A stretch of DNA of 59,355 nt from contig JBFYKH010000079.1 in assembly GCA_041306075.1 (NCBI GenBank), positions 1 through 59,355 on the forward strand. Direction: 5' to 3'. Under the pieces are notes generated by a model, which was not told where the DNA came from, did not search any database, and saw only the letters and a program-made list of their open reading frames with translations. This stretch comes from Candidatus Altiarchaeota archaeon. Its GTDB lineage: Archaea; Altiarchaeota; Altiarchaeia; IMC4; SCGC-AAA252-I15. A program made the position numbers and the translations under genes. This document shows positions 1 through 59,355 of the stretch, piece after piece. Numbering within the stretch: the stretch's first letter is position 1; each line of letters starts with the position of its first letter.

Positions 1-43
1 GGACCGCGTTCGCCTCGAAGACCTTCCCTGACAGGGCAGCCAT
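1..43 (-). CDS. 5' fragment of a CDS running off the window (MAALSGKVFEANAV...)
   Basis: ATG at 43 just downstream of the stop of the 46-756 gene; frame open to window edge; too short to identify. Confidence 0.35.
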   Translation of the reverse strand, partial: MAALSGKVFEANAV

Positions 44-45
44 CC

Positions 46-756
46 TCAAGCCCCCTTGACGGCATCCACGAGGGAGGCCATCCTGTTGACGTAGCCCTGC
101 ATCGCCGTCACCGTCGACTGCATGGAGTCCACCGTGTCCTTCAGGTCGGTGGCCTTCAGGTTTACCAGTGTGGAGTTCGAGCGGACGGTCTTGATGTCGT
201 CCGCCAGCGAATCGACGTCGACGAGGCCGTCCTTCAGCGACGCCATCTCCTCGCCCATGGGCTCGAACGCGGTGTCCAGCTCGATGAGGCTTCCGCGGAT
301 TCTGGTCAGCCTGCTGTTGGCCGTCGTGAGGGCGGTGTTCGTTTCCGTGTACTTGTTCTGCCACTGGAGGCTCTCCTTGGAGTACTTGTCGGCCTGGGCG
401 GCGTACCTGTTACGCTCCGCCCGGGTGGCGTTCAGGTCGTTCGAAAGGTCGTTCGCCTGGTCCTTCAGGTCCGTGTACTGGCCGGATATGAACTGCACCT
501 GCTCCTTCGACACGTTCGTGTCCGTGGTCAGCTCCAGGAGCCTCCGCTCCTTCTCGGATAGCTGCTGCTCCTTCGCGGCAAGCTCCGTCTGCGTCCTGTT
601 CATGCCAGCGGACACGTTCTCCAGCCTCGCGAGGGCGTCGTCGTACTGTTTTTTCATGTTGTCGTAGGCTGAGTAGTTGACTAAGACTAGAGCTATCATG
701 GCGACGATGACCATCAGGAGGAGGCCGAGTAGGCCGAAGTTCACGTTGTGCTTCAT
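46..756 (-). CDS. Membrane-anchored long coiled-coil protein
   Basis: N-terminal hydrophobic helix (FGLLGLLLMVIVAMIALVLV) followed by ~200 aa of heptad-like polar/aliphatic sequence; several N-x-S/T sequons. Confidence 0.7.
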   Translation of the reverse strand: MKHNVNFGLLGLLLMVIVAMIALVLVNYSAYDNMKKQYDDALARLENVSAGMNRTQTELAAKEQQLSEKERRLLELTTDTNVSKEQVQFISGQYTDLKDQANDLSNDLNATRAERNRYAAQADKYSKESLQWQNKYTETNTALTTANSRLTRIRGSLIELDTAFEPMGEEMASLKDGLVDVDSLADDIKTVRSNSTLVNLKATDLKDTVDSMQSTVTAMQGYVNRMASLVDAVKGA

Positions 757-878
757 GGGAGTATCCGGGAATACGCCATATATTATAGGTTTGCGGGTTT
801 ATATGGGCTTCTCCCTGTGCGAGGATAATTTAAATTAACAGAAGGTTTATGTGTATTACTTTCCGAGCGTGCCATAAA

Positions 879-1049
879 ATGAAGGTGAATCGGGGCATAT
901 GCCTGTACTGCGGCGGATGCGTCGGCATATGCCCGGCCAACGCCCTCGAACTCAAGGAGACCGTCCTGGCTGTCGACGAGGCCAAATGCACCAGATGCGG
1001 CCTCTGCGTCAAATTCTGCCCCGTCGGGGCCATACGGGGGGATGATTGA
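879..1049 (+). CDS. 2x[4Fe-4S] ferredoxin
   Basis: CLYCGGCVGICP and CTRCGLCVKFCP motifs; start moved to ATG 879; overlaps GGR start. Confidence 0.92.
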   Translation: MKVNRGICLYCGGCVGICPANALELKETVLAVDEAKCTRCGLCVKFCPVGAIRGDD

Positions 1050-2254
1050 TGAGGGAGCTCAGGTTCGATGCCGTTGTCGTCGGCGCCGGCCCCGCAGGCA
1101 GCGTGGCCGCATGGGAGCTCGCGAAGAGGGGCGTCAAGGTCCTCGTCCTGGAGAAGAGGCAGGAGATAGGCGCCCCGAAACGCTGCGCGGAAGGCTTGAA
1201 CGCCATAGGGCTCGCCCAGATAGGCCTTAAGCCTGACAGGAGATGGGTCGCGCAGGAGGTCTCCGGGTGCGTGCTGTACGCGCCAAGCGGAAAGAAGCTC
1301 GTCATAGGGCAGGAGCTCGGCATGAAGGGGTACATACTCGAGCGCAAGGTGTTCGAGAAGTGCCTGGCAGCCGAGGCCATAAAGGCGGGGGCGAAGTACC
1401 TCGTGAAGACGACGGTGACCGCCGTCACCAAGGACGGGTTGGGGGCCGTCACGGGCGTTAAGGCGGACTCGATGGGCGAGGAGCTGACAGTCGAGGCGAA
1501 ACTGGTCATCGCCGCCGACGGCGTCGACTCCATGACCGCGAAGAGGGCCGGCATCGACACCGTCAACAGGCTCGGCGACTACCACAGCGGATTCCAGTAC
1601 GAGATGGCGGGCGTGAAGGCGGACGAGACGAAGCTCCACCTATTCTTCGGGAGGAAGGTGGCGCCGAAAGGCTACGCCTGGATTTTCCCGAAGGGCAACA
1701 CGATGGCGAACGTCGGCATCGGCATACTCGCCCAGGAGAGCGCGGAAGGCTCGAGGGCGAAGGATCTCCTGGACCGGTTCATCGCGGGCAACCCTGAGTT
1801 CTTCTCTGGGGCGAGCCCGATAGAGGCCAACGGCGGAGGAATACCGGTGAGCATCGCCTCCAAGTCCTTCGTCGCCGACGGCATAATGGTGGTCGGCGAC
1901 GCAGCCCAGCAGGTGAACCCGATACACGGCGGCGGCATATCGCTCGCCATGGGCGCGGCGAAGCTGGCGGCCTCCGTGGCCGCGGACGCGCTGGCCGCGG
2001 GCGACGCCTCGGCCGAAAGGCTGAGGGAGTACGAGACCCGCTGGCACGAGGGCGACGGGAGCAGGATGAGGAGGCTCTTCAAGCTCAGGTCTTTCGTCGA
2101 GAAGCTGGACGACGGGGAGCTTGAGAAGCTCGCGGGTATATTGGACGGAGAGGGCATACTGGAGCTCATGAGCAGCACCAACATGGGGCTTCTGAAGGCG
2201 CTGGCGAGGAAGGCGCCGACGCTCCTGCCTTTGGCGAAGAAGTTCCTCGAGTGA
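1046..2254 (+). CDS. Digeranylgeranylglycerophospholipid reductase (GGR family)
   Basis: GAGPAGS FAD motif, RCAEG, PKGYAWIFPKG, VGDAA..VNP.HGGGI motifs. Confidence 0.92.
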   Translation: MMRELRFDAVVVGAGPAGSVAAWELAKRGVKVLVLEKRQEIGAPKRCAEGLNAIGLAQIGLKPDRRWVAQEVSGCVLYAPSGKKLVIGQELGMKGYILERKVFEKCLAAEAIKAGAKYLVKTTVTAVTKDGLGAVTGVKADSMGEELTVEAKLVIAADGVDSMTAKRAGIDTVNRLGDYHSGFQYEMAGVKADETKLHLFFGRKVAPKGYAWIFPKGNTMANVGIGILAQESAEGSRAKDLLDRFIAGNPEFFSGASPIEANGGGIPVSIASKSFVADGIMVVGDAAQQVNPIHGGGISLAMGAAKLAASVAADALAAGDASAERLREYETRWHEGDGSRMRRLFKLRSFVEKLDDGELEKLAGILDGEGILELMSSTNMGLLKALARKAPTLLPLAKKFLE

Positions 2255-2305
2255 CGATTTCGGATTTAAACCACGGTTCAATGTGGTTAAAGCAACGGTG
2301 AAAGA

Positions 2306-2617
2306 GTGATAATCGTAAGGGGCGCATACGCGATACTTTACCTCCTGAACCTAGCCTGGAACATGCTGAAATCCGCCTGGGACACCGGCCTCCTGGCTCT
2401 CAAGGGCGGAATCGACCCGCAGGTGATGGAGGTCAAGACCGTGCTGAAGAAGCCGCTCTCCCAGGCCATACTCGCGAACTCCATAACGCTCACGCCGGGG
2501 ACCGTGACGATAGACGTCGACAGCGGACGGCAGGTCCTGACCGTCGCCGCGCTCACCCCGAGGGGCAGGGACGACGTCATACCGTTCGAGAAATACATCA
2601 GAGGCATGACAGAATGA
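2306..2617 (+). CDS. ehbA: Energy-converting hydrogenase B subunit A (MnhE-like)
   Basis: LANSITLTPGTVTID motif; first gene of an overlapping antiporter/hydrogenase operon. Confidence 0.8.
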   Translation: MIIVRGAYAILYLLNLAWNMLKSAWDTGLLALKGGIDPQVMEVKTVLKKPLSQAILANSITLTPGTVTIDVDSGRQVLTVAALTPRGRDDVIPFEKYIRGMTE

Positions 2618-2868
2618 TGTCCGCCGACCTCCTCCTCATCGCGCTCGCGGCGGGCGTGGCGACGGGCTCCGTGCTCGTCGCCAGGGGCGGGCGGGAGAAC
2701 TCGCTGATAGGCCTGAACGTGGCGAGCGTATGCGTCGTCACAGCGCTCGTCGTCCTGGACAAGTACGCGGGGATAGCCTTCAGCCGCGACATAGGGTTCT
2801 ACCTCGTTCTCCCCGGCGCGTTCGGCGTCATCGTCTTCTGCATGCTCATGAAGGGGGTGCCTGACTGA
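2614..2868 (+). CDS. ehbB: Ehb membrane subunit B (MnhF-like)
   Basis: Small 3-TM protein; ATGA overlap with previous gene; operon position. Confidence 0.7.
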   Translation: MMSADLLLIALAAGVATGSVLVARGGRENSLIGLNVASVCVVTALVVLDKYAGIAFSRDIGFYLVLPGAFGVIVFCMLMKGVPD

Positions 2869-3131
2869 TGGACTACGCGGACGCCGCCAACGTCGCGGCC
2901 TCGATGGCGATACTCGCCGGATGCCTGGGGCTCCTCAGGTTCGGGGAGAGAAAGAACATCGTGTACGCGAGGCTCCACCTGGCTGGCATCGTCGACGTCG
3001 CCTGCATATTCCTCACCATAATCCTCGGTTACCCGCTCATCGGCCTCACGTACCTCATGCTCACGCCGCTCGCCGCGCACGCGGTCGCGAACGCCCACCA
3101 CAAGGCGTCAGGGGGGGGTGCGGGGCCGTGA
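2868..3131 (+). CDS. ehbC: Ehb membrane subunit C (MnhG-like)
   Basis: YARLH.AG..D and P..AHAVANA motifs of MnhG. Confidence 0.78.
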   Translation: MDYADAANVAASMAILAGCLGLLRFGERKNIVYARLHLAGIVDVACIFLTIILGYPLIGLTYLMLTPLAAHAVANAHHKASGGGAGP

Positions 3132-3364
3132 TAGAGTACGTGCTCATGCTCTCTGCGGTCCTGGTGGCCGCGGCGTCGCTGTACCCGAAGGACCTGATGA
3201 AGGCGGTCATAATCTGCACGGGCATAGAGGGCCTCGCGCTCGCCGCCTTATACCAGGAGCTACTCGCCTCCGACGCCGCCCTGACGCAGGCGGTCGTCGC
3301 CGCCACCGTCCTGCCCGGCATATTCGCCATAGCGGTCTACAAGACGGGGAGGTGGGAGGAGTGA
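3128..3364 (+). CDS. ehbD: Ehb membrane subunit D (DUF4040-like)
   Basis: GTG start overlapping previous stop; A.DAALTQAVV motif (APDVAxTQA family). Confidence 0.75.
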   Translation: MIEYVLMLSAVLVAAASLYPKDLMKAVIICTGIEGLALAALYQELLASDAALTQAVVAATVLPGIFAIAVYKTGRWEE

Positions 3365-3720
3365 TGCAGACGGCATCCTTCCTGACCGCGGGGGCGCTAT
3401 TCCTCGTCGGCCTCTACGCGGTCTCGTTCAAGGACAACCTCATAAAGAAGGTGATGGGGCTGACGTTCATAGGCGACGCCGTGAACCTGTTCCTCATCGC
3501 CATGGACTACAGGGTCGGAGGGATAGTCCCGATAATGCTCCCCGGGATGGAGCCGCACGAGTTCGCGGCGAAGGCCGCGTACCCGCTCACCATCGCTCTC
3601 GTCCTCACCAACATCGTCATAGCGGTGGCGACGATATCCCTGATACTCGGGCTCGCCATCAGGATACACGGGAGCAAGGGCACCCTGAGCTCAAGGAGGA
3701 TATGGAAGAATGAACAGTGA
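3364..3720 (+). CDS. ehbE: Ehb membrane subunit E (MnhC/NuoK-like)
   Basis: NLIKKVMGL...VNLFLI...ALVLTNIVI motif; start reset to ATG 3364. Confidence 0.8.
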   Translation: MQTASFLTAGALFLVGLYAVSFKDNLIKKVMGLTFIGDAVNLFLIAMDYRVGGIVPIMLPGMEPHEFAAKAAYPLTIALVLTNIVIAVATISLILGLAIRIHGSKGTLSSRRIWKNEQ

Positions 3721-5167
3721 CTACATACCCTTCATGGTGGTCCTCCCGATGGCGGCTGCCGTCCTCTTGAACCTGCTCCACGGCCGCAGGGCGGCCTTGG
3801 CCGTCGCGGTCGCCGGCCTCGGGTTCGCGTTCATACTCCTGCCGTTCCTTGTCGCGTACGGCACCCACTACTTCGGCGGCTGGACGAGGGACGGTGCCAC
3901 GGGCCTCGCGGTCGGGATAATATACATGTTCGGGTCCTACCAGCGGCTCCTCATCGTGTTCCTCGCCCTCGTCGCGTACTTCGCGGCCATCGCCCACCTG
4001 AACTTCGAGGGCAGGATATCGGGTGTCTACCTGGGCTTCCTCATGCTCGGCCTCGGGACCTGCACGGCCGTGCTCCTCACCGACGACCTCTTCAACCTCT
4101 ACGTCTTCCTTGAGATAACGCTCATATCTCAGACCGCCCTCGTCGTGTCCACCGGGACCGAGAGGGCGTGGAAGGCGGCGGTCAAGTACCTCATCATCGC
4201 AAACGTCGCAGGCAACTGCCTCCTTTTGGGAATCGCCCTCCTCCTGTCGCTCGTCGGCAGCCTGAACATCGCGGACATGCAGTCGTACGTCGTCGCCAAC
4301 GGGGCGCCCCTCCTCAAGAGCCCCGTCTTCCTCCTAGCCTGCGCGCTCATAACCATCGCCTGGAGCTACGCGTCCGGCCTCTTCCCGTTCCACAACATCA
4401 AGGCGGAGATGTACTCGCAGGCGAGGCCGCACGCGGCGGGCCTCATGCAGGCGCAGACTAAGTTCATGCTCGTCGCGGTCGGCCTTGTGATTCTCAGGCT
4501 CTTCGGCGGAGTCCCCCACCTGAGGGAGCTGGTCCTGTACGTGGCGATGGGGGCGATGGTGTTCGGCGTCATCATGGCCCTGAGGCAGGACAACTACCAG
4601 CACATGCTCGGATACCATGCGATAAGCCAGGCCGGCTACGTGGCCGCCGGCCTCAGCATCGGCACGCCAGCGGCCGTCGCGGCCGGGATATTCCACGCCC
4701 TCAACAACGCCCTGTACAAGACGGCGCTCTTCATAGGCAGCGAGTGCGTGCAGCGGCGCGGGAAGACCGGGGAGTTCAGGCTCCTCGGGGGGCTGATGCC
4801 GGTAATGCCCGTTATCGCCATCCTCATCCTCGTAGCGAAGCTCGCCATATCCGGGGTCCCCCCGTTCAACGGCTTCCAGAGCAAGCTCATGCTCATGGTC
4901 TCGGCGTTCGACGCCGGGCTCCCTGAGGTCACGGTGATAATGCTCCTCGTGAGCGTGCTCACCTTCATCTCCATGATGAAGGCGTACCACATGGTCTTCT
5001 TAAGGCCCCCCGAGACGCCCGTGGAGCCGGGCGAGGAGGCGCCGAACTCCTACACCATAACGCTCATCGTGCTCGTCGGCCTGTGCGTCCTCCTCGGATT
5101 CTATCCAGAGGTCGCGCTCGGCTACATACAGGAGGTCGCGTGGAGGACCGGCCTGGGGTGGAATTGA
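3710..5167 (+). CDS. ehbF: Ehb ion-translocating subunit F (MnhD/NuoN-like)
   Basis: DLFNLYVFLE, AISQAGY, FHALNNALYKTALF, SGVPPFNGFQSK motifs; ~14 TM. Confidence 0.88.
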   Translation: MNSDYIPFMVVLPMAAAVLLNLLHGRRAALAVAVAGLGFAFILLPFLVAYGTHYFGGWTRDGATGLAVGIIYMFGSYQRLLIVFLALVAYFAAIAHLNFEGRISGVYLGFLMLGLGTCTAVLLTDDLFNLYVFLEITLISQTALVVSTGTERAWKAAVKYLIIANVAGNCLLLGIALLLSLVGSLNIADMQSYVVANGAPLLKSPVFLLACALITIAWSYASGLFPFHNIKAEMYSQARPHAAGLMQAQTKFMLVAVGLVILRLFGGVPHLRELVLYVAMGAMVFGVIMALRQDNYQHMLGYHAISQAGYVAAGLSIGTPAAVAAGIFHALNNALYKTALFIGSECVQRRGKTGEFRLLGGLMPVMPVIAILILVAKLAISGVPPFNGFQSKLMLMVSAFDAGLPEVTVIMLLVSVLTFISMMKAYHMVFLRPPETPVEPGEEAPNSYTITLIVLVGLCVLLGFYPEVALGYIQEVAWRTGLGWN

Positions 5168-5169
5168 CG

Positions 5170-5478
5170 ATGTACGAGAAGCTTGTCGACTCCGTGAAGG
5201 GGAGGGAGCGCGCGGACGGCGTGCACGCCGCATCCTGGGTGGCGATAGAGTTCCAGGCCGCGGCAGCGTTGCTCCTCGCCGTCTTCCTCGCTGCTAGGCT
5301 CGTGTCAATATACCTGGCTCCGGTAGCCCTTGCCATTGCGGTCGCGGCGCTCAGGGGCAGGCAGCTTACCGGCGCCGTCCTGAGGGAGAACGACGACAGC
5401 CTTGACACGCTCCTCTACTGGTTCGTCATGTTCTTCGCCTTCGTCACAGCCGCCATGGGGGTGCAGGCATGGATATGA
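5170..5478 (+). CDS. ehbG: Ehb membrane subunit G
   Basis: Small hydrophobic protein in the expected operon slot; ATG 5170. Confidence 0.6.
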   Translation: MYEKLVDSVKGRERADGVHAASWVAIEFQAAAALLLAVFLAARLVSIYLAPVALAIAVAALRGRQLTGAVLRENDDSLDTLLYWFVMFFAFVTAAMGVQAWI

Positions 5479-6200
5479 GGAGGAAGACGGCGCTCGCCGC
5501 ATTCGCCGTAGCGGCCGCCGGAATCTTCGCCGCGCTCGCCTCCGTGAGCGTGTACCCGGGAGTCAACGACTACTACAACGGCAACGGATACAGGATAGCG
5601 CCCAACATGGTCACGCTCATAGTCTTCGACTACAGGGGCTACGACACCCTCGGCGAATGCGTCATACTCGTCGCAGGCGTCCTCGCGCTCTCCGCCCTCT
5701 TCGGGCGCGGCCTCCTCACAGGCGACGTCCACGACACCGAGGAGCCGGCCCCTGAGGGAACGCTCATCCTGAGGATGTTCGCGCCCCCCATCATGGCATT
5801 GACCGCGGCCCTCGGAGTCTACGTCGCCCTCGGCGGCCACATAACCCCGGGGGGCGGATTCCAGGGCGGCTCCATAGTAGGCGCCGGAGTCCTCCTGAGC
5901 CTGGTCGTCCTCGGCGCCAGGTCCGTGAAGGTGAGCCACGCGAGCCTCGTGAAGCTGGAGGCGGCGGGCCTAATGGCGTACATAGGCTTGGGCCTAGCCG
6001 GCCTCGTCTTCTCTGGTTACTTCCTCTACAACGTCGGCTCCAACGTCCAGGGAGTGGTCCCCGCCGCCGTCGCCTCCATGTTCGCGTACCCGGACGGCCT
6101 CAACGCCGGGATAATCCCGTACCTGAACGTCTCGGTGCTCATCAAGGTGTCCGCAGGCCTCACCACGGCCATGCTGGTGCTCCTGGGGGCGAAGAGATGA
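5469..6200 (+). CDS. Ehb membrane subunit, MbhE-like plus MnhB-like halves in one ORF (EhbH/EhbI)
   Basis: N-half NMVTLIVFDYRGYDTLGE; C-half HITPGGGFQGG. Confidence 0.8.
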   Translation: MDMRRKTALAAFAVAAAGIFAALASVSVYPGVNDYYNGNGYRIAPNMVTLIVFDYRGYDTLGECVILVAGVLALSALFGRGLLTGDVHDTEEPAPEGTLILRMFAPPIMALTAALGVYVALGGHITPGGGFQGGSIVGAGVLLSLVVLGARSVKVSHASLVKLEAAGLMAYIGLGLAGLVFSGYFLYNVGSNVQGVVPAAVASMFAYPDGLNAGIIPYLNVSVLIKVSAGLTTAMLVLLGAKR

Positions 6201-6406
6201 ACCCGGTGATACTGCTCGTCGCCTTCGGCCTCGGCGCCCTCTACGGCAGGATGATTGGGATGCCGAGCCTCCCGTCCACGATAGTCGCCGGAGCCGCCAT
6301 CGCCGTTTTACTCGGCAACTACCCGTACTACAGCCTCCCGTTCGTTTCGGTCACTTATGCGGCCGCCCTCGCGGGGGCCCTGACTTTCGGAGGCAGGATG
6401 CAATGA
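6197..6406 (+). CDS. Small Ehb membrane subunit (EhbJ-like)
   Basis: 69 aa hydrophobic, LGNYPYY motif, overlapping neighbours. Confidence 0.55.
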   Translation: MNPVILLVAFGLGALYGRMIGMPSLPSTIVAGAAIAVLLGNYPYYSLPFVSVTYAAALAGALTFGGRMQ

Positions 6407-6840
6407 AAGCCCTAGCGCAGTGCCTGAAGCACATACTATACGGGGCCGGGAACGTCACGAGGATACTCTTCGGCGAAGGCAGGCTGACGGACAGGGCAGT
6501 CAAGGAGAGGCTGATGGACGGCACTTACGAGTACCCGGACACCATAGACGTCGACCTATGCCTGGGCTGCGGCGTCTGCGCGAGGATATGCCCCATGAAG
6601 TGCATAACCATGAAGCCGCTCCCCGAGAGGGTGAGGCTCAGGGAAGGCCAGTACAAGGACAAGTACCCGGAAATCAACCACGGCCAGTGCATGTTCTGCT
6701 TCCAGTGCCACGACAACTGCCCGACGCTGGTCGCATACGGCAGGCAGGCGGCGATACACCCGAGGGGGAACAGGAGGAGCGGCATCAAGGCCGAGGACCT
6801 GTTCAGGCAGGCGAAGACGGGAGGTGCGGGCGGTGCTTAG
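6403..6840 (+). CDS. ehbL: Ehb 2x[4Fe-4S] subunit L (NuoI-like)
   Basis: CLGCGVCARICP and CMFCFQCHDNCP. Confidence 0.82.
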   Translation: MKALAQCLKHILYGAGNVTRILFGEGRLTDRAVKERLMDGTYEYPDTIDVDLCLGCGVCARICPMKCITMKPLPERVRLREGQYKDKYPEINHGQCMFCFQCHDNCPTLVAYGRQAAIHPRGNRRSGIKAEDLFRQAKTGGAGGA

Positions 6841-7285
6841 GAAGGCTGCGAGGAAAAGGTCGGTGCACGTAATGATGGTCTACACCGGGGGCTGCAACGG
6901 CTGCGAGATAGAGATAGCCAACGCCCTATTCTCCCCGTACTATGACCTCGAGCAGTACAACGTGATGATGACGTTCAACCCGAGGGAGGCGGACATACTC
7001 CTCGTCAGCGGCCCGATAACGAAGAGGAACGAGCCGCAGCTGAGGGGGATATACGCGAAGATGCCGCACCCGAAGGCGGTCGTCGCCGTCGGCGCCTGCT
7101 CGATAGTCGGCGGAGTCTACATCAACGTCTTTGGGGAGCTCGGCCCAAGCGACCAGATAAGGGGGCCGCTCGGGAACATACTCGAGGTGGACGCGGCGGC
7201 GAGGGGCTGCGCGCCCACGCCGGAGGAGGTCATAAGGGCGGTGCTGTCGGTGATACCGAAGGTTGTGGAGGGAGACGATGGCTAG
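6833..7285 (+). CDS. ehbM: Ehb [NiFe]-hydrogenase small subunit
   Basis: GGCNGCEIE, VAVGAC, GCAPTPE motifs; GTG 6833 follows GGAGGT SD. Confidence 0.88.
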   Translation: MLRKAARKRSVHVMMVYTGGCNGCEIEIANALFSPYYDLEQYNVMMTFNPREADILLVSGPITKRNEPQLRGIYAKMPHPKAVVAVGACSIVGGVYINVFGELGPSDQIRGPLGNILEVDAAARGCAPTPEEVIRAVLSVIPKVVEGDDG

Positions 7286-8429
7286 CGGCAAGCTCACTGA
7301 AGTCGACGTGGGGACGGTCCACCCGGTCCTCATAGAGCCATTCAGAATCAGGTTCTGGGTGGAGGACGAGACCGTCAGGGACTGCGAGATAACGTACAAC
7401 GCCGCCCACAGGGGCATAGAGCGGCTCCTCGAGGGCATCGCCATAAAGAAGGCGCACATGATAGTGGAGAAGGTCTGCGGCCTCTGCAGCCACTACCACC
7501 TCTGGAACAGCATCAGGGTCACTGAGAAGGCGATGGACCTGGAGGTCCCGGAGAGGGCGCAGTACGTGAGGGTCCTCATCGCCGAGCTTGAGCGCATCCA
7601 CAGCCACCTCTTCTTCATCGCCCACGGCTGCGAGACCATAGGGCAGGAGACGTACACGTACCGGGCCTTCGCGCTCAGGGAGCCGGTGATGAGGATGCTC
7701 TACGAGCTCACCGGCAACAGGGTCCACTACGCGGTCCCCGTGCTCGGGGGGGTGAGGCCGAGGGCGGACCCGACGAAGGAGACCATGGACAGGATTAATC
7801 CGATGCTGAACACGCTCGAGCGCGACCTCAAGGGCTTCGTGGAGCGGGTGACGACGGACCCGCTCGTGATGAGCAGGCTCGAAGGCACGGGCATACTGGA
7901 CAGGGGGGTCGCGGAGGAGCTGCACGCCGTCGGGCCGACCGCGAGGGGCTCGGGCATCAACAACGACGTCCGCGAGCAGATGCACGAGTACGAGGACTTC
8001 AACTACAAGACCATAGTCCTGTCGGGCTGCGACAACAAGGACAGGATACTCGTCCGCGGCCTCGAGCTCTTCGAGAGCATGAACATAATACGGCAGGCGC
8101 TCGACGAGATGCCGGCTGGCCCCGCCTACTTCACCCCGAAGATGAAGCTGGACACAGAGTTCGCGACCACCTACATCGAGGCGCCGAGGGGTGAACTCTT
8201 CCACAGCCTGAGGGTGGACGCGCAGGGGAAGGCCCGCAACTACAGGATTAGGACTCCGACGCCGCCTAATCTCGCCTGCATGGAGAAGGCCGCGGTCGGA
8301 GACCAGCTGACCGACGCGATGCTCACCATAATCAGCTGCGACCCCTGCCTTTCATGCTCAAGCCGCGCCACCGTCGTGGAGGACGGCAGGGAGAGGCTCG
8401 TCGAATTCAAGGAGGTCGGGAAATGCTGA
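7278..8429 (+). CDS. ehbN: Ehb [NiFe]-hydrogenase large subunit (group 4)
   Basis: L1 EKVCGLCSHYH and L2 DPCLSCSSR Ni-binding motifs; EAPRGE; RIRTPT. Confidence 0.9.
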   Translation: MASGKLTEVDVGTVHPVLIEPFRIRFWVEDETVRDCEITYNAAHRGIERLLEGIAIKKAHMIVEKVCGLCSHYHLWNSIRVTEKAMDLEVPERAQYVRVLIAELERIHSHLFFIAHGCETIGQETYTYRAFALREPVMRMLYELTGNRVHYAVPVLGGVRPRADPTKETMDRINPMLNTLERDLKGFVERVTTDPLVMSRLEGTGILDRGVAEELHAVGPTARGSGINNDVREQMHEYEDFNYKTIVLSGCDNKDRILVRGLELFESMNIIRQALDEMPAGPAYFTPKMKLDTEFATTYIEAPRGELFHSLRVDAQGKARNYRIRTPTPPNLACMEKAAVGDQLTDAMLTIISCDPCLSCSSRATVVEDGRERLVEFKEVGKC

Positions 8430-9391
8430 CCGAGGCCGCCGTCGCGCTCTCCATAGCAGCCGCCGCCTCCGCCTTAATCCTCGGTTTGGAGCGTAAAATC
8501 CAGGCGCGCATCCAGCGGAGGCGCGGGCCGTCGCTCCTCATGCCCGGCGTCTGGACGATACTGAAGAGCGCCTACAAGCGGCCGCTGAGGCCGGACTCGC
8601 CGAGCCCCGGGCTCTACGGGATGTTCCTCCTCGCAGGGATATTTTCGCTCGCCGCCATCCTCGTCGTCACCCTGCCGGGGTGGCACGGGATCCTCGGCTT
8701 CGCCTCCCTACTCGGCCTCGCTGGGCTCCTGAAGGTCGAGGAGGCCACCTACCTGTTCATGGGCTCCTTCAGCCGCAGCATAATGAGCACCGGCATGCCG
8801 TTCCCGGACACAATAAGGGGTTCCGAGGAGGCCGGCATCAGGAGCTACTTCGAGGACGTCGCCGCCGTCCGCGCCCTCAAGATGATAACCTTCGGCTCCT
8901 TCCCGTTCTACATCGCCCTCACGATACCGTTCATGAAGGCGGGGAGCATGGAGGTGGGCTCCGTCCTATCGACGCATCCGCCGGCACTGGCCGCCGTCTC
9001 CGGCATGATAGGAGCGGCAGTCTACTTCCTCGGCTACAACATGCTCGCCAACAACCGCCCCTTCGACATAGTGAAGCCGAAGGTCGACATCATGGAGGGG
9101 CCGCTGATGGAGTACATCGCCGGCTGGAGGGCGCTCGCCCACGCGATGAGGGGCCTTTCCCTGTTTGTCCTGTCCAGCGTCTTCGTGACCCTCTACCTCG
9201 CCGTGCCCTTCGACGTCGCGAAGCCGGGGACGGCCGCGCTCCACCTCGCGCTCGCCGTCGCGATGCCCGCCTTCGCCGCGGTCCTGAAGGCTTACAGCCC
9301 GGTGCTCACGTTCAAGCAGATATATCCTGTGTCGCATGCGCTGACCGTGCTCGGGACGGTGGCGGTCGCGCTCGCGTACCTGGGGGTGTAA
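8423..9391 (+). CDS. ehbO: Ehb membrane subunit O (NuoH-like)
   Basis: GLERKIQARIQRRRGP; RPFD; EGPLMEY motifs. Confidence 0.86.
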   Translation: MLTEAAVALSIAAAASALILGLERKIQARIQRRRGPSLLMPGVWTILKSAYKRPLRPDSPSPGLYGMFLLAGIFSLAAILVVTLPGWHGILGFASLLGLAGLLKVEEATYLFMGSFSRSIMSTGMPFPDTIRGSEEAGIRSYFEDVAAVRALKMITFGSFPFYIALTIPFMKAGSMEVGSVLSTHPPALAAVSGMIGAAVYFLGYNMLANNRPFDIVKPKVDIMEGPLMEYIAGWRALAHAMRGLSLFVLSSVFVTLYLAVPFDVAKPGTAALHLALAVAMPAFAAVLKAYSPVLTFKQIYPVSHALTVLGTVAVALAYLGV

Positions 9392-9395
9392 GGAC

Positions 9396-9674
9396 ATGCC
9401 GAAGATAACAGTGGAGAGCGGGATGGTTTTGAACCTAGGGGGGTTCATCGTAGAGAGGAAGGCGAAGCTGCCGTGCGTCGACGTGGTCCTCGGCAACCCG
9501 CTCAGGCAGGACGTGAAGGTCAGGGCCCCGATATACAGCCAGGGGATGCTGGACGACATGGCGGCCCAGGGTCTGATAATCGAATACATAAACGAGGGGG
9601 ATACCCTCAAGGACAAGCTAGACAGTGTGAGAAGGAGGGTCGAGGACGCCCTGGGCAAGCCCCCGGCCCCGTGA
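9396..9674 (+). CDS. ehbP: Ehb subunit P
   Basis: NLGGFIVE...GNP...KV.APIY pattern recalled for EhbP; last gene of operon. Confidence 0.7.
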   Translation: MPKITVESGMVLNLGGFIVERKAKLPCVDVVLGNPLRQDVKVRAPIYSQGMLDDMAAQGLIIEYINEGDTLKDKLDSVRRRVEDALGKPPAP

Positions 9675-9710
9675 CCCCGCGCTAATATACCCAACGGCTA
9701 ATCCTTTAAC

Positions 9711-10130
9711 ATGCTAGTGCGCGACGCGATGTCTCCGAGGCTCATCACACTGTCCTCGGCCCAGACGGTGTACGAGGCCGTAGGCCTCATGGTCGCCAAC
9801 AACATAAGCGGCCTGGCCGCCATAGACAACGGCATCGCAGCGGGCATCATCACGCTCAAGGACGTTGTCCGCCGGGGCGTCGCGAAGGACAGGGACCTCA
9901 GGAGGACGCCCGTGTCCGAGCTCATGACCCGCCCGGTCATAACAATAAACGACAAGGCCCCCATCGAGAAGGCCGCGGACGCGATGAAGGACAGGAAAAT
10001 CAAGCGGCTCGTCGTCGTGGACGACGGGTACAAGGTCGTCGGGATAATAACCGCCATGGACATAGTCTCCGCGGTGCCGAAGCTCGTGAACGTGATGTTC
10101 AACACCTGGAACAAGCCCGACTGGAAATGA
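9711..10130 (+). CDS. CBS-domain pair protein
   Basis: Two CBS repeats (GIITLKDV; RLVVVD...VGIITAMDI). Confidence 0.88.
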   Translation: MLVRDAMSPRLITLSSAQTVYEAVGLMVANNISGLAAIDNGIAAGIITLKDVVRRGVAKDRDLRRTPVSELMTRPVITINDKAPIEKAADAMKDRKIKRLVVVDDGYKVVGIITAMDIVSAVPKLVNVMFNTWNKPDWK

Positions 10131-10178
10131 CTAGCACCCCCGGGAGACTTATGAACGCATCAGCTTGCAGACGATGAC

Positions 10179-10823
10179 ATGAAGCCCCACATAGGCACCG
10201 ACGAGTCCGGGAAAGGCGACTACTTCGGCCCGCTGGTGGTCGCGGCCGCGCACGTGGACGACGCCCTGGAGGCTCATCTCAGGGCCCTCGGGGTGAGGGA
10301 CTGCAAGAGGCTCAGCGACGGCAGGGTCATTGAGCTCGCCAAGGGAATCAGGGAGTCGTGCAAGTGGCAGGTGGTGAGGATAAACCCCGAAAAGTACAAT
10401 GCGCTCCACGCGAAGTTCGGGAACCTGAACGAGCTCCTCGCCTGGGCCCATGCGAGGGCGATAGAGAACCTCCTTGCGAAGGTGGACTGCGACCTCGTCA
10501 TATCCGACCAGTTCGGCGACGAGGCCTACCTCAGGAAGCGGCTGATGAAGAAGGGCGCCAGGGTGGAGCTCGTCCAGATGCCGAGGGCGGAGTCCGACAT
10601 GGCGGTCGCCGCGGCGTCGGTGCTTGCAAGAGCGGAGTTCCTCGCTAGCCTCGACTGGATGACGAAGGCCTGGGGCCTCCCGTTCCCGAAGGGGGCGTCG
10701 AACGTCGAGCACCAGGGGCGGATGTTCGTCGCCGCATACGGGTTCGAGAGGCTCGGCGAGGTGGCGAAGGTCCACTTCAAGACGACGGAGAAGCTGAGGC
10801 TCGGGCCCGACAAAGCCGAGTAG
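10179..10823 (+). CDS. rnhC: Ribonuclease HIII-type catalytic domain
   Basis: IGTDESGKGDYFGPLVVA, NLNELLAWAHARAIENL, DQF, AVAAASVLARAEF, VAKVHFKTT. Confidence 0.8.
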   Translation: MKPHIGTDESGKGDYFGPLVVAAAHVDDALEAHLRALGVRDCKRLSDGRVIELAKGIRESCKWQVVRINPEKYNALHAKFGNLNELLAWAHARAIENLLAKVDCDLVISDQFGDEAYLRKRLMKKGARVELVQMPRAESDMAVAAASVLARAEFLASLDWMTKAWGLPFPKGASNVEHQGRMFVAAYGFERLGEVAKVHFKTTEKLRLGPDKAE

Positions 10824-10852
10824 CTTATAATAAACGGTTCGGTATATTGTGG

Positions 10853-12109
10853 GTGGTCGAGCTTAAGCCGTTCAGGAAGCTCCGTTACAAACTGGCGAGG
10901 ATAGAGGACATAAGCCGCGTCGTCACCCTCCCCTACGACGTCATCACCCCCGAGAAGCAGGACGAATACTACAGGCTCTCCCCCTACAACCTCGTGAGGC
11001 TCATACTCGCCAGGGACGAGCCAGGTGACGGCGAAGACGGGAAATACGAGAGGGTGAGGAGGCAACTGGACTCCTGGATGCGGGACGGCATACTCGTCGA
11101 AGACGAGTTGGAGGCGCTCTACATCTATGAGGAGGACTACCCGTTCGAGGGCAGAAGGCACAGGAGGGCGGGGATAGTCGGCCTCGTGAAGCTGGAGCCG
11201 TTCGAGAAGGGCGTCATACTGCCGCACGAGAACGTCCTGGAGAAGCCCCTCAAGGACAGGTTCAAGCTCCTGAAGGCCACGCGCACGCACCTGGAGATGA
11301 TAATCGGCCTCTTCCCGGACAGGGGAGGGACCGCCGCCTCGGTGATGGGCAGGTACATGAAGGGGAAGCCGCAGCTCGACTTCGTCCACGGAGACGACAT
11401 ACGCCACAGGGTCTGGAAGATAACAGACAGGGGCGACATCGAGGCCCTGGGGGGCAACCTGAAGGGCAACAACGTCATAATAGCCGACGGCCACCACAGG
11501 TACACGACCGCACTCAGGCACATGCAGGAGACGAAGAAGCCGGGCGACGGATACATAATGATGCTGCTCTGGCCGATGGACGACGACCTGAGGGTGCTGC
11601 CGACGCACCGCGTCCTCAGGAACATACCGGACAAGGGAGATATGGCTGCGAGGCTCGGCGGCGCCTTCGACGTGAAGGGGGTCAAGGGCGGCCTGGACGA
11701 GCTCCTCGGAGCGCTCGCCAAGTCCGTAAAAGGCTCCTTCGGCATGTACGACGGGCAATACCGCCTCCTCGTACTCAAAGACAGGAAGCTCCTGGACGAG
11801 GTGAGGGACGCAGGCAAGACCGACGCATGGAACAGCCTCGACGTCAACATCCTCCAGAACCTCCTCATCACCCGCGTCCTCGGGGTCGACTACAGGGCGG
11901 CCGCCGACAACGGCGACCTGGCCTTCGTAAAGGATGCGTTGAAGGCCGTGAAGAAGGTCTACACCGGCGAATACGAGGCCGCCTTCTTCCTGAAGCCGAC
12001 GACTATAGAGGAGATACACGCCACCGCGAAGGCGGGGGAGAGGATGCCGCAGAAGTCCACCTACTTCTACCCGAAGCCGCTGTCCGGGGTACTGATGTGC
12101 AGGCTATAA
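10853..12109 (+). CDS. DUF1015 family protein
   Basis: PYDVI, ILPHE, IIADGHHRYTTA, LPTHR, MPQKSTYFYPKPLSG. Confidence 0.9.
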   Translation: MVELKPFRKLRYKLARIEDISRVVTLPYDVITPEKQDEYYRLSPYNLVRLILARDEPGDGEDGKYERVRRQLDSWMRDGILVEDELEALYIYEEDYPFEGRRHRRAGIVGLVKLEPFEKGVILPHENVLEKPLKDRFKLLKATRTHLEMIIGLFPDRGGTAASVMGRYMKGKPQLDFVHGDDIRHRVWKITDRGDIEALGGNLKGNNVIIADGHHRYTTALRHMQETKKPGDGYIMMLLWPMDDDLRVLPTHRVLRNIPDKGDMAARLGGAFDVKGVKGGLDELLGALAKSVKGSFGMYDGQYRLLVLKDRKLLDEVRDAGKTDAWNSLDVNILQNLLITRVLGVDYRAAADNGDLAFVKDALKAVKKVYTGEYEAAFFLKPTTIEEIHATAKAGERMPQKSTYFYPKPLSGVLMCRL

Positions 12110-12132
12110 ATACGAGGGCGTAAGTTACTACC

Positions 12133-13056
12133 ATGGGCGCCCAGGAATCCGGCAGGAACGTCACCGTCGCTGACATTATGACGAGGGACGTGGCCGTCGT
12201 CGCCCCGGACGCCACCGTAAGCCGGGTCACCGAGGTGATGACGTCCAAGAACATAGGGTGCGTGGTCGTCGTCGACGGCGACTCCGTCCTGGGCATAGTC
12301 ACCGAGAGGGACCTCATAAGGCGGGTGCTCGAGGGCGGCAGGGACGCGGCCAAGACGAAGGCCGCCGACGTAATGACGTCCCCGCCCGTCACCATAGAGG
12401 CCGGAACGTCCGTCTACTACGCGAACGACCTGATGGCGAGGAAGGGCTTCAGGAGGCTCCCCATAGTCGAATCCGGCAGGCTCGTGGGCATCATCACGCA
12501 GACCGACCTGGCCCGAGCCATGTCCGCGGCCATGATAGACCTCGTCCCGCGGACCGAGACGAACCTTTCAAGCGCGCCGGAGAGGCTCATCGTGGAGGCT
12601 TCGAAGAGCTACCTGGTGGAGGAGAAGAAGGCCAGCAGGAGCTTCAGCATATTCATCGACTCGGTCAAGCACGGGAGGATGGGAATGTGCATATGCAGGG
12701 AGAACCCGAAGGCCATAAGGCAGCTGTGGGGCCTTGAGACCACGCCGCTCATCTGGGTCACGGACGTGAAGACGGACGAGCCCTCCGTCGACCCGGGCGA
12801 CCTCACCGCGATATCCAACCTGGTGGGCGAGTTCGTGAAGAAGGCCAAGCCGGGAATCGTGTTCATCGAGGCGTTCACGTACATCGTGAGCCGGAACGAC
12901 TACGACAGGGTCCTGAGGATGGTGCAGCACATCAGGGACATAGTGTCGGAGAGCGAGTCGAGCCTTATCCTGCACGTCGACCCCATAGTCCTGTCCGAGA
13001 GGGAGCTTGAGCTTCTCGCCCACGAGACCGACGAGATACTGTTCGGCGGCGGCTGA
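12133..13056 (+). CDS. CBS pair fused to DUF835 (inactive KaiC-like ATPase) domain
   Basis: N-terminal CBS pair; C-terminal CICRENP...IWVT...VDP.DL..I...F...GIVFIEAFTYIVSRN pattern. Confidence 0.8.
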   Translation: MGAQESGRNVTVADIMTRDVAVVAPDATVSRVTEVMTSKNIGCVVVVDGDSVLGIVTERDLIRRVLEGGRDAAKTKAADVMTSPPVTIEAGTSVYYANDLMARKGFRRLPIVESGRLVGIITQTDLARAMSAAMIDLVPRTETNLSSAPERLIVEASKSYLVEEKKASRSFSIFIDSVKHGRMGMCICRENPKAIRQLWGLETTPLIWVTDVKTDEPSVDPGDLTAISNLVGEFVKKAKPGIVFIEAFTYIVSRNDYDRVLRMVQHIRDIVSESESSLILHVDPIVLSERELELLAHETDEILFGGG

Positions 13057-13060
13057 ACCC

Positions 13061-14359
13061 TCATGCCTGAGGCTCGCCGAAGCCGAGGCTCTGACCGACT
13101 ATCCTCTTTATCTCCGCATGGCCTGCGCCTAGGCGGATGAGCGTCGTCGAACCCCGTATCCCGGAGCCGGAAAGGGACAGGGCCGCGAGGCCGAGTATCT
13201 CGAGCTCCTTCAGGTACTCCCCGAACCAGCGCATGGTCCTCGGGGCCCGGCTGAAATGCTTGCAAATCCGCTCGTAGTTCTCGTAGACCTCACCCGAGAA
13301 CAGGACGTCGGACGGCGAGTCCGCGAGCCGCTTGTACTGGCCGCCCCTGCCCATGAGCTCGGCTATGGAGTACAGGACTATCTGCAGGTGCTCGGGGAGG
13401 GTCGTTATCAGCTCGTGGAGTATGTCCTCCTCCACCCGCGACTTCGCGTCCAGGACGTCCTCCCGCTTCACCCTCTTTCGCTTGTGGCCCTGCGCTATCT
13501 CCCCGGCCTTCTGCAGGAGCCTGAGGCCGTAGCGGGCGTCGCCGTTCGTCTGGGCCGCGAGCGCCGCTATGAGCGCGACGTTGGACTCCGAGACCCCGCC
13601 CTTCCTGAACCCGGCCTTCACCCGGTTGGCGAGTATCGTCTTCAGCTGCTGGGCGTTGTACGGCTTGAACACCACCTCCTCCTCGCAGAGGGCGCTCTTG
13701 GTCCTCGGGTCCAGGTTGTTCTTGAACGAGTAGCTGTTGGAGATGCCGATGACGGAAACGCTGCCGCGCCGCGCCTGCCCCTCGAGGGAGACCTCCCGTA
13801 GCTCGTCGTTGACGCGGGTGAACGCGTACAGGAGCTCGTCGACCTCCCGGATCATGTCCACCTCGTCGAGGACCACCACCAGGTGGATGGCGTTCGCCTC
13901 CACGACGGCCTTCAGGCGGCTGTACAGCTCCGTGGGCGAGCGGCCGTTGAGGTTGCCGCTCCGGACTCCGTCGAGCGGCCTTGCCGCGAGCTTCGGGTCC
14001 TTGAGGGCGTCGTCCTCGAGTATCTTCACATAGACCTGGTATTTGCTGTTGTAGCCGAGCCTGCAGTTCATGTACGAGACCAGGACCCGCGCCTTCGCCC
14101 CCTTGTCCTCTTCGGACATGTAGATCTCGAGCTCCCGGGTTATGTTCTTGACCACGCTCGTCTTGCCCGTGCCGGTCTTCCCGTAGACGAAGACGTTGTT
14201 GGACTTGACGCCCTTCAGAAGCGAGGACAGCACGGATGTTATCTGCGTTATCTCGGCCTTCCTGTACGGCAGCTCCTTGGGGACGTAGTGCGGGGAGAGG
14301 ACGGAAAGGTCCCTGAATATCCCGTCCCCCCGGTCCGCCTCGAACATCCTCCCCGACAT
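13061..14359 (-). CDS. cdc6: Cdc6/Orc1 replication initiator (paralog 1)
   Basis: LSPHYVPKELPYR, Walker A GKTGTGKT, Walker B LDEVD, GDARYGL, C-terminal winged helix. Confidence 0.92.
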   Translation of the reverse strand: MSGRMFEADRGDGIFRDLSVLSPHYVPKELPYRKAEITQITSVLSSLLKGVKSNNVFVYGKTGTGKTSVVKNITRELEIYMSEEDKGAKARVLVSYMNCRLGYNSKYQVYVKILEDDALKDPKLAARPLDGVRSGNLNGRSPTELYSRLKAVVEANAIHLVVVLDEVDMIREVDELLYAFTRVNDELREVSLEGQARRGSVSVIGISNSYSFKNNLDPRTKSALCEEEVVFKPYNAQQLKTILANRVKAGFRKGGVSESNVALIAALAAQTNGDARYGLRLLQKAGEIAQGHKRKRVKREDVLDAKSRVEEDILHELITTLPEHLQIVLYSIAELMGRGGQYKRLADSPSDVLFSGEVYENYERICKHFSRAPRTMRWFGEYLKELEILGLAALSLSGSGIRGSTTLIRLGAGHAEIKRIVGQSLGFGEPQA

Positions 14360-14509
14360 CGTGGGCCATAATAGGGAAAGGGGATATAAATCGGGCCCTT
14401 AGGGCGCCTTTGGCATGAACTGGGTTTATTAATGGGAGCAGACTAACAATATAACGCTATCACATGTGCGGTAGCATCATTGCGTAATCGCTTAGTGAGG
14501 TGTGAGATA

Positions 14510-14890
14510 ATGGTGTTTAAGAAGTTTTTAGGCGGCGGGGGAGGCGGTGGTGATGCTCCGAGAAAGGATGAGATAGACATAGAGGACTACCTGAACGACC
14601 TGAGCGTCAGGGACGGGAAGATTATCGAGAGCGAGGACGTCACCTACGTGAAGCCGCTTGACCTCGACAACGACGGCAAGGGCGTCGGCAACGTCCTGGC
14701 CGAGCTTGAGAAGACCAACATCGTCGTCCTCAGCATAAAGAACCTCCACTCGAACAAGACGCTCCTGAAGAGCATAGTCAAGGACCTCAGGGACGCCTGC
14801 GTGGAGATGGACGGCGACATCGGCCGCATCTCCGACGACAAGCTCCTCATAGTCCCCCAGGGGATGAGGATAGTCGGAAAAGGCGGATAA
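14510..14890 (+). CDS. sepF: Cell division protein SepF (archaeal type)
   Basis: NIVVLSI...VKDLR...MDGDIGRISDDKLLIVP pattern; SD GAGGTG before ATG 14510. Confidence 0.82.
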   Translation: MVFKKFLGGGGGGGDAPRKDEIDIEDYLNDLSVRDGKIIESEDVTYVKPLDLDNDGKGVGNVLAELEKTNIVVLSIKNLHSNKTLLKSIVKDLRDACVEMDGDIGRISDDKLLIVPQGMRIVGKGG

Positions 14891-14902
14891 TTCTTCTTTA
14901 AT

Positions 14903-14923
14903 GGCCGGGAGGAAAACCCGGCC
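14903..14923. terminator. 7-bp GC hairpin after sepF
   Basis: GGCCGGG-aggaaaa-CCCGGCC 12 nt after the sepF stop, preceded by TTCTTCTTT. Confidence 0.45.
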
Positions 14924-15088
14924 GACCATGTATTTAAGTCTTGATTGTCATCGGTCCATTGTCTAATCCTGTGGGAAAGCGACAAACAGGTATAGAGGGT
15001 CGCATAATTGTGCAGACCGTTTCCTCCGGCTTGCCGTCCCAAGACCGAAGACTGATGACGGCAGACAGTCCTCAGATCCAACTTACAG

Positions 15089-15793
15089 TTATCCGAACAC
15101 GGACTCGTTGGGGAAGACGATTATTCCCTTGTCCGTCACCTTCATCGGCCGTATGTGCTTGTCGAAGCTGGAGCCGCGCATCTTCTGTATGCTCACGGCG
15201 CTTATCTTCTCGCCGTCGCTCTCTATCATGTGTATCTTCACGACGCCGCTCGTGAGGAACTCCTCCATCACGGTGTCCGGGCCCTCAAGCTCGCTCGTCA
15301 GGAGGGTCGTGCACCCCGTGCCCTCCAGGAAGTTCACGAATCCGAGGAGCTCCCGCCGGGCCTCCGTCTTGGAGTCGTACAGCATCTTGATGCTCGTGAG
15401 CGAGTCGATGACTATCCTCTTCGGCTTGTACTGGACGAGGAGGTTCCGCAGGGTCTCGATGAGGCTCTTCAGGTTGAACTCCGGCTTCGAGATGACGCCC
15501 GTCGTCTTGAGGGCCCAGATGCCTGAAGCCATGTCCTGCATCGTGTCTAGTATCTTTATCCGGTTGATGTCCCATCCGAACGACATCATGTCGTCCTTCA
15601 GCTCCGTCGCCTGCTCCTCAAGGGCCACGTAGAGGCATTTCTCGTTGAGCCTCACGCCCTCCATAAGGAACTGCATGCAGAGTATGGTTTTGCCTGCCCC
15701 CGGCCCGCCGGTGACGAGGTATGTCCGCTCGGATATGAGGCCGCCGTGCAGCATCTCGTCCAGGCCCTCCACGCCGGTGGTTATCTTCTCCAT
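15089..15793 (-). CDS. KaiC-like/RAD55 family ATPase (single domain)
   Basis: TGVEGLDEMLHGG, GGPGAGKT, RIVIDSL, IQKMRGS. Confidence 0.9.
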   Translation of the reverse strand: MEKITTGVEGLDEMLHGGLISERTYLVTGGPGAGKTILCMQFLMEGVRLNEKCLYVALEEQATELKDDMMSFGWDINRIKILDTMQDMASGIWALKTTGVISKPEFNLKSLIETLRNLLVQYKPKRIVIDSLTSIKMLYDSKTEARRELLGFVNFLEGTGCTTLLTSELEGPDTVMEEFLTSGVVKIHMIESDGEKISAVSIQKMRGSSFDKHIRPMKVTDKGIIVFPNESVFG

Positions 15794-15832
15794 GTTTAGA
15801 GATTCGCCGACGGCGTATATATAGTCGCGCCG

Positions 15833-16756
15833 TCAGGCGCGGTCCGCCGGCGGTTTCCCGGCGAGGTCGTATATGCCGAGGAAGCCGCAGTTGAGGCTTT
15901 CCGCATCCAGCACCGAGTCCGGGAGGCCGCATATCAGGTGAGCGCCCGAGCGGATGTGGAAGCCGACGCCCCAGTCGGGTGCGACGCCGTTGATTACCCG
16001 CCGCAGGTGGGTGTTCAGGGTCTCCGTCGACACCGCCTTATGCTCCCTGAACTCCCGGGCCGCGTCCTCGTCCCTCCCGAGCCCCGGCGTCCGCCCGTAG
16101 AAGAAGACGTAGTTCGTCCTCAGCGGGCCGCGGTACTCCTCTAGCACGCCTGTGAGGAGCTTCTGAGACAGGCCGGCGCCCCTTATGCGCTCGTCGACGA
16201 GGGCCAGCATCAGGAATCCGCTCCCGGAGCCGGTTGGTATTACGCCTTCCCGGAGCGACTCTATCTGCCCGAAGGGGATGAACTTGTAGGGGGAGTGGGG
16301 GGACGTGACCGCTCTAGTCAGCTCGTCCATGCCAGCCTTCTCTTTGGCGTCCAGGAGGGCCTTGAACCATTTGTCCGGGTAGGCGAGCGTCCGCTTCGAG
16401 GAGTTGACGCCGACCACGCTCCCGGAGCGTATCGGTTCCCCGCCGCCGAGGCTCAGGTCGCCGCCCGCGTACCTGAGGTTCGCGAATACCATCGGCCCGG
16501 CAAGCATGTTGTCGAACACGGCCTTGGACATCGCCTCCTGGAACCGGGTTTCATGGACTTGTGGGTGCCGCCGGTACCTGAAGAGGACCCAGTCGCGTAT
16601 CTTTTCGTCAAGGCCGGTCATGCCTGGCCTGATGGCCTCGACCACCGATTCGGAGGCGATTTTGCGGGCTAACGCCTTGCCCGCATCCCCCAAGCCCTTG
16701 GGCTCAGGCGCCTGCGGGGACTCGCCAGGCGGCTGCCCCCGGATGACTCGTGCCAT
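15833..16756 (-). CDS. Divergent GNAT-fold protein
   Basis: VDERIRGAGLSQKLL (acetyl-CoA motif A-like), YGRTPG, and GFH..SGA...LPD..D.ES..G..IY resembling YkwB-type GNATs. Confidence 0.5.
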   Translation of the reverse strand: MARVIRGQPPGESPQAPEPKGLGDAGKALARKIASESVVEAIRPGMTGLDEKIRDWVLFRYRRHPQVHETRFQEAMSKAVFDNMLAGPMVFANLRYAGGDLSLGGGEPIRSGSVVGVNSSKRTLAYPDKWFKALLDAKEKAGMDELTRAVTSPHSPYKFIPFGQIESLREGVIPTGSGSGFLMLALVDERIRGAGLSQKLLTGVLEEYRGPLRTNYVFFYGRTPGLGRDEDAAREFREHKAVSTETLNTHLRRVINGVAPDWGVGFHIRSGAHLICGLPDSVLDAESLNCGFLGIYDLAGKPPADRA

Positions 16757-16785
16757 GGTAGATATTGCGCATCATGCGGTAATTA

Positions 16786-16836
16786 TATCGATAAGGAAAA
16801 TAGTTGAACTCTCAAAAAGGGTTTTCCTTATCGATA
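16786..16836. repeat. Perfect 15-bp inverted repeat, 21-bp spacer
   Basis: TATCGATAAGGAAAA (16786-16800) / TTTTCCTTATCGATA (16822-16836). Confidence 0.95.
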
Positions 16837-16856
16837 CCAGCAAATCAGGGCCATAA

Positions 16857-16882
16857 TGAAGTTTGGCAAAAGCCAAACTTCA
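16857..16882. terminator. Perfect 11-bp hairpin downstream of thpR
   Basis: TGAAGTTTGGC-aaaa-GCCAAACTTCA; adjacent A6 run reads as U6 on the minus strand. Confidence 0.6.
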
Positions 16883-16902
16883 AAAAATTACCTGAGTTGC
16901 TA

Positions 16903-17457
16903 TTAGGCCGGCCGCAGGGGGTAGGACGCCAGCGGCGAGTACTTCGGGCCGTCCGGGGAAAGCCTGCTTTCCAGGAGCGCGAACTCCGCCGCATCGTATG
17001 AGCCGTACACAGTCTGCCGCGACTCCACGATGGCCCGGCAGAGCGCCCGGGAATTGATGCCGCCTTTGGCCCGGGCCAGCGTGATGTGCGGATGGAACCG
17101 TCTCTCAGGCGGGTGGCCGAGAGGCTTCAAGGCAGTGTCGACCAGGGCCGAGAGTTCCGCCGCCTCCCTGGCGCCTGCGCCCACGCCCGCCCATATCACA
17201 TTCGGCCTGGATGAGTCCGGGAACGCTCCGAGTCCGCGGACCTCCATCCTGAAGGGCGGCCGCCTCACGCTCGAGAGCGCCGTCTTCAGCCCCGCGACCG
17301 CGGCTTCATCCTGTTCGCCGAGGAATTTCAATGTCAGGTGCATGCCGCCCTCCTCCACCGTCTTGACCTCTCCCATGGCCCGGACCAGAGCCTGGACTCC
17401 GGCCAAGTTGGCCGCCACCTCCCGGGGGCATGCCACCGCGACGAAACAGCGCACCAT
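16903..17457 (-). CDS. thpR: RNA 2',3'-cyclic phosphodiesterase (2'-5' RNA ligase family)
   Basis: Two HxT motifs (HLTLKFLG, PHITLAR); ESRL..DGP.Y. Confidence 0.92.
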   Translation of the reverse strand: MVRCFVAVACPREVAANLAGVQALVRAMGEVKTVEEGGMHLTLKFLGEQDEAAVAGLKTALSSVRRPPFRMEVRGLGAFPDSSRPNVIWAGVGAGAREAAELSALVDTALKPLGHPPERRFHPHITLARAKGGINSRALCRAIVESRQTVYGSYDAAEFALLESRLSPDGPKYSPLASYPLRPA

Positions 17458-17494
17458 ACCGTATTTTTTTAACGCCGCCGAGTATTAATCTACG

Positions 17495-17836
17495 ATGATG
17501 CCGGGCGGAATGAATCCCAGGAACATGAAGAAGATAATGAAGAGGATGGGCATAAAGTCCGACGAGATCGCGGCGGAGCAGGTGATCATCAGGTGCGTGG
17601 ACCGCGAAATCGTGATAGACGAGCCCTCGGTCGTGAAGACGACCGTGCAGGGCCAGGAGATGTTCCAGATACAGGGGAGGGTGAGGGAGAGCGAGTCCGA
17701 GGCCTCCCTCGACATAAGCCAGGAGGACGTGGAGCTTGTGATGGCGCAGGCCAACGTCGGCGAGGAGAAGGCGATAAAGGCCCTGGAGAAGTCGAAGGGG
17801 GACATAGCGGAGGCCATACTCGAGCTGAAATCCTGA
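17495..17836 (+). CDS. nac: Nascent polypeptide-associated complex protein
   Basis: MNPRNMKKIMKRMGI N-terminus; C-terminal UBA-like GDIAEAILEL. Confidence 0.93.
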   Translation: MMPGGMNPRNMKKIMKRMGIKSDEIAAEQVIIRCVDREIVIDEPSVVKTTVQGQEMFQIQGRVRESESEASLDISQEDVELVMAQANVGEEKAIKALEKSKGDIAEAILELKS

Positions 17837-17837
17837 C

Positions 17838-18293
17838 ATGGACGCCGAGGAAGCCTTCGGAAAAATCCTGAACGGCGTCGCCGTCGTCACGGCCGGCGCC
17901 AAGGGGAGGCGGAACGGGATGACGGCGGCATGGTTCACGAGGGTTTCGCACAAGCCGCCGCTCGTCATGGCGGCCGTCGGCAAATCCAGGTTCACGCACG
18001 GGCTCATAGAGGATGCCGGCTGTTTCTGCCTGAACGTCCTTGCCGAGGACCAGCTGGAGCTGGCTAAGAGGTTCGGCTACGGAAGCGGCAGGAAGGCCGA
18101 CAAGCTCGCAGGCCTGCCAGTCTCCAAGGCAGAAACGGGCTCGCCGGTGCTTGAAGGCGTAGCCGCGTACATGGACTGCAGGCTCGCCGGAATGTTCCCG
18201 GCCGGGGACCACACCCTGTTCGTCGGTGAGGTCGTGGCTTCAGGCTCGTCCGGCAGGAGGCCGCTTCCGTGCAGGGCCGAAGACTACAGGTGA
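17838..18293 (+). CDS. Flavin reductase-like protein
   Basis: NGMTAAW, SHKPPLV, GSPVL, GDHTLFVGEV. Confidence 0.9.
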   Translation: MDAEEAFGKILNGVAVVTAGAKGRRNGMTAAWFTRVSHKPPLVMAAVGKSRFTHGLIEDAGCFCLNVLAEDQLELAKRFGYGSGRKADKLAGLPVSKAETGSPVLEGVAAYMDCRLAGMFPAGDHTLFVGEVVASGSSGRRPLPCRAEDYR

Positions 18294-18898
18294 CTGAGCG
18301 CCGCCTCGACGAGGCGGCCGAAATATTCACGCCCCTTCTTCGGCGTCGCGGCCGTGGGGTCGCCGAGGACGCCGGATACGCTGTACTCGCGGGTGTCCTT
18401 CCACCCCCATTTGCCAGGCCACCTGAACTCGTGCTTCCTGATTTCACCTGTCTTCACGAGCTCCGGACGGAGGTGCATCATCAGGCTTGTCTCCACCTCG
18501 CCCGCGTGGTCGTAAGGCTTCAGGAGGGCCGTCAGGTTGACGGTCTTTCCGCCGATGCCCGCGAGCGCCTTGACGTTGCCGCCGTGCCCGTTGACTACTA
18601 TGACTTCCCGGAACCCGTGGCTTCTGAGCGACGCCGCAGCCTCGGATACCGCGCGCCGGAACGTCTCTTCGGTCAGCGTTATGGTGCCCGGGAACCCCAT
18701 GTGCTCCGGCGAGACGCCGACCGGGAACGTCGGCCCTACGGCGGCGCCCGTCTTCTCGGCCAGCTTCCACGCCACCGCCTCCGCTATTATCGTGTCCGTG
18801 GACAGGGGCAGGTGGGGGCCGTGCTGCTCGAAGCTGCCTGCGACGATGATGGCCGCCGTATCCTTGGGCTTTGCTGAAACCGACTCTGAAAGCCTCAT
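18284..18898 (-). CDS. Creatininase family hydrolase (possibly ArfB-type deformylase)
   Basis: GSFEQHGPHLPL.TD, NGHGGN, DHAGEVETS. Confidence 0.88.
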   Translation of the reverse strand: MRLSESVSAKPKDTAAIIVAGSFEQHGPHLPLSTDTIIAEAVAWKLAEKTGAAVGPTFPVGVSPEHMGFPGTITLTEETFRRAVSEAAASLRSHGFREVIVVNGHGGNVKALAGIGGKTVNLTALLKPYDHAGEVETSLMMHLRPELVKTGEIRKHEFRWPGKWGWKDTREYSVSGVLGDPTAATPKKGREYFGRLVEAALSHL

Positions 18899-18957
18899 AC
18901 AGGAGTAATTTGCGGCGGGAGTATTAAAGCCGGAGTAGTGGCGCCCCGGACACCCTG

Positions 18958-20013
18958 TTACGGGTAGCTGAGCCGCTCCCAGACCTTGTCGTCCGACAGC
19001 CTCCCGGCGACGTCGACGTCATAGTACGCCTCGATGGGCTCGAGCATCTTCGGGTCGGCGGCCCAGACCGCCCTCAAGGCATCGCGGACCGCAGCGACAG
19101 CCGGCCTAGTCATCCTCCCGAGAGGCCTCTTGCAGGGTCCGGTCATCATCCCGAGGCCGAGCATCATCGTCTTCACGGGAACCGGGTTCGGGAACTTGTA
19201 GGCAACCTTCGCGGACTTGCCGCCAGGCAGGCGCACGTCCTCGACCGCGGACACGCCGACGCACCTGTAGAGGGGCATTAGAGCGGAGTCTATCCTCCTT
19301 GCCTCCTCGAGCCTGCCATCAAGCGTCATCCTCGCGCAACGCTCTATGGGCCCGGGCGTTATGTTGCTTATCACCGACACGACGCCGGACGCGGCTATCT
19401 GGGTGTCGGTCATCATCGCGAGCGTGTTCGGGTCGTCGCCGCTCAGGATGTTGAAGTCGCCGTCGACGAGGCCCCTTATCCTCCTCATCCTGTCGAAGTC
19501 GCCGGACGCCTCCTTCACGGCCACGAGGTTCGGGTGCTCGCTCCTGAGTATCGCCATGTCCTCCGGGGACAGGACGGTGACGGAGCGCCCCGGTATGGAG
19601 TAGGTTATGAAGTCCGTCTGTGGGAACTCGGAGAGCACCACCGAATAGTACTCGTGCCTGAGCTCGAGCGACGACGGCTTGTTGTAGTAGCAGTCGACGA
19701 GGAGGCATGCGCCGACGCCGGCCTCCACCGCCCTCTTCGTCTCGTAGAAGGCCTCGTCCGTGCTGTTTGAGCCTGTGCCCGCGAGCACCTGGCAGCGGCC
19801 CCTCGAGTAGTGGACCGAGTTCTCGATAATCTTCGAGTGCTCCCTGTGGGTCACCGTCGCCGACTCGCCGGTCGAGCCCATCGGCACAATCCCGGTTATG
19901 CCCTCCTCTACCTGGAACCCGACGTTCCGCTCAAGCTGCGCCCAGTTGACGGTGTAGTCGTAGTCGAACGGCGTGACGAGCGCGGTCCAGGCCCCGGAGT
20001 ACTTGCGGTTCAT
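18958..20013 (-). CDS. dapA: 4-hydroxy-tetrahydrodipicolinate synthase
   Basis: TALVTPF, GSTGES, GTGSNST, YYNKP, Schiff-base KEASG, LSGDD, NPVPVK. Confidence 0.9.
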   Translation of the reverse strand: MNRKYSGAWTALVTPFDYDYTVNWAQLERNVGFQVEEGITGIVPMGSTGESATVTHREHSKIIENSVHYSRGRCQVLAGTGSNSTDEAFYETKRAVEAGVGACLLVDCYYNKPSSLELRHEYYSVVLSEFPQTDFITYSIPGRSVTVLSPEDMAILRSEHPNLVAVKEASGDFDRMRRIRGLVDGDFNILSGDDPNTLAMMTDTQIAASGVVSVISNITPGPIERCARMTLDGRLEEARRIDSALMPLYRCVGVSAVEDVRLPGGKSAKVAYKFPNPVPVKTMMLGLGMMTGPCKRPLGRMTRPAVAAVRDALRAVWAADPKMLEPIEAYYDVDVAGRLSDDKVWERLSYP

Positions 20014-20082
20014 GCTAAAACACCAGCCACGGAGTATTTTATTGAAGTATGCATTAAAATAGTAAGCCTCGGAGGCGCCTTT

Positions 20083-21852
20083 ATGTGCGGGATAGCGGGT
20101 TACGTGGGCGGCAGGAACGCGCCGGTGGTCTTGTTCGACATGCTCAGGTGCCTTGAGTACAGGGGCTACGATTCAGCCGGCATCGCCTACATGGAGGGCG
20201 GGAGGATACGTATTCCGAAGGACAAGGGCAGGGTCGACGAGGTCCGGGCGAAACTGAAGCCAGAGGCCCTGAAAAGCAACATAGGCTTCGGCCACACCCG
20301 GTGGGCGACCCACGGGGCCCCCACCCAGCTTAACGCGCACCCGCACGCGGACTGCACCGGAGACTTCGCGGTGGCGCACAACGGCATCATCGAGAACCAC
20401 GCGGAACTGAGGGGGGAGCTTGAGGGGAGGGGGCACGAGTTCAAGAGCGAGACCGACACCGAGGTTATAGCCCACCTCCTGGAGGACTACTATGACGGCG
20501 ACCTCCTGGACGCGTTCGCGAGGGTCCTCGACAGGCTGAGGGGCAGCTACGCCCTGACCGTGATGTCCACGCACGAACCGGACAGGATACTCGTCGCGAG
20601 AAACGAGAGCCCGCTCATCGTAGGCCTCGGCAAGGGCGAGAACTACGTCGCATCCGACGCCCCGGCCTTCATAGCCCACACCAGGGAGGCGGTCATACTC
20701 GGCGACATGGAGTACGGCCTCGTCACGCGCGAGCGGGCCGAGTTCTACAGCCTCAAGTCCAGGGCGAAGATAAAGAAGAGGCCGGAGACGATAACATGGG
20801 ACGTGAAGGAGGCCGAGCGCGCCGGATACCACCATTTCATGCTCAAGGAAATCCATGAGGAGCCCCAGGCCGCGGCGAACGCGGTCAGGGACATGGAAGG
20901 CATAAGGAGGGTGGCGGGGAGGCTCGCCTCCTGCAGGAGGCTGTATTTCGTAGCCTGCGGCACCGCCTACAACGCCGGACTCTACGCCAAATACGCGGCG
21001 GAGGCCTTCGGCATCCAGGCCGAGGCGTCCATAGCCTCGGAGTTCAGGTACTCAACAGTCGAATCGGTCGGCGACGACTCTGGAGTCGTCGTGGTATCGC
21101 AGTCAGGGGAGACCGCGGACACCATCGCGGCCGCCAAGGAGGCGGGAAGACGGGGCGCTTACGTGGCCGCCGTCGTCAACGTGGTGGGCTCAAGCCTCGC
21201 AAGGTGCGCGGACGACGCCGTGTTCACCGGCTCCGGGCCGGAGATAGCGGTCGCGTCGACGAAGGCGTACATAGGCCAGCTCGCCTGCCTGGCGGCAGTC
21301 GTCCTGGAGCTCGCGAAGGCGACGATGAAGGCCGACGGGAAAACGTATGACGCCCACGCCGCCGAGCTCAGGAGCCTGAAGCCGAAGATTGAGGAGGCCC
21401 TCAAGGGGGCCCACTTGAGGGAGCGCGCCGAGGAGGAGGCGAACACGCACACCTTCTTCTTCGTGGGCCGCAGGGAGAATTATCCGACCGCGCTCGAGGG
21501 GGCGCTGAAGCTGAAGGAGATAACGTACGTGCACGCGGAAGGCTACGCCGCGGGGGAGCTGAAGCACGGCCCCCTCGCAGTCATGGGCAGGGACGTCACT
21601 GTGATAGCGGTGGTCCCGGACGGGCCCCTCCGGGCGAAGGTCGAGAGCAACATCGCCGAGATCAGGGCGCGGGGGGCGAAGGTCATAACCGTCGGCTCGG
21701 ACGGGGACTTCCGGGCCCCGAAGACGCTGCCCGCGTACGCGCCGATACTCAACGCGGCCCCCCTCCACCTCTTCGCATACTACATAAGCGTCCTCAAAGG
21801 CCTCGACCCGGACAAGCCGAGAAACCTCGCGAAGAGCGTCACGGTGGAGTGA
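20083..21852 (+). CDS. glmS: Glutamine-fructose-6-phosphate transaminase (isomerizing)
   Basis: MCGIAG start, YRGYDSAG, HTRWATHG, SQSGETADT, ELKHGP, C-terminal PRNLAKSVTVE. Confidence 0.97.
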   Translation: MCGIAGYVGGRNAPVVLFDMLRCLEYRGYDSAGIAYMEGGRIRIPKDKGRVDEVRAKLKPEALKSNIGFGHTRWATHGAPTQLNAHPHADCTGDFAVAHNGIIENHAELRGELEGRGHEFKSETDTEVIAHLLEDYYDGDLLDAFARVLDRLRGSYALTVMSTHEPDRILVARNESPLIVGLGKGENYVASDAPAFIAHTREAVILGDMEYGLVTRERAEFYSLKSRAKIKKRPETITWDVKEAERAGYHHFMLKEIHEEPQAAANAVRDMEGIRRVAGRLASCRRLYFVACGTAYNAGLYAKYAAEAFGIQAEASIASEFRYSTVESVGDDSGVVVVSQSGETADTIAAAKEAGRRGAYVAAVVNVVGSSLARCADDAVFTGSGPEIAVASTKAYIGQLACLAAVVLELAKATMKADGKTYDAHAAELRSLKPKIEEALKGAHLRERAEEEANTHTFFFVGRRENYPTALEGALKLKEITYVHAEGYAAGELKHGPLAVMGRDVTVIAVVPDGPLRAKVESNIAEIRARGAKVITVGSDGDFRAPKTLPAYAPILNAAPLHLFAYYISVLKGLDPDKPRNLAKSVTVE

Positions 21853-21920
21853 CTTCGCGAGGGTCCGAAGGAGCCGTGGCGACTGAGGCAGACTTGGCCA
21901 AGAGCGTCACTGTAGAATAG
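21823..21920 (+). repeat. Imperfect direct repeat of the glmS 3' end
   Basis: 21823-21852 (NLAKSVTVE*) vs 21891-21920 (DLAKSVTVE*); 21/30 nt identical. Confidence 0.9.
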
Positions 21921-21925
21921 GCGTC

Positions 21926-22564
21926 TCAGAGCCTCATAGTCTTCAGCTTCCCCCTGAGCTCGCGCAGCCTATCCCCGCGGATGACTGGCCCGTGGCCTGG
22001 GATTATCTCGTCCGCCGCGGCGAATATCTTCTTCATGGAGTCCAGGTATTCGCGGGGCAGGGGGTACTTCTTCGGCACCTCCCCGCCGTCTATCACGCTC
22101 TCCCTGACCGCGTCCCCGGCTATGACCACCAGCCCGCCATCAGTCTTGACCGCCACTGCTATGTGCTTTTCCATGTGTCCGGGCGTGTCCATGAACGAGA
22201 CCCCCGCGATGCCCGGGTCCGTCACGCCCGGGAACATCTCGACCCTGTTGCCGTCCTCGACATGCCAAACGGACGTGGGAGTGTAGATGACGGCCTTCGC
22301 GAAGAGGTAGTTGTTGTATATGTGGTCGAGGTGCATGTGGGTGTTCACCACCGTGTCGATGCCAGCGGGCTTCAGGCCGCGCTTCCCGAGCTCGGCCACG
22401 ACGACGTCGGCGTACCCCATGGCCCCCGGGTCGACGATGACGTTCCGGCCAGGCGCCCGCAGGAGGACGACTGCGCTGCAGCAGGCATTCGACACCTTGA
22501 GGCCGCCGTCCATGACGTCCACCCTAGTGCCCTCCCTGAGCACGTCCACCGCCGGGGCTTTCAC
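21926..22564 (-). CDS. MBL-fold metallo-hydrolase
   Basis: VDPG, THMHLDH, TPGH, AGDA, PGHG. Confidence 0.9.
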   Translation of the reverse strand: MKAPAVDVLREGTRVDVMDGGLKVSNACCSAVVLLRAPGRNVIVDPGAMGYADVVVAELGKRGLKPAGIDTVVNTHMHLDHIYNNYLFAKAVIYTPTSVWHVEDGNRVEMFPGVTDPGIAGVSFMDTPGHMEKHIAVAVKTDGGLVVIAGDAVRESVIDGGEVPKKYPLPREYLDSMKKIFAAADEIIPGHGPVIRGDRLRELRGKLKTMRL

Positions 22565-23316
22565 CCCAGGCCCCCCGCCGAAATGCTCAGCGTCATCCCG
22601 TCCACGGCCGCGGTCGTCCTCACGCCGGTCGCAGCCTGTATCCGCCCGGCCTCTCTCGCCGGGTCCTCGGCTAGCATCCTGACGCCGAAGTGTGTGAGCA
22701 CCAGATGGCCGGGCCGCGCCTCCGATGCTATCCGCTGCGCATCGTCTATGTTGAGGTGGGTGTCCGACGCCCGCCGCTTCGGGAATATGGTGTTGAGTAT
22801 GAGCATCCGGCTGCCCGCGTACTGCGCGACGACGTCCGGCGCGTACGCCGTGTCCCCCGAGTAAGTGACCCTCCCCTCCGGGGCCTCGAAGCGGAACCCG
22901 AGGCCCCCAGCATGGTTGTGCGTCGACAGGACGTCCACCCTGAGGCCGCGGACGGTGAAAGACGAGCCGCCGGCCGGGACCAGCGTCTCCACCGCCGAAC
23001 GGTGGTATTCCGAGATGTAGGGGACCACATCCTCCTGGAGGACGAGGAGGCCCTGCCTCCGGTTGAGGCCGTGAGTCATCGCCTCCACCATCACCTCCAC
23101 GTCGTTGTAGTGGTCGAGGTGCCTGTGGCTTGATATGACGCAGTCGAGCGTGCCCGGGTCGAGCCCGGCGTCAAGCGCCCTCACCAGTGCCCCGGGGCCG
23201 GGGTCGACGATGAGCCTGGCGCCCCCGAGCTGAAGCCAGATGCCGCCGGTATGCCGCCTCTGGGTGAGGAAGACGAATCTGCCGCCGCCGGTGCCGAGGA
23301 ACGTGACCTTGCCCAT
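22561..23316 (-). CDS. MBL-fold metallo-hydrolase (RNase Z-like)
   Basis: FLGTGGG, DPGPGAL, SHRHLDH, YSGDT, LTHFG. Confidence 0.9.
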   Translation of the reverse strand: MGKVTFLGTGGGRFVFLTQRRHTGGIWLQLGGARLIVDPGPGALVRALDAGLDPGTLDCVISSHRHLDHYNDVEVMVEAMTHGLNRRQGLLVLQEDVVPYISEYHRSAVETLVPAGGSSFTVRGLRVDVLSTHNHAGGLGFRFEAPEGRVTYSGDTAYAPDVVAQYAGSRMLILNTIFPKRRASDTHLNIDDAQRIASEARPGHLVLTHFGVRMLAEDPAREAGRIQAATGVRTTAAVDGMTLSISAGGLG

Positions 23317-23353
23317 GCAATGTATTTAAGCCGGACGGGTTTAAGTTTATCGG

Positions 23354-24031
23354 ATGAGGGCGGTCTGCGTCGGAGACATACACGGCGACCTCGACGCAGT
23401 CCGCAGGCTCCGAAACCGCATATCCGCCGCCGACTTCGACTACGTGTTCCTCCTCGGAGACTACAGCAGGGGCTACAGGGACCCGGACGAGAACCAGCGC
23501 GACATAAACGCCATACTGGAGGCGTTCAACGGGTTCAGGGTCTGGGCGCTGCCGGGAAACTGCGACCAGACGATGTCGGTCAGGACGCTAGAGGAGCGCG
23601 GAGTCTGCCTCCACAACAGGGCCCTGAGGCTCCCCGAGGCGACTGTAATAGGCCTCGGAGGCTCCAACGTCACCCCCTTCGGCACCCCATTCGAGCAGGA
23701 CGAGGTTCATCTCTCAGGGGCGCTAGAGGACCTGAACGCCGCCGTAGAGAAGCATTCGAGGGTCGTGCTCCTCACCCACGTGCCACCGAAGGACACCCGC
23801 TGCGACGCCATAGCCGGCGGCCACCACGTAGGCTCCACGGCAGTCAGACGGTACATAGAGGCGTGGAAGCCGGAATTGGCCTTATGCGCGCACGTACACG
23901 AGGCCGGCGGGGAGGAGGACATGATAGGCCATACGAGGATTGTCAACCTGGGGAGGCTATCCGACTGCCATGCCTGGGAGCTCACGGCGGCGGAACATAT
24001 AGGCGTCAAGCCGTACGATGAGCCCAAATAA
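23354..24031 (+). CDS. Calcineurin-like metallophosphoesterase
   Basis: GDIHG, LGD, PGNCD, THVPP, CAHVHE. Confidence 0.9.
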   Translation: MRAVCVGDIHGDLDAVRRLRNRISAADFDYVFLLGDYSRGYRDPDENQRDINAILEAFNGFRVWALPGNCDQTMSVRTLEERGVCLHNRALRLPEATVIGLGGSNVTPFGTPFEQDEVHLSGALEDLNAAVEKHSRVVLLTHVPPKDTRCDAIAGGHHVGSTAVRRYIEAWKPELALCAHVHEAGGEEDMIGHTRIVNLGRLSDCHAWELTAAEHIGVKPYDEPK

Positions 24032-24065
24032 GGGATTTATAATTGATGATTTCCATTTGTAAGCC

Positions 24066-25205
24066 ATGAACAAGAAGCTGTTCACAGCATTAGTAATAGC
24101 CATATATCTCCTGGCCGACTGCGTGGCGGCGAAGAGGATACTCTTCTACGAGGTCGGCGTAGGCACCTACACGCAAAGCAAAGAATATTCCAAGTTCGCC
24201 GCGGAGCTGAGGAAGCGGGGCTACGAGGTCGCATCGATAGAGAAGGGCGAGCTGACCAAGGAGAAGCTCGAGAACTACGACATACTGGTGATGCAGGACC
24301 TCAACAAGCAGCTGACGACGGGCGAGATTTCTGCGATAATATGGTTCGTCCTCCAGAAGGGCCGGGGCCTGTTCATCAACGGGGGAGGCGCCGGGAAGGC
24401 CAACCAGCTGACGATACCCTTCGGAGTCACGGTCGACGGTGGCACGCTCATAGACCAGACGGACGCCATACCCGCCCTCAAGGACAGGTCCAGTTTCACG
24501 GTCGGCAGGTTCATCGAGAATCCGATGACCAACAGCATGATACAGGGCGTCAGCAAGGTCGGATTCTACAAGGATTCCGGGCTCATACTCTCGGGGTCCA
24601 GCAAGTGCATCATGACCGGCAACTCCGACACTTACTCCGACACAGGCTCCTTCGCGGCCGGCAGCCAGCCGTGCCTGGCGGCGGCCGCCATATTCGGCGG
24701 AGGCCTCGTATTCACGCAGAGCGACGCGGACATGCTGGCGAACAAGTACCTGGAGGACTACAACAACAAGAACTTCGGCATGAACATAGTAGACTGGCTG
24801 AGCATATCCACGGAGAACGTGAGCCAGGAGAACAGCACCCAGGAGCTCATGATACAGATAAAGGAGATGCGGCTGGAGAACTCCAGGATGAAGGTGCAGA
24901 TAAAGCAGCTCACCGACGAGAAGACGGAGCTCGGGAAGCGCTACAACGACGCGTCCGCGCAGCTGTCGGAGGCGCAGCAGAAGCTGCAGGACGCCGAGGG
25001 CGAGATGATAGGGCCGTTCAGCAGGAACAACTGGGCGATAATAATACTCGGCGTGTTCATACTGCTCGGCGCCGTCGTCTACTCGAGGAAGAAGGGCACC
25101 GAGGTGAAGATAAAGGACGAGGACATACTCAACGAGCTGGGATACGAGCTTGACGGGGCCACAGGAGGGCCCGCCTCAGGAGCCCCCCAGGAGAAGAAGG
25201 GCTGA
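24066..25205 (+). CDS. Secreted DUF4350/GldG-like domain + coiled coil + C-terminal TM
   Basis: Signal peptide; LENYDILV, NQLTIPFGV, N..FGMNIVDWLS; coiled coil; WAIIILGVFILLGAVVYSRKK anchor. Confidence 0.65.
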   Translation: MNKKLFTALVIAIYLLADCVAAKRILFYEVGVGTYTQSKEYSKFAAELRKRGYEVASIEKGELTKEKLENYDILVMQDLNKQLTTGEISAIIWFVLQKGRGLFINGGGAGKANQLTIPFGVTVDGGTLIDQTDAIPALKDRSSFTVGRFIENPMTNSMIQGVSKVGFYKDSGLILSGSSKCIMTGNSDTYSDTGSFAAGSQPCLAAAAIFGGGLVFTQSDADMLANKYLEDYNNKNFGMNIVDWLSISTENVSQENSTQELMIQIKEMRLENSRMKVQIKQLTDEKTELGKRYNDASAQLSEAQQKLQDAEGEMIGPFSRNNWAIIILGVFILLGAVVYSRKKGTEVKIKDEDILNELGYELDGATGGPASGAPQEKKG

Positions 25206-25209
25206 GCAG

Positions 25210-25542
25210 TCAACCCATCCTAATCGTAGTCTCCCGCTTAGTCGAGGAGATTTTCGTGAGGAGCGCCTTGAACGTCTGGTCGTTTAGCTCCTTGAGCCGC
25301 CCCGCCTGATAGAGCTGTATCAGCATTATCTCGACCTGCCTTGCGAAGTCCGGCCTCGCGAGCCTGATGTTCGCCAGGCGCTCCCGGGCCTCGGGAGTCA
25401 TTATCTGCCGCATGATGAGCTTTATCTGCTCATCTGCCTGCTGGGCTTGGAGCTGCTCCTGCAGGGCGTCCCGGCGGGACTGGCCCTGCATCATCTGAAG
25501 CTCCCTTAGCCTGCGCTGGCGAATCTCGTCCAATTCAGACAT
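25210..25542 (-). CDS. PDCD5-like DNA-binding protein
   Basis: ELDEIRQRRL.EL; MTPEARERLANIRLARP; TTIR. Confidence 0.92.
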   Translation of the reverse strand: MSELDEIRQRRLRELQMMQGQSRRDALQEQLQAQQADEQIKLIMRQIMTPEARERLANIRLARPDFARQVEIMLIQLYQAGRLKELNDQTFKALLTKISSTKRETTIRMG

Positions 25543-25552
25543 TTTAGGTGGC

Positions 25553-25972
25553 TTACTCCTTCCGGGTTATCTTCGAGGAGAGCTTGTCCAGGTAAGACCT
25601 GCCCTTCGGGGTCACGGTCCTGCCGCTCTTGCCGGATGCCGTGAGCCCTGCGGCGTCAAGCTCCTTCATGAGGGTCCTTATGACCTTCCCCGAGCCGCGC
25701 CTGAACTTCTCCGGCTTGTGGCCGCGGTTCTTCCTGCCGCCGTAGACCGTCCTCAGCCTCTGCACGCCGACCGGCCCCTCCAGGTATATCTTCCTCAGGA
25801 GCGATGCGGCGCGGACCCACCACCAGTTCTCGTCCTGCGGCTTCCTCTCCTTGCTGACGCCGGTCTTCACGTACTGGGCCCAAGCGGGCATCTCCAGCTT
25901 GACGTTGTCCTTGAGGTCCTGCGCAGTCTCCGATATCAGCCTGTCCGATGGTGCGTCGTATACCGTTGCCAT
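25553..25972 (-). CDS. rps19e: 30S ribosomal protein S19e
   Basis: WAQYVKTGVSKERKP, WWWVRAASLLRKIY, YGGRKNRG. Confidence 0.96.
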   Translation of the reverse strand: MATVYDAPSDRLISETAQDLKDNVKLEMPAWAQYVKTGVSKERKPQDENWWWVRAASLLRKIYLEGPVGVQRLRTVYGGRKNRGHKPEKFRRGSGKVIRTLMKELDAAGLTASGKSGRTVTPKGRSYLDKLSSKITRKE

Positions 25973-25978
25973 TTTGTA

Positions 25979-26416
25979 TTATTCTTCGTATTTAACCAGC
26001 TCCTCCTTCGTGAAGAAGAGCGGAATCTCGCGTTCTGCCGACTCCTTGCTGTCCGACGAGTGTATTATGTTCTGGTCTATCCTCAGGCCGAAGTCGCCGC
26101 GTATGGTGCCCATGTCCGCCTTCGCGGGGTCTGTCTCGCCTATTATCTTCCTCGCGAGGGCGATGGCGCTCGACTGGTCCAGGACGTCCGTGTCCAACAC
26201 CACCAGGACCGACGGGTTGGTGGTCATCGCATGCACCAGGGGCTCGTAGAACGGCTTACCCTTGTGCTGGACGTAGAGGTCCTCCGCCATCTTGCGGCTC
26301 ATCCTCGATATCTTTAGGCCGGCGAGTCGTATCCCGTGCTTTTCGAAGCGCGTGATTATCTCGCCGACCAGGCCTCTTAGGACCGCGTCCGGCCTGATGA
26401 TGATTATCGTCTTCAT
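25979..26416 (-). CDS. ndk: Nucleoside diphosphate kinase
   Basis: RPDAV.RGLVGEII.RFE, GTIRGDFG, NIIHSSDS. Confidence 0.93.
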   Translation of the reverse strand: MKTIIIIRPDAVLRGLVGEIITRFEKHGIRLAGLKISRMSRKMAEDLYVQHKGKPFYEPLVHAMTTNPSVLVVLDTDVLDQSSAIALARKIIGETDPAKADMGTIRGDFGLRIDQNIIHSSDSKESAEREIPLFFTKEELVKYEE

Positions 26417-26745
26417 TTACCTGCCTTTTTCTTGGGCTTGGTTTCCTCCTTCCTGGCCTTCTTGGCCGTTTTCGCCGGCTTATCGGCCGTTGCAGGCTTG
26501 TCTGCCTTCGGCTTCTCGGCCATAGCGGCCTTGGGGGCCTCGGTCTTCTGCCCCGCGGTCTTCATCCGCGCCTCCTTGTCGTCGAAGTACGACTTCGTCC
26601 AGCGCGTGGCCCTCGGCGTCCTGCCGAGCTTCACGAGGTTCTTGTAGCATTTGCTGGAGCAGAAGTGGAGGGCCTTGCCCTTGCTGGTGACGAATATGTA
26701 CTCCGTGCCCCTCGGTATCCCGTATCCGCAGAAGTTGCAGTCCAT
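26413..26745 (-). CDS. rpl24e: 50S ribosomal protein L24e (with Lys/Ala-rich tail)
   Basis: CNFCG..I..GT, FCSSKC, PR.TRWT. Confidence 0.93.
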   Translation of the reverse strand: MDCNFCGYGIPRGTEYIFVTSKGKALHFCSSKCYKNLVKLGRTPRATRWTKSYFDDKEARMKTAGQKTEAPKAAMAEKPKADKPATADKPAKTAKKARKEETKPKKKAGK

Positions 26746-26747
26746 TT

Positions 26748-26939
26748 TCAGGTGAGCGGCTTAGCCTCCCTCTCCGTCTCCATCAGGTCGATTATGTCGC
26801 CTTCCCTGACAGGCGTCCTCACGTTCCGGCGTATTATGCGGCCTTTGCTCTCGCCGTCCTGCACCTTGCACATGACCTGCATGACCTCGCCGTAGATGCC
26901 GGTCCGTCCTATGACCTTAACTACCTCGGCTGCGACCAT
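26748..26939 (-). CDS. rps28e: 30S ribosomal protein S28e
   Basis: AEV..VIGRTG.YGEV.QV, RNV..PVREGDI, ETEREA. Confidence 0.95.
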   Translation of the reverse strand: MVAAEVVKVIGRTGIYGEVMQVMCKVQDGESKGRIIRRNVRTPVREGDIIDLMETEREAKPLT

Positions 26940-26940
26940 T

Positions 26941-27300
26941 TTACTTCCTGAGCTCCCTTACCTTCTCCGCAACGTCGGCGACATCGTCCTTCGCCTTGCC
27001 TTCGTCCAGTATGCATCCGGCGGCGGTCGGGACGTGTATGCCTATGGCGGAGCCTATCTCGGCCTTCGGCGCGTACAGGTACGGTATCTTCTTCTCCTCG
27101 CAGAGCATCGGCAGGTGCATGACTATCTCCGGCGGCTCGACGTCGCTGCCGATTATCACCAGCTTCGCGTTGCCGCGCTCGACTGCCTTGGTGACTTCGT
27201 TCGTGCCCTTCCTTATCTTTCCGCTGTCCCTTGCCTTCTCCAATGCCCCGAGGGCCTTCTCCTGAAGCTCCTTCGGCACCTCAAACTTCACGTAACCCAT
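26941..27300 (-). CDS. rpl7ae: 50S ribosomal protein L7Ae
   Basis: [37 protein letters not shown]. Confidence 0.96.
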
Positions 27301-27436
27301 CTTACTTCACCTCATATCATCGGCTCACAAGCTAAGAAACCCCTCGCGGACGATTGTCCGCCGCAGCCCGACGAGTCGGGCCGCGTACCGGGGAATAAGC
27401 CTAAGTGTCTAATGATAGGTACTACCCATATATAAA
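27301..27436 (-). promoter_or_regulatory. TATA box and structured ~100-nt 5' leader of rpl7ae operon
   Basis: TTTATATAT (minus, 27428-27436); hairpins at 27346-27361 and 27366-27381; GAGGTGA SD. Confidence 0.55.
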
Positions 27437-27526
27437 GCCTGCTGGCACGGGATTCGCCGACGCCTCCGGACAGGTTAGGCCGCGCGGAGGTTTATAACCG
27501 GGTTCCGACTACTATAGTTGGACGCC

Positions 27527-28249
27527 ATGGACTACAGGAGCTTCGAGGACGGGGCCGACAGGGGATTCTTCTGGTTCCTGGCGAAGGAACGCCTCATCGG
27601 CGCCCTATTCAAGAAGGCTCTGCCGCACCCTACGGCGGACTCGAGGGTGCTGGACGTGGGCGCCGGCATGGGCGAGGACGTGCCTGCCATATCCGCGGCC
27701 GGCCGGGTATACGCCATCGACGTCAGCCAGAACGCCCTTGACGCGATACCGGACGGCCTGGTTGCCGAGAAAAAGCTCTGCGACGCCGGCCGGATAGGAT
27801 ACCCGGACGGCTTCTTCGACACTGCCGTGGCCTTCGACGTACTGGAGCACATAGAGGACGACGTCGCGGCAATAGGGGAGATAAGGCGGGTGCTGAAGCC
27901 CGGGGGCCACTTCGTCTTCACAGTCCCGGCCTTCGACTTCATCTTCAGCGCCCACGACAAGGCGCTGCACCACCACAGGAGGTACGGGATGGGGGGGCTG
28001 TCAGGGAAGCTGGACGGCTTCAGGAGGATTGAATCCGGGTACTGGATGTGCCTGCTCTTCGTCCCAGTGGCGATGATGAGGCTCCTGAAGAGCGGTGAGA
28101 AGACGCCCCGCTCGGAGGGGATGCCGCTGCCGAAGTGGGCGAACGCGCTCCTTTACAGGATTGCGTCGGCCGAGACCCGGCTGATTGCCGGGGGCGTGAG
28201 GCTGCCGATAGGCCTGACGATATACGGGATTTACCGGAAGAATGCCTGA
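27527..28249 (+). CDS. Class I SAM-dependent methyltransferase
   Basis: VLDVGAGMG, FDVLEHIEDD, LKPGG, VPAF...S.HD...HH.RRY. Confidence 0.9.
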   Translation: MDYRSFEDGADRGFFWFLAKERLIGALFKKALPHPTADSRVLDVGAGMGEDVPAISAAGRVYAIDVSQNALDAIPDGLVAEKKLCDAGRIGYPDGFFDTAVAFDVLEHIEDDVAAIGEIRRVLKPGGHFVFTVPAFDFIFSAHDKALHHHRRYGMGGLSGKLDGFRRIESGYWMCLLFVPVAMMRLLKSGEKTPRSEGMPLPKWANALLYRIASAETRLIAGGVRLPIGLTIYGIYRKNA

Positions 28250-28300
28250 GGACGCCCGCACCGGCGGGCGTTTTTAACCGCCGAGAGGAAAGTGTTTACC

Positions 28301-29218
28301 ATGCCCCGCATACCCATCGTGGCATTGGGCACGGTAGCCCTGGACACCATCCAGACGCCGTTCAGGAGGGTGGAGAACGTGTTCGGCGGCAGCGGCACGT
28401 ACTTCGGGATCGCAGCAGGCTTTTTCTCAAGATGCGGCCTCGTGAGCGTCGTCGGCGGGGACTTCCCGAAGGAGAACCTGAAGTTCCTCGCCCACCGCGG
28501 CATAGACCTCTCGGGCGTCGAGGTGGCGGACGGCAGGACGTTCCACTGGGAGGGCTCTTACGAGCACGACATGAACGCGGCGACCACGCTCAGGACGGAC
28601 CTGAACGTCCTCGCGTCGTTCAGGCCTAGGATACCGAAGGAATACAGGCACTGCGACTTCCTGTTCCTGGCGAACATCGACCCCACGATACAGCTTGAGG
28701 TCCTCGAGGAGGTGAAGCCGAAACACAGCCTCTGCGACACCATGAACTACTGGATTTCCTCCAAGCGGGAGGAGCTCACCAGGGTCTTCGAGTCTGTGGA
28801 CGGGATAGTCGTGAACGAATGCGAGGCGAGGCAGTACTCGGGGACCCCGAACCTCATCAAGGCGGGGAGGATGCTCGCGGGGATAGGGGGCGGCAAAGTC
28901 ATAATAAAGAAGGGCGAGCACGGCTCCCTGTTCTTCTCGGGCGACGAGTTCTTCGCGGCCCCGGGATATCCGGTGGCGGACGTGGCGGACCCGACTGGCG
29001 CAGGAGACAGCTTCGCCGGCGGGACAATCGGCCACCTCGCGAAACACGGGGTGTTCGACGACGAGCACGTCAAGAAGAGCATGGCAATCGGCGCTGTCGT
29101 GGCAAGCTACGTCGTCGAGGGATTCAGCATAGACGGCATAAAGGACAGGGTGCTGGAGGACATACAGAGGCGCTACGACGGCTACAGGAGGATGGTCGCC
29201 TTCGACCACGTCATCTGA
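28301..29218 (+). CDS. PfkB family carbohydrate/nucleoside kinase
   Basis: GGSGTY, IIKKGEHG, DPTGAGDSFAGG. Confidence 0.92.
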   Translation: MPRIPIVALGTVALDTIQTPFRRVENVFGGSGTYFGIAAGFFSRCGLVSVVGGDFPKENLKFLAHRGIDLSGVEVADGRTFHWEGSYEHDMNAATTLRTDLNVLASFRPRIPKEYRHCDFLFLANIDPTIQLEVLEEVKPKHSLCDTMNYWISSKREELTRVFESVDGIVVNECEARQYSGTPNLIKAGRMLAGIGGGKVIIKKGEHGSLFFSGDEFFAAPGYPVADVADPTGAGDSFAGGTIGHLAKHGVFDDEHVKKSMAIGAVVASYVVEGFSIDGIKDRVLEDIQRRYDGYRRMVAFDHVI

Positions 29219-30655
29219 TTACTTGTGCCCAAAGCAGAATACGAGCTTCCCGCCTTCCTTGGAGTCGAGCCTGCAGAACCCGTACCGTTCGAACTGTATT
29301 ATCGCCCCGACCTGGAGGCCCGCCGCCTGCGGCTCGCAGTAGCCCCGGTCCACGGAGCCGTCGGGCTTCAGGACCTCGCACGCGACATAGTCCTGGAGGC
29401 ACTGTATCTTCCTCGCCTTCTTGTGCTCCCCCCGGCAGTGGGAGGCCGTAACCCGCCCGTCCCCGACGGACTTCACCTCTATGCAGGCCAATCCCATCAG
29501 CTTGACGACCTCACCCGCCGACAGGGTCGAATCCGCCCGGCAGATGTACAGGGGGGCGCCTTCCCGGATGCTCTGCTCCCTCACGCCCCGCCCCTTGTGG
29601 GTAGGGTGCAGCGGCATCCGGACGGTCTTGCCGGGCATGTCTTCCACGGTGAGCGCGACCGGGTCCGGTATGAAGAAGTACCTGTCCGTCTTCTCGTCCA
29701 AGAGGCTCCTGTTGAGCGCATACAGGGTGTCCATGCTGACGCCGGCCGCGCTGTCCGAGAGGCCGAGGGAGAGCATGAACTGCCGTACCGCCTCGGGCTG
29801 TATCCCCCGGCGCCTCAGGCCACGGAGAGTCGGGAGGCGGTGGTCGTCCCAGCCCCGGAAGAGCCCGGAAGCTATGTCCGCCGCCATCTTGCTGGTCGAG
29901 AACTTCCCGGTCTCGTCGAGCTGTATCCTCCCCCACAGTATGACTTCCGGGTAATTCCAGCCGAGGTAGTCGTAGACGTACTTCTGCTTTAGGCCTGAGT
30001 CCATGAGGTCTATCCCCCGTATGATGTGGGTGACGCCGCGGACGTGGTCCTCTATCGCGCTCTCGAAGTCGAGCATCGGCCAGACCCTGTATTTGCGGCC
30101 GACTAGGGGGTGCTCGTCCTCGATTATCCTGAACGCCACCCAGTCCCTGAGGGCCGGGTCAGGGTGCTTTATGTCGGTCTTAATCCTCAATGCCGCCTCG
30201 CCCTCCTTGTAGTCCTTGAACATGGCGTTCCAGCGGCGCATGTGCTCCTCTGGGGCGAGCTCCCGGCACGGGCAGGCTATCATCTGGTCCTTCTTCGTCT
30301 TGAACGCCTCCCGCTCGCACGTGCAGACGTAGGCGTGGCCGTCCCCTATGAGCCGGACCGCATACTGGTAGTAGGCGTCTATGTTCAGGGAGGCTGTGAC
30401 CACCTCGTCGGGGACGCAGCCGAGCCACTGGCAGTCGTCCTGAATCCACTGGTAGGCCTCCTTCACCGGCTTCTTCGTCCGGGGGTCGGTGTCGTCGAAC
30501 CGGAGTATGAACCGGCCCGAGTACTTCGTCGCGAGGTAGTGGTTCGTAACCACGCCCCGGGCGTGCCCGATGGTCAGCGTCCCGTTCGGGTTCGGCGCGA
30601 ACCTCAGGACCGCCCCCTTCGGGTCCCCGGGCAGACGCATCGTATCCTCGGCCAT
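29219..30655 (-). CDS. gltX: Glutamyl-tRNA synthetase (archaeal type, short N-terminus)
   Basis: RFAPNPNG.L.IGH, LRFDDTDP, WP.LDF, THIIRG, QFER.GFCRLD. Confidence 0.93.
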   Translation of the reverse strand: MAEDTMRLPGDPKGAVLRFAPNPNGTLTIGHARGVVTNHYLATKYSGRFILRFDDTDPRTKKPVKEAYQWIQDDCQWLGCVPDEVVTASLNIDAYYQYAVRLIGDGHAYVCTCEREAFKTKKDQMIACPCRELAPEEHMRRWNAMFKDYKEGEAALRIKTDIKHPDPALRDWVAFRIIEDEHPLVGRKYRVWPMLDFESAIEDHVRGVTHIIRGIDLMDSGLKQKYVYDYLGWNYPEVILWGRIQLDETGKFSTSKMAADIASGLFRGWDDHRLPTLRGLRRRGIQPEAVRQFMLSLGLSDSAAGVSMDTLYALNRSLLDEKTDRYFFIPDPVALTVEDMPGKTVRMPLHPTHKGRGVREQSIREGAPLYICRADSTLSAGEVVKLMGLACIEVKSVGDGRVTASHCRGEHKKARKIQCLQDYVACEVLKPDGSVDRGYCEPQAAGLQVGAIIQFERYGFCRLDSKEGGKLVFCFGHK

Positions 30656-30656
30656 G

Positions 30657-30995
30657 TTACATCAGCTTAAGCCCCCCGGTTATACGGTCGAGTTCAGACT
30701 CCTCAGCTGGCCCGAGGCCGACGCACGTCTTCGTGCCGGGTTCCAGCTGCGTGTGGCCCGCGTCCTCTATGAGGACAGCGGCTATCCCCGCCCGCTTTCC
30801 TTCGCTAAAGACAGACATCATCTCCGCCTCGTCCCTGACCTTCACCACCGTCTTCTTCTGGCCGGCGGCAATCCAGTCGGCGCGATACCTGCTCTTGTCC
30901 GCGGCCGAGAGCGCGGCGTGCGCCACCTGCGCCGCCAGCTTCCCCTTCCCCATCTTGAGGTCGCACCGGACCGCTATAACCTGCTTCAAGGCCAT
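30657..30995 (-). CDS. pth2: Peptidyl-tRNA hydrolase Pth2
   Basis: MGKGKLAAQVAHA, GQKKTVVKV, IEDAGHTQ..PGT.TC.GLGP. Confidence 0.95.
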   Translation of the reverse strand: MALKQVIAVRCDLKMGKGKLAAQVAHAALSAADKSRYRADWIAAGQKKTVVKVRDEAEMMSVFSEGKRAGIAAVLIEDAGHTQLEPGTKTCVGLGPAEESELDRITGGLKLM

Positions 30996-31036
30996 CCAAG
31001 CTATAAATAGGGGCCCGCAATATTAATAGGATTCGG

Positions 31037-32059
31037 ATGAAGGAGCTCTGGGTGAAGGCCGACGGGGAGCGGCCGTGGGAGGAGAGGAAGAAGGCTGTGA
31101 CCGCGGCCCTGGAGGCTGGGGCGGACGCAGTCATCGTCAACTCCGGCGAGGAGGGGAAGGCGAGGGGCCTGGGGAGAATCAGGATTGTGTCGTCAGGCGG
31201 GGACGCCGACCTGGTGCTGGAGAAGGACGCGTTCTACAGGGAAATCCGGTCCAAGGCGGACGAGAAGGACATCGCAGCCCTCGGCCTGAAGGCCAAGTAC
31301 GTGGCGGTGAACGCCAGGGACTGGAGGGTCATCCCCCTCGAGAACCTCATTGCAGCGCTCCAGGGGAAGTGCAGGATAATAGTGGAGGTTGCCGACGCAG
31401 AGGAGGCGAAGACCGCCCTGGAGACGCTGGAGGTCGGGGCCGACGGAGTCCTGGTGTCGGATGCGAAGGGGGCTGGGAAGGTGAGGGACGTCGTGGACGC
31501 CATGTCGTCGGAGAGGCTGAAGCTGACGCCGGTGAAGATAAAGTCCCTGAAGCCGGTGGGCATGGGCGACAGGGTCTGCGTGGACACCGCCAGCATGCTC
31601 GCCGTCGGCGAGGGGATGCTCGTCGGCAGCCAGGGCTCCAGCATGTTCCTGGTGCACAGCGAAAGCATAGAGACCGAGTACGTCGCCGCCAGGCCGTTCA
31701 GGGTGAATGCGGGCGCGGTGCACGCGTACATCAGGCTCCCGGGGAACAAGACAAAGTACCTGAGCGAGGTGAAGACGGGCGACGAGGTGCTCGCAGTCGA
31801 CGCGAAGGGGGCTACGAGGAACGTGATAGTCGGCCGCGCCAAGGTGGAGAAGAGGCCGCTCATACTCGTGGAGGCGGAGGCCGGCGGCGCTAAATTGAAG
31901 ACGCTCCTGCAGAACGCGGAGACCATACTGCTCGTGAGCCCTGAGGGGAAGCCGGTCTCCATCGCGAGGCTGAAGGCCGGGGACATGGTGCTCGCCTACA
32001 TCGAGGAGGGAGGCAGACACTTCGGCATGAAAGTCAAGGAGACTATAGCCGAGAAGTAG
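31037..32059 (+). CDS. aroB': 3-dehydroquinate synthase II (archaeal oxidative deaminating type)
   Basis: DWRVIPLENLIA, GDRVCVDT, RPFRVNAGAVHAY, LQNAETI, RHFG. Confidence 0.94.
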   Translation: MKELWVKADGERPWEERKKAVTAALEAGADAVIVNSGEEGKARGLGRIRIVSSGGDADLVLEKDAFYREIRSKADEKDIAALGLKAKYVAVNARDWRVIPLENLIAALQGKCRIIVEVADAEEAKTALETLEVGADGVLVSDAKGAGKVRDVVDAMSSERLKLTPVKIKSLKPVGMGDRVCVDTASMLAVGEGMLVGSQGSSMFLVHSESIETEYVAARPFRVNAGAVHAYIRLPGNKTKYLSEVKTGDEVLAVDAKGATRNVIVGRAKVEKRPLILVEAEAGGAKLKTLLQNAETILLVSPEGKPVSIARLKAGDMVLAYIEEGGRHFGMKVKETIAEK

Positions 32060-32133
32060 CATCGTTTCCGCCAGCGCTTTGCGAGCAAAAGGGCTGCGGG
32101 ATGAAAGTCGAGGAAACCATTGCCGAGAAATAG
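32024..32133 (+). repeat. Imperfect direct repeat of the aroB' 3' end
   Basis: 32024-32059 (GMKVKETIAEK*) vs 32098-32133 (GMKVEETIAEK*); 30/36 nt identical. Confidence 0.92.
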
Positions 32134-32175
32134 GCGGCAGGTCATATTTTAACGCGGCTTTCTCGATGTTAACTG

Positions 32176-34890
32176 ATGCTCAAGCAGGGCTCCAAAAAGG
32201 CCGATGAGGCGGCAGCCGGCGTCGAAGGAACGCTCCCGAAGCCCGCCGAGTTCAACGGCATCATGACCGAGCAGGCGCTCCTGCAGCGGATATTCGGCCA
32301 GAACGTCACCGCCGTGGCCACCGACAGGTTCATCAACAAGTCCCGCGACGCCTACAACCTCCCGTTCCTGGCGAGGGAGGTCACGCAGAACTGGGTCGAC
32401 CACAACCCGAGGCGCGGCACCCTGGACGGCGTCGAGGTGAAGGTGGAGGAGAACGCCGGGGCGGGCATGCACAGGGTGACCATCACGGGCGGATGGGACA
32501 TAACCGACGTGACCGGCCTCACCCACCTGCACTCCGACAAGCCCGGGGAGGGCGAGTCGGCGGGCGGCAACGGCATCGGCCTCAAGCAGGTGGCGATACG
32601 GTATCTGAGGGACTTCGCGGTCACGAGGTTCGACGTGGACGGCAACAGCGACGGCAGGGGCTTCAGGGTGTCTTACCGCCTCGTCAAGGCTTCAGAGGCC
32701 AACCTGGAACTCGGGTCCAGGGGCGTCCCACAGAGGCTCAGGCACGACTGGCTGGTGGCCCAGCTTGCCGACGCCCCCGAGAACGCGGGCGGAAAATGCT
32801 CATACACCATCGAGACAGGGAACGAGGACATCGTGCGGTCCCTCAGGCAGGTGGAGAGGATAGGCGTCTCGGCCCGGAACCCGCTCCTTGCGAACCCGGA
32901 CTTCGATAACGGGAAGGGCTCGCTCAGGTGGCAGACGACGGCGGAGCTAGAGGCCGGGGAGCCGACCGGCCTGTTCATCAACGGCCAGGCGTGGAGCTTC
33001 ATGCAGGACGGGCCCACAATCGAAGGCCACTTCAGGGGCCCGGAGGGCGTCACCGTCAGACTGAACGACCTGAAGCACGACATGAGCATAGACCGGCCGC
33101 CCATAGACAGGTACAGGCTCGAACGGTACGTGGACGGCCTCGTCTCGTCGATGGGCAGGGACGAGCTCGTAGGGCAGCTGAAGAAGTCCGAGCACATATG
33201 GGGGGCCCTGGACGACAGGAGGTACGGCTCCGACAGGCTGGGCTCGTTCGTAGTCATAGAGAAGATGGTGGAGAAGCTCGTCTGGAGGCACAGCTTCAAG
33301 GCCGACGACTTCAACCGCGAATTCCAGGGAAGGACGTACGTGTGCCGCAACGAGGGAGTCTCCGACGAGCAGGTGGCCAGCCTGAGGGCGGATGGTTGCG
33401 TAGTCTGCCCCCCCTACTTCGAGCGCCTCGGGGTCCCGAGGGCGTCTGGCAGGTTCAGCTCCTTCGACGAGGCCGCCATGAAGAAGCCGGAGCTGACAGG
33501 CTACAAACAGAAGGAGCTGGCGCGGGAGTTCGGCTTCGTAGTGGCTGCGGAAGGCCTGGGGGACGCGACAGGGAAGGCCCTCCTGGAGCGGATGATGGAG
33601 GGGCTCGCCGACGCCAAGCCGTCCGTCGAGGAGACTGGCGCCAACAGGTTCAGGGTCAGGTTGAAGGGGAGGATTCCGGAGGATGCGCTGTTCCACCCGC
33701 TCCACAGCCCCAAGACGGGCGAGCAGAAGCGCCTCCATTTCATACGGGGGGTTGTGAAGGCAGGCCTCGAATCAGGGGCTATGAAGAGCGTGTTCACGTC
33801 GACTGGCGAATACGTCACCACGTACGCCACGCAATACGATTCCGTGGCCGGGGAGCACCTGCTCGTGGCGAGGAACGTGAGGAACGAGGACGCCGGCGGC
33901 GCGTTCATCGAGTTCGAGCTTAAGCCTGAGCTCTCGGAGAAGTTTAGGGTCATCGCAGGAGGGGCCAAGAAACCAGCCGAGGCGGAGCGCCAGTCCGGGG
34001 GCGAGCACCAGGGGAGAAGCCGGCGGCTCAGGAGGATGATGGCAGCCGCAGCGGGCGTCGCGCTCACGGCCGCAGTCGGCGCGCTCGTCTTTGTGAAGCC
34101 CGGCGGCCAGGGCAATGGCCTGGCCGATAAGCCTAGGGTGGAGGCTCAAGCAGGAGCGCCGTCCGCGCAAGCCAAGATGGTTGTCGCATCGTCTGCGCAG
34201 GAGTTGGAGGCCGCGGTCAGAATCCTTGAGAATATCATCCCTGCGCGGGCTGCGGACGACAAAGGCCCGGCCGAACAGTACGGCGCCTGGAAGACGGGAG
34301 GGGACTTCTACGGGCAGGCCGCAGGCGGGGCGGAGTACCTTAAGGGCGGGACCTTAAGGGAGCTGATAATGCAGCATAACAGCGCCCGGGTAGAGCCTGC
34401 CGGCGAGGGGGAGGACGGCCTGAATGCGACGCTTCAGGCCTTGGCGAACAGGCTGGCGCCCCCGGAGGACAGGGTGGAAGGCTTCGAGATAGTCCTTAAG
34501 CCTGCGGAGAGGCAGCTTGCGCAGCTCGGCCTCATGAGGAAGTACCTCCACATCGCCACTGGCGCGGCAGTCCCCCATGACTTCTTTATCTTCAGGGGCA
34601 GGGGGGCGAAGGGCGTAAACATAGGCGGCGACAAGGCTATAGGATTCCACGAGGGGATGCTGGACACCCTATTCGAGAGCGCGGTCGGGACCGGGGCGCA
34701 CGAGCTCGCCCACACGCACTCCATGGGCCACGGCAGGGAGTTCATCGCCGCACTGCAGTCGACGATGGGCGAGATAGCCAGGAGGCTCGGCGACATAAAC
34801 GAAAGGTTGGATAGCGGCTCCGGGCTGACCGGAGACGACAGGGCGCTCTTGGACATCAGGGAGGGGTGGGACAGCCTCAGGGCGAAGTGA
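32176..34890 (+). CDS. Orphan multidomain protein: GHKL-like ATPase, central TM, C-terminal HExxH metallopeptidase-like domain
   Basis: REVTQNWVD (N-box-like), GGNGIGLK (G2-like); hydrophobic MMAAAAGVALTAAVGALVFV; AHELAHTHSMGHGREF. Confidence 0.6.
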   Translation: MLKQGSKKADEAAAGVEGTLPKPAEFNGIMTEQALLQRIFGQNVTAVATDRFINKSRDAYNLPFLAREVTQNWVDHNPRRGTLDGVEVKVEENAGAGMHRVTITGGWDITDVTGLTHLHSDKPGEGESAGGNGIGLKQVAIRYLRDFAVTRFDVDGNSDGRGFRVSYRLVKASEANLELGSRGVPQRLRHDWLVAQLADAPENAGGKCSYTIETGNEDIVRSLRQVERIGVSARNPLLANPDFDNGKGSLRWQTTAELEAGEPTGLFINGQAWSFMQDGPTIEGHFRGPEGVTVRLNDLKHDMSIDRPPIDRYRLERYVDGLVSSMGRDELVGQLKKSEHIWGALDDRRYGSDRLGSFVVIEKMVEKLVWRHSFKADDFNREFQGRTYVCRNEGVSDEQVASLRADGCVVCPPYFERLGVPRASGRFSSFDEAAMKKPELTGYKQKELAREFGFVVAAEGLGDATGKALLERMMEGLADAKPSVEETGANRFRVRLKGRIPEDALFHPLHSPKTGEQKRLHFIRGVVKAGLESGAMKSVFTSTGEYVTTYATQYDSVAGEHLLVARNVRNEDAGGAFIEFELKPELSEKFRVIAGGAKKPAEAERQSGGEHQGRSRRLRRMMAAAAGVALTAAVGALVFVKPGGQGNGLADKPRVEAQAGAPSAQAKMVVASSAQELEAAVRILENIIPARAADDKGPAEQYGAWKTGGDFYGQAAGGAEYLKGGTLRELIMQHNSARVEPAGEGEDGLNATLQALANRLAPPEDRVEGFEIVLKPAERQLAQLGLMRKYLHIATGAAVPHDFFIFRGRGAKGVNIGGDKAIGFHEGMLDTLFESAVGTGAHELAHTHSMGHGREFIAALQSTMGEIARRLGDINERLDSGSGLTGDDRALLDIREGWDSLRAK

Positions 34891-34931
34891 GAGCCCCGTC
34901 ATTTTATTACCGATAAGGCGCGTATTTTAAC

Positions 34932-35684
34932 ATGGCACCGCTTGAGAGGCGCCGGGAGTGGCAGGAGGGGCTGCCGGAACCGTTGGTCCCCGTCAGGCTC
35001 ACGCCCGTGCGGGGCGGGACCGTCGGCCTCATGGAGGGGGCTAGGAGGTGGAGGGGTTTCGACTACGACCTCGCCCAGGAGGCCTCGGCGAAGAGTATTT
35101 TTTTCGTTGTCAGGCGGACGCCGCTTCAGATTGCAGTCAACGACGCCTTCCTCGCCGCAGGCTACCGCGGCGAGAAGGTGGCGGAGGACCTCGGGCGCGG
35201 GCGCTTCAAGCTCGAGAGGGAGGGGGTCGCACTCCACCTCGCCGGACGGGAGAGGCTCAGGGCGGTTGACGACGTAGGGTTCATGGAGTCGCTCGGGGAC
35301 TTGATGGGCGGATTCCACACGCTCGCCGTCAGGCACGGCGGCGAAACATACAATGCCGCATCGCACGGGCACCCGCATGAGCGGAACATCGTCGTCTTCG
35401 ACGGCGGGGGGCTCGGGCTCGTGGACATGAAGAACGCCTCCGCGCTCAGCCTGGACTGGAGGGGCCATGAGGACGCGGCCGGCGCCTTCTGGAGGGATTA
35501 CTGGCATCTGTCTAACACCGTCGCCTACGCGGAAGGCTCCTGCGAACGCGCGGACGTCATGTACCGGAGGCTCATCTCCCACTATCCGATGGGCAATAAG
35601 CCGAAGGCCGCCCTCCTTGAGTGGCTCAGGGAGAGGGGCCTCTGGGGGAGGAGGCAGCCGCCGCGTTATGAGGAACACGGCTGA
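34932..35684 (+). CDS. Protein-kinase-like fold protein with non-canonical catalytic loop
   Basis: HGHPHERNI in place of HxDxxxxN, followed by GLVDM (DFG-equivalent). Confidence 0.5.
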   Translation: MAPLERRREWQEGLPEPLVPVRLTPVRGGTVGLMEGARRWRGFDYDLAQEASAKSIFFVVRRTPLQIAVNDAFLAAGYRGEKVAEDLGRGRFKLEREGVALHLAGRERLRAVDDVGFMESLGDLMGGFHTLAVRHGGETYNAASHGHPHERNIVVFDGGGLGLVDMKNASALSLDWRGHEDAAGAFWRDYWHLSNTVAYAEGSCERADVMYRRLISHYPMGNKPKAALLEWLRERGLWGRRQPPRYEEHG

Positions 35685-35737
35685 CCCGTGGTAAGATTTA
35701 TTATTCCGTAAGCCCACTTGTATTACCGGGACACCCT

Positions 35738-36367
35738 ATGATTCTGACTTGGCTCGGGCATGCGTCGTTCAGGCTCGAATGCGGCCAGACAGTTTACTTC
35801 GACCCCTTCAAGGTCGCGGGAGGGAAGGACGCCGACTTGATACTCGTCTCGCACGGCCACTTCGACCACCTGGACCAGGCGTCCATAGACTCCGTGAGCG
35901 GCGGCAACGCGATAATCCTCTGCCCGCGGTCGTGCATCGAGAAGGTCGAGGGGAACGTCAGCGCATTGAACCCCGGGGAGTCGGTTACCGTCGGCGCAGT
36001 CAGGGTCGAGGCGCATCCCGCGTACAACACCGGCAAGGCCAGCCATCTCATAGGCGACGGGGTCGGCTGGGTGGTGGAGGCCGAAGGCAAGCGCGTGTAC
36101 TTCGCAGGCGACACTGACAGGATACCGGAGATGAGGGAGCTCGGACGGGTGGACGTAGCCATCCTGCCGGTGGGGGGGAAGTACACGATGGACTGGTCCG
36201 AGGCCGCGGACGCCGTCTCGGACATTAAACCGGCGGTGGCCGTGCCCATGCACTACGGGTCCGTGGTCGGCACCATAGGCGACGCGGTGAAGTTCAAGAA
36301 GAGGGTCGAGGCCGCGGGGTCGGCAGAGGTCAAACTCATACCCAGGGGCGAGTCTGTAGAGATATGA
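35738..36367 (+). CDS. MBL-fold metal-dependent hydrolase (UPF0173-like)
   Basis: TWLGHASF, SHGHFDH, YFAGDT, LPVGG.YTM, VPMHYG. Confidence 0.92.
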   Translation: MILTWLGHASFRLECGQTVYFDPFKVAGGKDADLILVSHGHFDHLDQASIDSVSGGNAIILCPRSCIEKVEGNVSALNPGESVTVGAVRVEAHPAYNTGKASHLIGDGVGWVVEAEGKRVYFAGDTDRIPEMRELGRVDVAILPVGGKYTMDWSEAADAVSDIKPAVAVPMHYGSVVGTIGDAVKFKKRVEAAGSAEVKLIPRGESVEI

Positions 36368-36370
36368 GGG

Positions 36371-37777
36371 TCAGCCTTTGACGACGCCCATCGGGACGAG
36401 CTTCGCTACGAGCCTTCCGAGGCCGGCGAGCTCGACGCTCCTGACGACTTCGGTCACGTCCTTGTAGGCGTCAGGCTGCTCCTCGGCGAGGACCTCGTAG
36501 CTTGCGGCCCTGATGACCTCCCCCTTGGCCTCAAGCCGCCTCTGGACGTCCTCTCCGCGGACGGACTGCTTCGCCTTGCTCCTGGACTGGATGCGCCCCG
36601 CCCCGTGGCATACGCTGCCGAAGGACTCTCTCATGGCCGCCTCCGTCCCCACGAGCACGTAAGATGCCGTGCCCATGTCGCCTGGGACGAGCACCGGCTG
36701 TCCGACGCCCCTCAACTCAGCCGGCACCTCGCGCCTGCCGGCCGCGAAAGCCCTCGTCGCGCCCTTCCGGTGGACGCATACCTCGGCGCCGCCGTGCTCC
36801 TCGAACTTGGCTATGTTGTGGCAGACGTCGTACACCATGTCGAGGCTCGAGCCCGGGAAGTGCCGCCTGAACGACTCCCTCACCCAGTGGGTGATGAACT
36901 GCCTGTTGGCGAACGCGTAGTTGACGGCGCAGTACATCGCCTTCACGTAGTCGGCGGCCTCCCTGCTCGCGATTGGAGCGCACGCGAGCTCCGGGTCCGG
37001 GAGCTTTATCCCGTACTTCCTCGACGCGCCGAGCATCACCTGTATGTAGTCGTCCGCGACCTGGTAGCCGAGGCCCCGGGAGCCGCAGTGCACCATCACG
37101 GTCACCTGCCCCGGCTCCCTGATGCCGAACGCGGCCGACGCCTCCGGGTCGTATATCTCATCAACCCTCGCCACCTCGAGGAAGTGGTTGCCGGAGCCGA
37201 GCGTCCCGAGCTGTGGCCGCCCCCGCTTCTTCGCCTTGTCGCTTATCGCCGACGGGTCAGCCCCCTTGATGGCGCCGTCCTCCTCGGTCCGGGCTAGGTC
37301 TGCCTCGAGGCCGAACCCCTTCTCCACGGCCCACCGTGCCCCGGAGACGCACACGTCCTCCAGCTCCCTGCCGCCGTACCGGAGCCTGCTTTCCGAGCCG
37401 AGCCCGGAGGGCACCTCCTCGAAGAGCGTGTCCGTTATCGCCCTCAGCTTCGGCCGCACGTCGTCCGCAGTCAGGTTCGAGGCCAGGAGGCGGACGCCGC
37501 AGTTGATGTCGTAGCCGACGCCGCCCGGGCTGATGACGCCTTTCTCCATGTCGAAGGCCGCGACTCCGCCGATGGGGAAGCCGTAGCCGTAGTGGCCGTC
37601 GGGCATCACGAGCGCCGGGGAAAGTATCCCGGGGAGCCTTGCGACGTTGCTTATCTGCCTGAACACCCCCTCCTCGATGGTCGGGTACAGTTTGTCAGAC
37701 GCTATTATCCTCGCCGGCACGTTCATCCCGTCCTCCCTGAACTCCCACACGCCCTCGCGCAACTTGACCGGCTTCAT
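36371..37777 (-). CDS. rtcB: tRNA-splicing/RNA repair ligase RtcB
   Basis: MPDGHYGYGFPIGG, GYDINCG, GSGNHF, HRKGAT, HGAGR, EEQPDAYKD; no intein. Confidence 0.96.
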   Translation of the reverse strand: MKPVKLREGVWEFREDGMNVPARIIASDKLYPTIEEGVFRQISNVARLPGILSPALVMPDGHYGYGFPIGGVAAFDMEKGVISPGGVGYDINCGVRLLASNLTADDVRPKLRAITDTLFEEVPSGLGSESRLRYGGRELEDVCVSGARWAVEKGFGLEADLARTEEDGAIKGADPSAISDKAKKRGRPQLGTLGSGNHFLEVARVDEIYDPEASAAFGIREPGQVTVMVHCGSRGLGYQVADDYIQVMLGASRKYGIKLPDPELACAPIASREAADYVKAMYCAVNYAFANRQFITHWVRESFRRHFPGSSLDMVYDVCHNIAKFEEHGGAEVCVHRKGATRAFAAGRREVPAELRGVGQPVLVPGDMGTASYVLVGTEAAMRESFGSVCHGAGRIQSRSKAKQSVRGEDVQRRLEAKGEVIRAASYEVLAEEQPDAYKDVTEVVRSVELAGLGRLVAKLVPMGVVKG

Positions 37778-37838
37778 GCGCAGGAGATATGGTAGAGCGG
37801 GTATTTAACCGGCCTTAGCAGCCGAGCGGAGGGATGCC

Positions 37839-38408
37839 CTAGGGTGGCAGCTTGCCTGAAAGGCGCTCCAGCTTCGCCTGGCCGGCGCGGTATTTCACCG
37901 ATGATTCGGCCGCCAGCTGGCGGACGTAGCCCTCGTCCGCGATAATCCTCCCCCCTGCCATGACGGGGGCGTCTATCCTCTCCGTGCTGACGACTTCGAC
38001 GAGTATGCGGCCCGCCTTCAGGGACTGTATCCCGGACCTCTTGAACCCCGACTCCCGGGCCCCCTGGAGGAATGCGGACGCCGCCTCGGAGGTCCGGGCC
38101 ATGACGTGGAGTATCGGCGGCTCGTACCTGAACCAGACGTTCCCTTCCGCAGGGCGGAGTGCCTCAAGGACTTCCTCCGCGCCGACGGTCCCGTGCCATT
38201 TCGCGATGAAGCGGTCCTCGCCCTTGCCTCCGAGGTCCTGCATGAGCGCTATGCGGCCGGAGCAGCTGGAGGTCGTGTAGTACTCCGCCTTCGAGTTTAT
38301 TGCATCCAGTAGGGGCTTCAGGTCCACGTCCAGGTCCCCTGCCCGCTCCGCCAATGCGAGGTCGTTGAGGGCCCTCCGCTTCTGTCCGTCGTACGCCTGC
38401 GAACCCAT
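37839..38408 (-). CDS. taw3: tRNA(Phe) wyosine methyltransferase Taw3/Tyw3
   Basis: YYTTSSCSGRI, PPILHV, SGFKRSG. Confidence 0.92.
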   Translation of the reverse strand: MGSQAYDGQKRRALNDLALAERAGDLDVDLKPLLDAINSKAEYYTTSSCSGRIALMQDLGGKGEDRFIAKWHGTVGAEEVLEALRPAEGNVWFRYEPPILHVMARTSEAASAFLQGARESGFKRSGIQSLKAGRILVEVVSTERIDAPVMAGGRIIADEGYVRQLAAESSVKYRAGQAKLERLSGKLPP

Positions 38409-38437
38409 GTTATATTATGCTCCGGCGTATATTTACC

Positions 38438-39307
38438 ATGGCTTCCGGGGAGGCTGAGGGCGGCGGATGGGCCCAGCTAGCGTTGAAGGCCGTCCTAGCG
38501 GCCGCGGCCGTCGTGTTCGTCCTCGCCGTCGTAGTGCCTAAAAATTCGACGGAATACCAGGTCCGCGGGATAAAGGTCGTGTCCGAAATCCCCATCGAAC
38601 GGTTCGAGAGGATGGACTACCTGGCTATGTCCAACGCGACCGCGACGCCCGCGGAGCTCACATGCAAGTTCGAGCTGTCTGCGATATCCCAGCCGGACCC
38701 CAGAGGCTACGTGGTGACGGTCGGCGAAGGGGACACCGGCGTATACCTGAAGGACAAGGGCGCGTCCATCAAAGGCGCCACGGAGGAGGAGCTCCTGAGG
38801 GCATGCCACGTCTTCGCCTGCCTCAGGGACGGCGTGGAATGCCCGGACTTCGACGAGGCCGAAGCGTACATCAACGGCTCCGGGTCGATGAGCCTCATAC
38901 TAGACGAGAGAATCGACGCCGCCGGAGGCCGCGGATACGCCGAGCTGATGGGCGCACTCAGCTTCCTCCAGGGCGTGAGGGCGGACGCCAACAGGGACGG
39001 GACAATCGACCAGCGCGAGATAGACGCCAACGAGTTCTTCATCTACCCCTGGTTCATGGTGAACGGCAGCTGCCAGCAGCAGCCGCTCAACAACCTCATA
39101 CAGAACTGGACGAGGCGCAACATCACGGCCGACTGCGCGAAGATAACGCCGGCGATAATGGTGGTCGCATCCAACACCTCGGCGATAAGGGTCGAAGACG
39201 GCAAGATCGTGGTCGCAGGCAACGGCGACGGCGCGCACACCGGGGCGATAGTGCTAAGGGACATCATAGCGCCGGCGTGGATTAGGCGGCTGTACGGCTT
39301 CAACTGA
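38438..39307 (+). CDS. Membrane-anchored exported protein with DxNxDG loop
   Basis: N-terminal TM; DANRDGTID Ca-binding-like loop; several Cys and sequons. Confidence 0.6.
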   Translation: MASGEAEGGGWAQLALKAVLAAAAVVFVLAVVVPKNSTEYQVRGIKVVSEIPIERFERMDYLAMSNATATPAELTCKFELSAISQPDPRGYVVTVGEGDTGVYLKDKGASIKGATEEELLRACHVFACLRDGVECPDFDEAEAYINGSGSMSLILDERIDAAGGRGYAELMGALSFLQGVRADANRDGTIDQREIDANEFFIYPWFMVNGSCQQQPLNNLIQNWTRRNITADCAKITPAIMVVASNTSAIRVEDGKIVVAGNGDGAHTGAIVLRDIIAPAWIRRLYGFN

Positions 39308-39314
39308 GGGGAGG

Positions 39315-40283
39315 ATGGGAGTCAACCTGAGGGACATAGTCCCGGAAAAGCGGATAGATTTCTCCGACCTGTCAGGGAAGACGCTGGCAGTCGACGCCCT
39401 CAACACAATATACCAGTTCCTGGCCTCCATCAGGCAGCCCGACGGCACGCCGCTCACCGACGCCAAAGGCAACGTCACATCCCACCTCTCCGGCCTCCTC
39501 TACCGGACCACGAACCTCATAAGGCTAGGTATAAGGCCCGTGTACGTGTTCGACGGGAAGCCGCCGGAGCTAAAGTACAGGACCCTGAAGGCGAGGGGGG
39601 AGAGGAAGAGGCATGCCCAGGAGGAATGGGAGCGCGCTAAGGCGGAGGGCAGGCTCGACGACGCCCTAAAGTACGCGAAGAGGACTTCCAGGCTGACGGA
39701 GGACATGCTCGCGGACTCAAGGAGACTCCTCGCACTCATGGGGGTCCCGGTGGTGCAGGCCCCGTCGGAGGGCGAGGCGCAGTGCGCCCGAATAGTATCA
39801 GGCGGCGACGCATGGGCCGTGGCCAGCCAGGACTACGACAGCCTCCTTTTCGGCGCCCCCAGGCTGGTGAGGGGTATGACGCTGAGCGGGAAGTTCGAGC
39901 TCGGCATGATAACCCTAGAGGACACCCTCAGGGAGCTCAACATATCACGGGAGGGGCTGATAGACGCCGCCATACTCGTCGGCACAGACTTCAACGAAGG
40001 CGTCCGCGGCATAGGACCGAAGAAGGCGCTGAAGGCAGTCCTCGCAGGGAAGGCCGCGGAGATACCCGTGGACTTCGACTTCGACGAGGTGAGGCGGGTG
40101 TTCCTCGAACACCCCTACACCGCAGACTACGACGTTGGAGGAGGAGCAGTCGACGCGGACGGCCTCACCGAACTCTTGTGCGCCGGCCACGGATTCAGCC
40201 AGGAGAGGGTCAGGAGGGCCTGCCTGGAGCTTGAGGCAGCGTACAGGTCCGCGAGCCAGAAGACGCTCACCGGCTGGTTCTAG
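39315..40283 (+). CDS. fen: Flap endonuclease 1
   Basis: DALNTIYQFL, VFDGKPP, APSEGEAQ, SQDYDSLLFG, GIGPKKA, PIP box QKTLTGWF. Confidence 0.96.
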   Translation: MGVNLRDIVPEKRIDFSDLSGKTLAVDALNTIYQFLASIRQPDGTPLTDAKGNVTSHLSGLLYRTTNLIRLGIRPVYVFDGKPPELKYRTLKARGERKRHAQEEWERAKAEGRLDDALKYAKRTSRLTEDMLADSRRLLALMGVPVVQAPSEGEAQCARIVSGGDAWAVASQDYDSLLFGAPRLVRGMTLSGKFELGMITLEDTLRELNISREGLIDAAILVGTDFNEGVRGIGPKKALKAVLAGKAAEIPVDFDFDEVRRVFLEHPYTADYDVGGGAVDADGLTELLCAGHGFSQERVRRACLELEAAYRSASQKTLTGWF

Positions 40284-40317
40284 GGTTTTTTAACCATGCA
40301 TCAGATAAGTTAACGAT

Positions 40318-40854
40318 ATGTTCAATCTCAGAGGATACTTCGGAGTCCTCAGCGACGCCCTGAAGAGCGAGAGGCTTGTTGTCCTCGCCCCGATAGTGTT
40401 CGTGAACTTCTTCGGCCTCGGCTACGTGCTCCACGGCGTCGTGTTCGGCTTCAAGGAGCTCGGGTACTCGCAGGTCATAATCTGCGTCACCATGAGCGTG
40501 CTCGTGTTCTTCGGCGAGTTCATATCCCTCCTCATACCCACGAAGGTGCTCGTGGACAGGAATATCGCGCCGCAGCTTCGGGGGGACAGGGAGATAATCA
40601 GGCTGACGTTCGACGAGCAGGAGCGGGAGGTCTTCAGGAGGATGAAGCTTGTCGCAAACAGCCTCACACTCATACTCACCGGCCTCGTGAACTATCTCCT
40701 GATATGCTTCTTCATAGTGCTCTGGCTCATGGGCGGGCAGAAGCCGCTGGACATATACTTCGTCGCGAACAGCCTGATACCGGTCTACATACTGTTCATA
40801 GCACTGAACTTCATAGCGGCCGGATACGACCTCTTGAGGGGCAAGGCGCAGTAG
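40318..40854 (+). CDS. Hypothetical 4-TM membrane protein
   Basis: Four hydrophobic segments; genome-typical codon usage. Confidence 0.6.
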   Translation: MFNLRGYFGVLSDALKSERLVVLAPIVFVNFFGLGYVLHGVVFGFKELGYSQVIICVTMSVLVFFGEFISLLIPTKVLVDRNIAPQLRGDREIIRLTFDEQEREVFRRMKLVANSLTLILTGLVNYLLICFFIVLWLMGGQKPLDIYFVANSLIPVYILFIALNFIAAGYDLLRGKAQ

Positions 40855-40857
40855 GAC

Positions 40858-42138
40858 TTAGGCCTTCTTCTGCCATTTCAGAAGGTGCGTCACCTTCCCG
40901 AGCGAGCCGCCGCCACGTATCTCCGAGCGTATCCTGTTCTCGCGCTCCAGGACATCCTGCGCCCGGTTCGCGACTTCCACCGCCTTCTCCTTCGGCACGA
41001 CGACCACGCCGTCGCCGTCGCACACCACCCAGTCGCCGGGCCTCACAGCGACATCGCCCACCTGTATCGGCACGTTGATTTCGCCGAGGCCCCTCGGCTC
41101 CCCTGCAGCGGGAGTCCTAAGGCGCGAGTACACCGGGAATTTGAGCTTCCGTATCTCGTCGGAGTCGCGGACCGCGCCGTCGACGACGACGGCTGCCAGC
41201 CGCCTCTTCAGCGCGCTCTCGGTCGCGAGCTCACCCCACACGGCAGGGCCGACGCCGCCAGAAGTTATAACCAGCACATCACCGGGTTCGGCGGCGTCTA
41301 TCGCCTCCACCGGCTTAGCCCAGTCGCCGGGAAAAGTCCGGACCGTGACCGCCGGCCCGCACGCCCTGCAGCCCGGCGCTATGGGGGCCAGCCCCGCCAG
41401 GCCGCCGCCCCTGTGCATCGCGTCGGAGACGTTCGCGGCCGACACCCCGGAGAGTACGCCCCTGACGTCGACGCTGCGCTTGTACAGAGTAGACTTGACC
41501 CTCCGCCCGGAGTCCGCCGCCTTACGTATCGCCCCTGCCGCGGCCTTCGCGTCGGCGGCCTTGGTCACCGCCCCGCCGACGATGAGTATCCCGGCGCCCG
41601 CCTTGATGGCATCGACCACCGATTCCGAGTTCAGCCCCCCCGCGGCAGCCACCGGTATGCCGACCGCTCGGGCGACCGCCTCCAACTTCGCGAACGGAGT
41701 CTTCGACTCCATCTGCTCGTCGATGGCGGTGTGGACCGCCACATAGTCGGCGCCCAGCCTTTCCGCGAGCCTGGACCGGCCGACGACATCCTCGACCCCT
41801 ATGAGGTCGACCATTATCTTCGCCCCATAGTTCCTCCCGGCGTCCACGCACTCCCTGATGGTGGCCTCGGACGCAGCCGCGCAGACGTCCACGACGTCCG
41901 CCCCGGCCTTCGCCGCCGCCTCCACCTCCAGGCGGCCGGCGTCCATAATCTTCATGTCGGCGACGATGACCTTCCCGGGGAACCTCCGCTTAAGCTCCCG
42001 GACCGCGTCCAATCCCTCGGCCTTGATGAGCGGCGTCCCGGCCTCAATCCAGTCCACGCTCCCCGAGGCCTCCGAGGCCGCCTTCAACGCCCTGTCCAGG
42101 TCTACGAAATCCAGGGCAAGCTGCACCACAGGCTTCAT
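40858..42138 (-). CDS. hps: 3-hexulose-6-phosphate synthase fused to RraA-like domain
   Basis: QLALD, IEAGTPLIK.EG, ADMKIMDAG, H..ID.Q; C-terminal GDWAKPVEAID, WGELAT, DGAVRD; start reset to ATG 42138. Confidence 0.9.
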   Translation of the reverse strand: MKPVVQLALDFVDLDRALKAASEASGSVDWIEAGTPLIKAEGLDAVRELKRRFPGKVIVADMKIMDAGRLEVEAAAKAGADVVDVCAAASEATIRECVDAGRNYGAKIMVDLIGVEDVVGRSRLAERLGADYVAVHTAIDEQMESKTPFAKLEAVARAVGIPVAAAGGLNSESVVDAIKAGAGILIVGGAVTKAADAKAAAGAIRKAADSGRRVKSTLYKRSVDVRGVLSGVSAANVSDAMHRGGGLAGLAPIAPGCRACGPAVTVRTFPGDWAKPVEAIDAAEPGDVLVITSGGVGPAVWGELATESALKRRLAAVVVDGAVRDSDEIRKLKFPVYSRLRTPAAGEPRGLGEINVPIQVGDVAVRPGDWVVCDGDGVVVVPKEKAVEVANRAQDVLERENRIRSEIRGGGSLGKVTHLLKWQKKA

Positions 42139-42229
42139 GACAGTATATTCTGACGCAAAGACCGCATATAAACGCCCTGCAGAAGGAGCTGCCGGCCATT
42201 GCACATATTTAGGGAAATCCTGCCAGTTC

Positions 42230-43750
42230 ATGTATATGGCACACCGCGGGCCGGTCTTTAAGCCGCCTACCGACAGGGTCACATTGGACCCGGTCTTCCC
42301 CGGCTACCCGAAGCAGCTTGACTTCTCGGTGCTTCCGGACGTGGATGCACAGTGGGCGAAATCCCTCGGCCACAAACAGAGGCTGATGGAACCGTTCACC
42401 CTGCTGCGGGTCTACGGCGGACACTACGGGGAGGGCATAAAGCCCGACGGAAAGAGGATTGCCGGAGGCCTTGAAATCCACCTGAAAGTCCTCAGCGAAC
42501 TCATGGCCGCCGACTACCCGGCCAAGATACACGTCCTCTGCAGGGCGTTGAAGGCCGATGAACAGGAATACCGGGTGAAGAAGGAGGGCTGGCTCGGAGA
42601 GGTCGTCGTCCACCCCGTCTTCGGGTTCGGAGCGAGCCCGAGGAAGGACGCGGCGCTCGCCGGTAGGCTAATCGGCGAACACGACGTCGACCTGGTCCAC
42701 ATGCACAACCCCAGCGGCCAGGCCGGTCTCGCAGTCGCCCTCATGGCCGAGGCCCTGGACACCGGATTGTCGGTCACATACCACAGCGTCAAACGGAACA
42801 TCACGTGGAGCAACAGGGCCGGCAGGTACGCCAAGCGCGCGGCCGAAGTGTTCAGGGAACACTACGAGGCCAAGGGGGCGGCCGGCATCCCCGGTTTCCT
42901 GCTTGAGCTCGCCCAAAAGGGCCTTATGAAGGCGGTGAGGGGAAGGGGGGTCAACCTCAGAACATACGACGCCGCCCTCCGCGGACGCAAGTCCCCCTAC
43001 GCCTCCGCCTCCCTCTGCGCGATATCCGAGGAAGCGGGCGCGGAGTACGCGGGCAGGGACCAGCTGATAGTCGGCAACCCCCTTGACACAGAATTCTTCA
43101 GCCCCGAGAAGGCGGATGCCGGAAGATGCGCCGAAATCGCCGCCGAACACGGCCTAGCCGGGAAGAAGCTGGTGGTATACCACGCGAGAATCGAGCCCGA
43201 CAAAGGCCAGGCGGACCTCGTGGAAGTCGCAAAGCGCCTGCGCACGAGGTTCGGGGACGGCTTCAAGGTGGCGGTGATGGGAACGGTCGGGAACAGAAAA
43301 TACGCGGAGAGCATGTCTAAGAACGCCGAGGAGGCCGGAGTGGGGGACAACATCATAGTCCTTCCCGCCCAGAGCCAGGGAGACATACGCGACTGGCTGC
43401 ACATGGCCGACGCGATGGCATTCCCAACATACTACGAGGCCTTCGGCAGAAGCGGAGCCGAAGCGCTCTGCATGGAGACCCCGGTCGTAGCCTACGACGT
43501 CGGGGGCATACACGCTTACGTCCGGGACGGCAAGACCGGCCGACTAGTCAAAAAAGGCGACACGCTCGCCATGGCAGAGGCCTTGGAGGAAATCCTGAAA
43601 AACGAAGAACTTGCGGCGTCGATGGGCAGACGCGGGCGAAAGCTGATCGAGGAGGACTACTCTGCGTGCAGGGTCTGCGACAACTACATCAGATACGTGT
43701 ACTCGCCCCAGCTTGCGGCAAGAAAGGACAGAGGCAAAAGAAGACGCTGA
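42230..43750 (+). CDS. Glycosyltransferase family 4
   Basis: GGLEIH, ARIEPDKG, FPTYYEAFG...AEAL, PVVAYDVGG; start reset to ATG 42230. Confidence 0.88.
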   Translation: MYMAHRGPVFKPPTDRVTLDPVFPGYPKQLDFSVLPDVDAQWAKSLGHKQRLMEPFTLLRVYGGHYGEGIKPDGKRIAGGLEIHLKVLSELMAADYPAKIHVLCRALKADEQEYRVKKEGWLGEVVVHPVFGFGASPRKDAALAGRLIGEHDVDLVHMHNPSGQAGLAVALMAEALDTGLSVTYHSVKRNITWSNRAGRYAKRAAEVFREHYEAKGAAGIPGFLLELAQKGLMKAVRGRGVNLRTYDAALRGRKSPYASASLCAISEEAGAEYAGRDQLIVGNPLDTEFFSPEKADAGRCAEIAAEHGLAGKKLVVYHARIEPDKGQADLVEVAKRLRTRFGDGFKVAVMGTVGNRKYAESMSKNAEEAGVGDNIIVLPAQSQGDIRDWLHMADAMAFPTYYEAFGRSGAEALCMETPVVAYDVGGIHAYVRDGKTGRLVKKGDTLAMAEALEEILKNEELAASMGRRGRKLIEEDYSACRVCDNYIRYVYSPQLAARKDRGKRRR

Positions 43751-43832
43751 AGGCCTTTTCGCCTGGCAGACACGACCCGTAAGCCAGCGCCCGACGACGA
43801 TATTTATTTGGGTTAAGCCGAAATAGTGAGGG

Positions 43833-44504
43833 ATGGACGTGTGCGTCGTCATCCCCACGAGGAACGAGGAGGCGACGATAGGCCGTGTCATAGACTCCGT
43901 CCGGGGACTGGGTTACCGCGTCGTCGTCGTCGACAGCCTACATTCCCGGGACGGCACCCGTGAAGTAGCGGCCGGCCGGGGCGTGGAGGTCATCGTGGAC
44001 AGCGGCCGCGGCAAGGGCGACGCGCTCCGGGCGGCCATCGAGCGGGTGGACGCCGACATCCTTGTGTTCTTCGACGCCGACGGCTCCCACCTCCCCGGGG
44101 ACATCCCGTCGGTCGTGAAGCCGATACTCGAGGGGGAGGAGGATATGGTGGTGGCCTCGAGGATGCTCGGAGGCAGCCTGGAGTTCGATGGCACGATGAC
44201 GGAGGCGGCAAGGGCAGTCGCGTGTCTTGCGATAACCCTCATCATAAACTACCGTTGGGGCGTGAGGCTGACCGACACCCAGAACGGGTTCAGGGCTTTG
44301 AAGGCAGACGTGGCCAGGAAACTTCGCCTGGAATCAGACAGGTTCGACTTAGAGTCCGAGCTGACCATGAAATGCGTCAAGAGCGGCTATAGGGTGGGGG
44401 AGACCCCGAGCAGGGAGGTGCGGCGGGTAAAGGGGTCTTCGGGCATCAAATTAGCGTCCGAGGGGCCCGTGATTCTATGGAGGGTGCTCAAGAACCTGGT
44501 GTGA
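43833..44504 (+). CDS. Glycosyltransferase family 2 (Dol-P-Man synthase-like)
   Basis: VVIPTRNE, GKGDAL, FDADGSH, ASR, DTQNGFRA. Confidence 0.9.
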   Translation: MDVCVVIPTRNEEATIGRVIDSVRGLGYRVVVVDSLHSRDGTREVAAGRGVEVIVDSGRGKGDALRAAIERVDADILVFFDADGSHLPGDIPSVVKPILEGEEDMVVASRMLGGSLEFDGTMTEAARAVACLAITLIINYRWGVRLTDTQNGFRALKADVARKLRLESDRFDLESELTMKCVKSGYRVGETPSREVRRVKGSSGIKLASEGPVILWRVLKNLV

Positions 44505-44505
44505 C

Positions 44506-45876
44506 ATGAAGGTTCTTTTACTTAACCCACCGGCGCACGGGAGGGGTTACAGCAGGGAGGGGAGGTGCCAGAGCGAGGCTGACGCGTGGCTCACACCGTT
44601 CCCGCCGACGACATTCGCGAGCATAGGCGGCTCCGTGAGGGAACGACACGGGCTTAGGATGCTCGACTGCATCGGCTCGGGAATGACGCTCAAGGAGTGC
44701 CTGCGGGAGGCTGAAGCCTACGGGCCGGAGTACGTCGTAGCAAACACGTCCACGCCGACCATCCGCTCCGACTTGGACGCCCTAAAGGCCGTGAAGGAGG
44801 CCACCGGCGCCAGGACGATAATCTACGGCGAATACGCTACCGTGTTCCACGAGGAGATACTGGGGGGACACCCATGCGTCGACTACGTGGTCCGCTCGGA
44901 GCCCGAAACGCCGGTGATGAGAATCCTCGACGGCGAACCTAGGTCGCAAGGGGTTTCGATGAGGGGGTGGGACGGAGGCCTCTGGAACGAGCCGGACCTG
45001 GACAGGCTCCCGTTCCCCGCGTACGACCTCCTGCCAGAGTACAGGTTCCCGCTGACCGGCGAGCGCTGGATGTTCGTCCGCTCAGGGAGGGGCTGCCCCC
45101 ACCGCTGCATCTACTGCGTTATGCCATACCTCGGTGGGAGGCCCCGCTTCCATTCCGCACAGTACATGGTCGGGCAGCTGAAATGGCTGTCCAGAAGCCT
45201 GGGGATAAGTGTTTGGATGCTCTGGGACGAGCTCGCCACGCTGGACGCACAGAGGATGAGGAGCCTGTGCGACGGCCTGGTCTCGCATGGCCTGAGCCTG
45301 GACTGCAGGTGGTACTGCACGACCCGGGTGGACAGGTTCAACCCTGACCTCGCAGCCAGGATGCACGAGGCCGGCTGCAGGATGGTCTCGTTCGGCATAG
45401 AGTCGGGAAGCCAGGCCGTGCTGGACAAAACCGGGAAGGGCATATCCCTAAGCCAGTCCAAATCCGCTGTCGAGGCTGCGAGGAAGGCGGGATTGAGGAC
45501 TATCGGGCACTTTATAATCGGGCTGCCGGGCGAGACGGAGGAGACCGCCAGGAAGACTGTGGAGTTCGCGAAGACGCTCGGGCTGACCTTCGCGCAGTTC
45601 TACACGGCAACGCCGTTCCCGGCAAGCGAATTCTACGGGATGGCCTTGAGGAACGGATGGTTCAAGGGCGACTGGGACAGTGTGCATCAGGGCGGCGCGG
45701 CCCTTTCCTATCCCGGCTTCCCGGCCGAACGCATCATGCACTGGCGCCGGAGAGCCTACCGCGAGTTCTACCTGCGGCCCCGGCCGCTGATTGAAGCCGC
45801 CGGGATGCTGTCCTGGAGGGGGGCGTTCAGCCTGCCGTTCAACGCCCTGAAGTTCATTGCCTGGGCTAGCAGGTGA
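44506..45876 (+). CDS. B12-binding domain radical SAM protein
   Basis: N-terminal cobalamin-binding-like domain; RGCPHRCIYC; FGIESGSQ; FIIGLPGET. Confidence 0.9.
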   Translation: MKVLLLNPPAHGRGYSREGRCQSEADAWLTPFPPTTFASIGGSVRERHGLRMLDCIGSGMTLKECLREAEAYGPEYVVANTSTPTIRSDLDALKAVKEATGARTIIYGEYATVFHEEILGGHPCVDYVVRSEPETPVMRILDGEPRSQGVSMRGWDGGLWNEPDLDRLPFPAYDLLPEYRFPLTGERWMFVRSGRGCPHRCIYCVMPYLGGRPRFHSAQYMVGQLKWLSRSLGISVWMLWDELATLDAQRMRSLCDGLVSHGLSLDCRWYCTTRVDRFNPDLAARMHEAGCRMVSFGIESGSQAVLDKTGKGISLSQSKSAVEAARKAGLRTIGHFIIGLPGETEETARKTVEFAKTLGLTFAQFYTATPFPASEFYGMALRNGWFKGDWDSVHQGGAALSYPGFPAERIMHWRRRAYREFYLRPRPLIEAAGMLSWRGAFSLPFNALKFIAWASR

Positions 45877-45888
45877 ATTCCCGCATAG

Positions 45889-47532
45889 TCATACGCCCCG
45901 CCGGTAGACCGTCAAGACAGTCTCTTCTCCCGCCGATATGTCGTAGACCTCGGAGTAGCCGTGGATGGCTTCAGGGCCGGACGTGCAGCTGGACAGCAGG
46001 TAATCCGGAGTGATTTTAGGCGGCGCATACGATACGGCCCGTATCCGTTTACCCTCCTGAGGCGGCAGCAACCCCATGTTCTCCCCCAGCAGGTATCCGT
46101 CGCCCGGACAATATGCGGATACTGCCAGGTCTGCACCCGGGTCGCTGCGCAGGATGTAGCCAAGACCCTCATAGTAGAATGCTCCCTGTGGTCCGAGGCC
46201 GAAGCCCCGGACCGGCGTCGCCGAGGGGGTTAGGATGGTGAAGTACAGTTCCTCGTGCGGATGGTTCGCCAGTATGTATCCTGCCACGGACATGAATGTA
46301 AGCAAGACGGCGGCTAGGAGGACAATATTAAGGGCCCTGCCAGCCGCGGGATGACGCAAAGAGCCGAAGAGACGCGTTAGCCCCACTAGGCCGCCGGTTG
46401 ATATCGCTACAAATGCGGGGTATATGAAGAAGTGATGCCTCCAGCCACCCCAAAGCGGCGTTCCAGTAAGGACTACCGCGACTAACGGGAGAATAAGCCA
46501 GATGACGAAGAAGACCTCGTTTCTCCTGTCAGGCCCGAAATACCAAGGCCGTTCCATGACCGATTTCAGGATAAAAGCCAAGCCGGCGAGGAACAGGAGC
46601 GTGTACAGGGGGGGTATGGTAGCCAGCATCCATACCGGAGTGTAGTGCCATGGGACGTCGTTAGGGGCAATGGAGTCTCCGAGATATGTTGTTGATAAAG
46701 GCGTAAAGAGGGGCTTGACAGCGTACGTGAACGAGCCCAGTAAATTCCCCAGGGGGTCATCCCACAAGTAAGGCCATAGTAGGACCGTGAATAAGGCGTA
46801 ACAGGCGGCGAACGCGATAAGAGGGTAAAGTACCTCACGGACGCCTCCCCCCCGGGTCCTCCGTCTGGCGAGCTCGACCGCGGCGAATAGCACGGTCAAA
46901 GCGGGCACGAGGACTCCGAAGTTCCTGACGTCGGTCAAGAGGGCGCATGCGAGACCATGCTGGATTGCATGTGACACCCGGAAGTCATCGAGAAAGCGCA
47001 TCATCGTGTATGCGCTCACTGTGAACAGCGCGAGGCATGAGATGTCGACCGAGTTGTAGAACGAGCCGGCGAAGACCCTGGGGCTCAAGACGAGCATGAG
47101 ACATCCTGAAAGGCCCGCCGCCCACCCGCCGTACTGCCGCCTGCAGAGGAGGTAGAAGGCAACCACCCCGCAGTAAAAGAGGAGGAACGTCAGCACATGG
47201 GATATCCTAGCCAAGCCCCCGTCATCCGCAACACCCAGGACCCGCCCGACCGCCACAGCCAAGACCTCGAAGACCGGGCCGTGAATCCTCGCATGCTCGC
47301 TATCCAGAACCAGCCCGGACAACCTGCCTTCGAAGACGTGTTCGTACGCTGCCCTCCCATATTCGGTGTTTCTCTCCTGGTCCCAATGTGTCCCATATGC
47401 ATCAAGCACCAGGAACCCAGCCAACAGGTAGGCCGCAAACAGTAAGACGACCGAGGATTCGCCGGAAAAAGAGGCTTTGACCCTGTTGACCGACGCCCTT
47501 AAGAGTTGAATCGATTGCATGTTGAAGCGCAT
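45889..47532 (-). CDS. Polytopic GT-C glycosyltransferase (ArnT/PMT-like)
   Basis: ~11 TM; WDQ..., HGPVFE, SPRVF..SFYN..D, PWHY.PVW, RH..FIYP. Confidence 0.7.
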   Translation of the reverse strand: MRFNMQSIQLLRASVNRVKASFSGESSVVLLFAAYLLAGFLVLDAYGTHWDQERNTEYGRAAYEHVFEGRLSGLVLDSEHARIHGPVFEVLAVAVGRVLGVADDGGLARISHVLTFLLFYCGVVAFYLLCRRQYGGWAAGLSGCLMLVLSPRVFAGSFYNSVDISCLALFTVSAYTMMRFLDDFRVSHAIQHGLACALLTDVRNFGVLVPALTVLFAAVELARRRTRGGGVREVLYPLIAFAACYALFTVLLWPYLWDDPLGNLLGSFTYAVKPLFTPLSTTYLGDSIAPNDVPWHYTPVWMLATIPPLYTLLFLAGLAFILKSVMERPWYFGPDRRNEVFFVIWLILPLVAVVLTGTPLWGGWRHHFFIYPAFVAISTGGLVGLTRLFGSLRHPAAGRALNIVLLAAVLLTFMSVAGYILANHPHEELYFTILTPSATPVRGFGLGPQGAFYYEGLGYILRSDPGADLAVSAYCPGDGYLLGENMGLLPPQEGKRIRAVSYAPPKITPDYLLSSCTSGPEAIHGYSEVYDISAGEETVLTVYRRGV

Positions 47533-47549
47533 GCCTTTAACGGCGCAGA

Positions 47550-48197
47550 CTATCTCCTGTGCCGGATCACGTTGTAGTGTAGGACGACGTGGTCCCCGTA
47601 CTGGAGTATCCCCTCAAGCTGCATGTCAATCCGCCGGTCGTATTTGCCCCCGAGGACGTTCGGAGCGCCGTCTCCTACGACCATGGGTGCCACGAGGACG
47701 AACACCTCGTCGACGAGGCCGTGGTCCAGCATCCGCTGGTTGAAGGCGTCGTCCCCCTCAAGGAGTATGTTCCTGAGGCCTGCGCGGTGCAGGTCCCACA
47801 GCATGTCCTCCAGGTTGACCGCATACTCGCCGAGCTCCATGACCACCAGGTCAGGCCGCGCGTCCTGTAGGCGCTGGACCTTGGTCTTGGAAGCCCTCTT
47901 GGATGTCACGAGTATGACCTTCCGGGAGCGGTTCTTGAAGACCGCGGCCGCAGGGGGTGTTGTGCCGTCCTTGTCGGCCACCACTATAGCCGGCTCGGGG
48001 CCGCGGGGGTCCTTTATAGGGAAGTTGATGTCCTCCTGTATTATGCGCTCCGCGCTCGTGAGGACCGCGTCCACCTTCGCCCTGAGCTCCTGTATCCTGT
48101 TCTCCTCCAGGCGGTTGGACAGGAGGCCCGGGTTCTCTGGCATCGTCCTGCCGTCGACGCTCGCCGTGGTCGTCAGTATGACATGAGGTTGCGGCAT
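47550..48197 (-). CDS. RibD C-terminal-like pyrimidine reductase (ArfC-like)
   Basis: SVDGR, LRAKVDAVL, ILLEG, LVDEVFVLVAP.VVG. Confidence 0.8.
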   Translation of the reverse strand: MPQPHVILTTTASVDGRTMPENPGLLSNRLEENRIQELRAKVDAVLTSAERIIQEDINFPIKDPRGPEPAIVVADKDGTTPPAAAVFKNRSRKVILVTSKRASKTKVQRLQDARPDLVVMELGEYAVNLEDMLWDLHRAGLRNILLEGDDAFNQRMLDHGLVDEVFVLVAPMVVGDGAPNVLGGKYDRRIDMQLEGILQYGDHVVLHYNVIRHRR

Positions 48198-48238
48198 GTT
48201 CGCTTACCCTATTGAACGGACGATTAAAAAAGGGTGCC

Positions 48239-48260
48239 GCGGCCCCCAAACGGGGGCCGC
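48239..48260 (-). terminator. Intrinsic-type terminator after DUF4139 gene
   Basis: GCGGCCCCC-4nt-GGGGGCCGC stem followed on the minus strand by CCCTTTTTT. Confidence 0.65.
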
Positions 48261-48275
48261 ATGCGGCCTTGCAGC

Positions 48276-49679
48276 CTAGCACCAGTTGTATCGTATGGTG
48301 TAGGTCAGCTTCGACTCGCCGCCTGCCTTTACGGGCACGTTCCAGCGTATCCGCCTGTTGCTCTCCTTGATGTGCGGGTGGTTCTCGGAGGTTATCGTCC
48401 AGTCCCAGAAGGCGCTCTCTATGACAGTCACCGTCACAGCCTCGCTCTTGTGGTTCCTGAGCGTCGACTCCCAGGTTATCTCGTGCTGGCAGCCGAGGTC
48501 GCGGACGTTCATCTGCTTGCGTTCGCCGACTATGTCGAACGCGTTGCCGACCAGTATCCTGACGGTCTCGTCCTTCGGCGTGTGGTCTATCTGGTCTTCG
48601 CCGAGGAACTGGAGCCTGCCCTCGCTGTCGGCCTTGAACACCCTGACCTTCCCCTTCGGAAGCGGCATCCCGAGGCCGTTGCCCTTGCTGTTGTTGAAGT
48701 TCAATTTAACCTGTATCTTGCCTTTCGCGTCGGAGCCGCCCCAGTACCATGTCCCGTCGTTCTCGAAGACGTACTCCTTCGCCACCTTCGAGCCCTGGCT
48801 GGCGAGCAGGCTCAGCTGCTTCTGCTCGTTGTCCTTCAGCGTCGTCCTCCTCTGGAGGTCGTACATGTGGTATTCGAACAGCGACTCCTCCTGGAACTGC
48901 GACGCCCCAGACTTCGTCTCATATGCCATGTCGTACCTGGCGTACGATGGCTGCGGCGGCCTCACGAGGTTGACGTCGCCCGCGACGAGCTTGAGCGCTG
49001 CGTCCTTGAATGTGGTCCCTGCGTTGTTGTTTACGGTCACCCAGCCGTTCAGGTCCATCGCCTTGTCGTCCTTGTCGGTGACGAGGACGTAGTCGGCAGC
49101 CCAGCTTATGCCGGATGTCATGTATGACAGCTCAGCGGTCTTCTGGCCGGCCCCCTTGTTCGACAGGAGCCATTCGAGCGTGGGCTTCATTATCAGCCCC
49201 TCAGGCAGGGACGGCAGGAGGAGGTCGCTGACCGAGACTATCCTGATGCTCCCGTCGTCGAGCTTGAGTATGAGCTCCCCGCCCTGGCTGGCCAACAGCA
49301 TCCCGGACACCGGCTCCTTCGTGTCCCCCACGACGAGCGAGCCCTGAATCCTCTGGCCCAGGTACTTCTCGAGTATCTTCGCCTTGCTCACGAGGTCGTA
49401 CTCGTAGTTCTGCTCGAGCACGTCGAACGAACCGTCCTTCGAGGACAGCTTCACGCTCGTTGGGTCGATGCGGGAGGCTACGCCCTCGAAGGAGTACCAG
49501 CCCTCGCCGTCCCTGAGGCTCATCTGCCTCGCCTCCTTCACGACCCCGAGGTCGCTGTTGTACACAGTCACTTCCAAACCGCCGTCCCCGGAATACTGTT
49601 CCGGAGCCGGTGCGCTACATCCCGATGTGGCCAGCGCTGCGGTGATGAGCAGCACAAGCAATAGTTTACCGGAGTTCAT
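48276..49679 (-). CDS. DUF4139/DUF4140 domain lipoprotein
   Basis: Lipobox-like LATSGC; VTVYNSDLGVVKE, ISWAADY, LFEYH.Y, GMPLPKGKVRV, IDHTPKDE. Confidence 0.85.
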   Translation of the reverse strand: MNSGKLLLVLLITAALATSGCSAPAPEQYSGDGGLEVTVYNSDLGVVKEARQMSLRDGEGWYSFEGVASRIDPTSVKLSSKDGSFDVLEQNYEYDLVSKAKILEKYLGQRIQGSLVVGDTKEPVSGMLLASQGGELILKLDDGSIRIVSVSDLLLPSLPEGLIMKPTLEWLLSNKGAGQKTAELSYMTSGISWAADYVLVTDKDDKAMDLNGWVTVNNNAGTTFKDAALKLVAGDVNLVRPPQPSYARYDMAYETKSGASQFQEESLFEYHMYDLQRRTTLKDNEQKQLSLLASQGSKVAKEYVFENDGTWYWGGSDAKGKIQVKLNFNNSKGNGLGMPLPKGKVRVFKADSEGRLQFLGEDQIDHTPKDETVRILVGNAFDIVGERKQMNVRDLGCQHEITWESTLRNHKSEAVTVTVIESAFWDWTITSENHPHIKESNRRIRWNVPVKAGGESKLTYTIRYNWC

Positions 49680-49739
49680 GGTATGTTATTCCATGAGGGA
49701 CGTAATAAAAGCTGATGATTTGGTTCGGCTTCGGCCGAA

Positions 49740-50852
49740 TTAGCCGAGCTGCTCCAGGACGTCCGTCTTCGCATGCCTGAGCTTCAGCCGCCTGCTCTGG
49801 CCAGGGCCGGGCAGCGGCTCCGACGCCACGAGGCCGGCGTTCTCCAGTTTCGCGACGATTTGGTTGTACTTTTTCACGCCCGTGCCGGCATACCCCTTCA
49901 GCTTCAGGTAGAGTTCTCCCGAGCGCACCCCGTCTTCCGATGCGATGAGGGACAGGAGCTTCCGCTCGACATCGTCGAGGGATGCTATCGCCTTCCTTAG
50001 CCCCACCTTCCGGGAGTCCCGCTCGTAAGCCTCCGTGACGTGCTCCCGGGTGATGCTGCGCGAGGCGTCCTTCTCAGCGAGGAGGGCGCTGCGCCTTATC
50101 AGGTCTATCCCGACCCTCATGTCGGCGGCCTCCACAGTCTTCTCGACGACATAGTCCAGGAGTTCGTCGGAGAGTACTCCGTCGTACAGGCCGTACCGCA
50201 CCCTGGTCGAAAGTATGTCCCTGGCCTCGGACAGGCTGTATGGCGGAAAGTCGACCTTGACGGGACTGTAGACGCTGGCCGTCTTCGGGTCCAGGTCCAG
50301 TAGGATGTTCTCGTCTATGAGTATCCCGACGACGCCGACCTTGTCGTACCCGTACGTGGTGTGGGCCTTCAGGAGGTCCAGGAGCAGCGAGTCTACTGTG
50401 TTGTTGAGGAACAGCTGGTCTATCTCGTCCAGCGCCACGACGAGGCTTCTGCCCTCCTTCTGGAGCTTCTTGAACACCTTCTCCTTGACTGCGTTCAGCG
50501 GCTTGCCAGTGTCCGGCGGCGAATGGCCTATCACGGCCTCGTGTATCCGCGAGAATATGCTGAAGCGTGTGTTGTAGTCGTCGCAGTTGACGTATACCGC
50601 GGCGAGCTTCCCGGACGTCTTCGCCGCCTCGTTGAATATGTACTTGACTGCCGTCGTCTTCCCGGTGCCCGGGGGCCCGTGGACGAGCGTGTTGACCGGG
50701 TTGACGCCCCTGAGCCCCGGCTTCAGGGACAGTGTTATCTCCCTTATCTGGTCGTCCCTGTGGGCGAAGTCCTCGGGAACGTATGAGGGGGTGAAGACCT
50801 CCTCGTCCCTGAAGAGCGTCTCCTCGGCGAGCAGTATGTCCCTGGGCTTCAT
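49740..50852 (-). CDS. cdc6: Cdc6/Orc1 family protein (paralog 2)
   Basis: VFTPSYVPEDF.HRD.Q, GPPGTGKTT, ALDEID, DMRVGIDL; winged helix. Confidence 0.9.
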   Translation of the reverse strand: MKPRDILLAEETLFRDEEVFTPSYVPEDFAHRDDQIREITLSLKPGLRGVNPVNTLVHGPPGTGKTTAVKYIFNEAAKTSGKLAAVYVNCDDYNTRFSIFSRIHEAVIGHSPPDTGKPLNAVKEKVFKKLQKEGRSLVVALDEIDQLFLNNTVDSLLLDLLKAHTTYGYDKVGVVGILIDENILLDLDPKTASVYSPVKVDFPPYSLSEARDILSTRVRYGLYDGVLSDELLDYVVEKTVEAADMRVGIDLIRRSALLAEKDASRSITREHVTEAYERDSRKVGLRKAIASLDDVERKLLSLIASEDGVRSGELYLKLKGYAGTGVKKYNQIVAKLENAGLVASEPLPGPGQSRRLKLRHAKTDVLEQLG

Positions 50853-50897
50853 CTTCAAGTATATGTCCGCTTAAAGAAATAAGCGGGGTATGGGAGG

Positions 50898-51014
50898 CTA
50901 TATGAGCCTTGGGTTGAAGCCGAGCTGGTAGTAGGCGTATGTCTTGTCCCACTCCAGGTACGCTCTCTGCGCCTTCTCCGTCTTCGACGCCATTTTCATG
51001 GGGGTTGTCTCCAT
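50898..51014 (-). CDS. Small protein (38 aa) not in the ORF track: METTPMKMASKTEKAQRAYLEWDKTYAYYQLGFNPRLI
   Basis: Open frame with GGAGG SD 9 nt before ATG; genome-typical codons; co-oriented directly upstream of cdc6-2. Confidence 0.55.
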   Translation of the reverse strand: METTPMKMASKTEKAQRAYLEWDKTYAYYQLGFNPRLI

Positions 51015-51238
51015 TTTTCTTCGCCTCCTAGTCCCGGACCCTTTCCCGGCCTACCGAAGCCCGGTTTCCCTGGTTTCGGCATACCCCTTTGATCCAAGCG
51101 GATAGTCATTTCAGCCAACCACCCATGCGCTGATAGGAGATTCGTGTTTGGTTTAAAAGTAGATTGGGGTAGAGAGCACGGGAAAAGTATCTGTTCTGAC
51201 GGGGCTTATATACGGCCCAACCCTAATGTAATTCCAGG

Positions 51239-51475
51239 ATGAATATACGACGGATTCTCGCATTATTGGCCGCTACAGCGCTCGCTGACACCGCCTCCGG
51301 ATACATAGACCCAGGCACCGGAGGGATGATAGTCGGGGGGATGGGAGGAGCGATTTACGCACTTTTGGCAGGCGCCTTCGCAGTGGCTGCGGGAGTGGCC
51401 TACAGGTTCTATGGCAGCATAAAGGCAGGAGTTGGGGCTTTATGGTCAAGGTTTTTTGGAAGGCGGCGGCAGTAG
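51239..51475 (+). CDS. Small signal-peptide/TM protein with YIDPG motif
   Basis: Signal peptide ending TASG, then YIDPGTGG, TM helix and basic tail; TATA-like TTATATA ~27 nt upstream. Confidence 0.7.
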   Translation: MNIRRILALLAATALADTASGYIDPGTGGMIVGGMGGAIYALLAGAFAVAAGVAYRFYGSIKAGVGALWSRFFGRRRQ

Positions 51476-52860
51476 CCGCCATATTAACGGCGCTGTTGTT
51501 CCTTGGCTGGCGCCAGGTGTCTTCAGAGGGATGCCCGGACTGCAACGTAATACTAATCTCCGTCGACGCCCTCCGCGCAGACCACCTCGGAGTCTACGGC
51601 TACGGGAGGGGCACGAGCCCGAACATCGACGCTTTCGCCAGGGAGTCGGTGGTGTTCGACAACGCCGTGACCCCGAGGCCGAAGACGAATCCGAGCGTCG
51701 CCTCGATGCTGAGCGGCATCTACCCGTACCGTCACGGCGTCAGGGAACACAGCGTCCCAATAGCGGACAAGACGCCCCTGCTCCAGGAGTGGCTAAGGGA
51801 CGGCGGATGGCACACCGCCGCGTTCGTGAGCAACTGGGTGCTTCAGCCGGGCCTCGGGGGATTCCAGAGAGGCTTCGACGTCTACGACTACGACTTCACG
51901 AGGCAGGAGATGAACAGGAGGGATGTAGGGGAGAGGGACGCGGCCGAGACGAATGATGCAGTGTATAAATGGCTTGACGGCCGCAGCGTGGGGAAATTCT
52001 TCCTGTGGATACACTACATCGACCCCCACGGGCCCTATTACCCCCCAGAAGGCTACCGCGGACTCTACACCCACGCAGAGCCATCGTGGGTCAAAGTCGG
52101 CATGCTGCCGCCGTACCAGATTCTCCCGGATGCACCAAGAAGCGGCGACGCCACCGACGCCGCATACTACATCGACCAGTACGACGGCGAAGTCAGGTAC
52201 GTCGACCACGAGTTCGGCCGGCTGATTGCGAGCCTCCGTGAACGCGGCCTCCTCGAGAAGACGCTCGTCATCCTGACGAGCGACCACGGGGAGGGCCTCG
52301 GCGAACACGCCTACTACTTCGAGCACGGAGGGGAGGTGTACGAGGACAACTCGAAGGTCCCCTTGATAGTCCGCTACCCGGACGGAAGAGTAGCTGGAAC
52401 GCGGGTCCGCGAGCTCGTCTCCCTCATGGACGTCCCCCCGACTGTAACGGCCTATCTCGGTCTCGGCTGGCGGGGGGCCGCCTCGCCCGACGGGAGAGAC
52501 TGGGCGCCCGCGCTGTATGGGGCGGCGGTTCACGACGACGTGTTCATCGAGAGGAAGGAGGGCCCCGTCTTCCAGAGGGCGGCCGTGAGGACTAGGACGA
52601 TGAAATTCCTTGCCAAGGATTTATGTAATCCAGCGGACTCCGAAGGTGGCGCGTGCGAAGGCGCGAGGTACGAGTGCTACGACCTATCCCATGACCCTCT
52701 TGAGCTTGACTCAGAAGGCTGCGGCGCTGAAAAAGAAGCCCTAAGGAAGAGGCTGATGGAGCGCCTGGCCTCCGCGTGGAGGGATGGCTTGACGCTCCCT
52801 GTCGGGACCATGACGGAAAAAGACTCAGGCATACTTAAGTCGCTCGGTTATATGAATTAA
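51442..52860 (+). CDS. Membrane-anchored sulfatase-family protein
   Basis: NVILISVDALRADH, TPNID, KT.PS.ASMLSG, HY.DPH.PY, TSDHGE, VPLI. Confidence 0.88.
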   Translation: MVKVFWKAAAVAAILTALLFLGWRQVSSEGCPDCNVILISVDALRADHLGVYGYGRGTSPNIDAFARESVVFDNAVTPRPKTNPSVASMLSGIYPYRHGVREHSVPIADKTPLLQEWLRDGGWHTAAFVSNWVLQPGLGGFQRGFDVYDYDFTRQEMNRRDVGERDAAETNDAVYKWLDGRSVGKFFLWIHYIDPHGPYYPPEGYRGLYTHAEPSWVKVGMLPPYQILPDAPRSGDATDAAYYIDQYDGEVRYVDHEFGRLIASLRERGLLEKTLVILTSDHGEGLGEHAYYFEHGGEVYEDNSKVPLIVRYPDGRVAGTRVRELVSLMDVPPTVTAYLGLGWRGAASPDGRDWAPALYGAAVHDDVFIERKEGPVFQRAAVRTRTMKFLAKDLCNPADSEGGACEGARYECYDLSHDPLELDSEGCGAEKEALRKRLMERLASAWRDGLTLPVGTMTEKDSGILKSLGYMN

Positions 52861-54777
52861 ATGAAAAACGTTAGTGTGATTGCGGCATTGGCCGCGCTGG
52901 CGGTGGCTGCATTGGCTTACGCGGCGTTATACCACGCAGGAGGAGGCGTTATGCCTGAGGCGAAGTACAGGAAGGTTCTGGTCATCGGGATAGACGGGAT
53001 GGACCCTAAGATTACCGGGAGGCTGATGGCCGAGGGGAGGCTGCCGAACTTCAAGCGCCTCTCCGAGTCAGGCGCCTACATGGCTTTGGACACGAGCACG
53101 CCCCCCCACAGCCCGGTAGCCTGGACTTCCATGGCAACCGGCTCCAACCCGGGCAGGCACAACATATTCGACTTCATCAGGAGGGACGAGAGGACCCGGA
53201 TGCCGGAGCTCTCGCTCGCGAAGACGAAGAGCGGCCTGGCGGGCACGAGCTACGAATCGTACGTGAAGGCGACGCCTTTCTGGAGGAGCGCCTCGGCCGC
53301 AGGCGTGAAGACCACCGTAATCCGCTGGCCGGTCACGTTCCCGCCCGAGGATGTTGAGGGGGACATGCTTTCTGGCCTCGGCGTCCCGGACATCAAAGGC
53401 TTCCTGTCAGGGTACACATACTACACGTCCGACAAGGACGCGAAGTCTGAGAAGTCCTCCAACAGGGTGGTGACACTAGACCTGACCGCAGGCTCGGCGG
53501 CGACCCATGTCTGGGGGCCGAAGACCGTGAAGTCCGGGGAGGTCGCGGACGTAACGGCGCCGATGAGGATAGATGCCGCCCCGGGGAAGGTCAAGCTGAC
53601 CGTCGACGGCCTCGAATACACGGTAGAGGATGGTAGGTGGAGCGGTTGGGTGCGGGCGAAGTTCAAGGTGAGCGCCTTCAAGACAGCCTACGGGACCTTC
53701 AAGGCCTACGTGTCTTCAGCCGAGCCCCTGAGGATGTACGTCACCGCGGTGCAGATCGACCCCGAGAACCCAGTGGTCTCGATTTCGAAGCCTGATGGTT
53801 ATTCCGCACAGCTGGCGCGGGAAATAGGCCTCTACTACACCCTCGGGATGCCTGAGGAGACCGACGGCTACGTGGACGGCAAACTCGACAAAAACGCGTT
53901 CATCGCCCAGATAGTGGACATCGAGGGGGAGCGGGACCGGATGTTCCGGCGGGAGCTTGACCTGTTCCTGGCCAGGGACGCCGGAATCCTCGCGTTCGTG
54001 TACGACTCGAGCGACAGGGTCCAGCACGTGACGTGGAACCAGAGCATGCTCGAAGGCGGGGAGCTAGTGCTGGACGACGCCATAGCCGGATACTATGAGG
54101 GCAAGGACAGGCTCATAGGGGAAGTCCTCCCGAGGCTAGACGATAGGACTCTCCTTCTGGTGGTGTCCGACCACGGCTTCACCTCATATGAGAAGGGCGT
54201 GAGCATGAACCGCTGGCTCGTCGAGAACGGCTATATGGCGCTGACAAGGGAGCCTCCGGAGGGACAGGACGGCGCGCTCTTCGAGTACGTGGACTGGACT
54301 AAGACCAAGGCCTATTCCCTCGGATTCAACAGCGTCTACGTGAACGCCAGGGGGAGGGAGGACGGGGGCATAGTGGAGGACAGGCAGGCGTTCGCCAGGG
54401 AGCTTCAAGGGAGGCTCGAAGCAATGACCGACCCCGCGAACGGCAGGAGGCCGGTCCACAGAGCCTACCTGAGGGAGGATATCTACAGCGGCCCCTACGT
54501 GAAGGACGCCCCCGACATAGTGGTCGGCTACAACCCCGGCTACAGGATGGCCTGGCAGACGGCCATCGGCGGCCTCACCCCGGAAGTCTTCGTGCCGAAC
54601 ACGAAGAAGTGGAGGGGCGACCACCTCGTCGACCCATCGTACGTCCCCGGCGTCCTATTCTCGAACGCGAGGCTCGGCAGCGGCTCCGCCTCGCAGACGG
54701 ACGTGGCCCCGACAATACTGGCGGCGGTAGGGGTCAGGAAGCCCGACGGGATGGACGGGAAAAGCCTGCTCGGCTGA
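52861..54777 (+). CDS. Alkaline phosphatase/nucleotide pyrophosphatase family protein
   Basis: VIGIDGMD, PPHSPVAWTSMATG.NPG.H.IFDF, SDHGF, GDH, DVAPTIL. Confidence 0.88.
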   Translation: MKNVSVIAALAALAVAALAYAALYHAGGGVMPEAKYRKVLVIGIDGMDPKITGRLMAEGRLPNFKRLSESGAYMALDTSTPPHSPVAWTSMATGSNPGRHNIFDFIRRDERTRMPELSLAKTKSGLAGTSYESYVKATPFWRSASAAGVKTTVIRWPVTFPPEDVEGDMLSGLGVPDIKGFLSGYTYYTSDKDAKSEKSSNRVVTLDLTAGSAATHVWGPKTVKSGEVADVTAPMRIDAAPGKVKLTVDGLEYTVEDGRWSGWVRAKFKVSAFKTAYGTFKAYVSSAEPLRMYVTAVQIDPENPVVSISKPDGYSAQLAREIGLYYTLGMPEETDGYVDGKLDKNAFIAQIVDIEGERDRMFRRELDLFLARDAGILAFVYDSSDRVQHVTWNQSMLEGGELVLDDAIAGYYEGKDRLIGEVLPRLDDRTLLLVVSDHGFTSYEKGVSMNRWLVENGYMALTREPPEGQDGALFEYVDWTKTKAYSLGFNSVYVNARGREDGGIVEDRQAFARELQGRLEAMTDPANGRRPVHRAYLREDIYSGPYVKDAPDIVVGYNPGYRMAWQTAIGGLTPEVFVPNTKKWRGDHLVDPSYVPGVLFSNARLGSGSASQTDVAPTILAAVGVRKPDGMDGKSLLG

Positions 54778-54798
54778 ACAGAGCCGACCAACACCTTT

Positions 54799-57700
54799 TT
54801 ATCTCGTGCACGGGCTTTCCTGGACCATGTGGGTGCCGTTCCAGTACATGCAGGCGTCGCAGGCCGAGCCGAAGCACATCACCTTGGTGTCGGGGACGAC
54901 GACGCGGGTCGCATTCACGACCAACGTCGCATTCTGGCCGAAACCGACCTGGAAACTATCGGTTGTCGGATTAACGAAGTCCCTGCCGAATGCGAAGACG
55001 TATTGTGTAGCGTTCGCCGTTGCTGTGCCGGCCTGGATGTTGTATCCTGCCGCCAAACTGTAGTTACCTGTGACATTGACGCGGTAGCCAGCCGCTGTCG
55101 AGCCACGTCCACTGACCATGTTGTTCGAGCCGCCGAGTACGACGGAGTTTTCATTGGTTATGGAGTTGTATGCGCCGCCTATGACGGCGGAGTTCGCCCG
55201 CTCCACTAGGTTGTGTTCACCGCCCAGGATTGCCGCTGATTGTCCGTTCACGGCGTTGTTTGCTCCGCCAAGAACAACCCCAAAGGTATTATCGACAACA
55301 TTCAATCCCATTACATTGCCGCCAAGGCATGCAGACTCTTGGCCGCTGGCTATGCAACTGCCTGCGGCGAATGCCCTGCTATTCGTGGCTTGAGACCCGC
55401 CGATAGCCACTGAGCCGAGCGAGTCATTATATACGAAGTTTTCGCTTGTCATGTATCCGCCGAACACTACGTCCCCCGAGTCTACTATGAGGGCTGAGGG
55501 CGAGCCGTATAGTACCAAGCGCGTGCCCGTGACGGTCAGGTTCCCTGTCACGTTCACATTGCCTTTGTTGATGCTGATGTTGCTTGATATGCTGCCGCTC
55601 TCGTTAACCCAGTAAGGCCTCACTACACTCTCAACAGACGCTATCCTACTCTCCTGGACGCTCGCATTAGTCCACAGGGCTGAGACGTTGCCTTGGAGGG
55701 CGGTGATGTTGACGACGGCCGCCGAAACGTTCCCGCGCAGCCCGGTGACGTTGCTAACGACCTCGCTGACGTTGCCGCGCAACGCTGTCACGTTAACCAC
55801 GGTCGAACTCAAATTACCCCACAACTGAGTTATATTGTTCGCGTTGGCTGGGCCCGCACCCTCCAACGCGATGATGCGAGTGTCCTGGTTCGAAGCGTTA
55901 CTCCACAAACCAGTGACGTTACCCTGCAACGCAGAAACATTCACCACAGCCAAGGAAACGTTATCGCGCAATGCAGTAACATTAGTCACTGCCGAGCTGA
56001 GATTGCCCCACAACTGGGTGATGTTATTCGCGTTCGCCAAGCCGCCCACCAGGTTCAGGCAGTTGCCGGCCCCGTCGCAGACGATGCCGGTCGCGTTAAT
56101 GTCGCCGCCAGCGTATACGTCTTCTGTGACGTTCGCTGTGCCGTTGACGTGCAGCCGCTCTGAGGGCGTGTACGTGTTGATGCCTACGTAACCATCGGCT
56201 GATATCCTCATCCGCTCCGTCCTGTCGTTATAGGTATGTCCGAGGCCGGTGGTCTCGAACTGTATGTTCGTCCCCTGGTGAGTGGAGTTGAAGTCCTCCT
56301 CTGTTTGGAGGGTTATTAGCGCATTACTCATCGCCGAGAACGCAGTGCCATGATAGCCCCGCCCGGCCAACGCCAGGAGGTTCTCCCCCGCCGTCACAGC
56401 GGTCGGAGAGGTTGAAGTGCCCCTGGCCTTCCTGCCGACGATGCCGGACTGGTAGGCTTGGAGCGCCGGACTGTATGTGGTTGAGTATATGAGGCCGTCG
56501 CGGGCGTTAGCCTGCACCTCCAGGAAGCTCGCCGGATTAGACGTCCCCACACCCAGCCGGCCGGTGACTGTCAGGTTCCCGGTGACATTCACGTTCCCGC
56601 TGTCGATGCTGGCGTTGGTCGTTATCCTGCCGCCCTGGTCAAGCCAGAACGGGACATATCCCCCACCCCCGGGCTGGATGCAGTATCCCGTGCCGTCGCA
56701 GACCCGACCGGTGGCGTTCACGTCTCCGATGACCCTTACCAGGTTGTCGGTCACGTTCAACGTCGCGTCTCCGAAGCCGACCTGGAAGCTGTTGGCAGTA
56801 GGATTCGTGAAGTTCCGGCCAAACGCGAAACTGCTTGCTCCAGGGCCGGCTAGGATGTTTAAGCCCGCTGCCATCGCGTAGTTGCTTGTCACATTTGCCA
56901 TGTAGCCGAAGGCCTGGCTGTAGTTGCCGGGGGCCTGGTTATCGTAACCGATTATTACTGATGAGATTCCATCGACGCGGTGGGTATTGATGGTTGAGCC
57001 TAGGCCTGCGCCGAAAGAACCCTTCCCGTAAGCCTGAGTCCATTCACCAAACGCCTGGGAATAGTCCCCATAGGCCTTAGCCCCTTTACCTACAGCTAAT
57101 GACGCCTCGCCGCTGGCATAAGTGAGGTCTATCCCGTTTGCGAGACCTATGGCAGCCGCATAGTTACCGAATGCGACTGCGCCGGAACCGACTGCCAGCG
57201 AGCCGATTCCGCTGCTTCCGGGTGACCCCCATCTTGGGTCGCCGACTGCAAGGGAGTAGTTGCCGGAAGCCTGGCCGCCGCCAAAAGCGACTGCAGCATA
57301 CCCAGACGCCTCGCCGCCACCAAAAGCGAAGGTATTGCCGCCAGTCGCCGAGGAGCCAACCCCAACAATGTTTCCAGCGACTGTCAGGTTCCCTGTGACG
57401 TTCACGTTGCCTTTGTTAATGGAGGCGTTCGAGCTGATGCTGCCGCTCTGGTTTATCCAGTAGGGCCTGTTGGCGGCTTCGAGGCCGATTATCCGGGCGT
57501 CCTGGTTGGATGCGTTCGTCCAGAGGCCGGTGACGTTGCCCTGTAGGGCAGTGATGTTCACAATCGCCGAGGAGACATTGCCACGCAACCCGGTGATGTT
57601 GTTGACAACCTCGCTGACGTTGCCGCGCAACGCCGTCACGTTCACCACGGTCGAACTCACATTACCCCACAACTGGGTGATGTTATTCGCGTTCGCCAAG

Positions 57701-58776
57701 CCGCCCACCAGGTTCAGGCAGTTGCCAGCGCCATCGCAGACGACGCCCGTCGCATTCACGTCTCCGACGACTCGGACTAGGTTGTCGGTCACATTAAGGG
57801 TTATGTCGCCGAAGCCGACGGCGAAACTGTTCGCTGTCGGGTTCGTGAGGTCGCGGCCGAATGCCTGTGAGTTTAGTCCTTGTGCGAGTATGTTGGCACC
57901 TATCGCTATCGAGTAGTTTCCTGTGGCGTTGGCGAGGTATCCCAATGCGACGCTGCTGTAGGCCGTGGAGAATGCCGAGTATCCTATGGCGACCGAGGAT
58001 GTATTGCCGGCGTATGTGCTGATTCCGAGGGCTAGGGCGTAGGGACCTGCCGCCGTACCACCTTGGGCTGCGAGGGACAGCGTTCCTAGGGCGTCTCCGT
58101 TGCCGAGGGCCGTGGCGGCGTATCCGGTGGCGTTGGCGTTGTCGCCGACGCTGAAGCTGGCGTTAGTGTGGTCCCAGACTAGGAGCCTGGTCGTCGGGAG
58201 ATAGCCCATCCCAGTGGATGTGAGGCCGGATACCGCGTAGGAGTTGCCGCTGAGTCTGCAGGTTATAGAGCTCTTCGTCGTAGCCTGAGCGCACTCCTGC
58301 CGGGTGAATGATAGGACGCCAGCGCATCCCTGGTTGACCTGGCCAATGGACGACGCTGTTGGACAGACATAGACTCCCGCACCATCAGTCACTGGCAAGA
58401 GTAGGGTGTGCGTTGCCGAGACATCTATGACCCCCCCGAAGCTGAAGAATATTTGGCTGCCAGTGTAGTTCAATGCCACAGGGGTTAGGTCAGGCGAACC
58501 GGTTATGGTGAACCCGACTAGCCTCGTCGAGCCTGACGCCCCCTTAAAGTAGTATGTTTCAGCCGGGTCCACCGACGCATCGGAGGTGAGTTGGTTGTCG
58601 GAGGAGTCGTATAAGCCTATGCCGTTCGGAAGGGAGGTGAATGTGACGGTTTGCCCTGCTGAGGCGGATACGTTAGGAGACGCTGCCAGGAGGACTAGGG
58701 CCAACGCTATGCTGAGCCGGGCCTGGAGGCCCGGGGACGCCTTACCCGCCGTTTTCCCGACTAACATTTCACGCAT
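54799..58776 (-). CDS. Large secreted trimeric-fibre/adhesin-like protein (YadA-head-like repeats, coiled-coil stalks)
   Basis: Signal peptide; 14-aa AxG repeats (ALALG...SVAIG...SVALG...SIAIG); three heptad stalks; GVGTxxP motifs; internal repeats. Confidence 0.75.
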   Translation of the reverse strand: MREMLVGKTAGKASPGLQARLSIALALVLLAASPNVSASAGQTVTFTSLPNGIGLYDSSDNQLTSDASVDPAETYYFKGASGSTRLVGFTITGSPDLTPVALNYTGSQIFFSFGGVIDVSATHTLLLPVTDGAGVYVCPTASSIGQVNQGCAGVLSFTRQECAQATTKSSITCRLSGNSYAVSGLTSTGMGYLPTTRLLVWDHTNASFSVGDNANATGYAATALGNGDALGTLSLAAQGGTAAGPYALALGISTYAGNTSSVAIGYSAFSTAYSSVALGYLANATGNYSIAIGANILAQGLNSQAFGRDLTNPTANSFAVGFGDITLNVTDNLVRVVGDVNATGVVCDGAGNCLNLVGGLANANNITQLWGNVSSTVVNVTALRGNVSEVVNNITGLRGNVSSAIVNITALQGNVTGLWTNASNQDARIIGLEAANRPYWINQSGSISSNASINKGNVNVTGNLTVAGNIVGVGSSATGGNTFAFGGGEASGYAAVAFGGGQASGNYSLAVGDPRWGSPGSSGIGSLAVGSGAVAFGNYAAAIGLANGIDLTYASGEASLAVGKGAKAYGDYSQAFGEWTQAYGKGSFGAGLGSTINTHRVDGISSVIIGYDNQAPGNYSQAFGYMANVTSNYAMAAGLNILAGPGASSFAFGRNFTNPTANSFQVGFGDATLNVTDNLVRVIGDVNATGRVCDGTGYCIQPGGGGYVPFWLDQGGRITTNASIDSGNVNVTGNLTVTGRLGVGTSNPASFLEVQANARDGLIYSTTYSPALQAYQSGIVGRKARGTSTSPTAVTAGENLLALAGRGYHGTAFSAMSNALITLQTEEDFNSTHQGTNIQFETTGLGHTYNDRTERMRISADGYVGINTYTPSERLHVNGTANVTEDVYAGGDINATGIVCDGAGNCLNLVGGLANANNITQLWGNLSSAVTNVTALRDNVSLAVVNVSALQGNVTGLWSNASNQDTRIIALEGAGPANANNITQLWGNLSSTVVNVTALRGNVSEVVSNVTGLRGNVSAAVVNITALQGNVSALWTNASVQESRIASVESVVRPYWVNESGSISSNISINKGNVNVTGNLTVTGTRLVLYGSPSALIVDSGDVVFGGYMTSENFVYNDSLGSVAIGGSQATNSRAFAAGSCIASGQESACLGGNVMGLNVVDNTFGVVLGGANNAVNGQSAAILGGEHNLVERANSAVIGGAYNSITNENSVVLGGSNNMVSGRGSTAAGYRVNVTGNYSLAAGYNIQAGTATANATQYVFAFGRDFVNPTTDSFQVGFGQNATLVVNATRVVVPDTKVMCFGSACDACMYWNGTHMVQESPCTR
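56006..57726. repeat. 62-bp identical direct repeat within the fibre gene
   Basis: 56006-56067 identical to 57665-57726 (encodes GNCLNLVGGLANANNITQLWG). Confidence 0.9.
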
Positions 58777-59123
58777 CTTATTTTATGCATTGAAGCTTAA
58801 GGCTTGTATCTCGCCACCTCCTGGCCGTTGACGTACATCGACAGCCAGCCGGCCGTCGAGTTGAACATCATGTATGAGTCGCCGGAGGGGCCTTCGAACC
58901 CTACCTTCGAGTCCTGCCGGACTGTTGCGTCTCCGCCTGACACGTCCAAGCGTCCGGTCACGTTCACGTTTCCGCTTCGGATGCTGACGTTGCTTGCGAT
59001 TGCGCTGCCGTCGTCGACCCAGTAGGGTCTGTTGGCGGCTTCGAGGCCGATTATCCTGGCGTCCTGGTTCGATGCGTTAGTCCACAGGCCGGTGACGTTG
59101 TCTTGGAGGGCGGTTATGTTCAC
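57457..59123. repeat. ~105-bp near-identical module shared by the two fibre genes
   Basis: ~57457-57561 vs ~59019-59123, both encoding NITALQxNVTGLWTNASNQDARIIGLEAANRPYW. Confidence 0.85.
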
Positions 59124-59354
59124 AACAGCTGCCGAGACATTACCCTGGAGGGCTGTGATATTCACGACCATCGAGGAGACGTTGCTGCGCAAAGCAGTCA
59201 TATTAATGACCGTCGAGCTCACGTTGCCCCAAAGCTGGGTGATATTATTGCCCGAGGACGGCGAACCATAGACCTCCAGGGAGGTAATGCGCTGGTCGAC
59301 ATTGCTCGCATTAATCCACAAGTTAGTTATGTGCAGCTGCTGATTCGACGCATT
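58797..59354 (-). CDS. 3' part of a second fibre-like paralog (5' end outside window)
   Basis: Frame open to the window edge (NASNQQLHITNLWINAS...); same heptad stalk and YW...GNVNVTG module as 54799-58776. Confidence 0.75.
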   Translation of the reverse strand, partial: NASNQQLHITNLWINASNVDQRITSLEVYGSPSSGNNITQLWGNVSSTVINMTALRSNVSSMVVNITALQGNVSAAVVNITALQDNVTGLWTNASNQDARIIGLEAANRPYWVDDGSAIASNVSIRSGNVNVTGRLDVSGGDATVRQDSKVGFEGPSGDSYMMFNSTAGWLSMYVNGQEVARYKP

Positions 59355-59355
59355 A

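Follow-up and report, generated by a model that had tools for sequence, protein, structure and literature searches.

The integrative elements e14 and phage 21, which insert at icd, replace the 3' end of their host gene. Nonautonomous, att-flanked elements are found at the 3' end of rlmH (orfX), the site of SCC and pseudo-SCC, and at the 3' end of fda in Streptococcus thermophilus, the site of CIMEs. Tn7, which carries tns genes, inserts at attTn7 about 25 bp past the glmS stop codon with a 5-bp duplication. REP/BIME, Correia and Rickettsia palindromic elements and MITEs are small dispersed palindromic elements, and off-target integration of CRISPR spacers yields “neo-CRISPR” repeat-spacer-repeat units. 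For archaeal bulge-helix-bulge tRNA introns, “intron transposition” was reportedly described in 2010 (Fujishima et al.). Here, we compare these systems with a kind of 3'-end insertion in Altiarchaeota that has apparently not been described so far.

The window, i.e., the whole stretch of 59,355 nt that was analyzed (contig JBFYKH010000079.1 of assembly GCA_041306075.1, Altiarchaeota archaeon; all positions are in window numbering), contains two housekeeping genes, glmS and aroB', whose stop codons (21850-52 and 32057-59, respectively) are followed by a 38-nt insert and then by a second copy of the gene tail with its own stop (Table 1). The second copy lies in frame +2 in both cases, with a repeat period of 68 nt at glmS and 74 nt at aroB'. 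At glmS, the functional tail reads AAC CTC GCG AAG AGC GTC ACG GTG GAG TGA and the second copy reads GAC TTG GCC AAG AGC GTC ACT GTA GAA TAG. A six-frame scan of the whole window revealed tail copies only at these two genes. A first-pass annotation had pointed out this shared layout, and all of its statements about the sequence hold; likewise reproduced was its count of 15 nucleotide differences between the copies, of which two alter an amino acid (N to D and K to E) and none falls at the second position of a sense codon.

Table 1. Features of the glmS and aroB' sites in the window (R, close relative of the window)
Feature	Coordinates	Strand	Basis or remark
glmS, 589 aa (product P0121), ends ...NLAKSVTVE*	20083..21852	+	Pfam SIS and GATase domains
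glmS tail copy 1, functional tail and TGA	21823..21852	+	Repeat family D11
Hairpin 1: tail start CCTCGCGAAG (21825-34) pairs with perfect inverted copy CTTCGCGAGG (21853-62)	21825..21862	+	
Possible 23-codon frame (candidate only), ends with glmS tail copy 2	21848..21920	+	Starts at GTG overlapping glmS stop (gaGTGA)
glmS insert, 38 nt	21853..21890	+	Length equal in R and L004
Hairpin 2, within glmS insert	21865..21888	+	RNAalifold consensus of window, R and L004; two compensatory pairs
glmS tail copy 2 (DLAKSVTVE and TAG), frame +2	21891..21920	+	Differs from R at 6 nt, all synonymous
Metallo-beta-lactamase-fold gene, convergent with glmS	21926..22564	-	Stop 5 nt from tail copy 2 stop
aroB' (3-dehydroquinate synthase II, DHQS-II, 340 aa)	31037..32059	+	PF01959, E=2e-132
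aroB' tail copy 1 (GMKVKETIAEK and TAG)	32024..32059	+	Repeat family D3
aroB' insert, 38 nt	32060..32097	+	Contains hairpin H
Hairpin H in aroB' insert: TTTCCG CCAGCGCTTT gcgagc AAAAGGGCTG	32065..32096	+	Pan-archaeal hairpin family
aroB' tail copy 2 (GMKVEETIAEK and TAG), frame +2	32098..32133	+	Synteny with R ends at its stop
904-aa gene downstream of aroB'	32176..34890	+	No Pfam match; neighbor not in R

The layout is a real 3'-end insertion, neither chance nor an assembly error, because related archaea show it again at the ends of conserved genes. The relative R (loci L382 to L384, from three assemblies of different samples), whose GlmS is 90% identical to that of the window at the amino acid level, has both modules in the same arrangement, identical in its three assemblies. 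The glmS module was found in 4 of 12 Altiarchaeota lineages (window/R, L004, L005, and L012) and in none of 10 other genomes, and the aroB' module was found in at least eight lineages (the window and R, L033, L194, L356, L035, L036, and L195), three-copy arrays among them. Further hosts are trpE (L357), the aCPSF1 gene (L274), a class II tRNA synthetase gene (L289), and a gene in L270, so that at least six unrelated genes are affected and the pattern is more than a one-off; 242 kb of non-Altiarchaeota loci held no tail-insert-tail case. A comparison of relatives for empty and island-bearing alleles, which had been set beforehand as a test, turned up both. Insert-free alleles occur in L193, L196, L113, L001-3, and others, and the recoded glmS tails are separated by 760 nt with two ORFs in L012 and by 1,296 nt with a response-regulator-like gene in L005; apart from these two, insert lengths in relatives range from 34 to 135 nt. 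The 38-nt spacing is thus common to both window sites but not, as had been suspected, fixed.

The edges of the modules differ between the two genes. At glmS, the direct repeats are 27 to 33 nt long and the left edge of copy 2 falls on the same codon within 3 nt in the window, L004, L005, and L012 despite their differing inserts. At aroB', the duplication ranges from 24 to 54 nt, and the repeat period is 74 nt in the window versus 93 nt in R, with arrays of 74/75 in L194 and 75/74 in L033. In L194 and L033, the native ATGA overlap of stop and following start codon survives at the last tail copy, as does the trpE-trpG junction in L357, and synteny between the window and R at aroB' stops at the stop codon of tail copy 2.

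Next, we considered how the second tails evolve. Third codon positions hold 10 of the 13 sense-codon differences between the window copies (P=0.0016 versus 1/3) and 54 of 62 differences over 13 copy pairs (P=8.5e-10 versus 0.5), the latter with the qualification that scans by amino acid similarity inflate a synonymous excess. The same qualification, namely, that copies were found by amino acid similarity, applies to the 49 synonymous versus 8 nonsynonymous codon changes over copy pairs, which include cgc to agg and stop-to-stop changes. Between the window and R, which have diverged by about 40% at neutral sites (38 to 42% at 4-fold sites), the second glmS tail shows six substitutions, all six synonymous (P=3.5e-5); therefore, this copy is constrained rather than decaying, and it has been under coding-type constraint since the two lineages split. 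This bears out the earlier claim that second copies are not plain decay products. The aroB' copy 2 shows four nonsynonymous changes in the same comparison. The two copies are identical in L004, L289, and L357, where they resemble fresh duplications made in place.

The inserts are also more alike than neutral DNA: the glmS insert differs between the window and R at 5 of 38 positions versus about 40% neutral divergence (P=3e-4), and insert X differs between L033 and L194 at 3 of 35 nt versus 53% at 4-fold sites. L033 and L194 each have two inserts, whose order is swapped between the loci. The inserts are either under constraint or recently shared. These results leave little room for neutral debris, that is, either a replication slip followed by decay of one copy or an assembly artifact joining two strains, an explanation that we regard as largely refuted and highly improbable. 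Although tandem arrays and identical copies at some loci would suit a slip, neutral decay of a single copy is rejected by the excess at third positions, and both copy 2 and the insert show far more conservation between the window and R than the neutral rate would leave. An artifact is contradicted by the presence of the layout in MEGAHIT, SPAdes, JGI, and ENA assemblies from unrelated samples and by the identity of the three R assemblies.

Among the known systems, e14 and phage 21 at icd share with the modules an insertion point within the final codons of a housekeeping gene, a functional tail on one side with a synonymously different tail on the other, and empty and filled alleles in relatives. 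The modules differ in that no integrase was seen at the loci checked, inserts go down to 34 to 40 nt, many genes are hit, the duplication length varies, and the second tail is constrained. SCC and CIMEs resemble them in being recombinase free, bounded by direct repeats containing the end of the gene, arranged in tandem arrays, and presumably mobilized in trans; however, those are bacterial, comprise kilobases of DNA, and carry near-identical core sites of one recombinase family. With Tn7, too, the conserved C-terminal coding sequence of glmS marks a hot spot for insertion immediately behind the gene, but here 27 to 33 nt of coding tail is duplicated and no transposition genes were seen at the loci checked.

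Such likenesses would fit the model put forward in the first-pass annotation, in which the modules are attL-insert-attR remnants or nonautonomous mini-elements and an integrase acting in trans targets the 3' ends of glmS and aroB' and brings a recoded tail. The direct repeats and nearly constant left edge at glmS, the existence of empty and cargo-bearing alleles (with a weak, nonsignificant resemblance of one cargo ORF to an AbiEii-type nucleotidyltransferase; E=0.067), and recoded tails matching the e14 pattern all speak for it. We nevertheless consider it quite unlikely. No integrase or recombinase was found among the Pfam-annotated genes around R (L382 to L384) and L193 to L198 or among the cargo ORFs of L005 and L012, and two scans of viral collections with the insert sequences returned nothing linked. 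Six or more unrelated targets would mean as many specificities, and together with the variable aroB' duplication they are hard to square with one site-specific enzyme. Moreover, selection has preserved hairpin-only inserts of the same size over deep divergence, with conservation well beyond the neutral rate and with compensatory changes, which does not suit inert minimal scars; nor does copy 2 decay, the glmS copy still being coding constrained, unlike a displaced att remnant. The model is partly supported, by the coding signature of the second copies, the recurrence of the layout, the repeats, the alleles, and the glmS edge.

Two signals previously thought to be shared by the sites lose weight on closer comparison. 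The terminal 8-mer AATAGGCG is indeed present at both, but the window contains it once more, and at aroB' it looks like a downstream flank that relatives conserve (AAATAGGCT in L036). In L033, the following gene begins with this flank (ATGAATAGGCG). That the two sites match is most likely due to chance. The C(T/A)TCG motif at glmS is the start of the 10-nt inverted tail copy CTTCGCGAGG at 21853-21862 rather than a common signal. This inverted copy adjoins the stop codon, which is enclosed by the resulting hairpin 1, and one compensatory pair was found in L004. No inverted repeat of this kind is present at any other ORF end in the window, and a perfect inverted copy of the tail start adjoins the stop codon in six loci.

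Both window inserts form hairpins, of which those at glmS carry compensatory changes. The glmS insert was found in orthologs only. The insert at aroB' represents one copy of a hairpin (H) whose stems are invariant from Thermococcus to DPANN archaea, being identical in the window, R, L035, and L195; elsewhere, H makes up the core of tRNA introns and tRNA trailers as well as of a C/D sRNA loop. In at least eight tRNA genes (Gly, Asp, Arg, Thr, Cys, Ser, and His), H is the 5' core of the intron, in one orientation throughout, whereas at aroB' it is oriented oppositely relative to the transcript. The loci scanned for the hairpin hold 55 true copies, several per locus and several at contig ends, the window holding only one. 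Rfam 15 gave no gathering-score match in the window and none at E<=1 over either site, and in L279, L303, and 15 other loci the hairpin likewise falls within no family.

In being short, palindromic, multicopy, often located at contig ends, and tolerated behind stop codons and in RNA genes, H is reminiscent of REP/BIME and similar elements. In contrast to these, its stems are invariant across archaeal phyla rather than species specific, and it lacks terminal inverted repeats and a short fixed target duplication. Flank duplications of H measure either 0 nt or 14 to 55 nt depending on orientation, H in one orientation being accompanied by a gene-tail duplication of 14 to 55 nt, and a MITE-like fixed short target duplication was rejected on these lengths. 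A bulge-helix-bulge mRNA intron was also rejected: despite the link of H to tRNA introns, both sites are plain hairpins in minimum-free-energy folds and on inspection, with no bulge-helix-bulge motif apparent, and removing any hairpin would restore no sensible reading frame. Removal of hairpin 1 at glmS would add about 13 codons, and removal of the insert alone keeps the stop.

The geometry of a 24- to 55-nt repeat, a 34- to 40-nt insert, and the repeat again recalls neo-CRISPR units. However, repeat length varies within one genome (about 30 versus about 36 to 40 nt in the window), the inserts are structured and, in L033 and L194, interrelated, and the copies are recoded; no CRISPR array was found in the window and no cas genes were found nearby. 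A CRISPR mini-array or off-target spacer was rejected on these grounds. A diversity-generating retroelement was rejected as well, given that the differences are synonymous and involve all bases rather than only adenines of a template copy and that the hosts are housekeeping genes; no reverse transcriptase occurs among the annotated neighbors.

Alternatively, the module might have arisen in place, with the gene-end duplication and hairpin fixed for their benefit and the second tail coding because ribosomes read it; its role might be to insulate the transcript or to process it, with the signals of both neighboring genes preserved. Reading could proceed by re-initiation at a GTGA or ATGA overlap, from an ATG of its own, or by bypassing. 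Consistent with this, glmS copy 2 evolves like coding sequence between the window and R, and the window, R, and L004 all have an open 23-codon frame starting at the overlapping GTG. L033 and L194 have frames of 23 to 25 codons that overlap as ATGA or follow as TGA-nnn-ATG, L035 has an ATGA-overlapping frame of 36 codons, and the duplicated segment in L357 spans exactly ATG to TGA. Compensatory changes, insert constraint, and the identical copies in L004, L289, and L357 would also fit. Yet the insert portion of the frames shows no conservation at the protein level, X and X' differing by nonsynonymous changes in three of three cases, and the frame relation at aroB' is not conserved either, as the differing periods illustrate. 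The same 16-mer lies in different frames in the window versus L035 and L195, and copy 2 in L005, L012, and L270 lies outside plausible ORFs while differing only synonymously. In addition, aroB' copy 2 accumulated its four nonsynonymous changes, and a peptide or extension that repeats an enzyme's tail has no evident benefit. We therefore regard an in-place origin as possible but doubtful.

The reading that we tentatively favor, as the more plausible account without being confident of it, is that the modules arise and spread by recombination inside the conserved gene tail. Each site is a “tail-insert-tail” module with a short structured cassette directly behind the stop codon of a conserved gene, flanked by copies of the last 8 to 12 codons plus stop, of which the upstream copy completes the enzyme and the downstream copy preserves the original junction with the next sequence. 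Along the route that we infer, together with the direction of transfer and the initial cause of the duplication at a new gene, DNA carrying its own tail copy would enter by a Campbell-type or double-crossover insertion, so that no dedicated enzyme would be needed in the window. The insert consists of nothing but a hairpin at both window sites and of genes at glmS in L012 and L005; that of aroB' is itself a small palindromic element found across archaea. Because both flanks resemble the tail of any ortholog, the module could move between related lineages regardless of gene order. The variable duplication length at aroB' fits homology-based insertion better than a fixed crossover.

Under recombination, the second copy could be repeatedly overwritten from the functional tails of insert-free alleles, which would explain both the nearly exclusively synonymous differences between copies and inserts that are more alike than neutral DNA. 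Overwriting accounts for the constraint on glmS copy 2 between the window and R only if it is frequent, and translation of copy 2 is the simpler explanation of that constraint. The right-hand homology would be only 24 to 55 nt, and recombination leaves unexplained the first duplication at a new gene and the inverted tail-start copy abutting the stop in six loci. Neither a donor molecule nor a circular form was observed, nor did an insert-free allele turn up within the same population.

It is tempting to speculate further, although we think it somewhat improbable, that archaea may harbor a so far undescribed class of tiny hairpin cassettes that settle in tRNA introns, in sRNA loops, and behind stop codons, and whose second tail stays in use, either translated or recombined. 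Within such a class, the stems of the H family are invariant from Thermococcus to DPANN archaea and Altiarchaeota. Entry into a gene end in sense orientation would bring the second tail copy, which would then be no mere scar. Copy 2 could be translated via re-initiation at the overlapping start or via bypass of the stop-containing hairpin, or, alternatively, recombination could regularly swap it in as the working tail. If this were true, it would represent a new way for a mobile element to occupy an essential gene harmlessly and possibly a new kind of 3'-end recoding.

At both sites in the window (G+C content of ~62%, from an Altiarchaeota-like archaeon whose closest species-level relatives in the genome collection share 68 to 78% protein identity), the stop codon of the gene is followed by 38 nt and then by a repeat of the last 9 to 11 sense codons with a stop codon of its own. 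We refer to the functional tail as copy 1, to the downstream tail as copy 2, and to the whole arrangement as a module. The differences between copies are as counted in the first-pass annotation: 15 nucleotides, leading to two amino acid changes, and none affects a sense codon at its second position. When all ORF tails were compared with the whole window in six frames, no further tail copies were found; no Rfam family covers either site, and no tRNA or tmRNA was found in the window. The string AATAGGCG, which had been taken as a terminus common to both sites, also occurs within a C/D sRNA guide in locus L313 and at a gene start in L033, and judging from these sequences its presence at both window sites is probably a coincidence. 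Elsewhere in the window (55550 to 59220), direct repeat families with a 42-nt period form three blocks ~1.5 to 1.8 kb apart, which are probably repeat-rich paralogous coding sequence.

Coordinates of the tail-insert-tail modules in the window and of the cargo found between glmS tails in two other genomes
Feature	Positions	Description
glmS	20083-21852	SIS + GATase domains (Pfam)
glmS tail copy 2	21891-21920	period 68 nt
aroB' (3-dehydroquinate synthase II)	31037-32059	PF01959
Hairpin H in window aroB' insert	32065-32096	TTTCCG-CCAGCGCTTT-loop-AAAGGGCTG
aroB' tail copy 2	32098-32133	period 74 nt
L012 cargo between glmS tails	4355-5109	199-aa ORF + 52-aa ORF
L005 cargo between glmS tails	4393-5658	421-aa protein, receiver-like domain (weak match)

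A relative with both modules, here called R, was found in three assemblies from separate samples (L382, L383, and L384), which rules out that the modules are artifacts of strain merging. R is collinear with the window from 19.0 to 32.13 kb and keeps the layout of both modules unchanged, at protein identities of 90% for GlmS and 92% for AroB' and a divergence of 38 to 42% at 4-fold sites. The glmS insert differs at 5 of 38 nt, fewer than the neutral rate predicts (P = 3e-4). Two nucleotides differ in glmS copy 1 and six in copy 2, where all six are synonymous; in a simulation, the probability that six random substitutions spare the copy 2 peptide was 3.5e-5. In the aroB' insert, the hairpin stems are identical at 28 of 28 positions and indels are found in the loop. 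Codon changes in aroB' copy 2 comprise four nonsynonymous and two synonymous ones, and copy 2 matches its own copy 1 in a lineage-specific residue (Ala in the window, Glu in R), a shared residue that hints at exchange between the aroB' tail copies within each lineage. The stop codon of aroB' copy 2 is the precise point at which collinearity is lost, as seen when the window from 32134 onward is compared with L383 from 19320 onward. Past this point, the window encodes a 904-aa protein without a Pfam match, the N terminus of which carries an ExxxNxxD string (REVTQNWVDHN; its likeness to an ATPase motif was judged by eye only), and R carries a 1072-aa gene on the opposite strand. Within the otherwise collinear region, R is missing ~800 nt (window 27465 to 28265) that hold an ORF at 27518 to 28249 (243 aa, TTG start) between an L7Ae-like gene and a PfkB-type kinase gene; a LemA-family gene occupies this position in a related contig.

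Over 13 copy pairs, third codon positions account for 54 of 62 nt differences, 49 codon changes are synonymous and 8 nonsynonymous, and stop codons are swapped for other stop codons, with the qualification that most pairs were detected by peptide similarity, which biases the synonymous count. A less biased test is provided by the window pairs, detected at the nucleotide level, in which 10 of 13 differences fall at third positions. The comparison of the orthologous glmS copies 2 from the window and R is unbiased and agrees with this third-position excess. Together, these two tests exclude the simple decay of a dead copy, and we regard neutral debris or an artifact as essentially excluded. The strongest rival to an origin by recombination, though in our view a rather unlikely one, is a functional module made in place, the second tail of which is translated. 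Two specific routes to translation were considered and rejected. Read-through or frameshifting into copy 2 is at odds with periods of 68, 73, 74, 75, and 93 nt, which do not keep the frame constant, and visual inspection revealed no slippery site. A conserved microprotein spanning the whole insert is contradicted by the lack of third-position bias in the insert part (window versus the glmS locus L004) and by an identical 16-mer that is read in different frames across lineages.

The inserts themselves are structured and constrained. The 10 nt immediately past the glmS stop codon repeat the tail start perfectly in inverted orientation, which places the tail and its stop codon inside a hairpin; no such inverted repeat was found at other ORF ends in the window. 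Perfect inverted copies of 11 to 14 nt abut the stop codon in four further loci (L004, L033, L194, and L036), and weaker 7-nt versions are present in the insert-free loci L002 and L003. An alignment fold of the window, R, and L004 supports the glmS tail hairpin, with one compensatory pair, and a second hairpin within the insert, with two. Between the aroB' loci L033 and L194, 53% of 4-fold sites differ, as opposed to 3 of 35 nt in their copies of one insert, X. Bulge-helix-bulge splicing was rejected, since the folds show no apparent motif of this kind and the reading-frame arithmetic does not work out.

Among relatives, we found both kinds of allele that the first-pass annotation had envisaged, namely, empty alleles with a single tail and alleles filled with gene cargo between the tail copies. 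At glmS, L004 has a 30-nt identical tail copy behind a 38-nt insert. In L012, TAG is followed by 760 nt of cargo and a second tail (AGA AAC CTC GCC AAG TCG GTT ACA GTC GAA TAA) with two synonymous differences from copy 1; the longer of its ORFs has a very weak AbiEii-like nucleotidyltransferase match. L005 holds 1296 nt with a response-regulator-like gene, followed by a tail copy with four synonymous differences; a synonymous ctg>cta change creates the stop of the 421-aa protein inside this second tail copy, and the gene adjoins a convergent histidine-kinase-like gene. A second tail was absent from 8 other Altiarchaeota and 10 bacterial or other archaeal glmS loci, 10-kb flanks included, and a search of the 10 kb downstream of glmS for further tail copies returned nothing beyond the filled alleles at 0.8 and 1.3 kb.

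At aroB', the gene tail is present three times in both L033 and L194, together with two inserts, X and Y, that are related to each other and stand in opposite order in the two loci. An array of the X type occurs in the public MAG locus L356, where a run of N masks its middle (~20250 to 20350). The hairpin of L035 and L195 is the same as that of the window, L036 has yet another insert, and empty alleles occur in L193, L196, L113, L034, and others; the metagenome scan gave no new aroB' cases among the matches listed. Two genes downstream of the aroB' locus in L193, the RtcB RNA ligase gene (11504 to 14422) is interrupted by an intein (two RtcB segments with Intein_splicing between them). The same layout recurs at other genes. 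In the Altiarchaeales MAG locus L357 (18830 to 18999), a 48-nt identical duplicate of the end of trpE (last 15 codons plus stop, from ATG to TGA) flanks a 74-nt insert with two hairpins, and the trpE-trpG junction behind the second copy is the native one. On the minus strand of L274, aCPSF1 (a beta-CASP/KH ribonuclease with a 641-codon open frame, ending at plus-strand position 2888) has a heavily recoded copy of its tail, LDTVRLK*, 159 nt further downstream; 9 of its 27 nt differ, all synonymously, over five codon changes including cgc>agg. In the Woesearchaeota MAG locus L289, a 73-nt tandem unit is present at the gene for a class II aminoacyl-tRNA synthetase, and one gene in L270 shows the tail-insert-tail layout as well. 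The 242 kb of non-Altiarchaeota control loci contained no such case.

The hairpin of the window aroB' insert (H) belongs to a wider family. A pattern search with one genome per species returned at least 120 loci (L235 to L354), of which at least ~55 have the full motif TTTTCCG-CCAGCGCTTT-loop-AAAGGGCTG; the others among the matches listed are chance-level bacterial ones. Among these matches, the full motif occurs in Woese-, Aenigm-, Micr-, Pace-, and Iainarchaeota, Thermococcus, Thermoplasmata, Methanobacteriota, and Altiarchaeota; its stems do not vary between archaeal phyla, and its loops are 3 to 35 nt long and of GNRA type in Thermococcus. Examples of the hairpin are found at L279 2743 to 2773, L303 476 to 505, and L241 4268 to 4294. 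H lies inside the introns of at least eight tRNA genes identified with ARAGORN, where it forms the 5' core of the intron, in all listed cases in the orientation CAGCCC...GCGCTGG-CGGAAAA and 1 to 2 nt past the 5' splice site; Rfam confirmed the L279 tRNA with its 45-nt insert. It is also found 3 to 4 nt past tRNA 3' ends (L248, L292, L296, L303, and L341), with Thermococcus kodakarensis among the species that carry it behind tRNA genes, and in the D'-C' loop of an apparent box C/D sRNA (L313, ~470 to 640, and L237, ~6050 to 6220; minus strand relative to the hairpin as written), which reads GUGACGA ... CUGA - hairpin H - UGAUGA ... CUGA with a terminal stem and a second guide that includes AAUAGGCG. 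A further setting is directly behind stop codons. Here, the CAGCCC-first form abuts the stop codon without duplication (L319, L280, and L263), and around the TTTTCCG-first form the gene tail is duplicated in all five listed protein-gene cases (the window with R, L035, L195, L270, and L289). Flank duplications are also present at the 5' end of a tRNA-Asn gene (L290) and in L277. H matches no Rfam family, and full-text literature searches turned up no account of H or of recoded duplicate tails in archaea, which does not prove that none exists. An origin from a virus or plasmid was rejected after scans of viral contigs with the insert sequences gave nothing or chance-level 16-mers without a hairpin partner. 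Diversity-generating retroelements, CRISPR mini-arrays, Tn7, and integron attC sites were each rejected for want of their defining features.

How did these modules arise? The first-pass annotation had proposed a trans-acting integrase that leaves att scars at gene 3' ends. Its broader idea of insertion by recombination in the gene tail agrees with the layout, with the empty and filled alleles, and with the recoded tails; the classical integrase-att system fits badly, and we consider it improbable. No recombinase was present among the Pfam-annotated neighbors and cargo ORFs checked, many unrelated genes are hit, the duplicated length at aroB' is not fixed, and constraint acts on the second tail as well as on the mini-inserts. 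These observations favor cassettes flanked by gene tails, with homologous recombination as the means of their insertion and spread, a reading we adopt tentatively and with somewhat less than even confidence. A cassette with a conserved tail copy on either side could cross into any ortholog, and its second tail could be refreshed from functional alleles. Such recombination and refreshing would explain why the tails are recoded, why the modules are patchily distributed, why the insert order is swapped, and why the inserts are more similar than expected. The cassette model leaves unexplained the first duplication at a new gene, the inverted copy abutting the stop codon, and the clustering of unit lengths at 68 to 75 nt.

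Integrating elements that replace the 3' end of a gene are already known, and there is a real, if modest, chance that tail-insert-tail modules are something categorically new. What appears to be new is that hairpin-only cassettes of 34 to 40 nt are kept under selection, that in Altiarchaeota and DPANN archaea they are found repeatedly, at several housekeeping genes, that the second tail stays constrained, and that they are tied to a family of invariant-stem hairpins that also makes tRNA-intron cores. If the recombination reading is true, conserved gene tails would be universal landing pads, by which small cassettes and gene cargo could pass from one archaeal lineage to another whatever the gene order and with no dedicated integrase, and tRNA-intron "transposition," dispersed palindromic repeats, and gene 3'-end insertions would be joined. 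Should the second tail instead turn out to be translated, the modules would represent a recoding or micro-ORF phenomenon in essential metabolic genes of an uncultivated phylum. Under either reading, recoded tail copies, which to our knowledge are currently overlooked by gene callers and annotators, serve as flags in metagenome-assembled genomes for recombination events and hot spots of insertion.

Follow-up and report, generated by a model that had tools for sequence, protein, structure and literature searches.

The window analysed here, a 59,355-nt stretch of DNA from an Altiarchaeota archaeon, carries glmS, whose homologues possess Pfam GATase_6/7 and SIS domains and are named Altiarchaeota GlmS. 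Synteny downstream of the gene is conserved and comprises two MBL-fold genes, a Metallophos gene, and ribosomal protein genes. The features of the glmS 3' end are collected in Table 1. The end of glmS occurs twice: copy 1 is the functional C-terminus and the true end of the gene, and copy 2 follows after a 38-nt spacer and stops just 5 nt short of where the convergent metallo-beta-lactamase-fold (MBL) gene ends. Owing to the 68-nt offset between the copies, copy 2 lies in frame -1 relative to glmS.

Table 1. Position of glmS, its two termini, and neighbouring features within the window
Feature	Position	Strand	Description	Basis
glmS (glutamine--fructose-6-phosphate transaminase)	20083..21852	+	589 aa; MCGIAG start at 20083, TGA at 21850-21852	translation
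Copy 1	21823..21852	+	AACCTCGCGAAGAGCGTCACGGTGGAGTGA, read as NLAKSVTVE and stop; the nine last sense codons and stop of glmS	
Hairpin 1	21825..21862	+	spans the glmS stop codon	MFE folds
Candidate 23-codon sORF	21849..21920	+	GTG overlapping the glmS stop (GUGA), ending in TAG; MTSRGSEGAVATEADLAKSVTVE and stop	hypothesis
Predicted tryptic peptide of the candidate sORF			GSEGAVATEADLAK in the window; GPGGAIATEADLAK in the sister species	
Spacer	21853..21890	+	38-nt conserved non-coding module: 3' arm of hairpin 1 and hairpin B	
Hairpin B	21865..21888	+	CC-GA-AG-GA-GC / loop CGUG / GC-GA-CU-GA-GG	RNAalifold
Copy 2	21891..21920	+	GACTTGGCCAAGAGCGTCACTGTAGAATAG, read as DLAKSVTVE and stop	
Convergent metallo-beta-lactamase-fold (MBL) gene	21926..22564	-	212 aa; Pfam Lactamase_B 6e-16; syntenic in relatives	

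The two copies share 21 of their 30 bases, including an identical core of 11 nt (AAGAGCGTCAC), and the nine differences comprise one N-to-D exchange and the replacement of the TGA stop by TAG. No other site in the 59-kb window matched LAKSVTVE with up to two mismatches in a six-frame search. When nine random substitutions were put into copy 1, at most one amino-acid change together with a preserved stop was obtained in 2e-5 of the simulations, and the resemblance between the copies is therefore not due to chance. An initial sequence-only reading had reported that the last 10 codons of glmS recur 68 nt later in recoded form; its coordinates, sequences, and nine differences proved exact, and copy 2 is indeed recoded and not randomly diverged. 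Furthermore, the duplicated arrangement did not arise through misassembly of this contig, since four independent sister-species assemblies share its architecture.

The spacer between the copies is a conserved structured module. The first of its two hairpins is built partly from coding sequence: a 5' arm formed by the Leu-Ala-Lys codons of copy 1 (CCTCGCGAAG, 21825-34) pairs with the 10 nt directly after the stop (CTTCGCGAGG, 21853-62), and an inner stem GUCAC/GUGAC holds the stop codon within its 3' side. Eight to ten of the 10 arm pairs are formed in seven Altiarchaeota lineages (in L001 as judged by hand), the chance of at least nine pairs at a random site being 0.002, and the pair at the Ala wobble position appears as G-C, C-G, A-U, or U-G across lineages. 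Hairpin 1 thus occurs in seven of 12 Altiarchaeota lineages, including L001 and L178, which have a single copy of the glmS end, and it is not a general feature of the 71 other glmS loci surveyed. The second hairpin, B, is small and GA-rich, a helix interrupted by two internal loops of tandem G.A/A.G pairs, and in lineage L100 two of its pairs are exchanged in a compensatory manner (C-G to U-A and G-C to C-G). Taken as a whole, the proposed structure was 92.5% paired, and four pairs were changed on both sides, whereas slid controls reached at most 47.5%. With compensatory pairs in independent lineages, in a small sample of four to seven, the region is a conserved structured RNA element by the generic criterion.

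The primary sequence of the spacer is constrained as well. It is unique within the 59-kb window and is 77% identical to that of L181, 67% to that of L182, and 67% to that of L100; the 28 nt past the hairpin arm are 67-77% conserved, free of indels, across lineages in which synonymous sites are saturated (about 0.5) and promoters are unalignable. A covariance model built without L182 (R1) recovered the L182 element at 49.6 bits. The Rfam 15 covariance models gave zero matches up to E = 10 on either strand between 21700 and 22050, and neither a terminator-like site within 21853-21925 nor a T-run after hairpin 1 was found. The spacer has no ORF of its own. A CTTCG...CGAAG stem, pointed out at the start of the spacer by the sequence-only reading, is present (21853-57 / 21866-70), although relatives have not conserved it. 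We also considered the spacer as decayed codons from upstream of copy 1, as a longer tandem duplication would have left, and rejected this, as the alignments were no better than those of shuffles (p = 0.57-0.97).

Comparison of glmS downstream regions across related archaea, which had been proposed as a check, revealed the same unit in the sister species and in distant Altiarchaeota lineages. In the sister species, whose GlmS is 91% identical and whose gene order is fully syntenic, the 73-nt intergenic region recurs, with a copy 2 that again reads DLAKSVTVE and stop; the unit is present in all four contigs of this species, and no presence/absence polymorphism was seen among them. Relative to the window, its copy 1 has only two differences and its copy 2 has six, all of them synonymous, which suggests at the level of sequence comparison that copy 2 is constrained. 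The 68-nt period and a homologous spacer are also found in L100, L181, and L182, the last with a decayed copy 2, and GlmS identity to these three is only 65-75%. The duplication is therefore old. The identical core of the two copies measures 11 nt in the window but only 5 nt in the sister species; in L100 it covers 30 nt, as the copies agree at 30 of 30 bases.

Seven other lineages have only one copy, and these one-copy states are confined to lineages with at most 75% GlmS identity. Just four or five lineages carry the module. In one-copy P0003, the glmS end lies 6 nt from the MBL gene, and in one-copy L180 the two genes overlap by 14 nt. Copy 2 thus sits where the glmS end of one-copy relatives meets the MBL gene, and therefore copy 1 plus spacer, 68 nt together, act like the segment that was added. 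The glmS intergenic regions measure 70 nt in P0005 and 78 nt in P0007, whose contigs belong to JGI 3300075153; samples containing the clade include JGI 3300032397, ENA ERZ27248036 and ERZ27248074, and SRR9617119. As to the reach of this survey, a scan of the genome collection with GlmS was saturated by universal motifs and returned mostly distant bacteria, with L001 and L054 as useful matches, and the 95-aa tail of L100 used as a protein query gave short fragments only.

The sequence-only reading proposed a scar of glmS-targeted integration or a duplicated target site, which would point to a TnsD/Tn7-like or integrase-bearing element. Had an element with a glmS end of its own (attP) integrated, copy 1 would be a hybrid attL and copy 2 an attR, the body of the element having been deleted later; or else the 68 nt would be a gene-less mini-element mobilised in trans. 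Such integration does classically leave a direct repeat in which the end of a gene is recoded, the 11-nt identical core could be a crossover site, and the palindromic a/a' layout looks like that of a recombinase site. Moreover, the occurrence of the unit across the star-like GlmS phylogeny is patchy, similarity to L181 and L182 at synonymous sites rises marginally in the 3' part of glmS, three unknown ORFs are inserted at the same glmS junction in L086, and in L054, from another archaeal phylum, glmS ends flank cargo with an AAA_14-DUF4143 ATPase. Nevertheless, no mobile element accompanies the repeat. The copies are only 38 nt apart, and the islands, TniQ/TnsD homologues, or recombinases that had been suspected between them are absent; neither TniQ/TnsD nor a transposase, integrase, or cargo was found in the approximately 21 kb examined around glmS, and no recombinase Pfam families occur among the genes of about 10 kb on either side in a syntenic relative. 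Instead, host genes in conserved order occupy both flanks.

Other observations also argue against integration. The 3' arm of hairpin 1 perfectly matches copy 1, the supposed host half, and is present in one-copy lineages as well, which marks it as native 3'UTR rather than DNA of an element. In the sister species, all contigs of which carry the unit as noted above, only 5 nt of the putative crossover core are left; a 68-bp circle is implausible as a recombination substrate; and the duplication made by Tn7 is of 5 bp and lies downstream of the stop. Likewise, when the window was compared with the sister species in a sliding divergence analysis, no dip or boundary appeared at the unit, by which a recent import through recombination was rejected. 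A survey of archaeal Tn7-like elements gives other attachment sites and no glmS site, and our literature search found no description of glmS-end duplication or of glmS-targeted elements in archaea. With an old, shared unit and a structured spacer added to the narrow gap and the syntenic flanks, the integration claim is not supported for this locus, and we regard a scar as unlikely.

The broader expectation that duplications and insertions recur at glmS 3' ends was borne out. L054, a member of the Micrarchaeota, has two further degenerate glmS ends separated by cargo segments of about 1.2 kb, and a strict pattern search detected tandem glmS ends in 16 metagenome contigs. Identical-copy tandem ends occur in L087 (35 nt, four copies), L095 (54-55 nt, at least seven copies), L092, and L102. 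The glmS terminus therefore duplicates readily, and simple tandem arrays are common elsewhere. In a scan of viral contigs with the glmS-end motif, 73 of the 75 matches were full-length glmS or were cut by the locus edge; the other two were short fragments, one of which (L120) was inspected.

We consider it about an even call that the locus represents an old, clade-shared duplication of the glmS terminus, which now brackets a conserved structured 3'UTR. The duplication probably arose in tandem, although inspection reveals no second spacer after copy 2, as a plain tandem duplication predicts. Most likely, copy 2 is not translated and is a pseudo-terminus able to act as an alternative partner for the hairpin arm. 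In the mRNA, the Leu-Ala-Lys codons of copy 1 would pair with the 10 nt after the stop to form hairpin 1, followed by hairpin B and copy 2. Whenever the last codons are occupied, for instance by a terminating ribosome, copy 2 could take over the 3' arm of the hairpin, because it contains the same 10-nt segment as copy 1, and two mutually exclusive helices would result. When the copy 1 arm was blocked in folding predictions for L081 and L100, the 3' arm indeed paired with copy 2. For the window itself, the blocked fold chose another structure, and only eight of the 10 arm positions pair with copy 2.

Exchange with copy 1, by gene conversion or collapse, may keep copy 2 in register and coding-like, and copy 2 would decay once it escapes such exchange, as in L182. 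The identical copies of L100 are, as sequences, consistent with gene conversion. Arm pairing accounts for the conservation of roughly the first third of copy 2 but not for the wobble-only changes in its 3' part, and synonymous-only differences are not predicted by gene conversion alone. Any function must be dispensable, as many lineages have lost the module or have only a truncated one.

The same losses could mean that there is no function at all. Copy 2 would then be a relic of a chance tandem duplication fixed long ago and now decaying, its coding look a product of chance, ascertainment, and occasional conversion, with hairpin 1 as the only real, and generic, structure. The decay of copy 2 in L182 and its absence from seven lineages fit this, as does the frequent origin of identical-copy tandem ends elsewhere; the N-to-D change amounts to some non-synonymous drift, and the independent evidence for constraint is modest once the ascertainment of the window copy is allowed for. 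However, a mere relic does not account for the indel-free conservation of the 28 nt beyond the hairpin arm in spite of saturated synonymous sites, nor for the compensatory changes in hairpin B. In addition, if every change inferred for copy 2 is counted, no more than one of at least seven is non-synonymous, for which simple arithmetic gives a probability of about 0.004 under a neutral expectation of 70%. We judge the absence of any function to be improbable.

The coding look of copy 2 could, on the other hand, reflect translation. More generally, the end of this archaeal glmS mRNA might hold a translation-coupled device, either a ribosome-operated switch or a coupled small ORF (sORF) for the C-tail, for which we see a small chance. 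In the switch version, the pseudo-terminus and the real terminus would compete for the hairpin arm and thereby affect the fate of the mRNA 3' end or the expression of the convergent gene; in the sORF version, a free copy of the catalytic GlmS C-tail would modulate the enzyme. The candidate sORF has 23 codons; with hairpin 1 opened by the ribosome, termination-reinitiation at GUGA would start it, and its product would be a free mimic of the catalytic C-tail. In a variant, an occasional -1 slip close to the end of glmS would re-attach the C-tail to GlmS. The sequence-only reading had itself foreseen that copy 2 might be the end of an overlooked expressed ORF, and this candidate, overlapping the glmS stop and ending in copy 2, would be such an ORF. 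We rate the sORF as unlikely.

In favour of the sORF, all six differences in copy 2 between window and sister species are synonymous, which has a probability of 5e-5 to 2.5e-4 under a neutral model. The GUGA overlap and an open frame of 23 codons are found in the window, L081, and L100, with the 68-nt period free of indels, and glmS ends in GAG-UGA in these three, as against TAG or TAA in one-copy lineages. The start of the sORF would be hidden by hairpin 1 until glmS is translated, which is the classic layout for coupling. Yet L181 has the module but ends in GAA-TAA (AUAA) and so lacks the GUG, and L182 has a stop in the sORF frame along with its decayed copy 2. By a hand tally over four lineages, the first 14 codons of the sORF are not codon-like, as variable sites fall on the three codon positions 6/6/7. 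With GAG/GAA-TGA as the gene end, an overlapping GUG or AUG is an automatic consequence, and loci with tandem ends exhibit no enrichment of the -1 frame. Furthermore, the window copy 2 was ascertained as intact, and hence only one to three changes on the sister branch constitute an independent test, and the wobble positions of copy 2 coincide with those of a minus-strand frame that continues past the MBL stop. An extension of the MBL ORF itself over copy 2 was rejected, as a UGA lies 5 nt before copy 2 in both species and, copy 2 apart, the extended stretch does not look like protein.

The frameshift variant is opposed by the lack of a conserved slippery heptamer: the sequences upstream of hairpin 1 (CCG AGA AAC, CCC AGG AAC, and CCA AGA AAC) share none, and the linker is not codon-like, so that programmed -1 frameshifting was rejected. 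The same applies to read-through of the stop in frame 0, as the sister species has a stop after eight codons and copy 2 is not reached in that frame. It would also be conceivable that glmS is joined to copy 2 at the RNA level, either through a 68-nt bulge-helix-bulge (BHB) intron or through ribosome bypassing as in T4 gene 60. The length of 68 nt is exactly conserved and its removal would restore the reading frame, the stop codon lies inside a hairpin, and both copies provide matched codons. However, splicing or bypassing would give the same protein as simple termination and hence no gain, and copy 1 is itself conserved as coding sequence. A scripted scan of three lineages detected no conserved BHB (a 4-bp central helix, two flanking helices, and 3-nt bulges) at 68 nt or any other frame-restoring length, the best case at 68 nt having a 4-bp helix but at most two flanking pairs. 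We hold such recoding to be highly improbable.

In bacteria, glmS is a textbook case of RNA-based control, by a ribozyme and by sRNAs, and at the same time a textbook safe-harbour site for mobile DNA. To our knowledge, nothing comparable has been described for archaea. Here, an Altiarchaeota clade retains a folded 3'UTR, with codons of the essential GlmS C-tail supplying its first helix, and in several lineages a second, in-register copy of these codons follows immediately. Were copy 2 under constraint, it would encode a mimic peptide of the C-tail or serve as the competitor strand of an RNA switch, in both cases an element of a new kind; were the switch or the sORF version true, it would be the first cis-regulatory element described for an archaeal glmS. 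If, instead, copy 2 is only a relic, recoded gene-end repeats would arise and persist without any mobile element, which matters for pipelines that interpret repeats of this kind as att sites. Tandem glmS termini, for their part, recur in diverse bacterial-looking metagenome contigs.

Several known systems invite comparison with this locus. Tn7 inserts approximately 23-25 bp downstream of the glmS stop and generates a 5-bp duplication, in contrast to the 30-nt repeat found here, which extends from the Asn codon to the stop and is accompanied by a 38-nt conserved spacer. In Tn7 insertions, tnsABC and tnsD/tniQ directly follow glmS, whereas here only 38 nt separate the copies and host genes come next; nor does this archaeal locus have Tn7-like genes or transposon ends. 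What carries over is the idea of a wobble-tolerant recognition of the gene end, as the same universally conserved C-terminal segment is involved in both. The attTn7 site is the conserved C-terminal coding segment of bacterial glmS and is recognised by TnsD (PMC4046053). The second comparison concerns att repeats, with which our locus shares a direct repeat, an upstream copy that completes the gene, and a displaced, recoded downstream copy. Such attL/attR gene-end repeats flank integrative islands in tRNA genes or in protein genes such as trmE, the site of SGI1. Unlike those islands, the unit described here has no cargo, integrase, or polymorphism, and a host RNA structure, partly present in one-copy relatives, lies between its repeats. 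L054, with its cargo between glmS ends, looks like an attL/attR-type arrangement.

Terminal tandem duplications and minisatellites likewise repeat a gene end head to tail beyond the real stop; the copies here, however, are recoded, lack a spacer after copy 2, and persist across deep lineage splits. With respect to RNA-based control, the glmS ribozyme and the GlmY/GlmZ sRNAs are, like our module, RNA elements attached to or acting on glmS, although they work on the 5' side in bacteria and the present element, which matches no Rfam family, lies at an archaeal 3' end. Our model is finally reminiscent of trp-type attenuators, ermC-type attenuation, and terminator stem-loops. Attenuators reside in a leader, whereas the candidate element is placed at a 3' end, has no U-tract, and is archaeal. 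In common with them, it places a strong stem-loop at the end of an ORF and, as modelled, provides a second sequence able to pair with the same arm, such that the position of the ribosome could select the fold.

The glmS gene of the window is followed by a recoded repeat of its own last ten codons, which matches exactly what the sequence-only reading had described, and this repeat is genuine, is not due to chance and predates the species that carries it. The true gene end (copy 1, NLAKSVTVE) and the downstream repeat (copy 2, DLAKSVTVE) match at 21 of 30 bases, 11 of them in one unbroken core, and their nine differences comprise eight silent ones, with the swap of one stop for another counted among them, and a single replacement of N by D. 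Peptides kept this well after nine random substitutions made up ~2e-5 of simulated trials. The offset of 68 nt places copy 2 in the -1 frame; a six-frame search of the whole window (62% G+C) detected no LAKSVTVE-like peptide beyond the two copies, and no tRNA genes were found in it.

Coordinates of the glmS end and associated features in the window
Feature	Positions	Strand	Details
glmS	20083-21852	+	start MCGIAG...
Copy 1	21823-21852	+	AAC CTC GCG AAG AGC GTC ACG GTG GAG TGA
Candidate 23-codon sORF	21849-21920	+	GUG overlaps the glmS stop as GUGA
Second small hairpin	21865-21888	+	two-base-pair steps split by tandem G.A/A.G loops
Copy 2	21891-21920	+	GAC TTG GCC AAG AGC GTC ACT GTA GAA TAG
243-aa ORF	27518-28249	+	SAM-methyltransferase-like motifs (VLDVGAGMG..., LKPGGHFVFTVP)

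The GlmS relatives with the best names belong to Candidatus Altiarchaeota/Altiarchaeales. Among them, the sister-species protein P0002 (91% identical) is encoded on four contigs from separate assemblies (ENA, JGI, Logan), which are syntenic with the window over ~20 kb in the order V-type ATPase operon, CBS, DHDPS, glmS, two convergent genes of the metallo-beta-lactamase (MBL) fold, Metallophos and ribosomal proteins. As all four display the 73-nt glmS-to-MBL gap of the window together with copy 2 (GAC CTC GCC AAG AGC GTG ACC GTC GAG TAG), the tandem arrangement did not arise from misassembly and was already in place before the two species diverged. Farther along the window, the 243-aa ORF sits in an ~820-nt insertion between the L7Ae and PfkB genes that the sister species (L081) lacks, although synteny is otherwise kept.

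The region downstream of glmS was read or inferred in 12 further lineages, with GlmS 65-75% identical and star-like relationships. The two-copy state, with its 68-nt period and a homologous spacer, recurs in L100, whose copies do not differ at any of the 30 bases, in L181, where 7 nt of copy 2 are present before the contig ends, and in L182, which retained the spacer beside a copy 2 decayed with indels; a covariance model (R1) built with L182 left out recovers this locus at 49.6 bits. The gap after glmS measures 70 and 78 nt for the relatives P0005 and P0007, respectively. One-copy lineages are that of P0003, with glmS and the MBL gene 6 nt apart, L180, where the convergent MBL gene on the opposite strand overlaps the final 14 nt of glmS (3236-3249), and furthermore L178, L001, L085, L086 and L183. 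Because 5 nt separate the end of copy 2 from the MBL gene in the window, copy 2 occupies the position of the glmS end in P0003 and L180, and from this alignment of positions the 68 nt of copy 1 plus spacer look like the addition. The glmS/MBL junction is variable in other Altiarchaeota as well: in L086, three ORFs of 191, 77 and 396 aa without significant Pfam match are inserted there (5808-7896), and in L085 an unknown gene of 593 aa (5757-7538) replaces the 212-aa MBL gene and overlaps the glmS end.

The first 10 nt 3' of the glmS stop are perfectly complementary to the Leu-Ala-Lys codons in copy 1, and with an inner GUCAC/GUGAC stem they form a hairpin, predicted to be strong, that has the stop codon inside. 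Seven lineages retain this pairing, among them L001 and L178 with their single copy, and the hairpin arm changes in step with the synonymous codons that the gene uses in each lineage (the arms of L001 were derived by hand). L001 and L178 have their U-G wobbles on the + strand, which favours a glmS-sense RNA, although the lone mismatch of L081 would form a wobble on the other strand. Since 71 other glmS loci have a modal pairing score of 4/10, and at least nine pairs are expected at a random site with a probability of 0.002, the stop-spanning hairpin is a feature of this clade. A similar hairpin exists in a bacterial glmS (Haliangium sp., L023 11801-11847), where CCTGGCC in the Leu-Ala codons pairs with GGCCAGG directly past the stop; R1 assigns it 30.6 bits, and it may represent convergence.

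Arms of the stop-spanning hairpin
Locus	5' arm in copy 1	3' arm past stop
Window	CCTCGCGAAG	CTTCGCGAGG
L100	CCTCGCCAAA	TTTGGCGAGG
L181	CCTCGCAAAA	TTTTGCGAGG
L178	CCTCGCTAAG	CTTGGCGAGG (U-G wobble)
L001	CTTGGCGAAG	CTTCGCCGAT

The second small hairpin shows two compensatory pairs in L100. For the combined structure, pairing across four lineages reaches 92.5%, with four pairs changed on both sides, versus at most 47.5% in slid controls. Spacer identity to the window amounts to 77% in L181 and 67% in both L182 and L100, with no indels save small length differences in L182; for the same lineages, synonymous third positions are saturated at ~0.5 and promoter regions are unalignable. Rfam holds no family matching the spacer, the window contains no second occurrence of it, and its derivation from upstream codons was ruled out by comparison with those codons. 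Covariation and sequence identity mark the spacer as a conserved, folded RNA. The core of the feature is an undescribed, clade-specific structured 3'UTR, made in part from codons of the GlmS C-terminal tail, with a second copy of these codons attached.

Is copy 2 itself under selection? Comparison of the window with the sister species shows six differences in it, all synonymous, against 5 of 38 sites in the spacer and ~12% in other intergenic regions. A neutral model assigns the 6/6 outcome a probability of 5e-5 to 2.5e-4, a figure to be discounted because the window copy was ascertained intact and because the wobble positions of copy 2 match those of the minus-strand frame past the MBL stop; polarised against copy 1 and L100, just one to three of the six changes fall on the sister branch. 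At most one of at least seven inferred copy 2 changes is non-synonymous, and copy 2 is coding-competent in lineages whose separation saturates synonymous sites. Its decay in L182 and its many losses mark it as dispensable.

With regard to translation, frame-0 read-through was rejected by an early stop in the sister species and frameshifting by the lack of a conserved slippery heptamer; a scan revealed no BHB intron at any frame-restoring length, and linker substitutions displayed no codon-like evolution. The sole natural translation route to copy 2 is the candidate sORF. Its GUGA overlap is shared by the window, L081 and L100 (AUAA in L181); such start/stop overlaps arise automatically from GAG/GAA-TGA endings, and tandem-end loci showed no enrichment of the -1 frame. 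Copy 2 also contains the 10-nt segment of copy 1 and pairs with the 3' arm of the hairpin at 10/10 positions in L100, 9/10 in L081 and 8/10 in the window, and with the copy 1 arm blocked, the predicted fold moves to the copy 2 helix in L081 and L100. We hypothesize that a terminating ribosome would block the copy 1 arm, so that the 3' arm pairs with copy 2 instead. Such alternative pairing would explain the constraint on roughly the first third of copy 2 alone; the rest might experience indirect purifying selection via exchange with copy 1, either by conversion, as suggested by the identical L100 copies, or by collapse to one copy (P0003, L180).

The sequence-only reading had proposed a scar of glmS-targeted integration in an archaeon, or a duplicated target site. 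On present evidence, the repeat is not a Tn7 or integrase scar, as the 38-nt spacer has no coding capacity of its own, the neighbours of the glmS end are conserved host genes, and no recombinase, transposase or TniQ/TnsD families occur among the annotated genes ~10 kb to each side of glmS in a syntenic relative. Furthermore, Tn7 duplicates 5 bp, versus the 30-nt repeat here. A survey of archaeal Tn7-like elements reported tRNA, nrdD and methylase sites and nowhere mentions glmS.

The accompanying claim that glmS ends are integration hotspots fared better. A strict pattern of two glmS ends 30-60 nt apart matched 16 metagenome contigs (44-73% G+C). Arrays of identical or near-identical glmS-end units lie directly past full glmS in L087 (756-890; four copies, 35-nt period), L095 (1-350; seven or more copies, 54-55-nt period) and L092 (4553-4870; three or four copies, 75-nt period), and occur also in L102; the first three are minisatellites seeded by the gene terminus, and their G+C content and GlmS tails look bacterial. 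Recoded pairs exist too (e.g. L093 and L094), useless for a selection test because the pattern demands intact last seven codons. In a Ca. Micrarchaeota contig (L054, JAZDHB010000062.1, 7081-9670), the genes and fragments after glmS are, in order, an AAA_14-DUF4143 ATPase gene, a degenerate glmS end (DPPRNRAKSVTIE plus stop, 8393), an unknown 368-aa gene and another degenerate end (GMAKSVAVE plus stop, 9640), with segments of ~1.2 kb each and no recombinase in sight among them, which looks like serial insertion at the end of glmS. L054 and the tandem-end contigs thus identify glmS termini as genuine duplication/insertion hotspots. In the metagenome contig L099 (1907-1995), two glmS ends 71 nt apart differ just in the last base of the stop (TAG vs TAA), and CGCGAGG in the spacer, complementary to the Leu-Ala codons, adjoins copy 2 rather than copy 1, giving a variant of the window-type architecture. 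A viral contig (L120, IMGVR_UViG_3300044951_002702, 190-307) carries an isolated ~30-codon glmS 3' fragment (...DVDMPRNLAKSVTVE plus stop), the rest of the gene missing, which could be an att-type piece of a glmS-targeting element in bacteria.

The likeliest reading, to which we give about even chances, is that the gene end was duplicated long ago, that the 3'UTR is structured, that copy 2 is a pseudo-terminus which is not translated, and that exchange with copy 1 maintains it. The interest of the feature would be high if copy 2 were translated or served as a switch strand, and otherwise moderate; its kinds, gene-end duplication and 3' stem-loop elements, are already known.

Follow-up and report, generated by a model that had tools for sequence, protein, structure and literature searches.

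A duplicated aroB' gene end in an Altiarchaeota genome as a probable relic of recombination at a conserved archaeal palindrome

The last codons of aroB', the gene for 3-dehydroquinate synthase II, are repeated shortly downstream in the window, by which we mean the whole 59,355-nt stretch of Candidatus Altiarchaeota DNA analysed here. We put the probability at roughly 60% that this repeat is the relic of recombination at a hairpin-forming element, in which the resident aroB' tail was displaced by a diverged donor allele, with the exchanged tract ending at a palindrome that lies between the two copies. The copies differ almost only at synonymous sites and would look ‘recoded’ because both were once working gene ends in different lineages. 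We find no support for a recoded micro-gene or for an att-flanked insertion of two orphan genes; instead, the window appears to record a concrete evolutionary event. At about 40 nt, the strictly conserved palindrome is common to several phyla of uncultured archaea, where it is located within tRNA introns and at the ends of tRNAs and genes; in some cases its left flank is repeated on its right side. In two independent genome pairs that are otherwise nearly identical, a recombination tract stops at it. If the palindrome is the cause of these events and not a bystander, it offers a testable handle on how archaeal tRNA genes acquire introns and fragments, and on how gene flow between diverged archaeal lineages is channelled locally. 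For annotation, the case is a warning that short ‘recoded’ copies of gene ends can arise without selection on the copy.

The aroB' product spans the full PF01959 profile (1-344), so it is a full-length DHQS II and copy 1 is the true gene end; homologues in Altiarchaeota MAGs share 58-93% identity. Its tail, GGCATGAAAGTCAAGGAGACTATAGCCGAGAAGTAG (32024-32059), recurs as GGGATGAAAGTCGAGGAAACCATTGCCGAGAAATAG (32098-32133) at an offset of 74 nt, with 30 of 36 bases identical. Five of the six differences are synonymous and fall at third positions, and the remaining one is a first-position change (AAG to GAG, K to E). The match begins one base earlier than this (CGG..., 32023 and 32097), and a weaker similarity (repeat family D3, 83%) reaches 40 nt. 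Under a binomial model, 30 or more matches in 36 at one given offset have a probability of about 8e-12, and there is no further tail copy in the whole 59-kb window. Our comparison agrees on this point with the initial annotation, which had described the recurrence with its five third-position differences, a CAGC...GCTG stem with TTTGC/GCAAA in the spacer, and a distance of 42 nt from the end of copy 2 to the ATG at 32176. The 37-nt spacer between the copies consists of the linker CATCG, TTT, and then the CCGC-CAGCGCTTT-loop-AAAGGGCTG palindrome. The features of the region, all on the plus strand, are as follows.

31037-32059, plus strand: aroB' (3-dehydroquinate synthase II), intact, 340 aa; Pfam PF01959, E 2e-132
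32023-32059, plus strand: copy 1 (S1/X), the functional tail, codons (F)GMKVKETIAEK and TAG
32060-32067, plus strand: linker CATCG and TTT run ahead of the palindrome
32068-32096, plus strand: conserved palindrome (hp), with a G.G mismatch
32068-32071, plus strand: 5' tail of the palindrome, CCGC
32072-32080, plus strand: left arm of the palindrome, CAGCGCTTT
32081-32087, plus strand: apical part of the palindrome, GCGAGCA
32088-32096, plus strand: right arm of the palindrome, AAAGGGCTG
32097-32133, plus strand: copy 2 (S2/X'), the relic tail, CGG GATGAAAGTCGAGGAAACCATTGCCGAGAAATAG, beginning at the first base past the palindrome
32101-32133, plus strand: putative micro-ORF of the initial annotation
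32143-32152, plus strand: AT-rich box ATATTTTAAC, about 29 nt (centre to ATG) ahead of the ATG at 32176
32176-34890, plus strand: ‘orphan 1’, 904 aa, a variable gene outside the duplication and within the segment of broken synteny with L288
34932-35684, plus strand: ‘orphan 2’, 250 aa, kept in a close relative and outside the variable segment

A tail copy is found 3' of aroB' in eight relatives, irrespective of the genes downstream. In L288 and L289 (92-93% amino acid identity), the stop codon is followed by 6 nt, TTT-hp, and then a 45-nt tail copy, while the copies are 24 nt long in L282, 11 nt in L286 and 34-38 nt in L003. All five of these relatives have the exact palindrome pattern directly 3' of aroB', and the tail copy always begins 0-2 nt past GGGCTG. 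Linkers in relatives are 5-6 nt long (GGTAG, AATTC, GCTACA). Three further relatives, L001, L284 and L004, have tail copies without the palindrome, which is therefore not needed for duplication of the aroB' tail; at the start of their spacers, the HFGM codons of the tail are repeated in inverted orientation. L001 and L284 carry three tails each. In both, the TGA of the last copy and the start codon of the following gene share bases as ATGA, and their orthologous second copies differ at 4 third positions only, a pattern that the relic model can accommodate only with conversion between copies or additional exchanges. The gap downstream of aroB' measures 146 nt on the P0007 contig and 306 nt on the P0005 contig. 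That these are metagenome assemblies, from populations with co-existing alleles, speaks for an artefact of mixed strains. This explanation is nevertheless very unlikely, to the point that we attach almost no weight to it, because the relic architecture is common to nine independent assemblies from different projects (NCBI, JGI, ENA), comes in lineage-specific versions with a structured and conserved spacer, and involves a palindrome present at more than 120 other loci.

The strongest evidence for exchange comes from two pairs of near-identical contigs among the relatives, L286/L287 and L288/L289, in which a block of differences in an otherwise identical background marks a mosaic allele formed by inter-lineage recombination. 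The samples behind the first pair are JGI 3300032053 and ENA ERZ27247916, and those behind the second JGI 3300032397 and ENA ERZ27248074. L286 and L287 encode an identical protein, and their DNA is identical over about 1.43 kb save two substitutions near the contig end, outside the aroB' patch. The patch itself comprises 12 substitutions, all synonymous and confined to the final 88 nt of aroB', as against 2 differences in 1430 nt (Fisher p 6e-14). It is followed in L286 by AATTC-TTT-hp and then by the 11-mer AAGGAGACTAT, which is identical to the tail allele of L287 and not to the functional tail of L286 itself; beyond this truncated relic, which comes with a 60-nt deletion, the contigs are identical again. 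L287 has a single tail and no palindrome. Similarly, L288 and L289 agree at every base over about 2 kb, save one isolated substitution, a terminal gap and a patch at the 3' end of aroB' (23 differences in 268 nt versus 1 in about 1455 nt; p 2e-18). This second patch starts 235 nt inside aroB' and extends as far as the loop of the palindrome, its right end being bounded only by the last marker, which lies in that loop. In both pairs, the mosaic tract reaches up to the palindrome.

These tracts are suggestive of a mechanism wherein the 3' end of aroB' would be exchanged repeatedly between diverged Altiarchaeota lineages, with the exchanged tract stopping at the palindrome. A donor allele, consisting of the tail or of tail, linker and palindrome, would enter through a homologous left crossover inside aroB', and on the right the 3' base of the palindrome would be joined to the resident tail. 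Short stretches of microhomology at the joins (CTG/CTT-CGG in the window, AAGG in L282, AAAG..TG in L286) suggest a route for this right-side joining; alternatively, the resident tail may have crossed over with a relic that the donor itself carried. Pushed downstream, the resident tail would persist as a fragment starting exactly at the palindrome, and then decay. The direction of exchange is shown for L286, and by analogy copy 1 of the window was probably imported and copy 2 resident. Neither donor alleles nor a palindrome-free near-identical relative of the window were found. The palindrome may be more than an island of homology and may itself cause the events; it could, for instance, form a hairpin that is prone to break, with repair through homologous or microhomology-mediated synthesis. 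Its function, and the origin of the first duplication, we likewise infer.

The divergence of the copies is in line with displacement followed by decay. Pooled over 7 genomes, 33 of the 36 differences between copy 1 and copy 2 fall in the third position of a codon (p 4e-13). Since several copies are untranslatable (no ATG in L003, L282 and L286; stop lost in L282), the third-position bias must predate displacement. Once displaced, the orthologous relic has diverged at all codon positions in L288/L289: between the window and L288 relics, 9 of 37 bases (1:3:5 by codon position) and 4 of 11 residues are changed, as compared with a divergence of 0.38 at 4-fold sites of aroB' and about 8% in its protein. 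These two relics start 8 nt apart, and each has a lineage-specific residue, A in the window and E in L288, that also occurs in copy 1 of the same genome, indicating that the relic has been re-created repeatedly.

The initial annotation had instead suggested that copy 2 could be translated as a micro-ORF. Function in place might take the form of such a 10-residue peptide, which would imitate the C-terminus of the enzyme or act as a uORF coupled to the next gene, or of alternative RNA pairing in the aroB' 3' UTR that terminates or stabilises the transcript. An ATG and a stop are kept in the window, L288/L289, L001, L284 and L004, the last copies of L001 and L284 have their ATGA overlap with the next gene, and the T-runs and stem could serve as an archaeal terminator. 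Still, we regard a function of this kind as improbable. The ATG has become ATA in L003, the copies of L282 and L286 are truncated and lack it, and the L282 stop has changed to TAT; there is no Shine-Dalgarno-like sequence, and the ATG of the window is buried in a predicted stem. With over a third of its residues changed between the window and L288, the peptide is not conserved either. By sequence comparison, copy 2 does not appear to be a translated small ORF with conserved start, frame and stop under purifying selection, and folding z-scores of the region are unremarkable (-1.45 to -1.56). Because the window relic retains its ATG and stop and extends the predicted stem, it may have a structural or regulatory role in the 3' UTR.

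The same annotation had placed the boundary of an insertion at the aroB' tail, with the two downstream genes (32176-35684) as the inserted unit. A recombination boundary does exist here: relative to the closest relative, L288, homology ends right after copy 2 and resumes about 35 nt before the ATG of orphan 2, and the segment 3' of aroB' varies between relatives. The inserted unit fares less well, since no third copy flanks the genes and relatives carry tail copies whatever lies downstream. The copy lies beside a different, inverted neighbour in L288 and L289 and beside other neighbours in L282 and L286. A check proposed there was whether relatives lacking the orphans have a single tail; both genes are absent from L001 and L284, the two genomes with three. 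A duplicate present irrespective of the downstream genes had been named as evidence against the insertion, and this is largely what we see, though the copies are not identical. Nor are the genes orphans as claimed. While the 904-aa and 250-aa proteins have no match in Pfam, NCBIfam or PADLOC, both have homologues in L288, 31-36% identical and on the opposite strand for orphan 1 and 78% identical for orphan 2. The P0007 contig has a 921-aa gene at the same place as orphan 1. For the gene at 32176, the AT-rich box ATATTTTAAC is a candidate promoter of the archaeal TATA type.

An integrase-driven element that targets the aroB' 3' end and brings a replacement tail would turn the two copies into attL/attR-like sites, with the two downstream genes as a possible example of such an element. 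Silent differences between a functional and a displaced tail fit the icd system of e14 and phage 21, and the break in L288 synteny right after copy 2 and the variable segment fit as well. Against this, only 37 nt separate the copies, no copy lies beyond the downstream genes in 59 kb, a Pfam scan of nine neighbouring ORFs found no recombinase or integrase, and relatives without those genes still carry copies. The window also has no tRNA genes as integration targets. We consider the att reading largely refuted.

Beyond aroB', the exact palindrome pattern has more than 120 matches in genome contigs, nearly all of them archaeal MAGs (DPANN, Altiarchaeota, and some Thermococcaceae and Thermoplasmata). 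Its taxonomic spread is patchy and its sequence strictly conserved. TTT, which was left out of the search pattern, directly precedes 120 of the 125 copies found at other sites. Some MAGs have multiple copies, and the 59-kb window has one. The palindrome often lies within tRNA introns or abuts tRNA 3' ends, and that of the window is antisense relative to the orientation in tRNAs; its tRNA intron sites are confirmed only at the canonical and a few other positions. Placement in T-loop introns was confirmed by neither Rfam nor intron deletion with ARAGORN. The apical stems contain 6 G.T versus 9 A.C pairs, a ratio that favours neither strand as the one that folds. In Rfam, the window region 31900-32300 gave two chance-level matches only (E up to 10), and 36 palindrome loci gave only tRNA, rRNA and one C/D sRNA at gathering scores, with no family except tRNA covering the palindrome. 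A literature search by sequence and topic returned nothing relevant to it. Plasmid and phage collections gave chance matches only, and IMG/VR a single, bacterial-looking match, a scarcity suggesting that the palindrome is not obviously virus- or plasmid-borne.

Duplication next to the palindrome is not confined to aroB'. Sequence to the right of the palindrome recurs on the left (at least 14 nt, exact) in 14 of 126 copies tested, versus 3 on the right. In L163 the repeated flank is the 3' end of a tRNA-Gln; in L277 it belongs to the 5' end of a Memo-like gene and is present in three copies of 42-53 nt; and in L175 it is a gene tail with its terminator (64 nt). In all three the duplications are identical and recent. 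A 12-mer test for short target duplications across all palindrome copies showed no excess over controls; the excess concerns longer repeats only. Tentatively, and with less assurance than for the displacement of the aroB' tail, we suggest that the palindrome is a horizontally spreading archaeal element, undescribed so far, which settles in tRNA introns, tRNA 3' flanks and gene ends. There it would act as a breakpoint or recombination hotspot that duplicates its neighbours and drives the exchange of gene ends between lineages, and it may seed tRNA introns.

A related account, which we think rather unlikely, takes the palindrome for a small non-autonomous mobile element (REP- or MITE-like, or the core of a mobile intron) that inserted in the aroB' tail with a target-site duplication of about 37 nt. 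At the outset the copies would have had the same sequence, and the silent differences would have come later, through allelic exchange that affected only copy 1. The identical duplications in L277, L175 and L163, the left-right asymmetry of flank duplications, the presence of the palindrome as tRNA intron content, and its multiple copies, patchy distribution and strict conservation would all suit such an element. On the other hand, no protein family recurs beside 120 palindrome loci (up to 8 kb each), whether transposase, integrase, reverse transcriptase or Y1 transposase; the duplications, at 11-64 nt, are unlike those of any known transposase; obvious flank duplication accompanies only about 11% of copies, leaving about 89% without; and the truncated relic of L286 with its 60-nt deletion would take three separate events. 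The fixed short length of a MITE or transposase target-site duplication is likewise not seen. This account overlaps that of a tail displaced by recombination and differs from it only in the origin of the duplication.

The occurrence of the palindrome in tRNA introns at other loci also raises the idea that the 74-nt unit is removed at the RNA or translation level, by bulge-helix-bulge splicing or ribosomal bypassing, so that copy 2 is read as the real tail. Removal of one exact repeat period would preserve the frame, and RtcB is encoded nearby, though probably by coincidence. We find this idea scarcely credible: copy 1 already has a stop and gives a full-length protein, the window palindrome is antisense to the tRNA orientation, and the truncated relics of L282 and L286 are unfit as tails. 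The 4-bp CAGC/GCTG helix has its two unpaired triplets facing each other as a 3x3 internal loop, not the staggered bulges of an archaeal bulge-helix-bulge intron. Two other candidates were rejected. The 37/37/37 geometry is suggestive of a CRISPR array or ectopic Cas1-Cas2 integration, but the same palindrome would be the ‘spacer’ at every locus and the ‘repeats’ are 11-64 nt long. For a diversity-generating retroelement, only 2 of 6 differences are at adenines of the presumed template in either direction, and the gene is a housekeeping gene.

Displacement of the aroB' tail at a palindrome has partial parallels in several known systems. Palindromes are fragile: their hairpins are cleaved by SbcCD or Mre11-Rad50, and recombinational or templated repair follows. 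By analogy, such fragility would account for the joins at the hairpin base, the one-sided conversion tracts, and the short direct and inverted templated copies in L001, L284 and L004, while leaving the conservation of this particular sequence unexplained. Bacterial REP sequences are, to our knowledge, not described with flank duplications. In other respects, REP/BIME sequences and the REPINs mobilised by RAYT (Y1) transposases (PMC2817692, PMC3116915) resemble the archaeal palindrome: they too are imperfect palindromes of 30-45 nt in which an unpaired 5' tetranucleotide and a mismatch are conserved and the apical part varies, and they are located after genes and multi-copy in some genomes. The archaeal palindrome differs in being cross-phylum with an identical core, in occupying tRNA introns and tRNA 3' ends, and in that no Y1 transposase was seen near it at loci of up to 8 kb.

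Group I introns and inteins home with co-conversion of flanking exon sequence, and L286 versus L287 similarly combines presence/absence polymorphism of a small insert with an adjoining tract of donor markers. Unlike in homing, here there is no endonuclease gene, the tract is one-sided, the insert lies outside the reading frame, and a duplicated target is left. Among archaeal tRNA genes, intron transposition occurs in Thermoproteales. Sugahara et al. 2012 (PMC3293823) described a 1.8-kb recombinase-bearing element that disrupts archaeal tRNA genes and leaves gene fragments and new introns. Our loci share with that system partial gene-end duplicates beside an insert, as the palindrome is tRNA intron content and adjoins a duplicated tRNA-Gln 3' end, but the insert here is a palindrome of about 40 nt with no gene.

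The 3' end of a housekeeping gene is also exchanged in Escherichia coli, where e14 or phage 21 replaces that of icd and leaves the icdC pseudogene fragment, silent differences between the functional and the displaced tail being the hallmark. As there, aroB' would have an intact foreign 3' end with mainly silent differences, and the displaced end persists downstream as a fragment. In contrast to icd, there is no prophage or integrase, a 37-nt gap with a palindrome separates the tails, and the exchange is apparently homologous on one side and palindrome-bounded on the other. Such one-sided homology recalls homology-facilitated illegitimate recombination (de Vries and Wackernagel 2002; Prudhomme et al. 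2002), in which one tract end reportedly lies in homology and the other at microhomology, with insertion-deletions. This process and inter-lineage mosaic genes share with aroB' one end in homology, the other at microhomology, and a block of silent substitutions in an identical background. Unlike in random events of this type, the illegitimate end here falls at the same specific palindrome in several lineages.

The gene at 31037-32059 (+) encodes a full-length 3-dehydroquinate synthase II (DHQS II, aroB'; PF01959, E 2e-132), and because the profile is covered to its last position, the first of the two gene ends described here is the true aroB' tail. The last 11 codons and stop are repeated at an offset of 74 nt with 30 of 36 bases unchanged. 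Five of the differences lie at third positions and are synonymous; the sixth converts K to E. The repeat itself starts one base earlier (32023, 32097), with a weak match over three further bases upstream, and the chance of such a tail match at one given offset is ~8e-12. We found no third copy within the window. The relevant features are:

31037-32059 (+), aroB', DHQS II gene
32024-32059 (+), copy 1, functional aroB' tail
32068-32096, palindrome in the spacer, preceded by TTT
32098-32133, copy 2, the relic
32101-32133, micro-ORF within copy 2
32176-34890 (+), 904-aa gene
34932-35684 (+), 250-aa gene

The 37-nt spacer between the copies reads CATCG-TTT-CCGC-CAGCGCTTT-GCGAGCA-AAAGGGCTG. The window has a G+C content of 62%, its best genome matches are Altiarchaeota MAGs (an Altiarchaeota-like lineage), and a search of it for tRNA genes found none. 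Upstream of aroB', a 146-aa ORF at 30570-31010 (+) overlaps 30657-30995 (-) and is probably not a real gene; at its position, a PTH2 gene (peptidyl-tRNA hydrolase, PF01981) is called on the minus strand in relatives. The window's RtcB gene (36371-37777) lacks an intein, unlike that of the relative L281 (6504-9422; 972 aa, PF14890 between two RtcB halves).

The repeated tail noticed in the initial annotation is real, and the same architecture recurs in relatives.

Tail copies after aroB' in relatives (identity to the window's aroB')
L288, L289: 92-93%; after the stop, 6 nt, TTT-palindrome and a 45-nt tail copy
L282: 77%; 24-nt tail copy
L286: 74%; 11-nt tail copy
L003: 59%; 34-38-nt tail copy
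L001, L284: 78%; three tandem tails, no palindrome
L004: 60%; one tail copy, no palindrome

In every palindrome-bearing relative the tail copy begins 0-2 nt past GGGCTG, and the same palindrome arms follow the aroB' stop even in L003, despite its low identity. A single tail is present in L281, L285, L287, L081, L002 and others. The three palindrome-free loci with extra tails carry, directly after the stop, an inverted copy of their own HFGM codons, so that the stop codon lies within a hairpin; in L004, ATCCCGAAGTG is the reverse complement of CACTTCGGGAT. The arrangement resembles what snap-back (templated repair) would leave.

Inverted HFGM copies
L004 2443-2486
L001 7024-7037
L284 1607-1620

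The three-tail arrays (L001 7024-7172, L284 1607-1755) have a period of ~74-75 nt. Their last tail ends in a TGA that overlaps the start codon of the following gene (ATGA), which is a 152-aa membrane-like ORF in L001 and the MBL-fold gene in L284. This suggests that the gene originally ended at the last copy and was translationally coupled to its neighbor.

Third codon positions account for 33 of the 36 differences that separate copy 1 from copy 2 in seven genomes (p 4e-13). Taken alone, this bias at first sight points to translation of copy 2. Tail copies that cannot be translated nevertheless occur in L003 (ATA for ATG) and in L282 and L286 (no start), and the stop in L282 is now TAT. Comparison of near-identical pairs provides another explanation. 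L286 and L287 encode the same aroB' protein and hardly differ at the DNA level over ~1.43 kb, yet in L286 the last 88 nt of aroB' hold 12 substitutions, all silent (p 6e-14). Next to this patch L286 has AATTC-TTT-palindrome, then AAGGAGACTAT; beyond it, identity to L287, where the palindrome is absent, restarts. The L286 relic 11-mer matches the L287 tail allele (AAG GAG ACT AT), not the functional tail of L286 (AAA GAG ACA AT). The pattern indicates that a diverged gene-end allele entered L286 together with the palindrome, pushing the resident tail downstream; a 60-nt deletion at a TAT microhomology accompanies the displaced tail. L288 and L289 are likewise essentially identical over ~2 kb except for 23 differences in 268 nt (p 2e-18), a tract spanning the aroB' interior to the palindrome loop. 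From these two comparisons, both copies in each genome serve, or once served, as functional tails in different lineages, which suffices to explain the silent-site bias.

Copy 2 of the window and its positional orthologue in L288 differ at 9 of 37 bases (1:3:5 over codon positions) and 4 of 11 residues; the benchmark for the same pair is 0.38 at 4-fold sites of aroB' and ~8% in its protein. On this comparison, the relic is not maintained as a peptide. The micro-ORF, previously proposed to be translated, is not conserved, and its ATG lies within the predicted stem. Repeated re-creation would best explain the relic, because the window and L288 relics start 8 nt apart and each has a lineage-specific residue that also occurs in copy 1 of the same genome (Ala for the window, Glu for L288).

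The tail had also been proposed as an insertion boundary, such that relatives without 32176-35684 would carry a single tail. Instead, tail copies are present whatever genes follow: a small membrane-like ORF and then an MBL-fold gene in L001, the MBL gene directly in L284, a 1072-aa gene on the opposite strand in L288, and other genes again in L282 and L286. A recombination boundary does lie at the aroB' tail, but the two downstream genes are not bounded by the copies. Nor are they orphans, since homologues of both exist. Homology between the window and L288 stops just past copy 2 and restarts ~35 nt upstream of the start codon of the 250-aa gene. Between these points, L288 (7260-10478) has, in place of the 904-aa gene, an oppositely oriented homologue of only 31-36% identity; identity in the flanking genes is 78-93%. 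The 904-aa gene is either hypervariable or swapped. Its protein matched nothing in Pfam, NCBIfam or PADLOC; an N-terminal E-x-x-x-N-x-x-D string is, we presume, reminiscent of GHKL ATPases.

The palindrome occurs once in the window, at aroB'. A scan of one genome per species for CCGCCAGCGCTTT, 3-25 nt and AAAGGGCTG, with an estimated ~1.6 chance matches expected, returned at least 120 matching stretches (L161-L280), and all but 3 of those listed are titled archaeal MAGs. Taxa among the listed matches include Woese-, Pace-, Aenigmat-, Micr-, Iain- and Nanoarchaeia, Altiarchaeota, Thermococcaceae, Thermoplasmata and 'Methanobacteriota'. A TTT run, absent from the search pattern, precedes 120 of 125 copies. 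The apical part varies in length and is self-complementary, with 183 Watson-Crick pairs prolonging the stem versus 32 expected (maximum 52 in 1000 shuffles). G.T and A.C 'pairs' are equally rare there (6 vs 9), which favors neither strand for folding; an RNA hairpin and a DNA-level palindrome are equally likely. Many copies neighbor tRNAs: 19/127 lie directly at tRNA gene 3' ends, at a distance of 1-3 nt, and 15/127 lie inside tRNA genes as intron content, the tRNA being on the opposite strand in 32 of the 35 tRNA-associated copies.

Palindrome example loci
L176 2697-2813
L186 30-149
L204 4832-4948

Rfam searches with the spacer and palindrome loci gave no family for the palindrome, plasmid and phage collections gave only chance matches, IMG/VR gave essentially nothing, and the searchable literature held nothing matching. 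No protein family was found to recur beside the copies. The palindrome appears to be undescribed and a more interesting object than the tail relic.

Variant palindromes with arms CCGGGAGCGCTTT…AAAGGGGTTC and TCGCCAGCGTTTT…AAAAAGGCTG also sit at tRNA 3' ends (L227 2650-2700, 4999-5038; L003 12655-12695), so the family is wider than the exact search pattern. In Thermoplasmata MAG contigs (JAGGSX..., CAZYCK...; L184, L200, L205, L208, L214, L215, L234), the palindrome lies inside a longer multi-copy repeat, …AAAAAGAACTGATACATTTTT-palindrome-AAGAAAGGGCTC…, whose flanks look like degenerate palindrome arms. A Thermococcus-type variant occurs in MAGs only, in no cultured isolate (L165, L185, L188, L207, L219, L223, L243). 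Its loops are GNRA-like (GTGA, GTAA), and ~200 nt upstream, in the palindrome's own orientation, are conserved across different tRNA loci and contain a GC-rich hairpin, GCGCCCTTCGGGCGC. This may be a larger repeat; another possibility is an unannotated RNA gene that converges on the tRNAs.

Duplication also occurs at other genes: sequence immediately right of the palindrome is repeated (at least 14 nt exact) on the left in 14/126 copies, versus on the right in 3/126.

Duplicated flanks
L163: 3' 23 nt of tRNA-Gln
L277: start of a Memo-like gene on the other strand (RBS, ATG, 12 codons)
L175: gene tail and its terminator

In L277 (minus strand, ~400-650), the RBS, ATG and first 12 codons of this Memo/AMMECR1-like gene occur as three identical units separated by two identical palindrome copies, a recent expansion at a gene 5' end. 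Most palindrome copies have no flank duplication, marking it as an occasional by-product, not a constant feature.

We thus observe allele replacement in blocks ending at the palindrome, displaced resident tails beginning at its 3' base, short microhomologies at the joins, and inverted and direct templated copies in palindrome-free cases. We infer that the palindrome, or generally a hairpin after a stop codon, may be a preferred break or join point. A cassette of tail, linker, palindrome and relic has homology to a resident gene on both sides; pairing of the relic with the resident tail could then, through double or unequal crossovers, spread the cassette, renew the relic and build arrays such as the three tails of L001 and L284 and the three units of L277. 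Palindromes are fragile through hairpin cleavage by SbcCD/Mre11-Rad50, and such fragility with homology-facilitated illegitimate recombination would give precisely these one-sided tracts and templated duplications. The palindrome may instead only offer a stretch of identity in which crossovers beyond the gene end can resolve. The first duplication possibly arose by a transposition-like insertion with target duplication. We put the probability that the tail copy is a gene-end relic of recombination at about 0.6; an active role of the palindrome, as a mobile or recombinogenic element, is a more tentative proposal that we hold to be less likely than not.

CRISPR-like, DGR, bulge-helix-bulge intron and bypassing readings each fail a defining test. 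In form, the palindrome resembles bacterial REPs: its stem is imperfect, its 5' tetranucleotide is conserved and it lies after genes. Unlike REPs, it is cross-phylum archaeal and resides in tRNA introns, and no RAYT is visible in the surrounding loci of up to 8 kb. For the recoded tail pair, the closest analogy is icd/icdC of E. coli, a pair created by e14 and phage 21, although no integrase or element lies between the aroB' tail copies. Read as a gene-end relic of recombination, the tail copy would be a variant form of an already known scar type.
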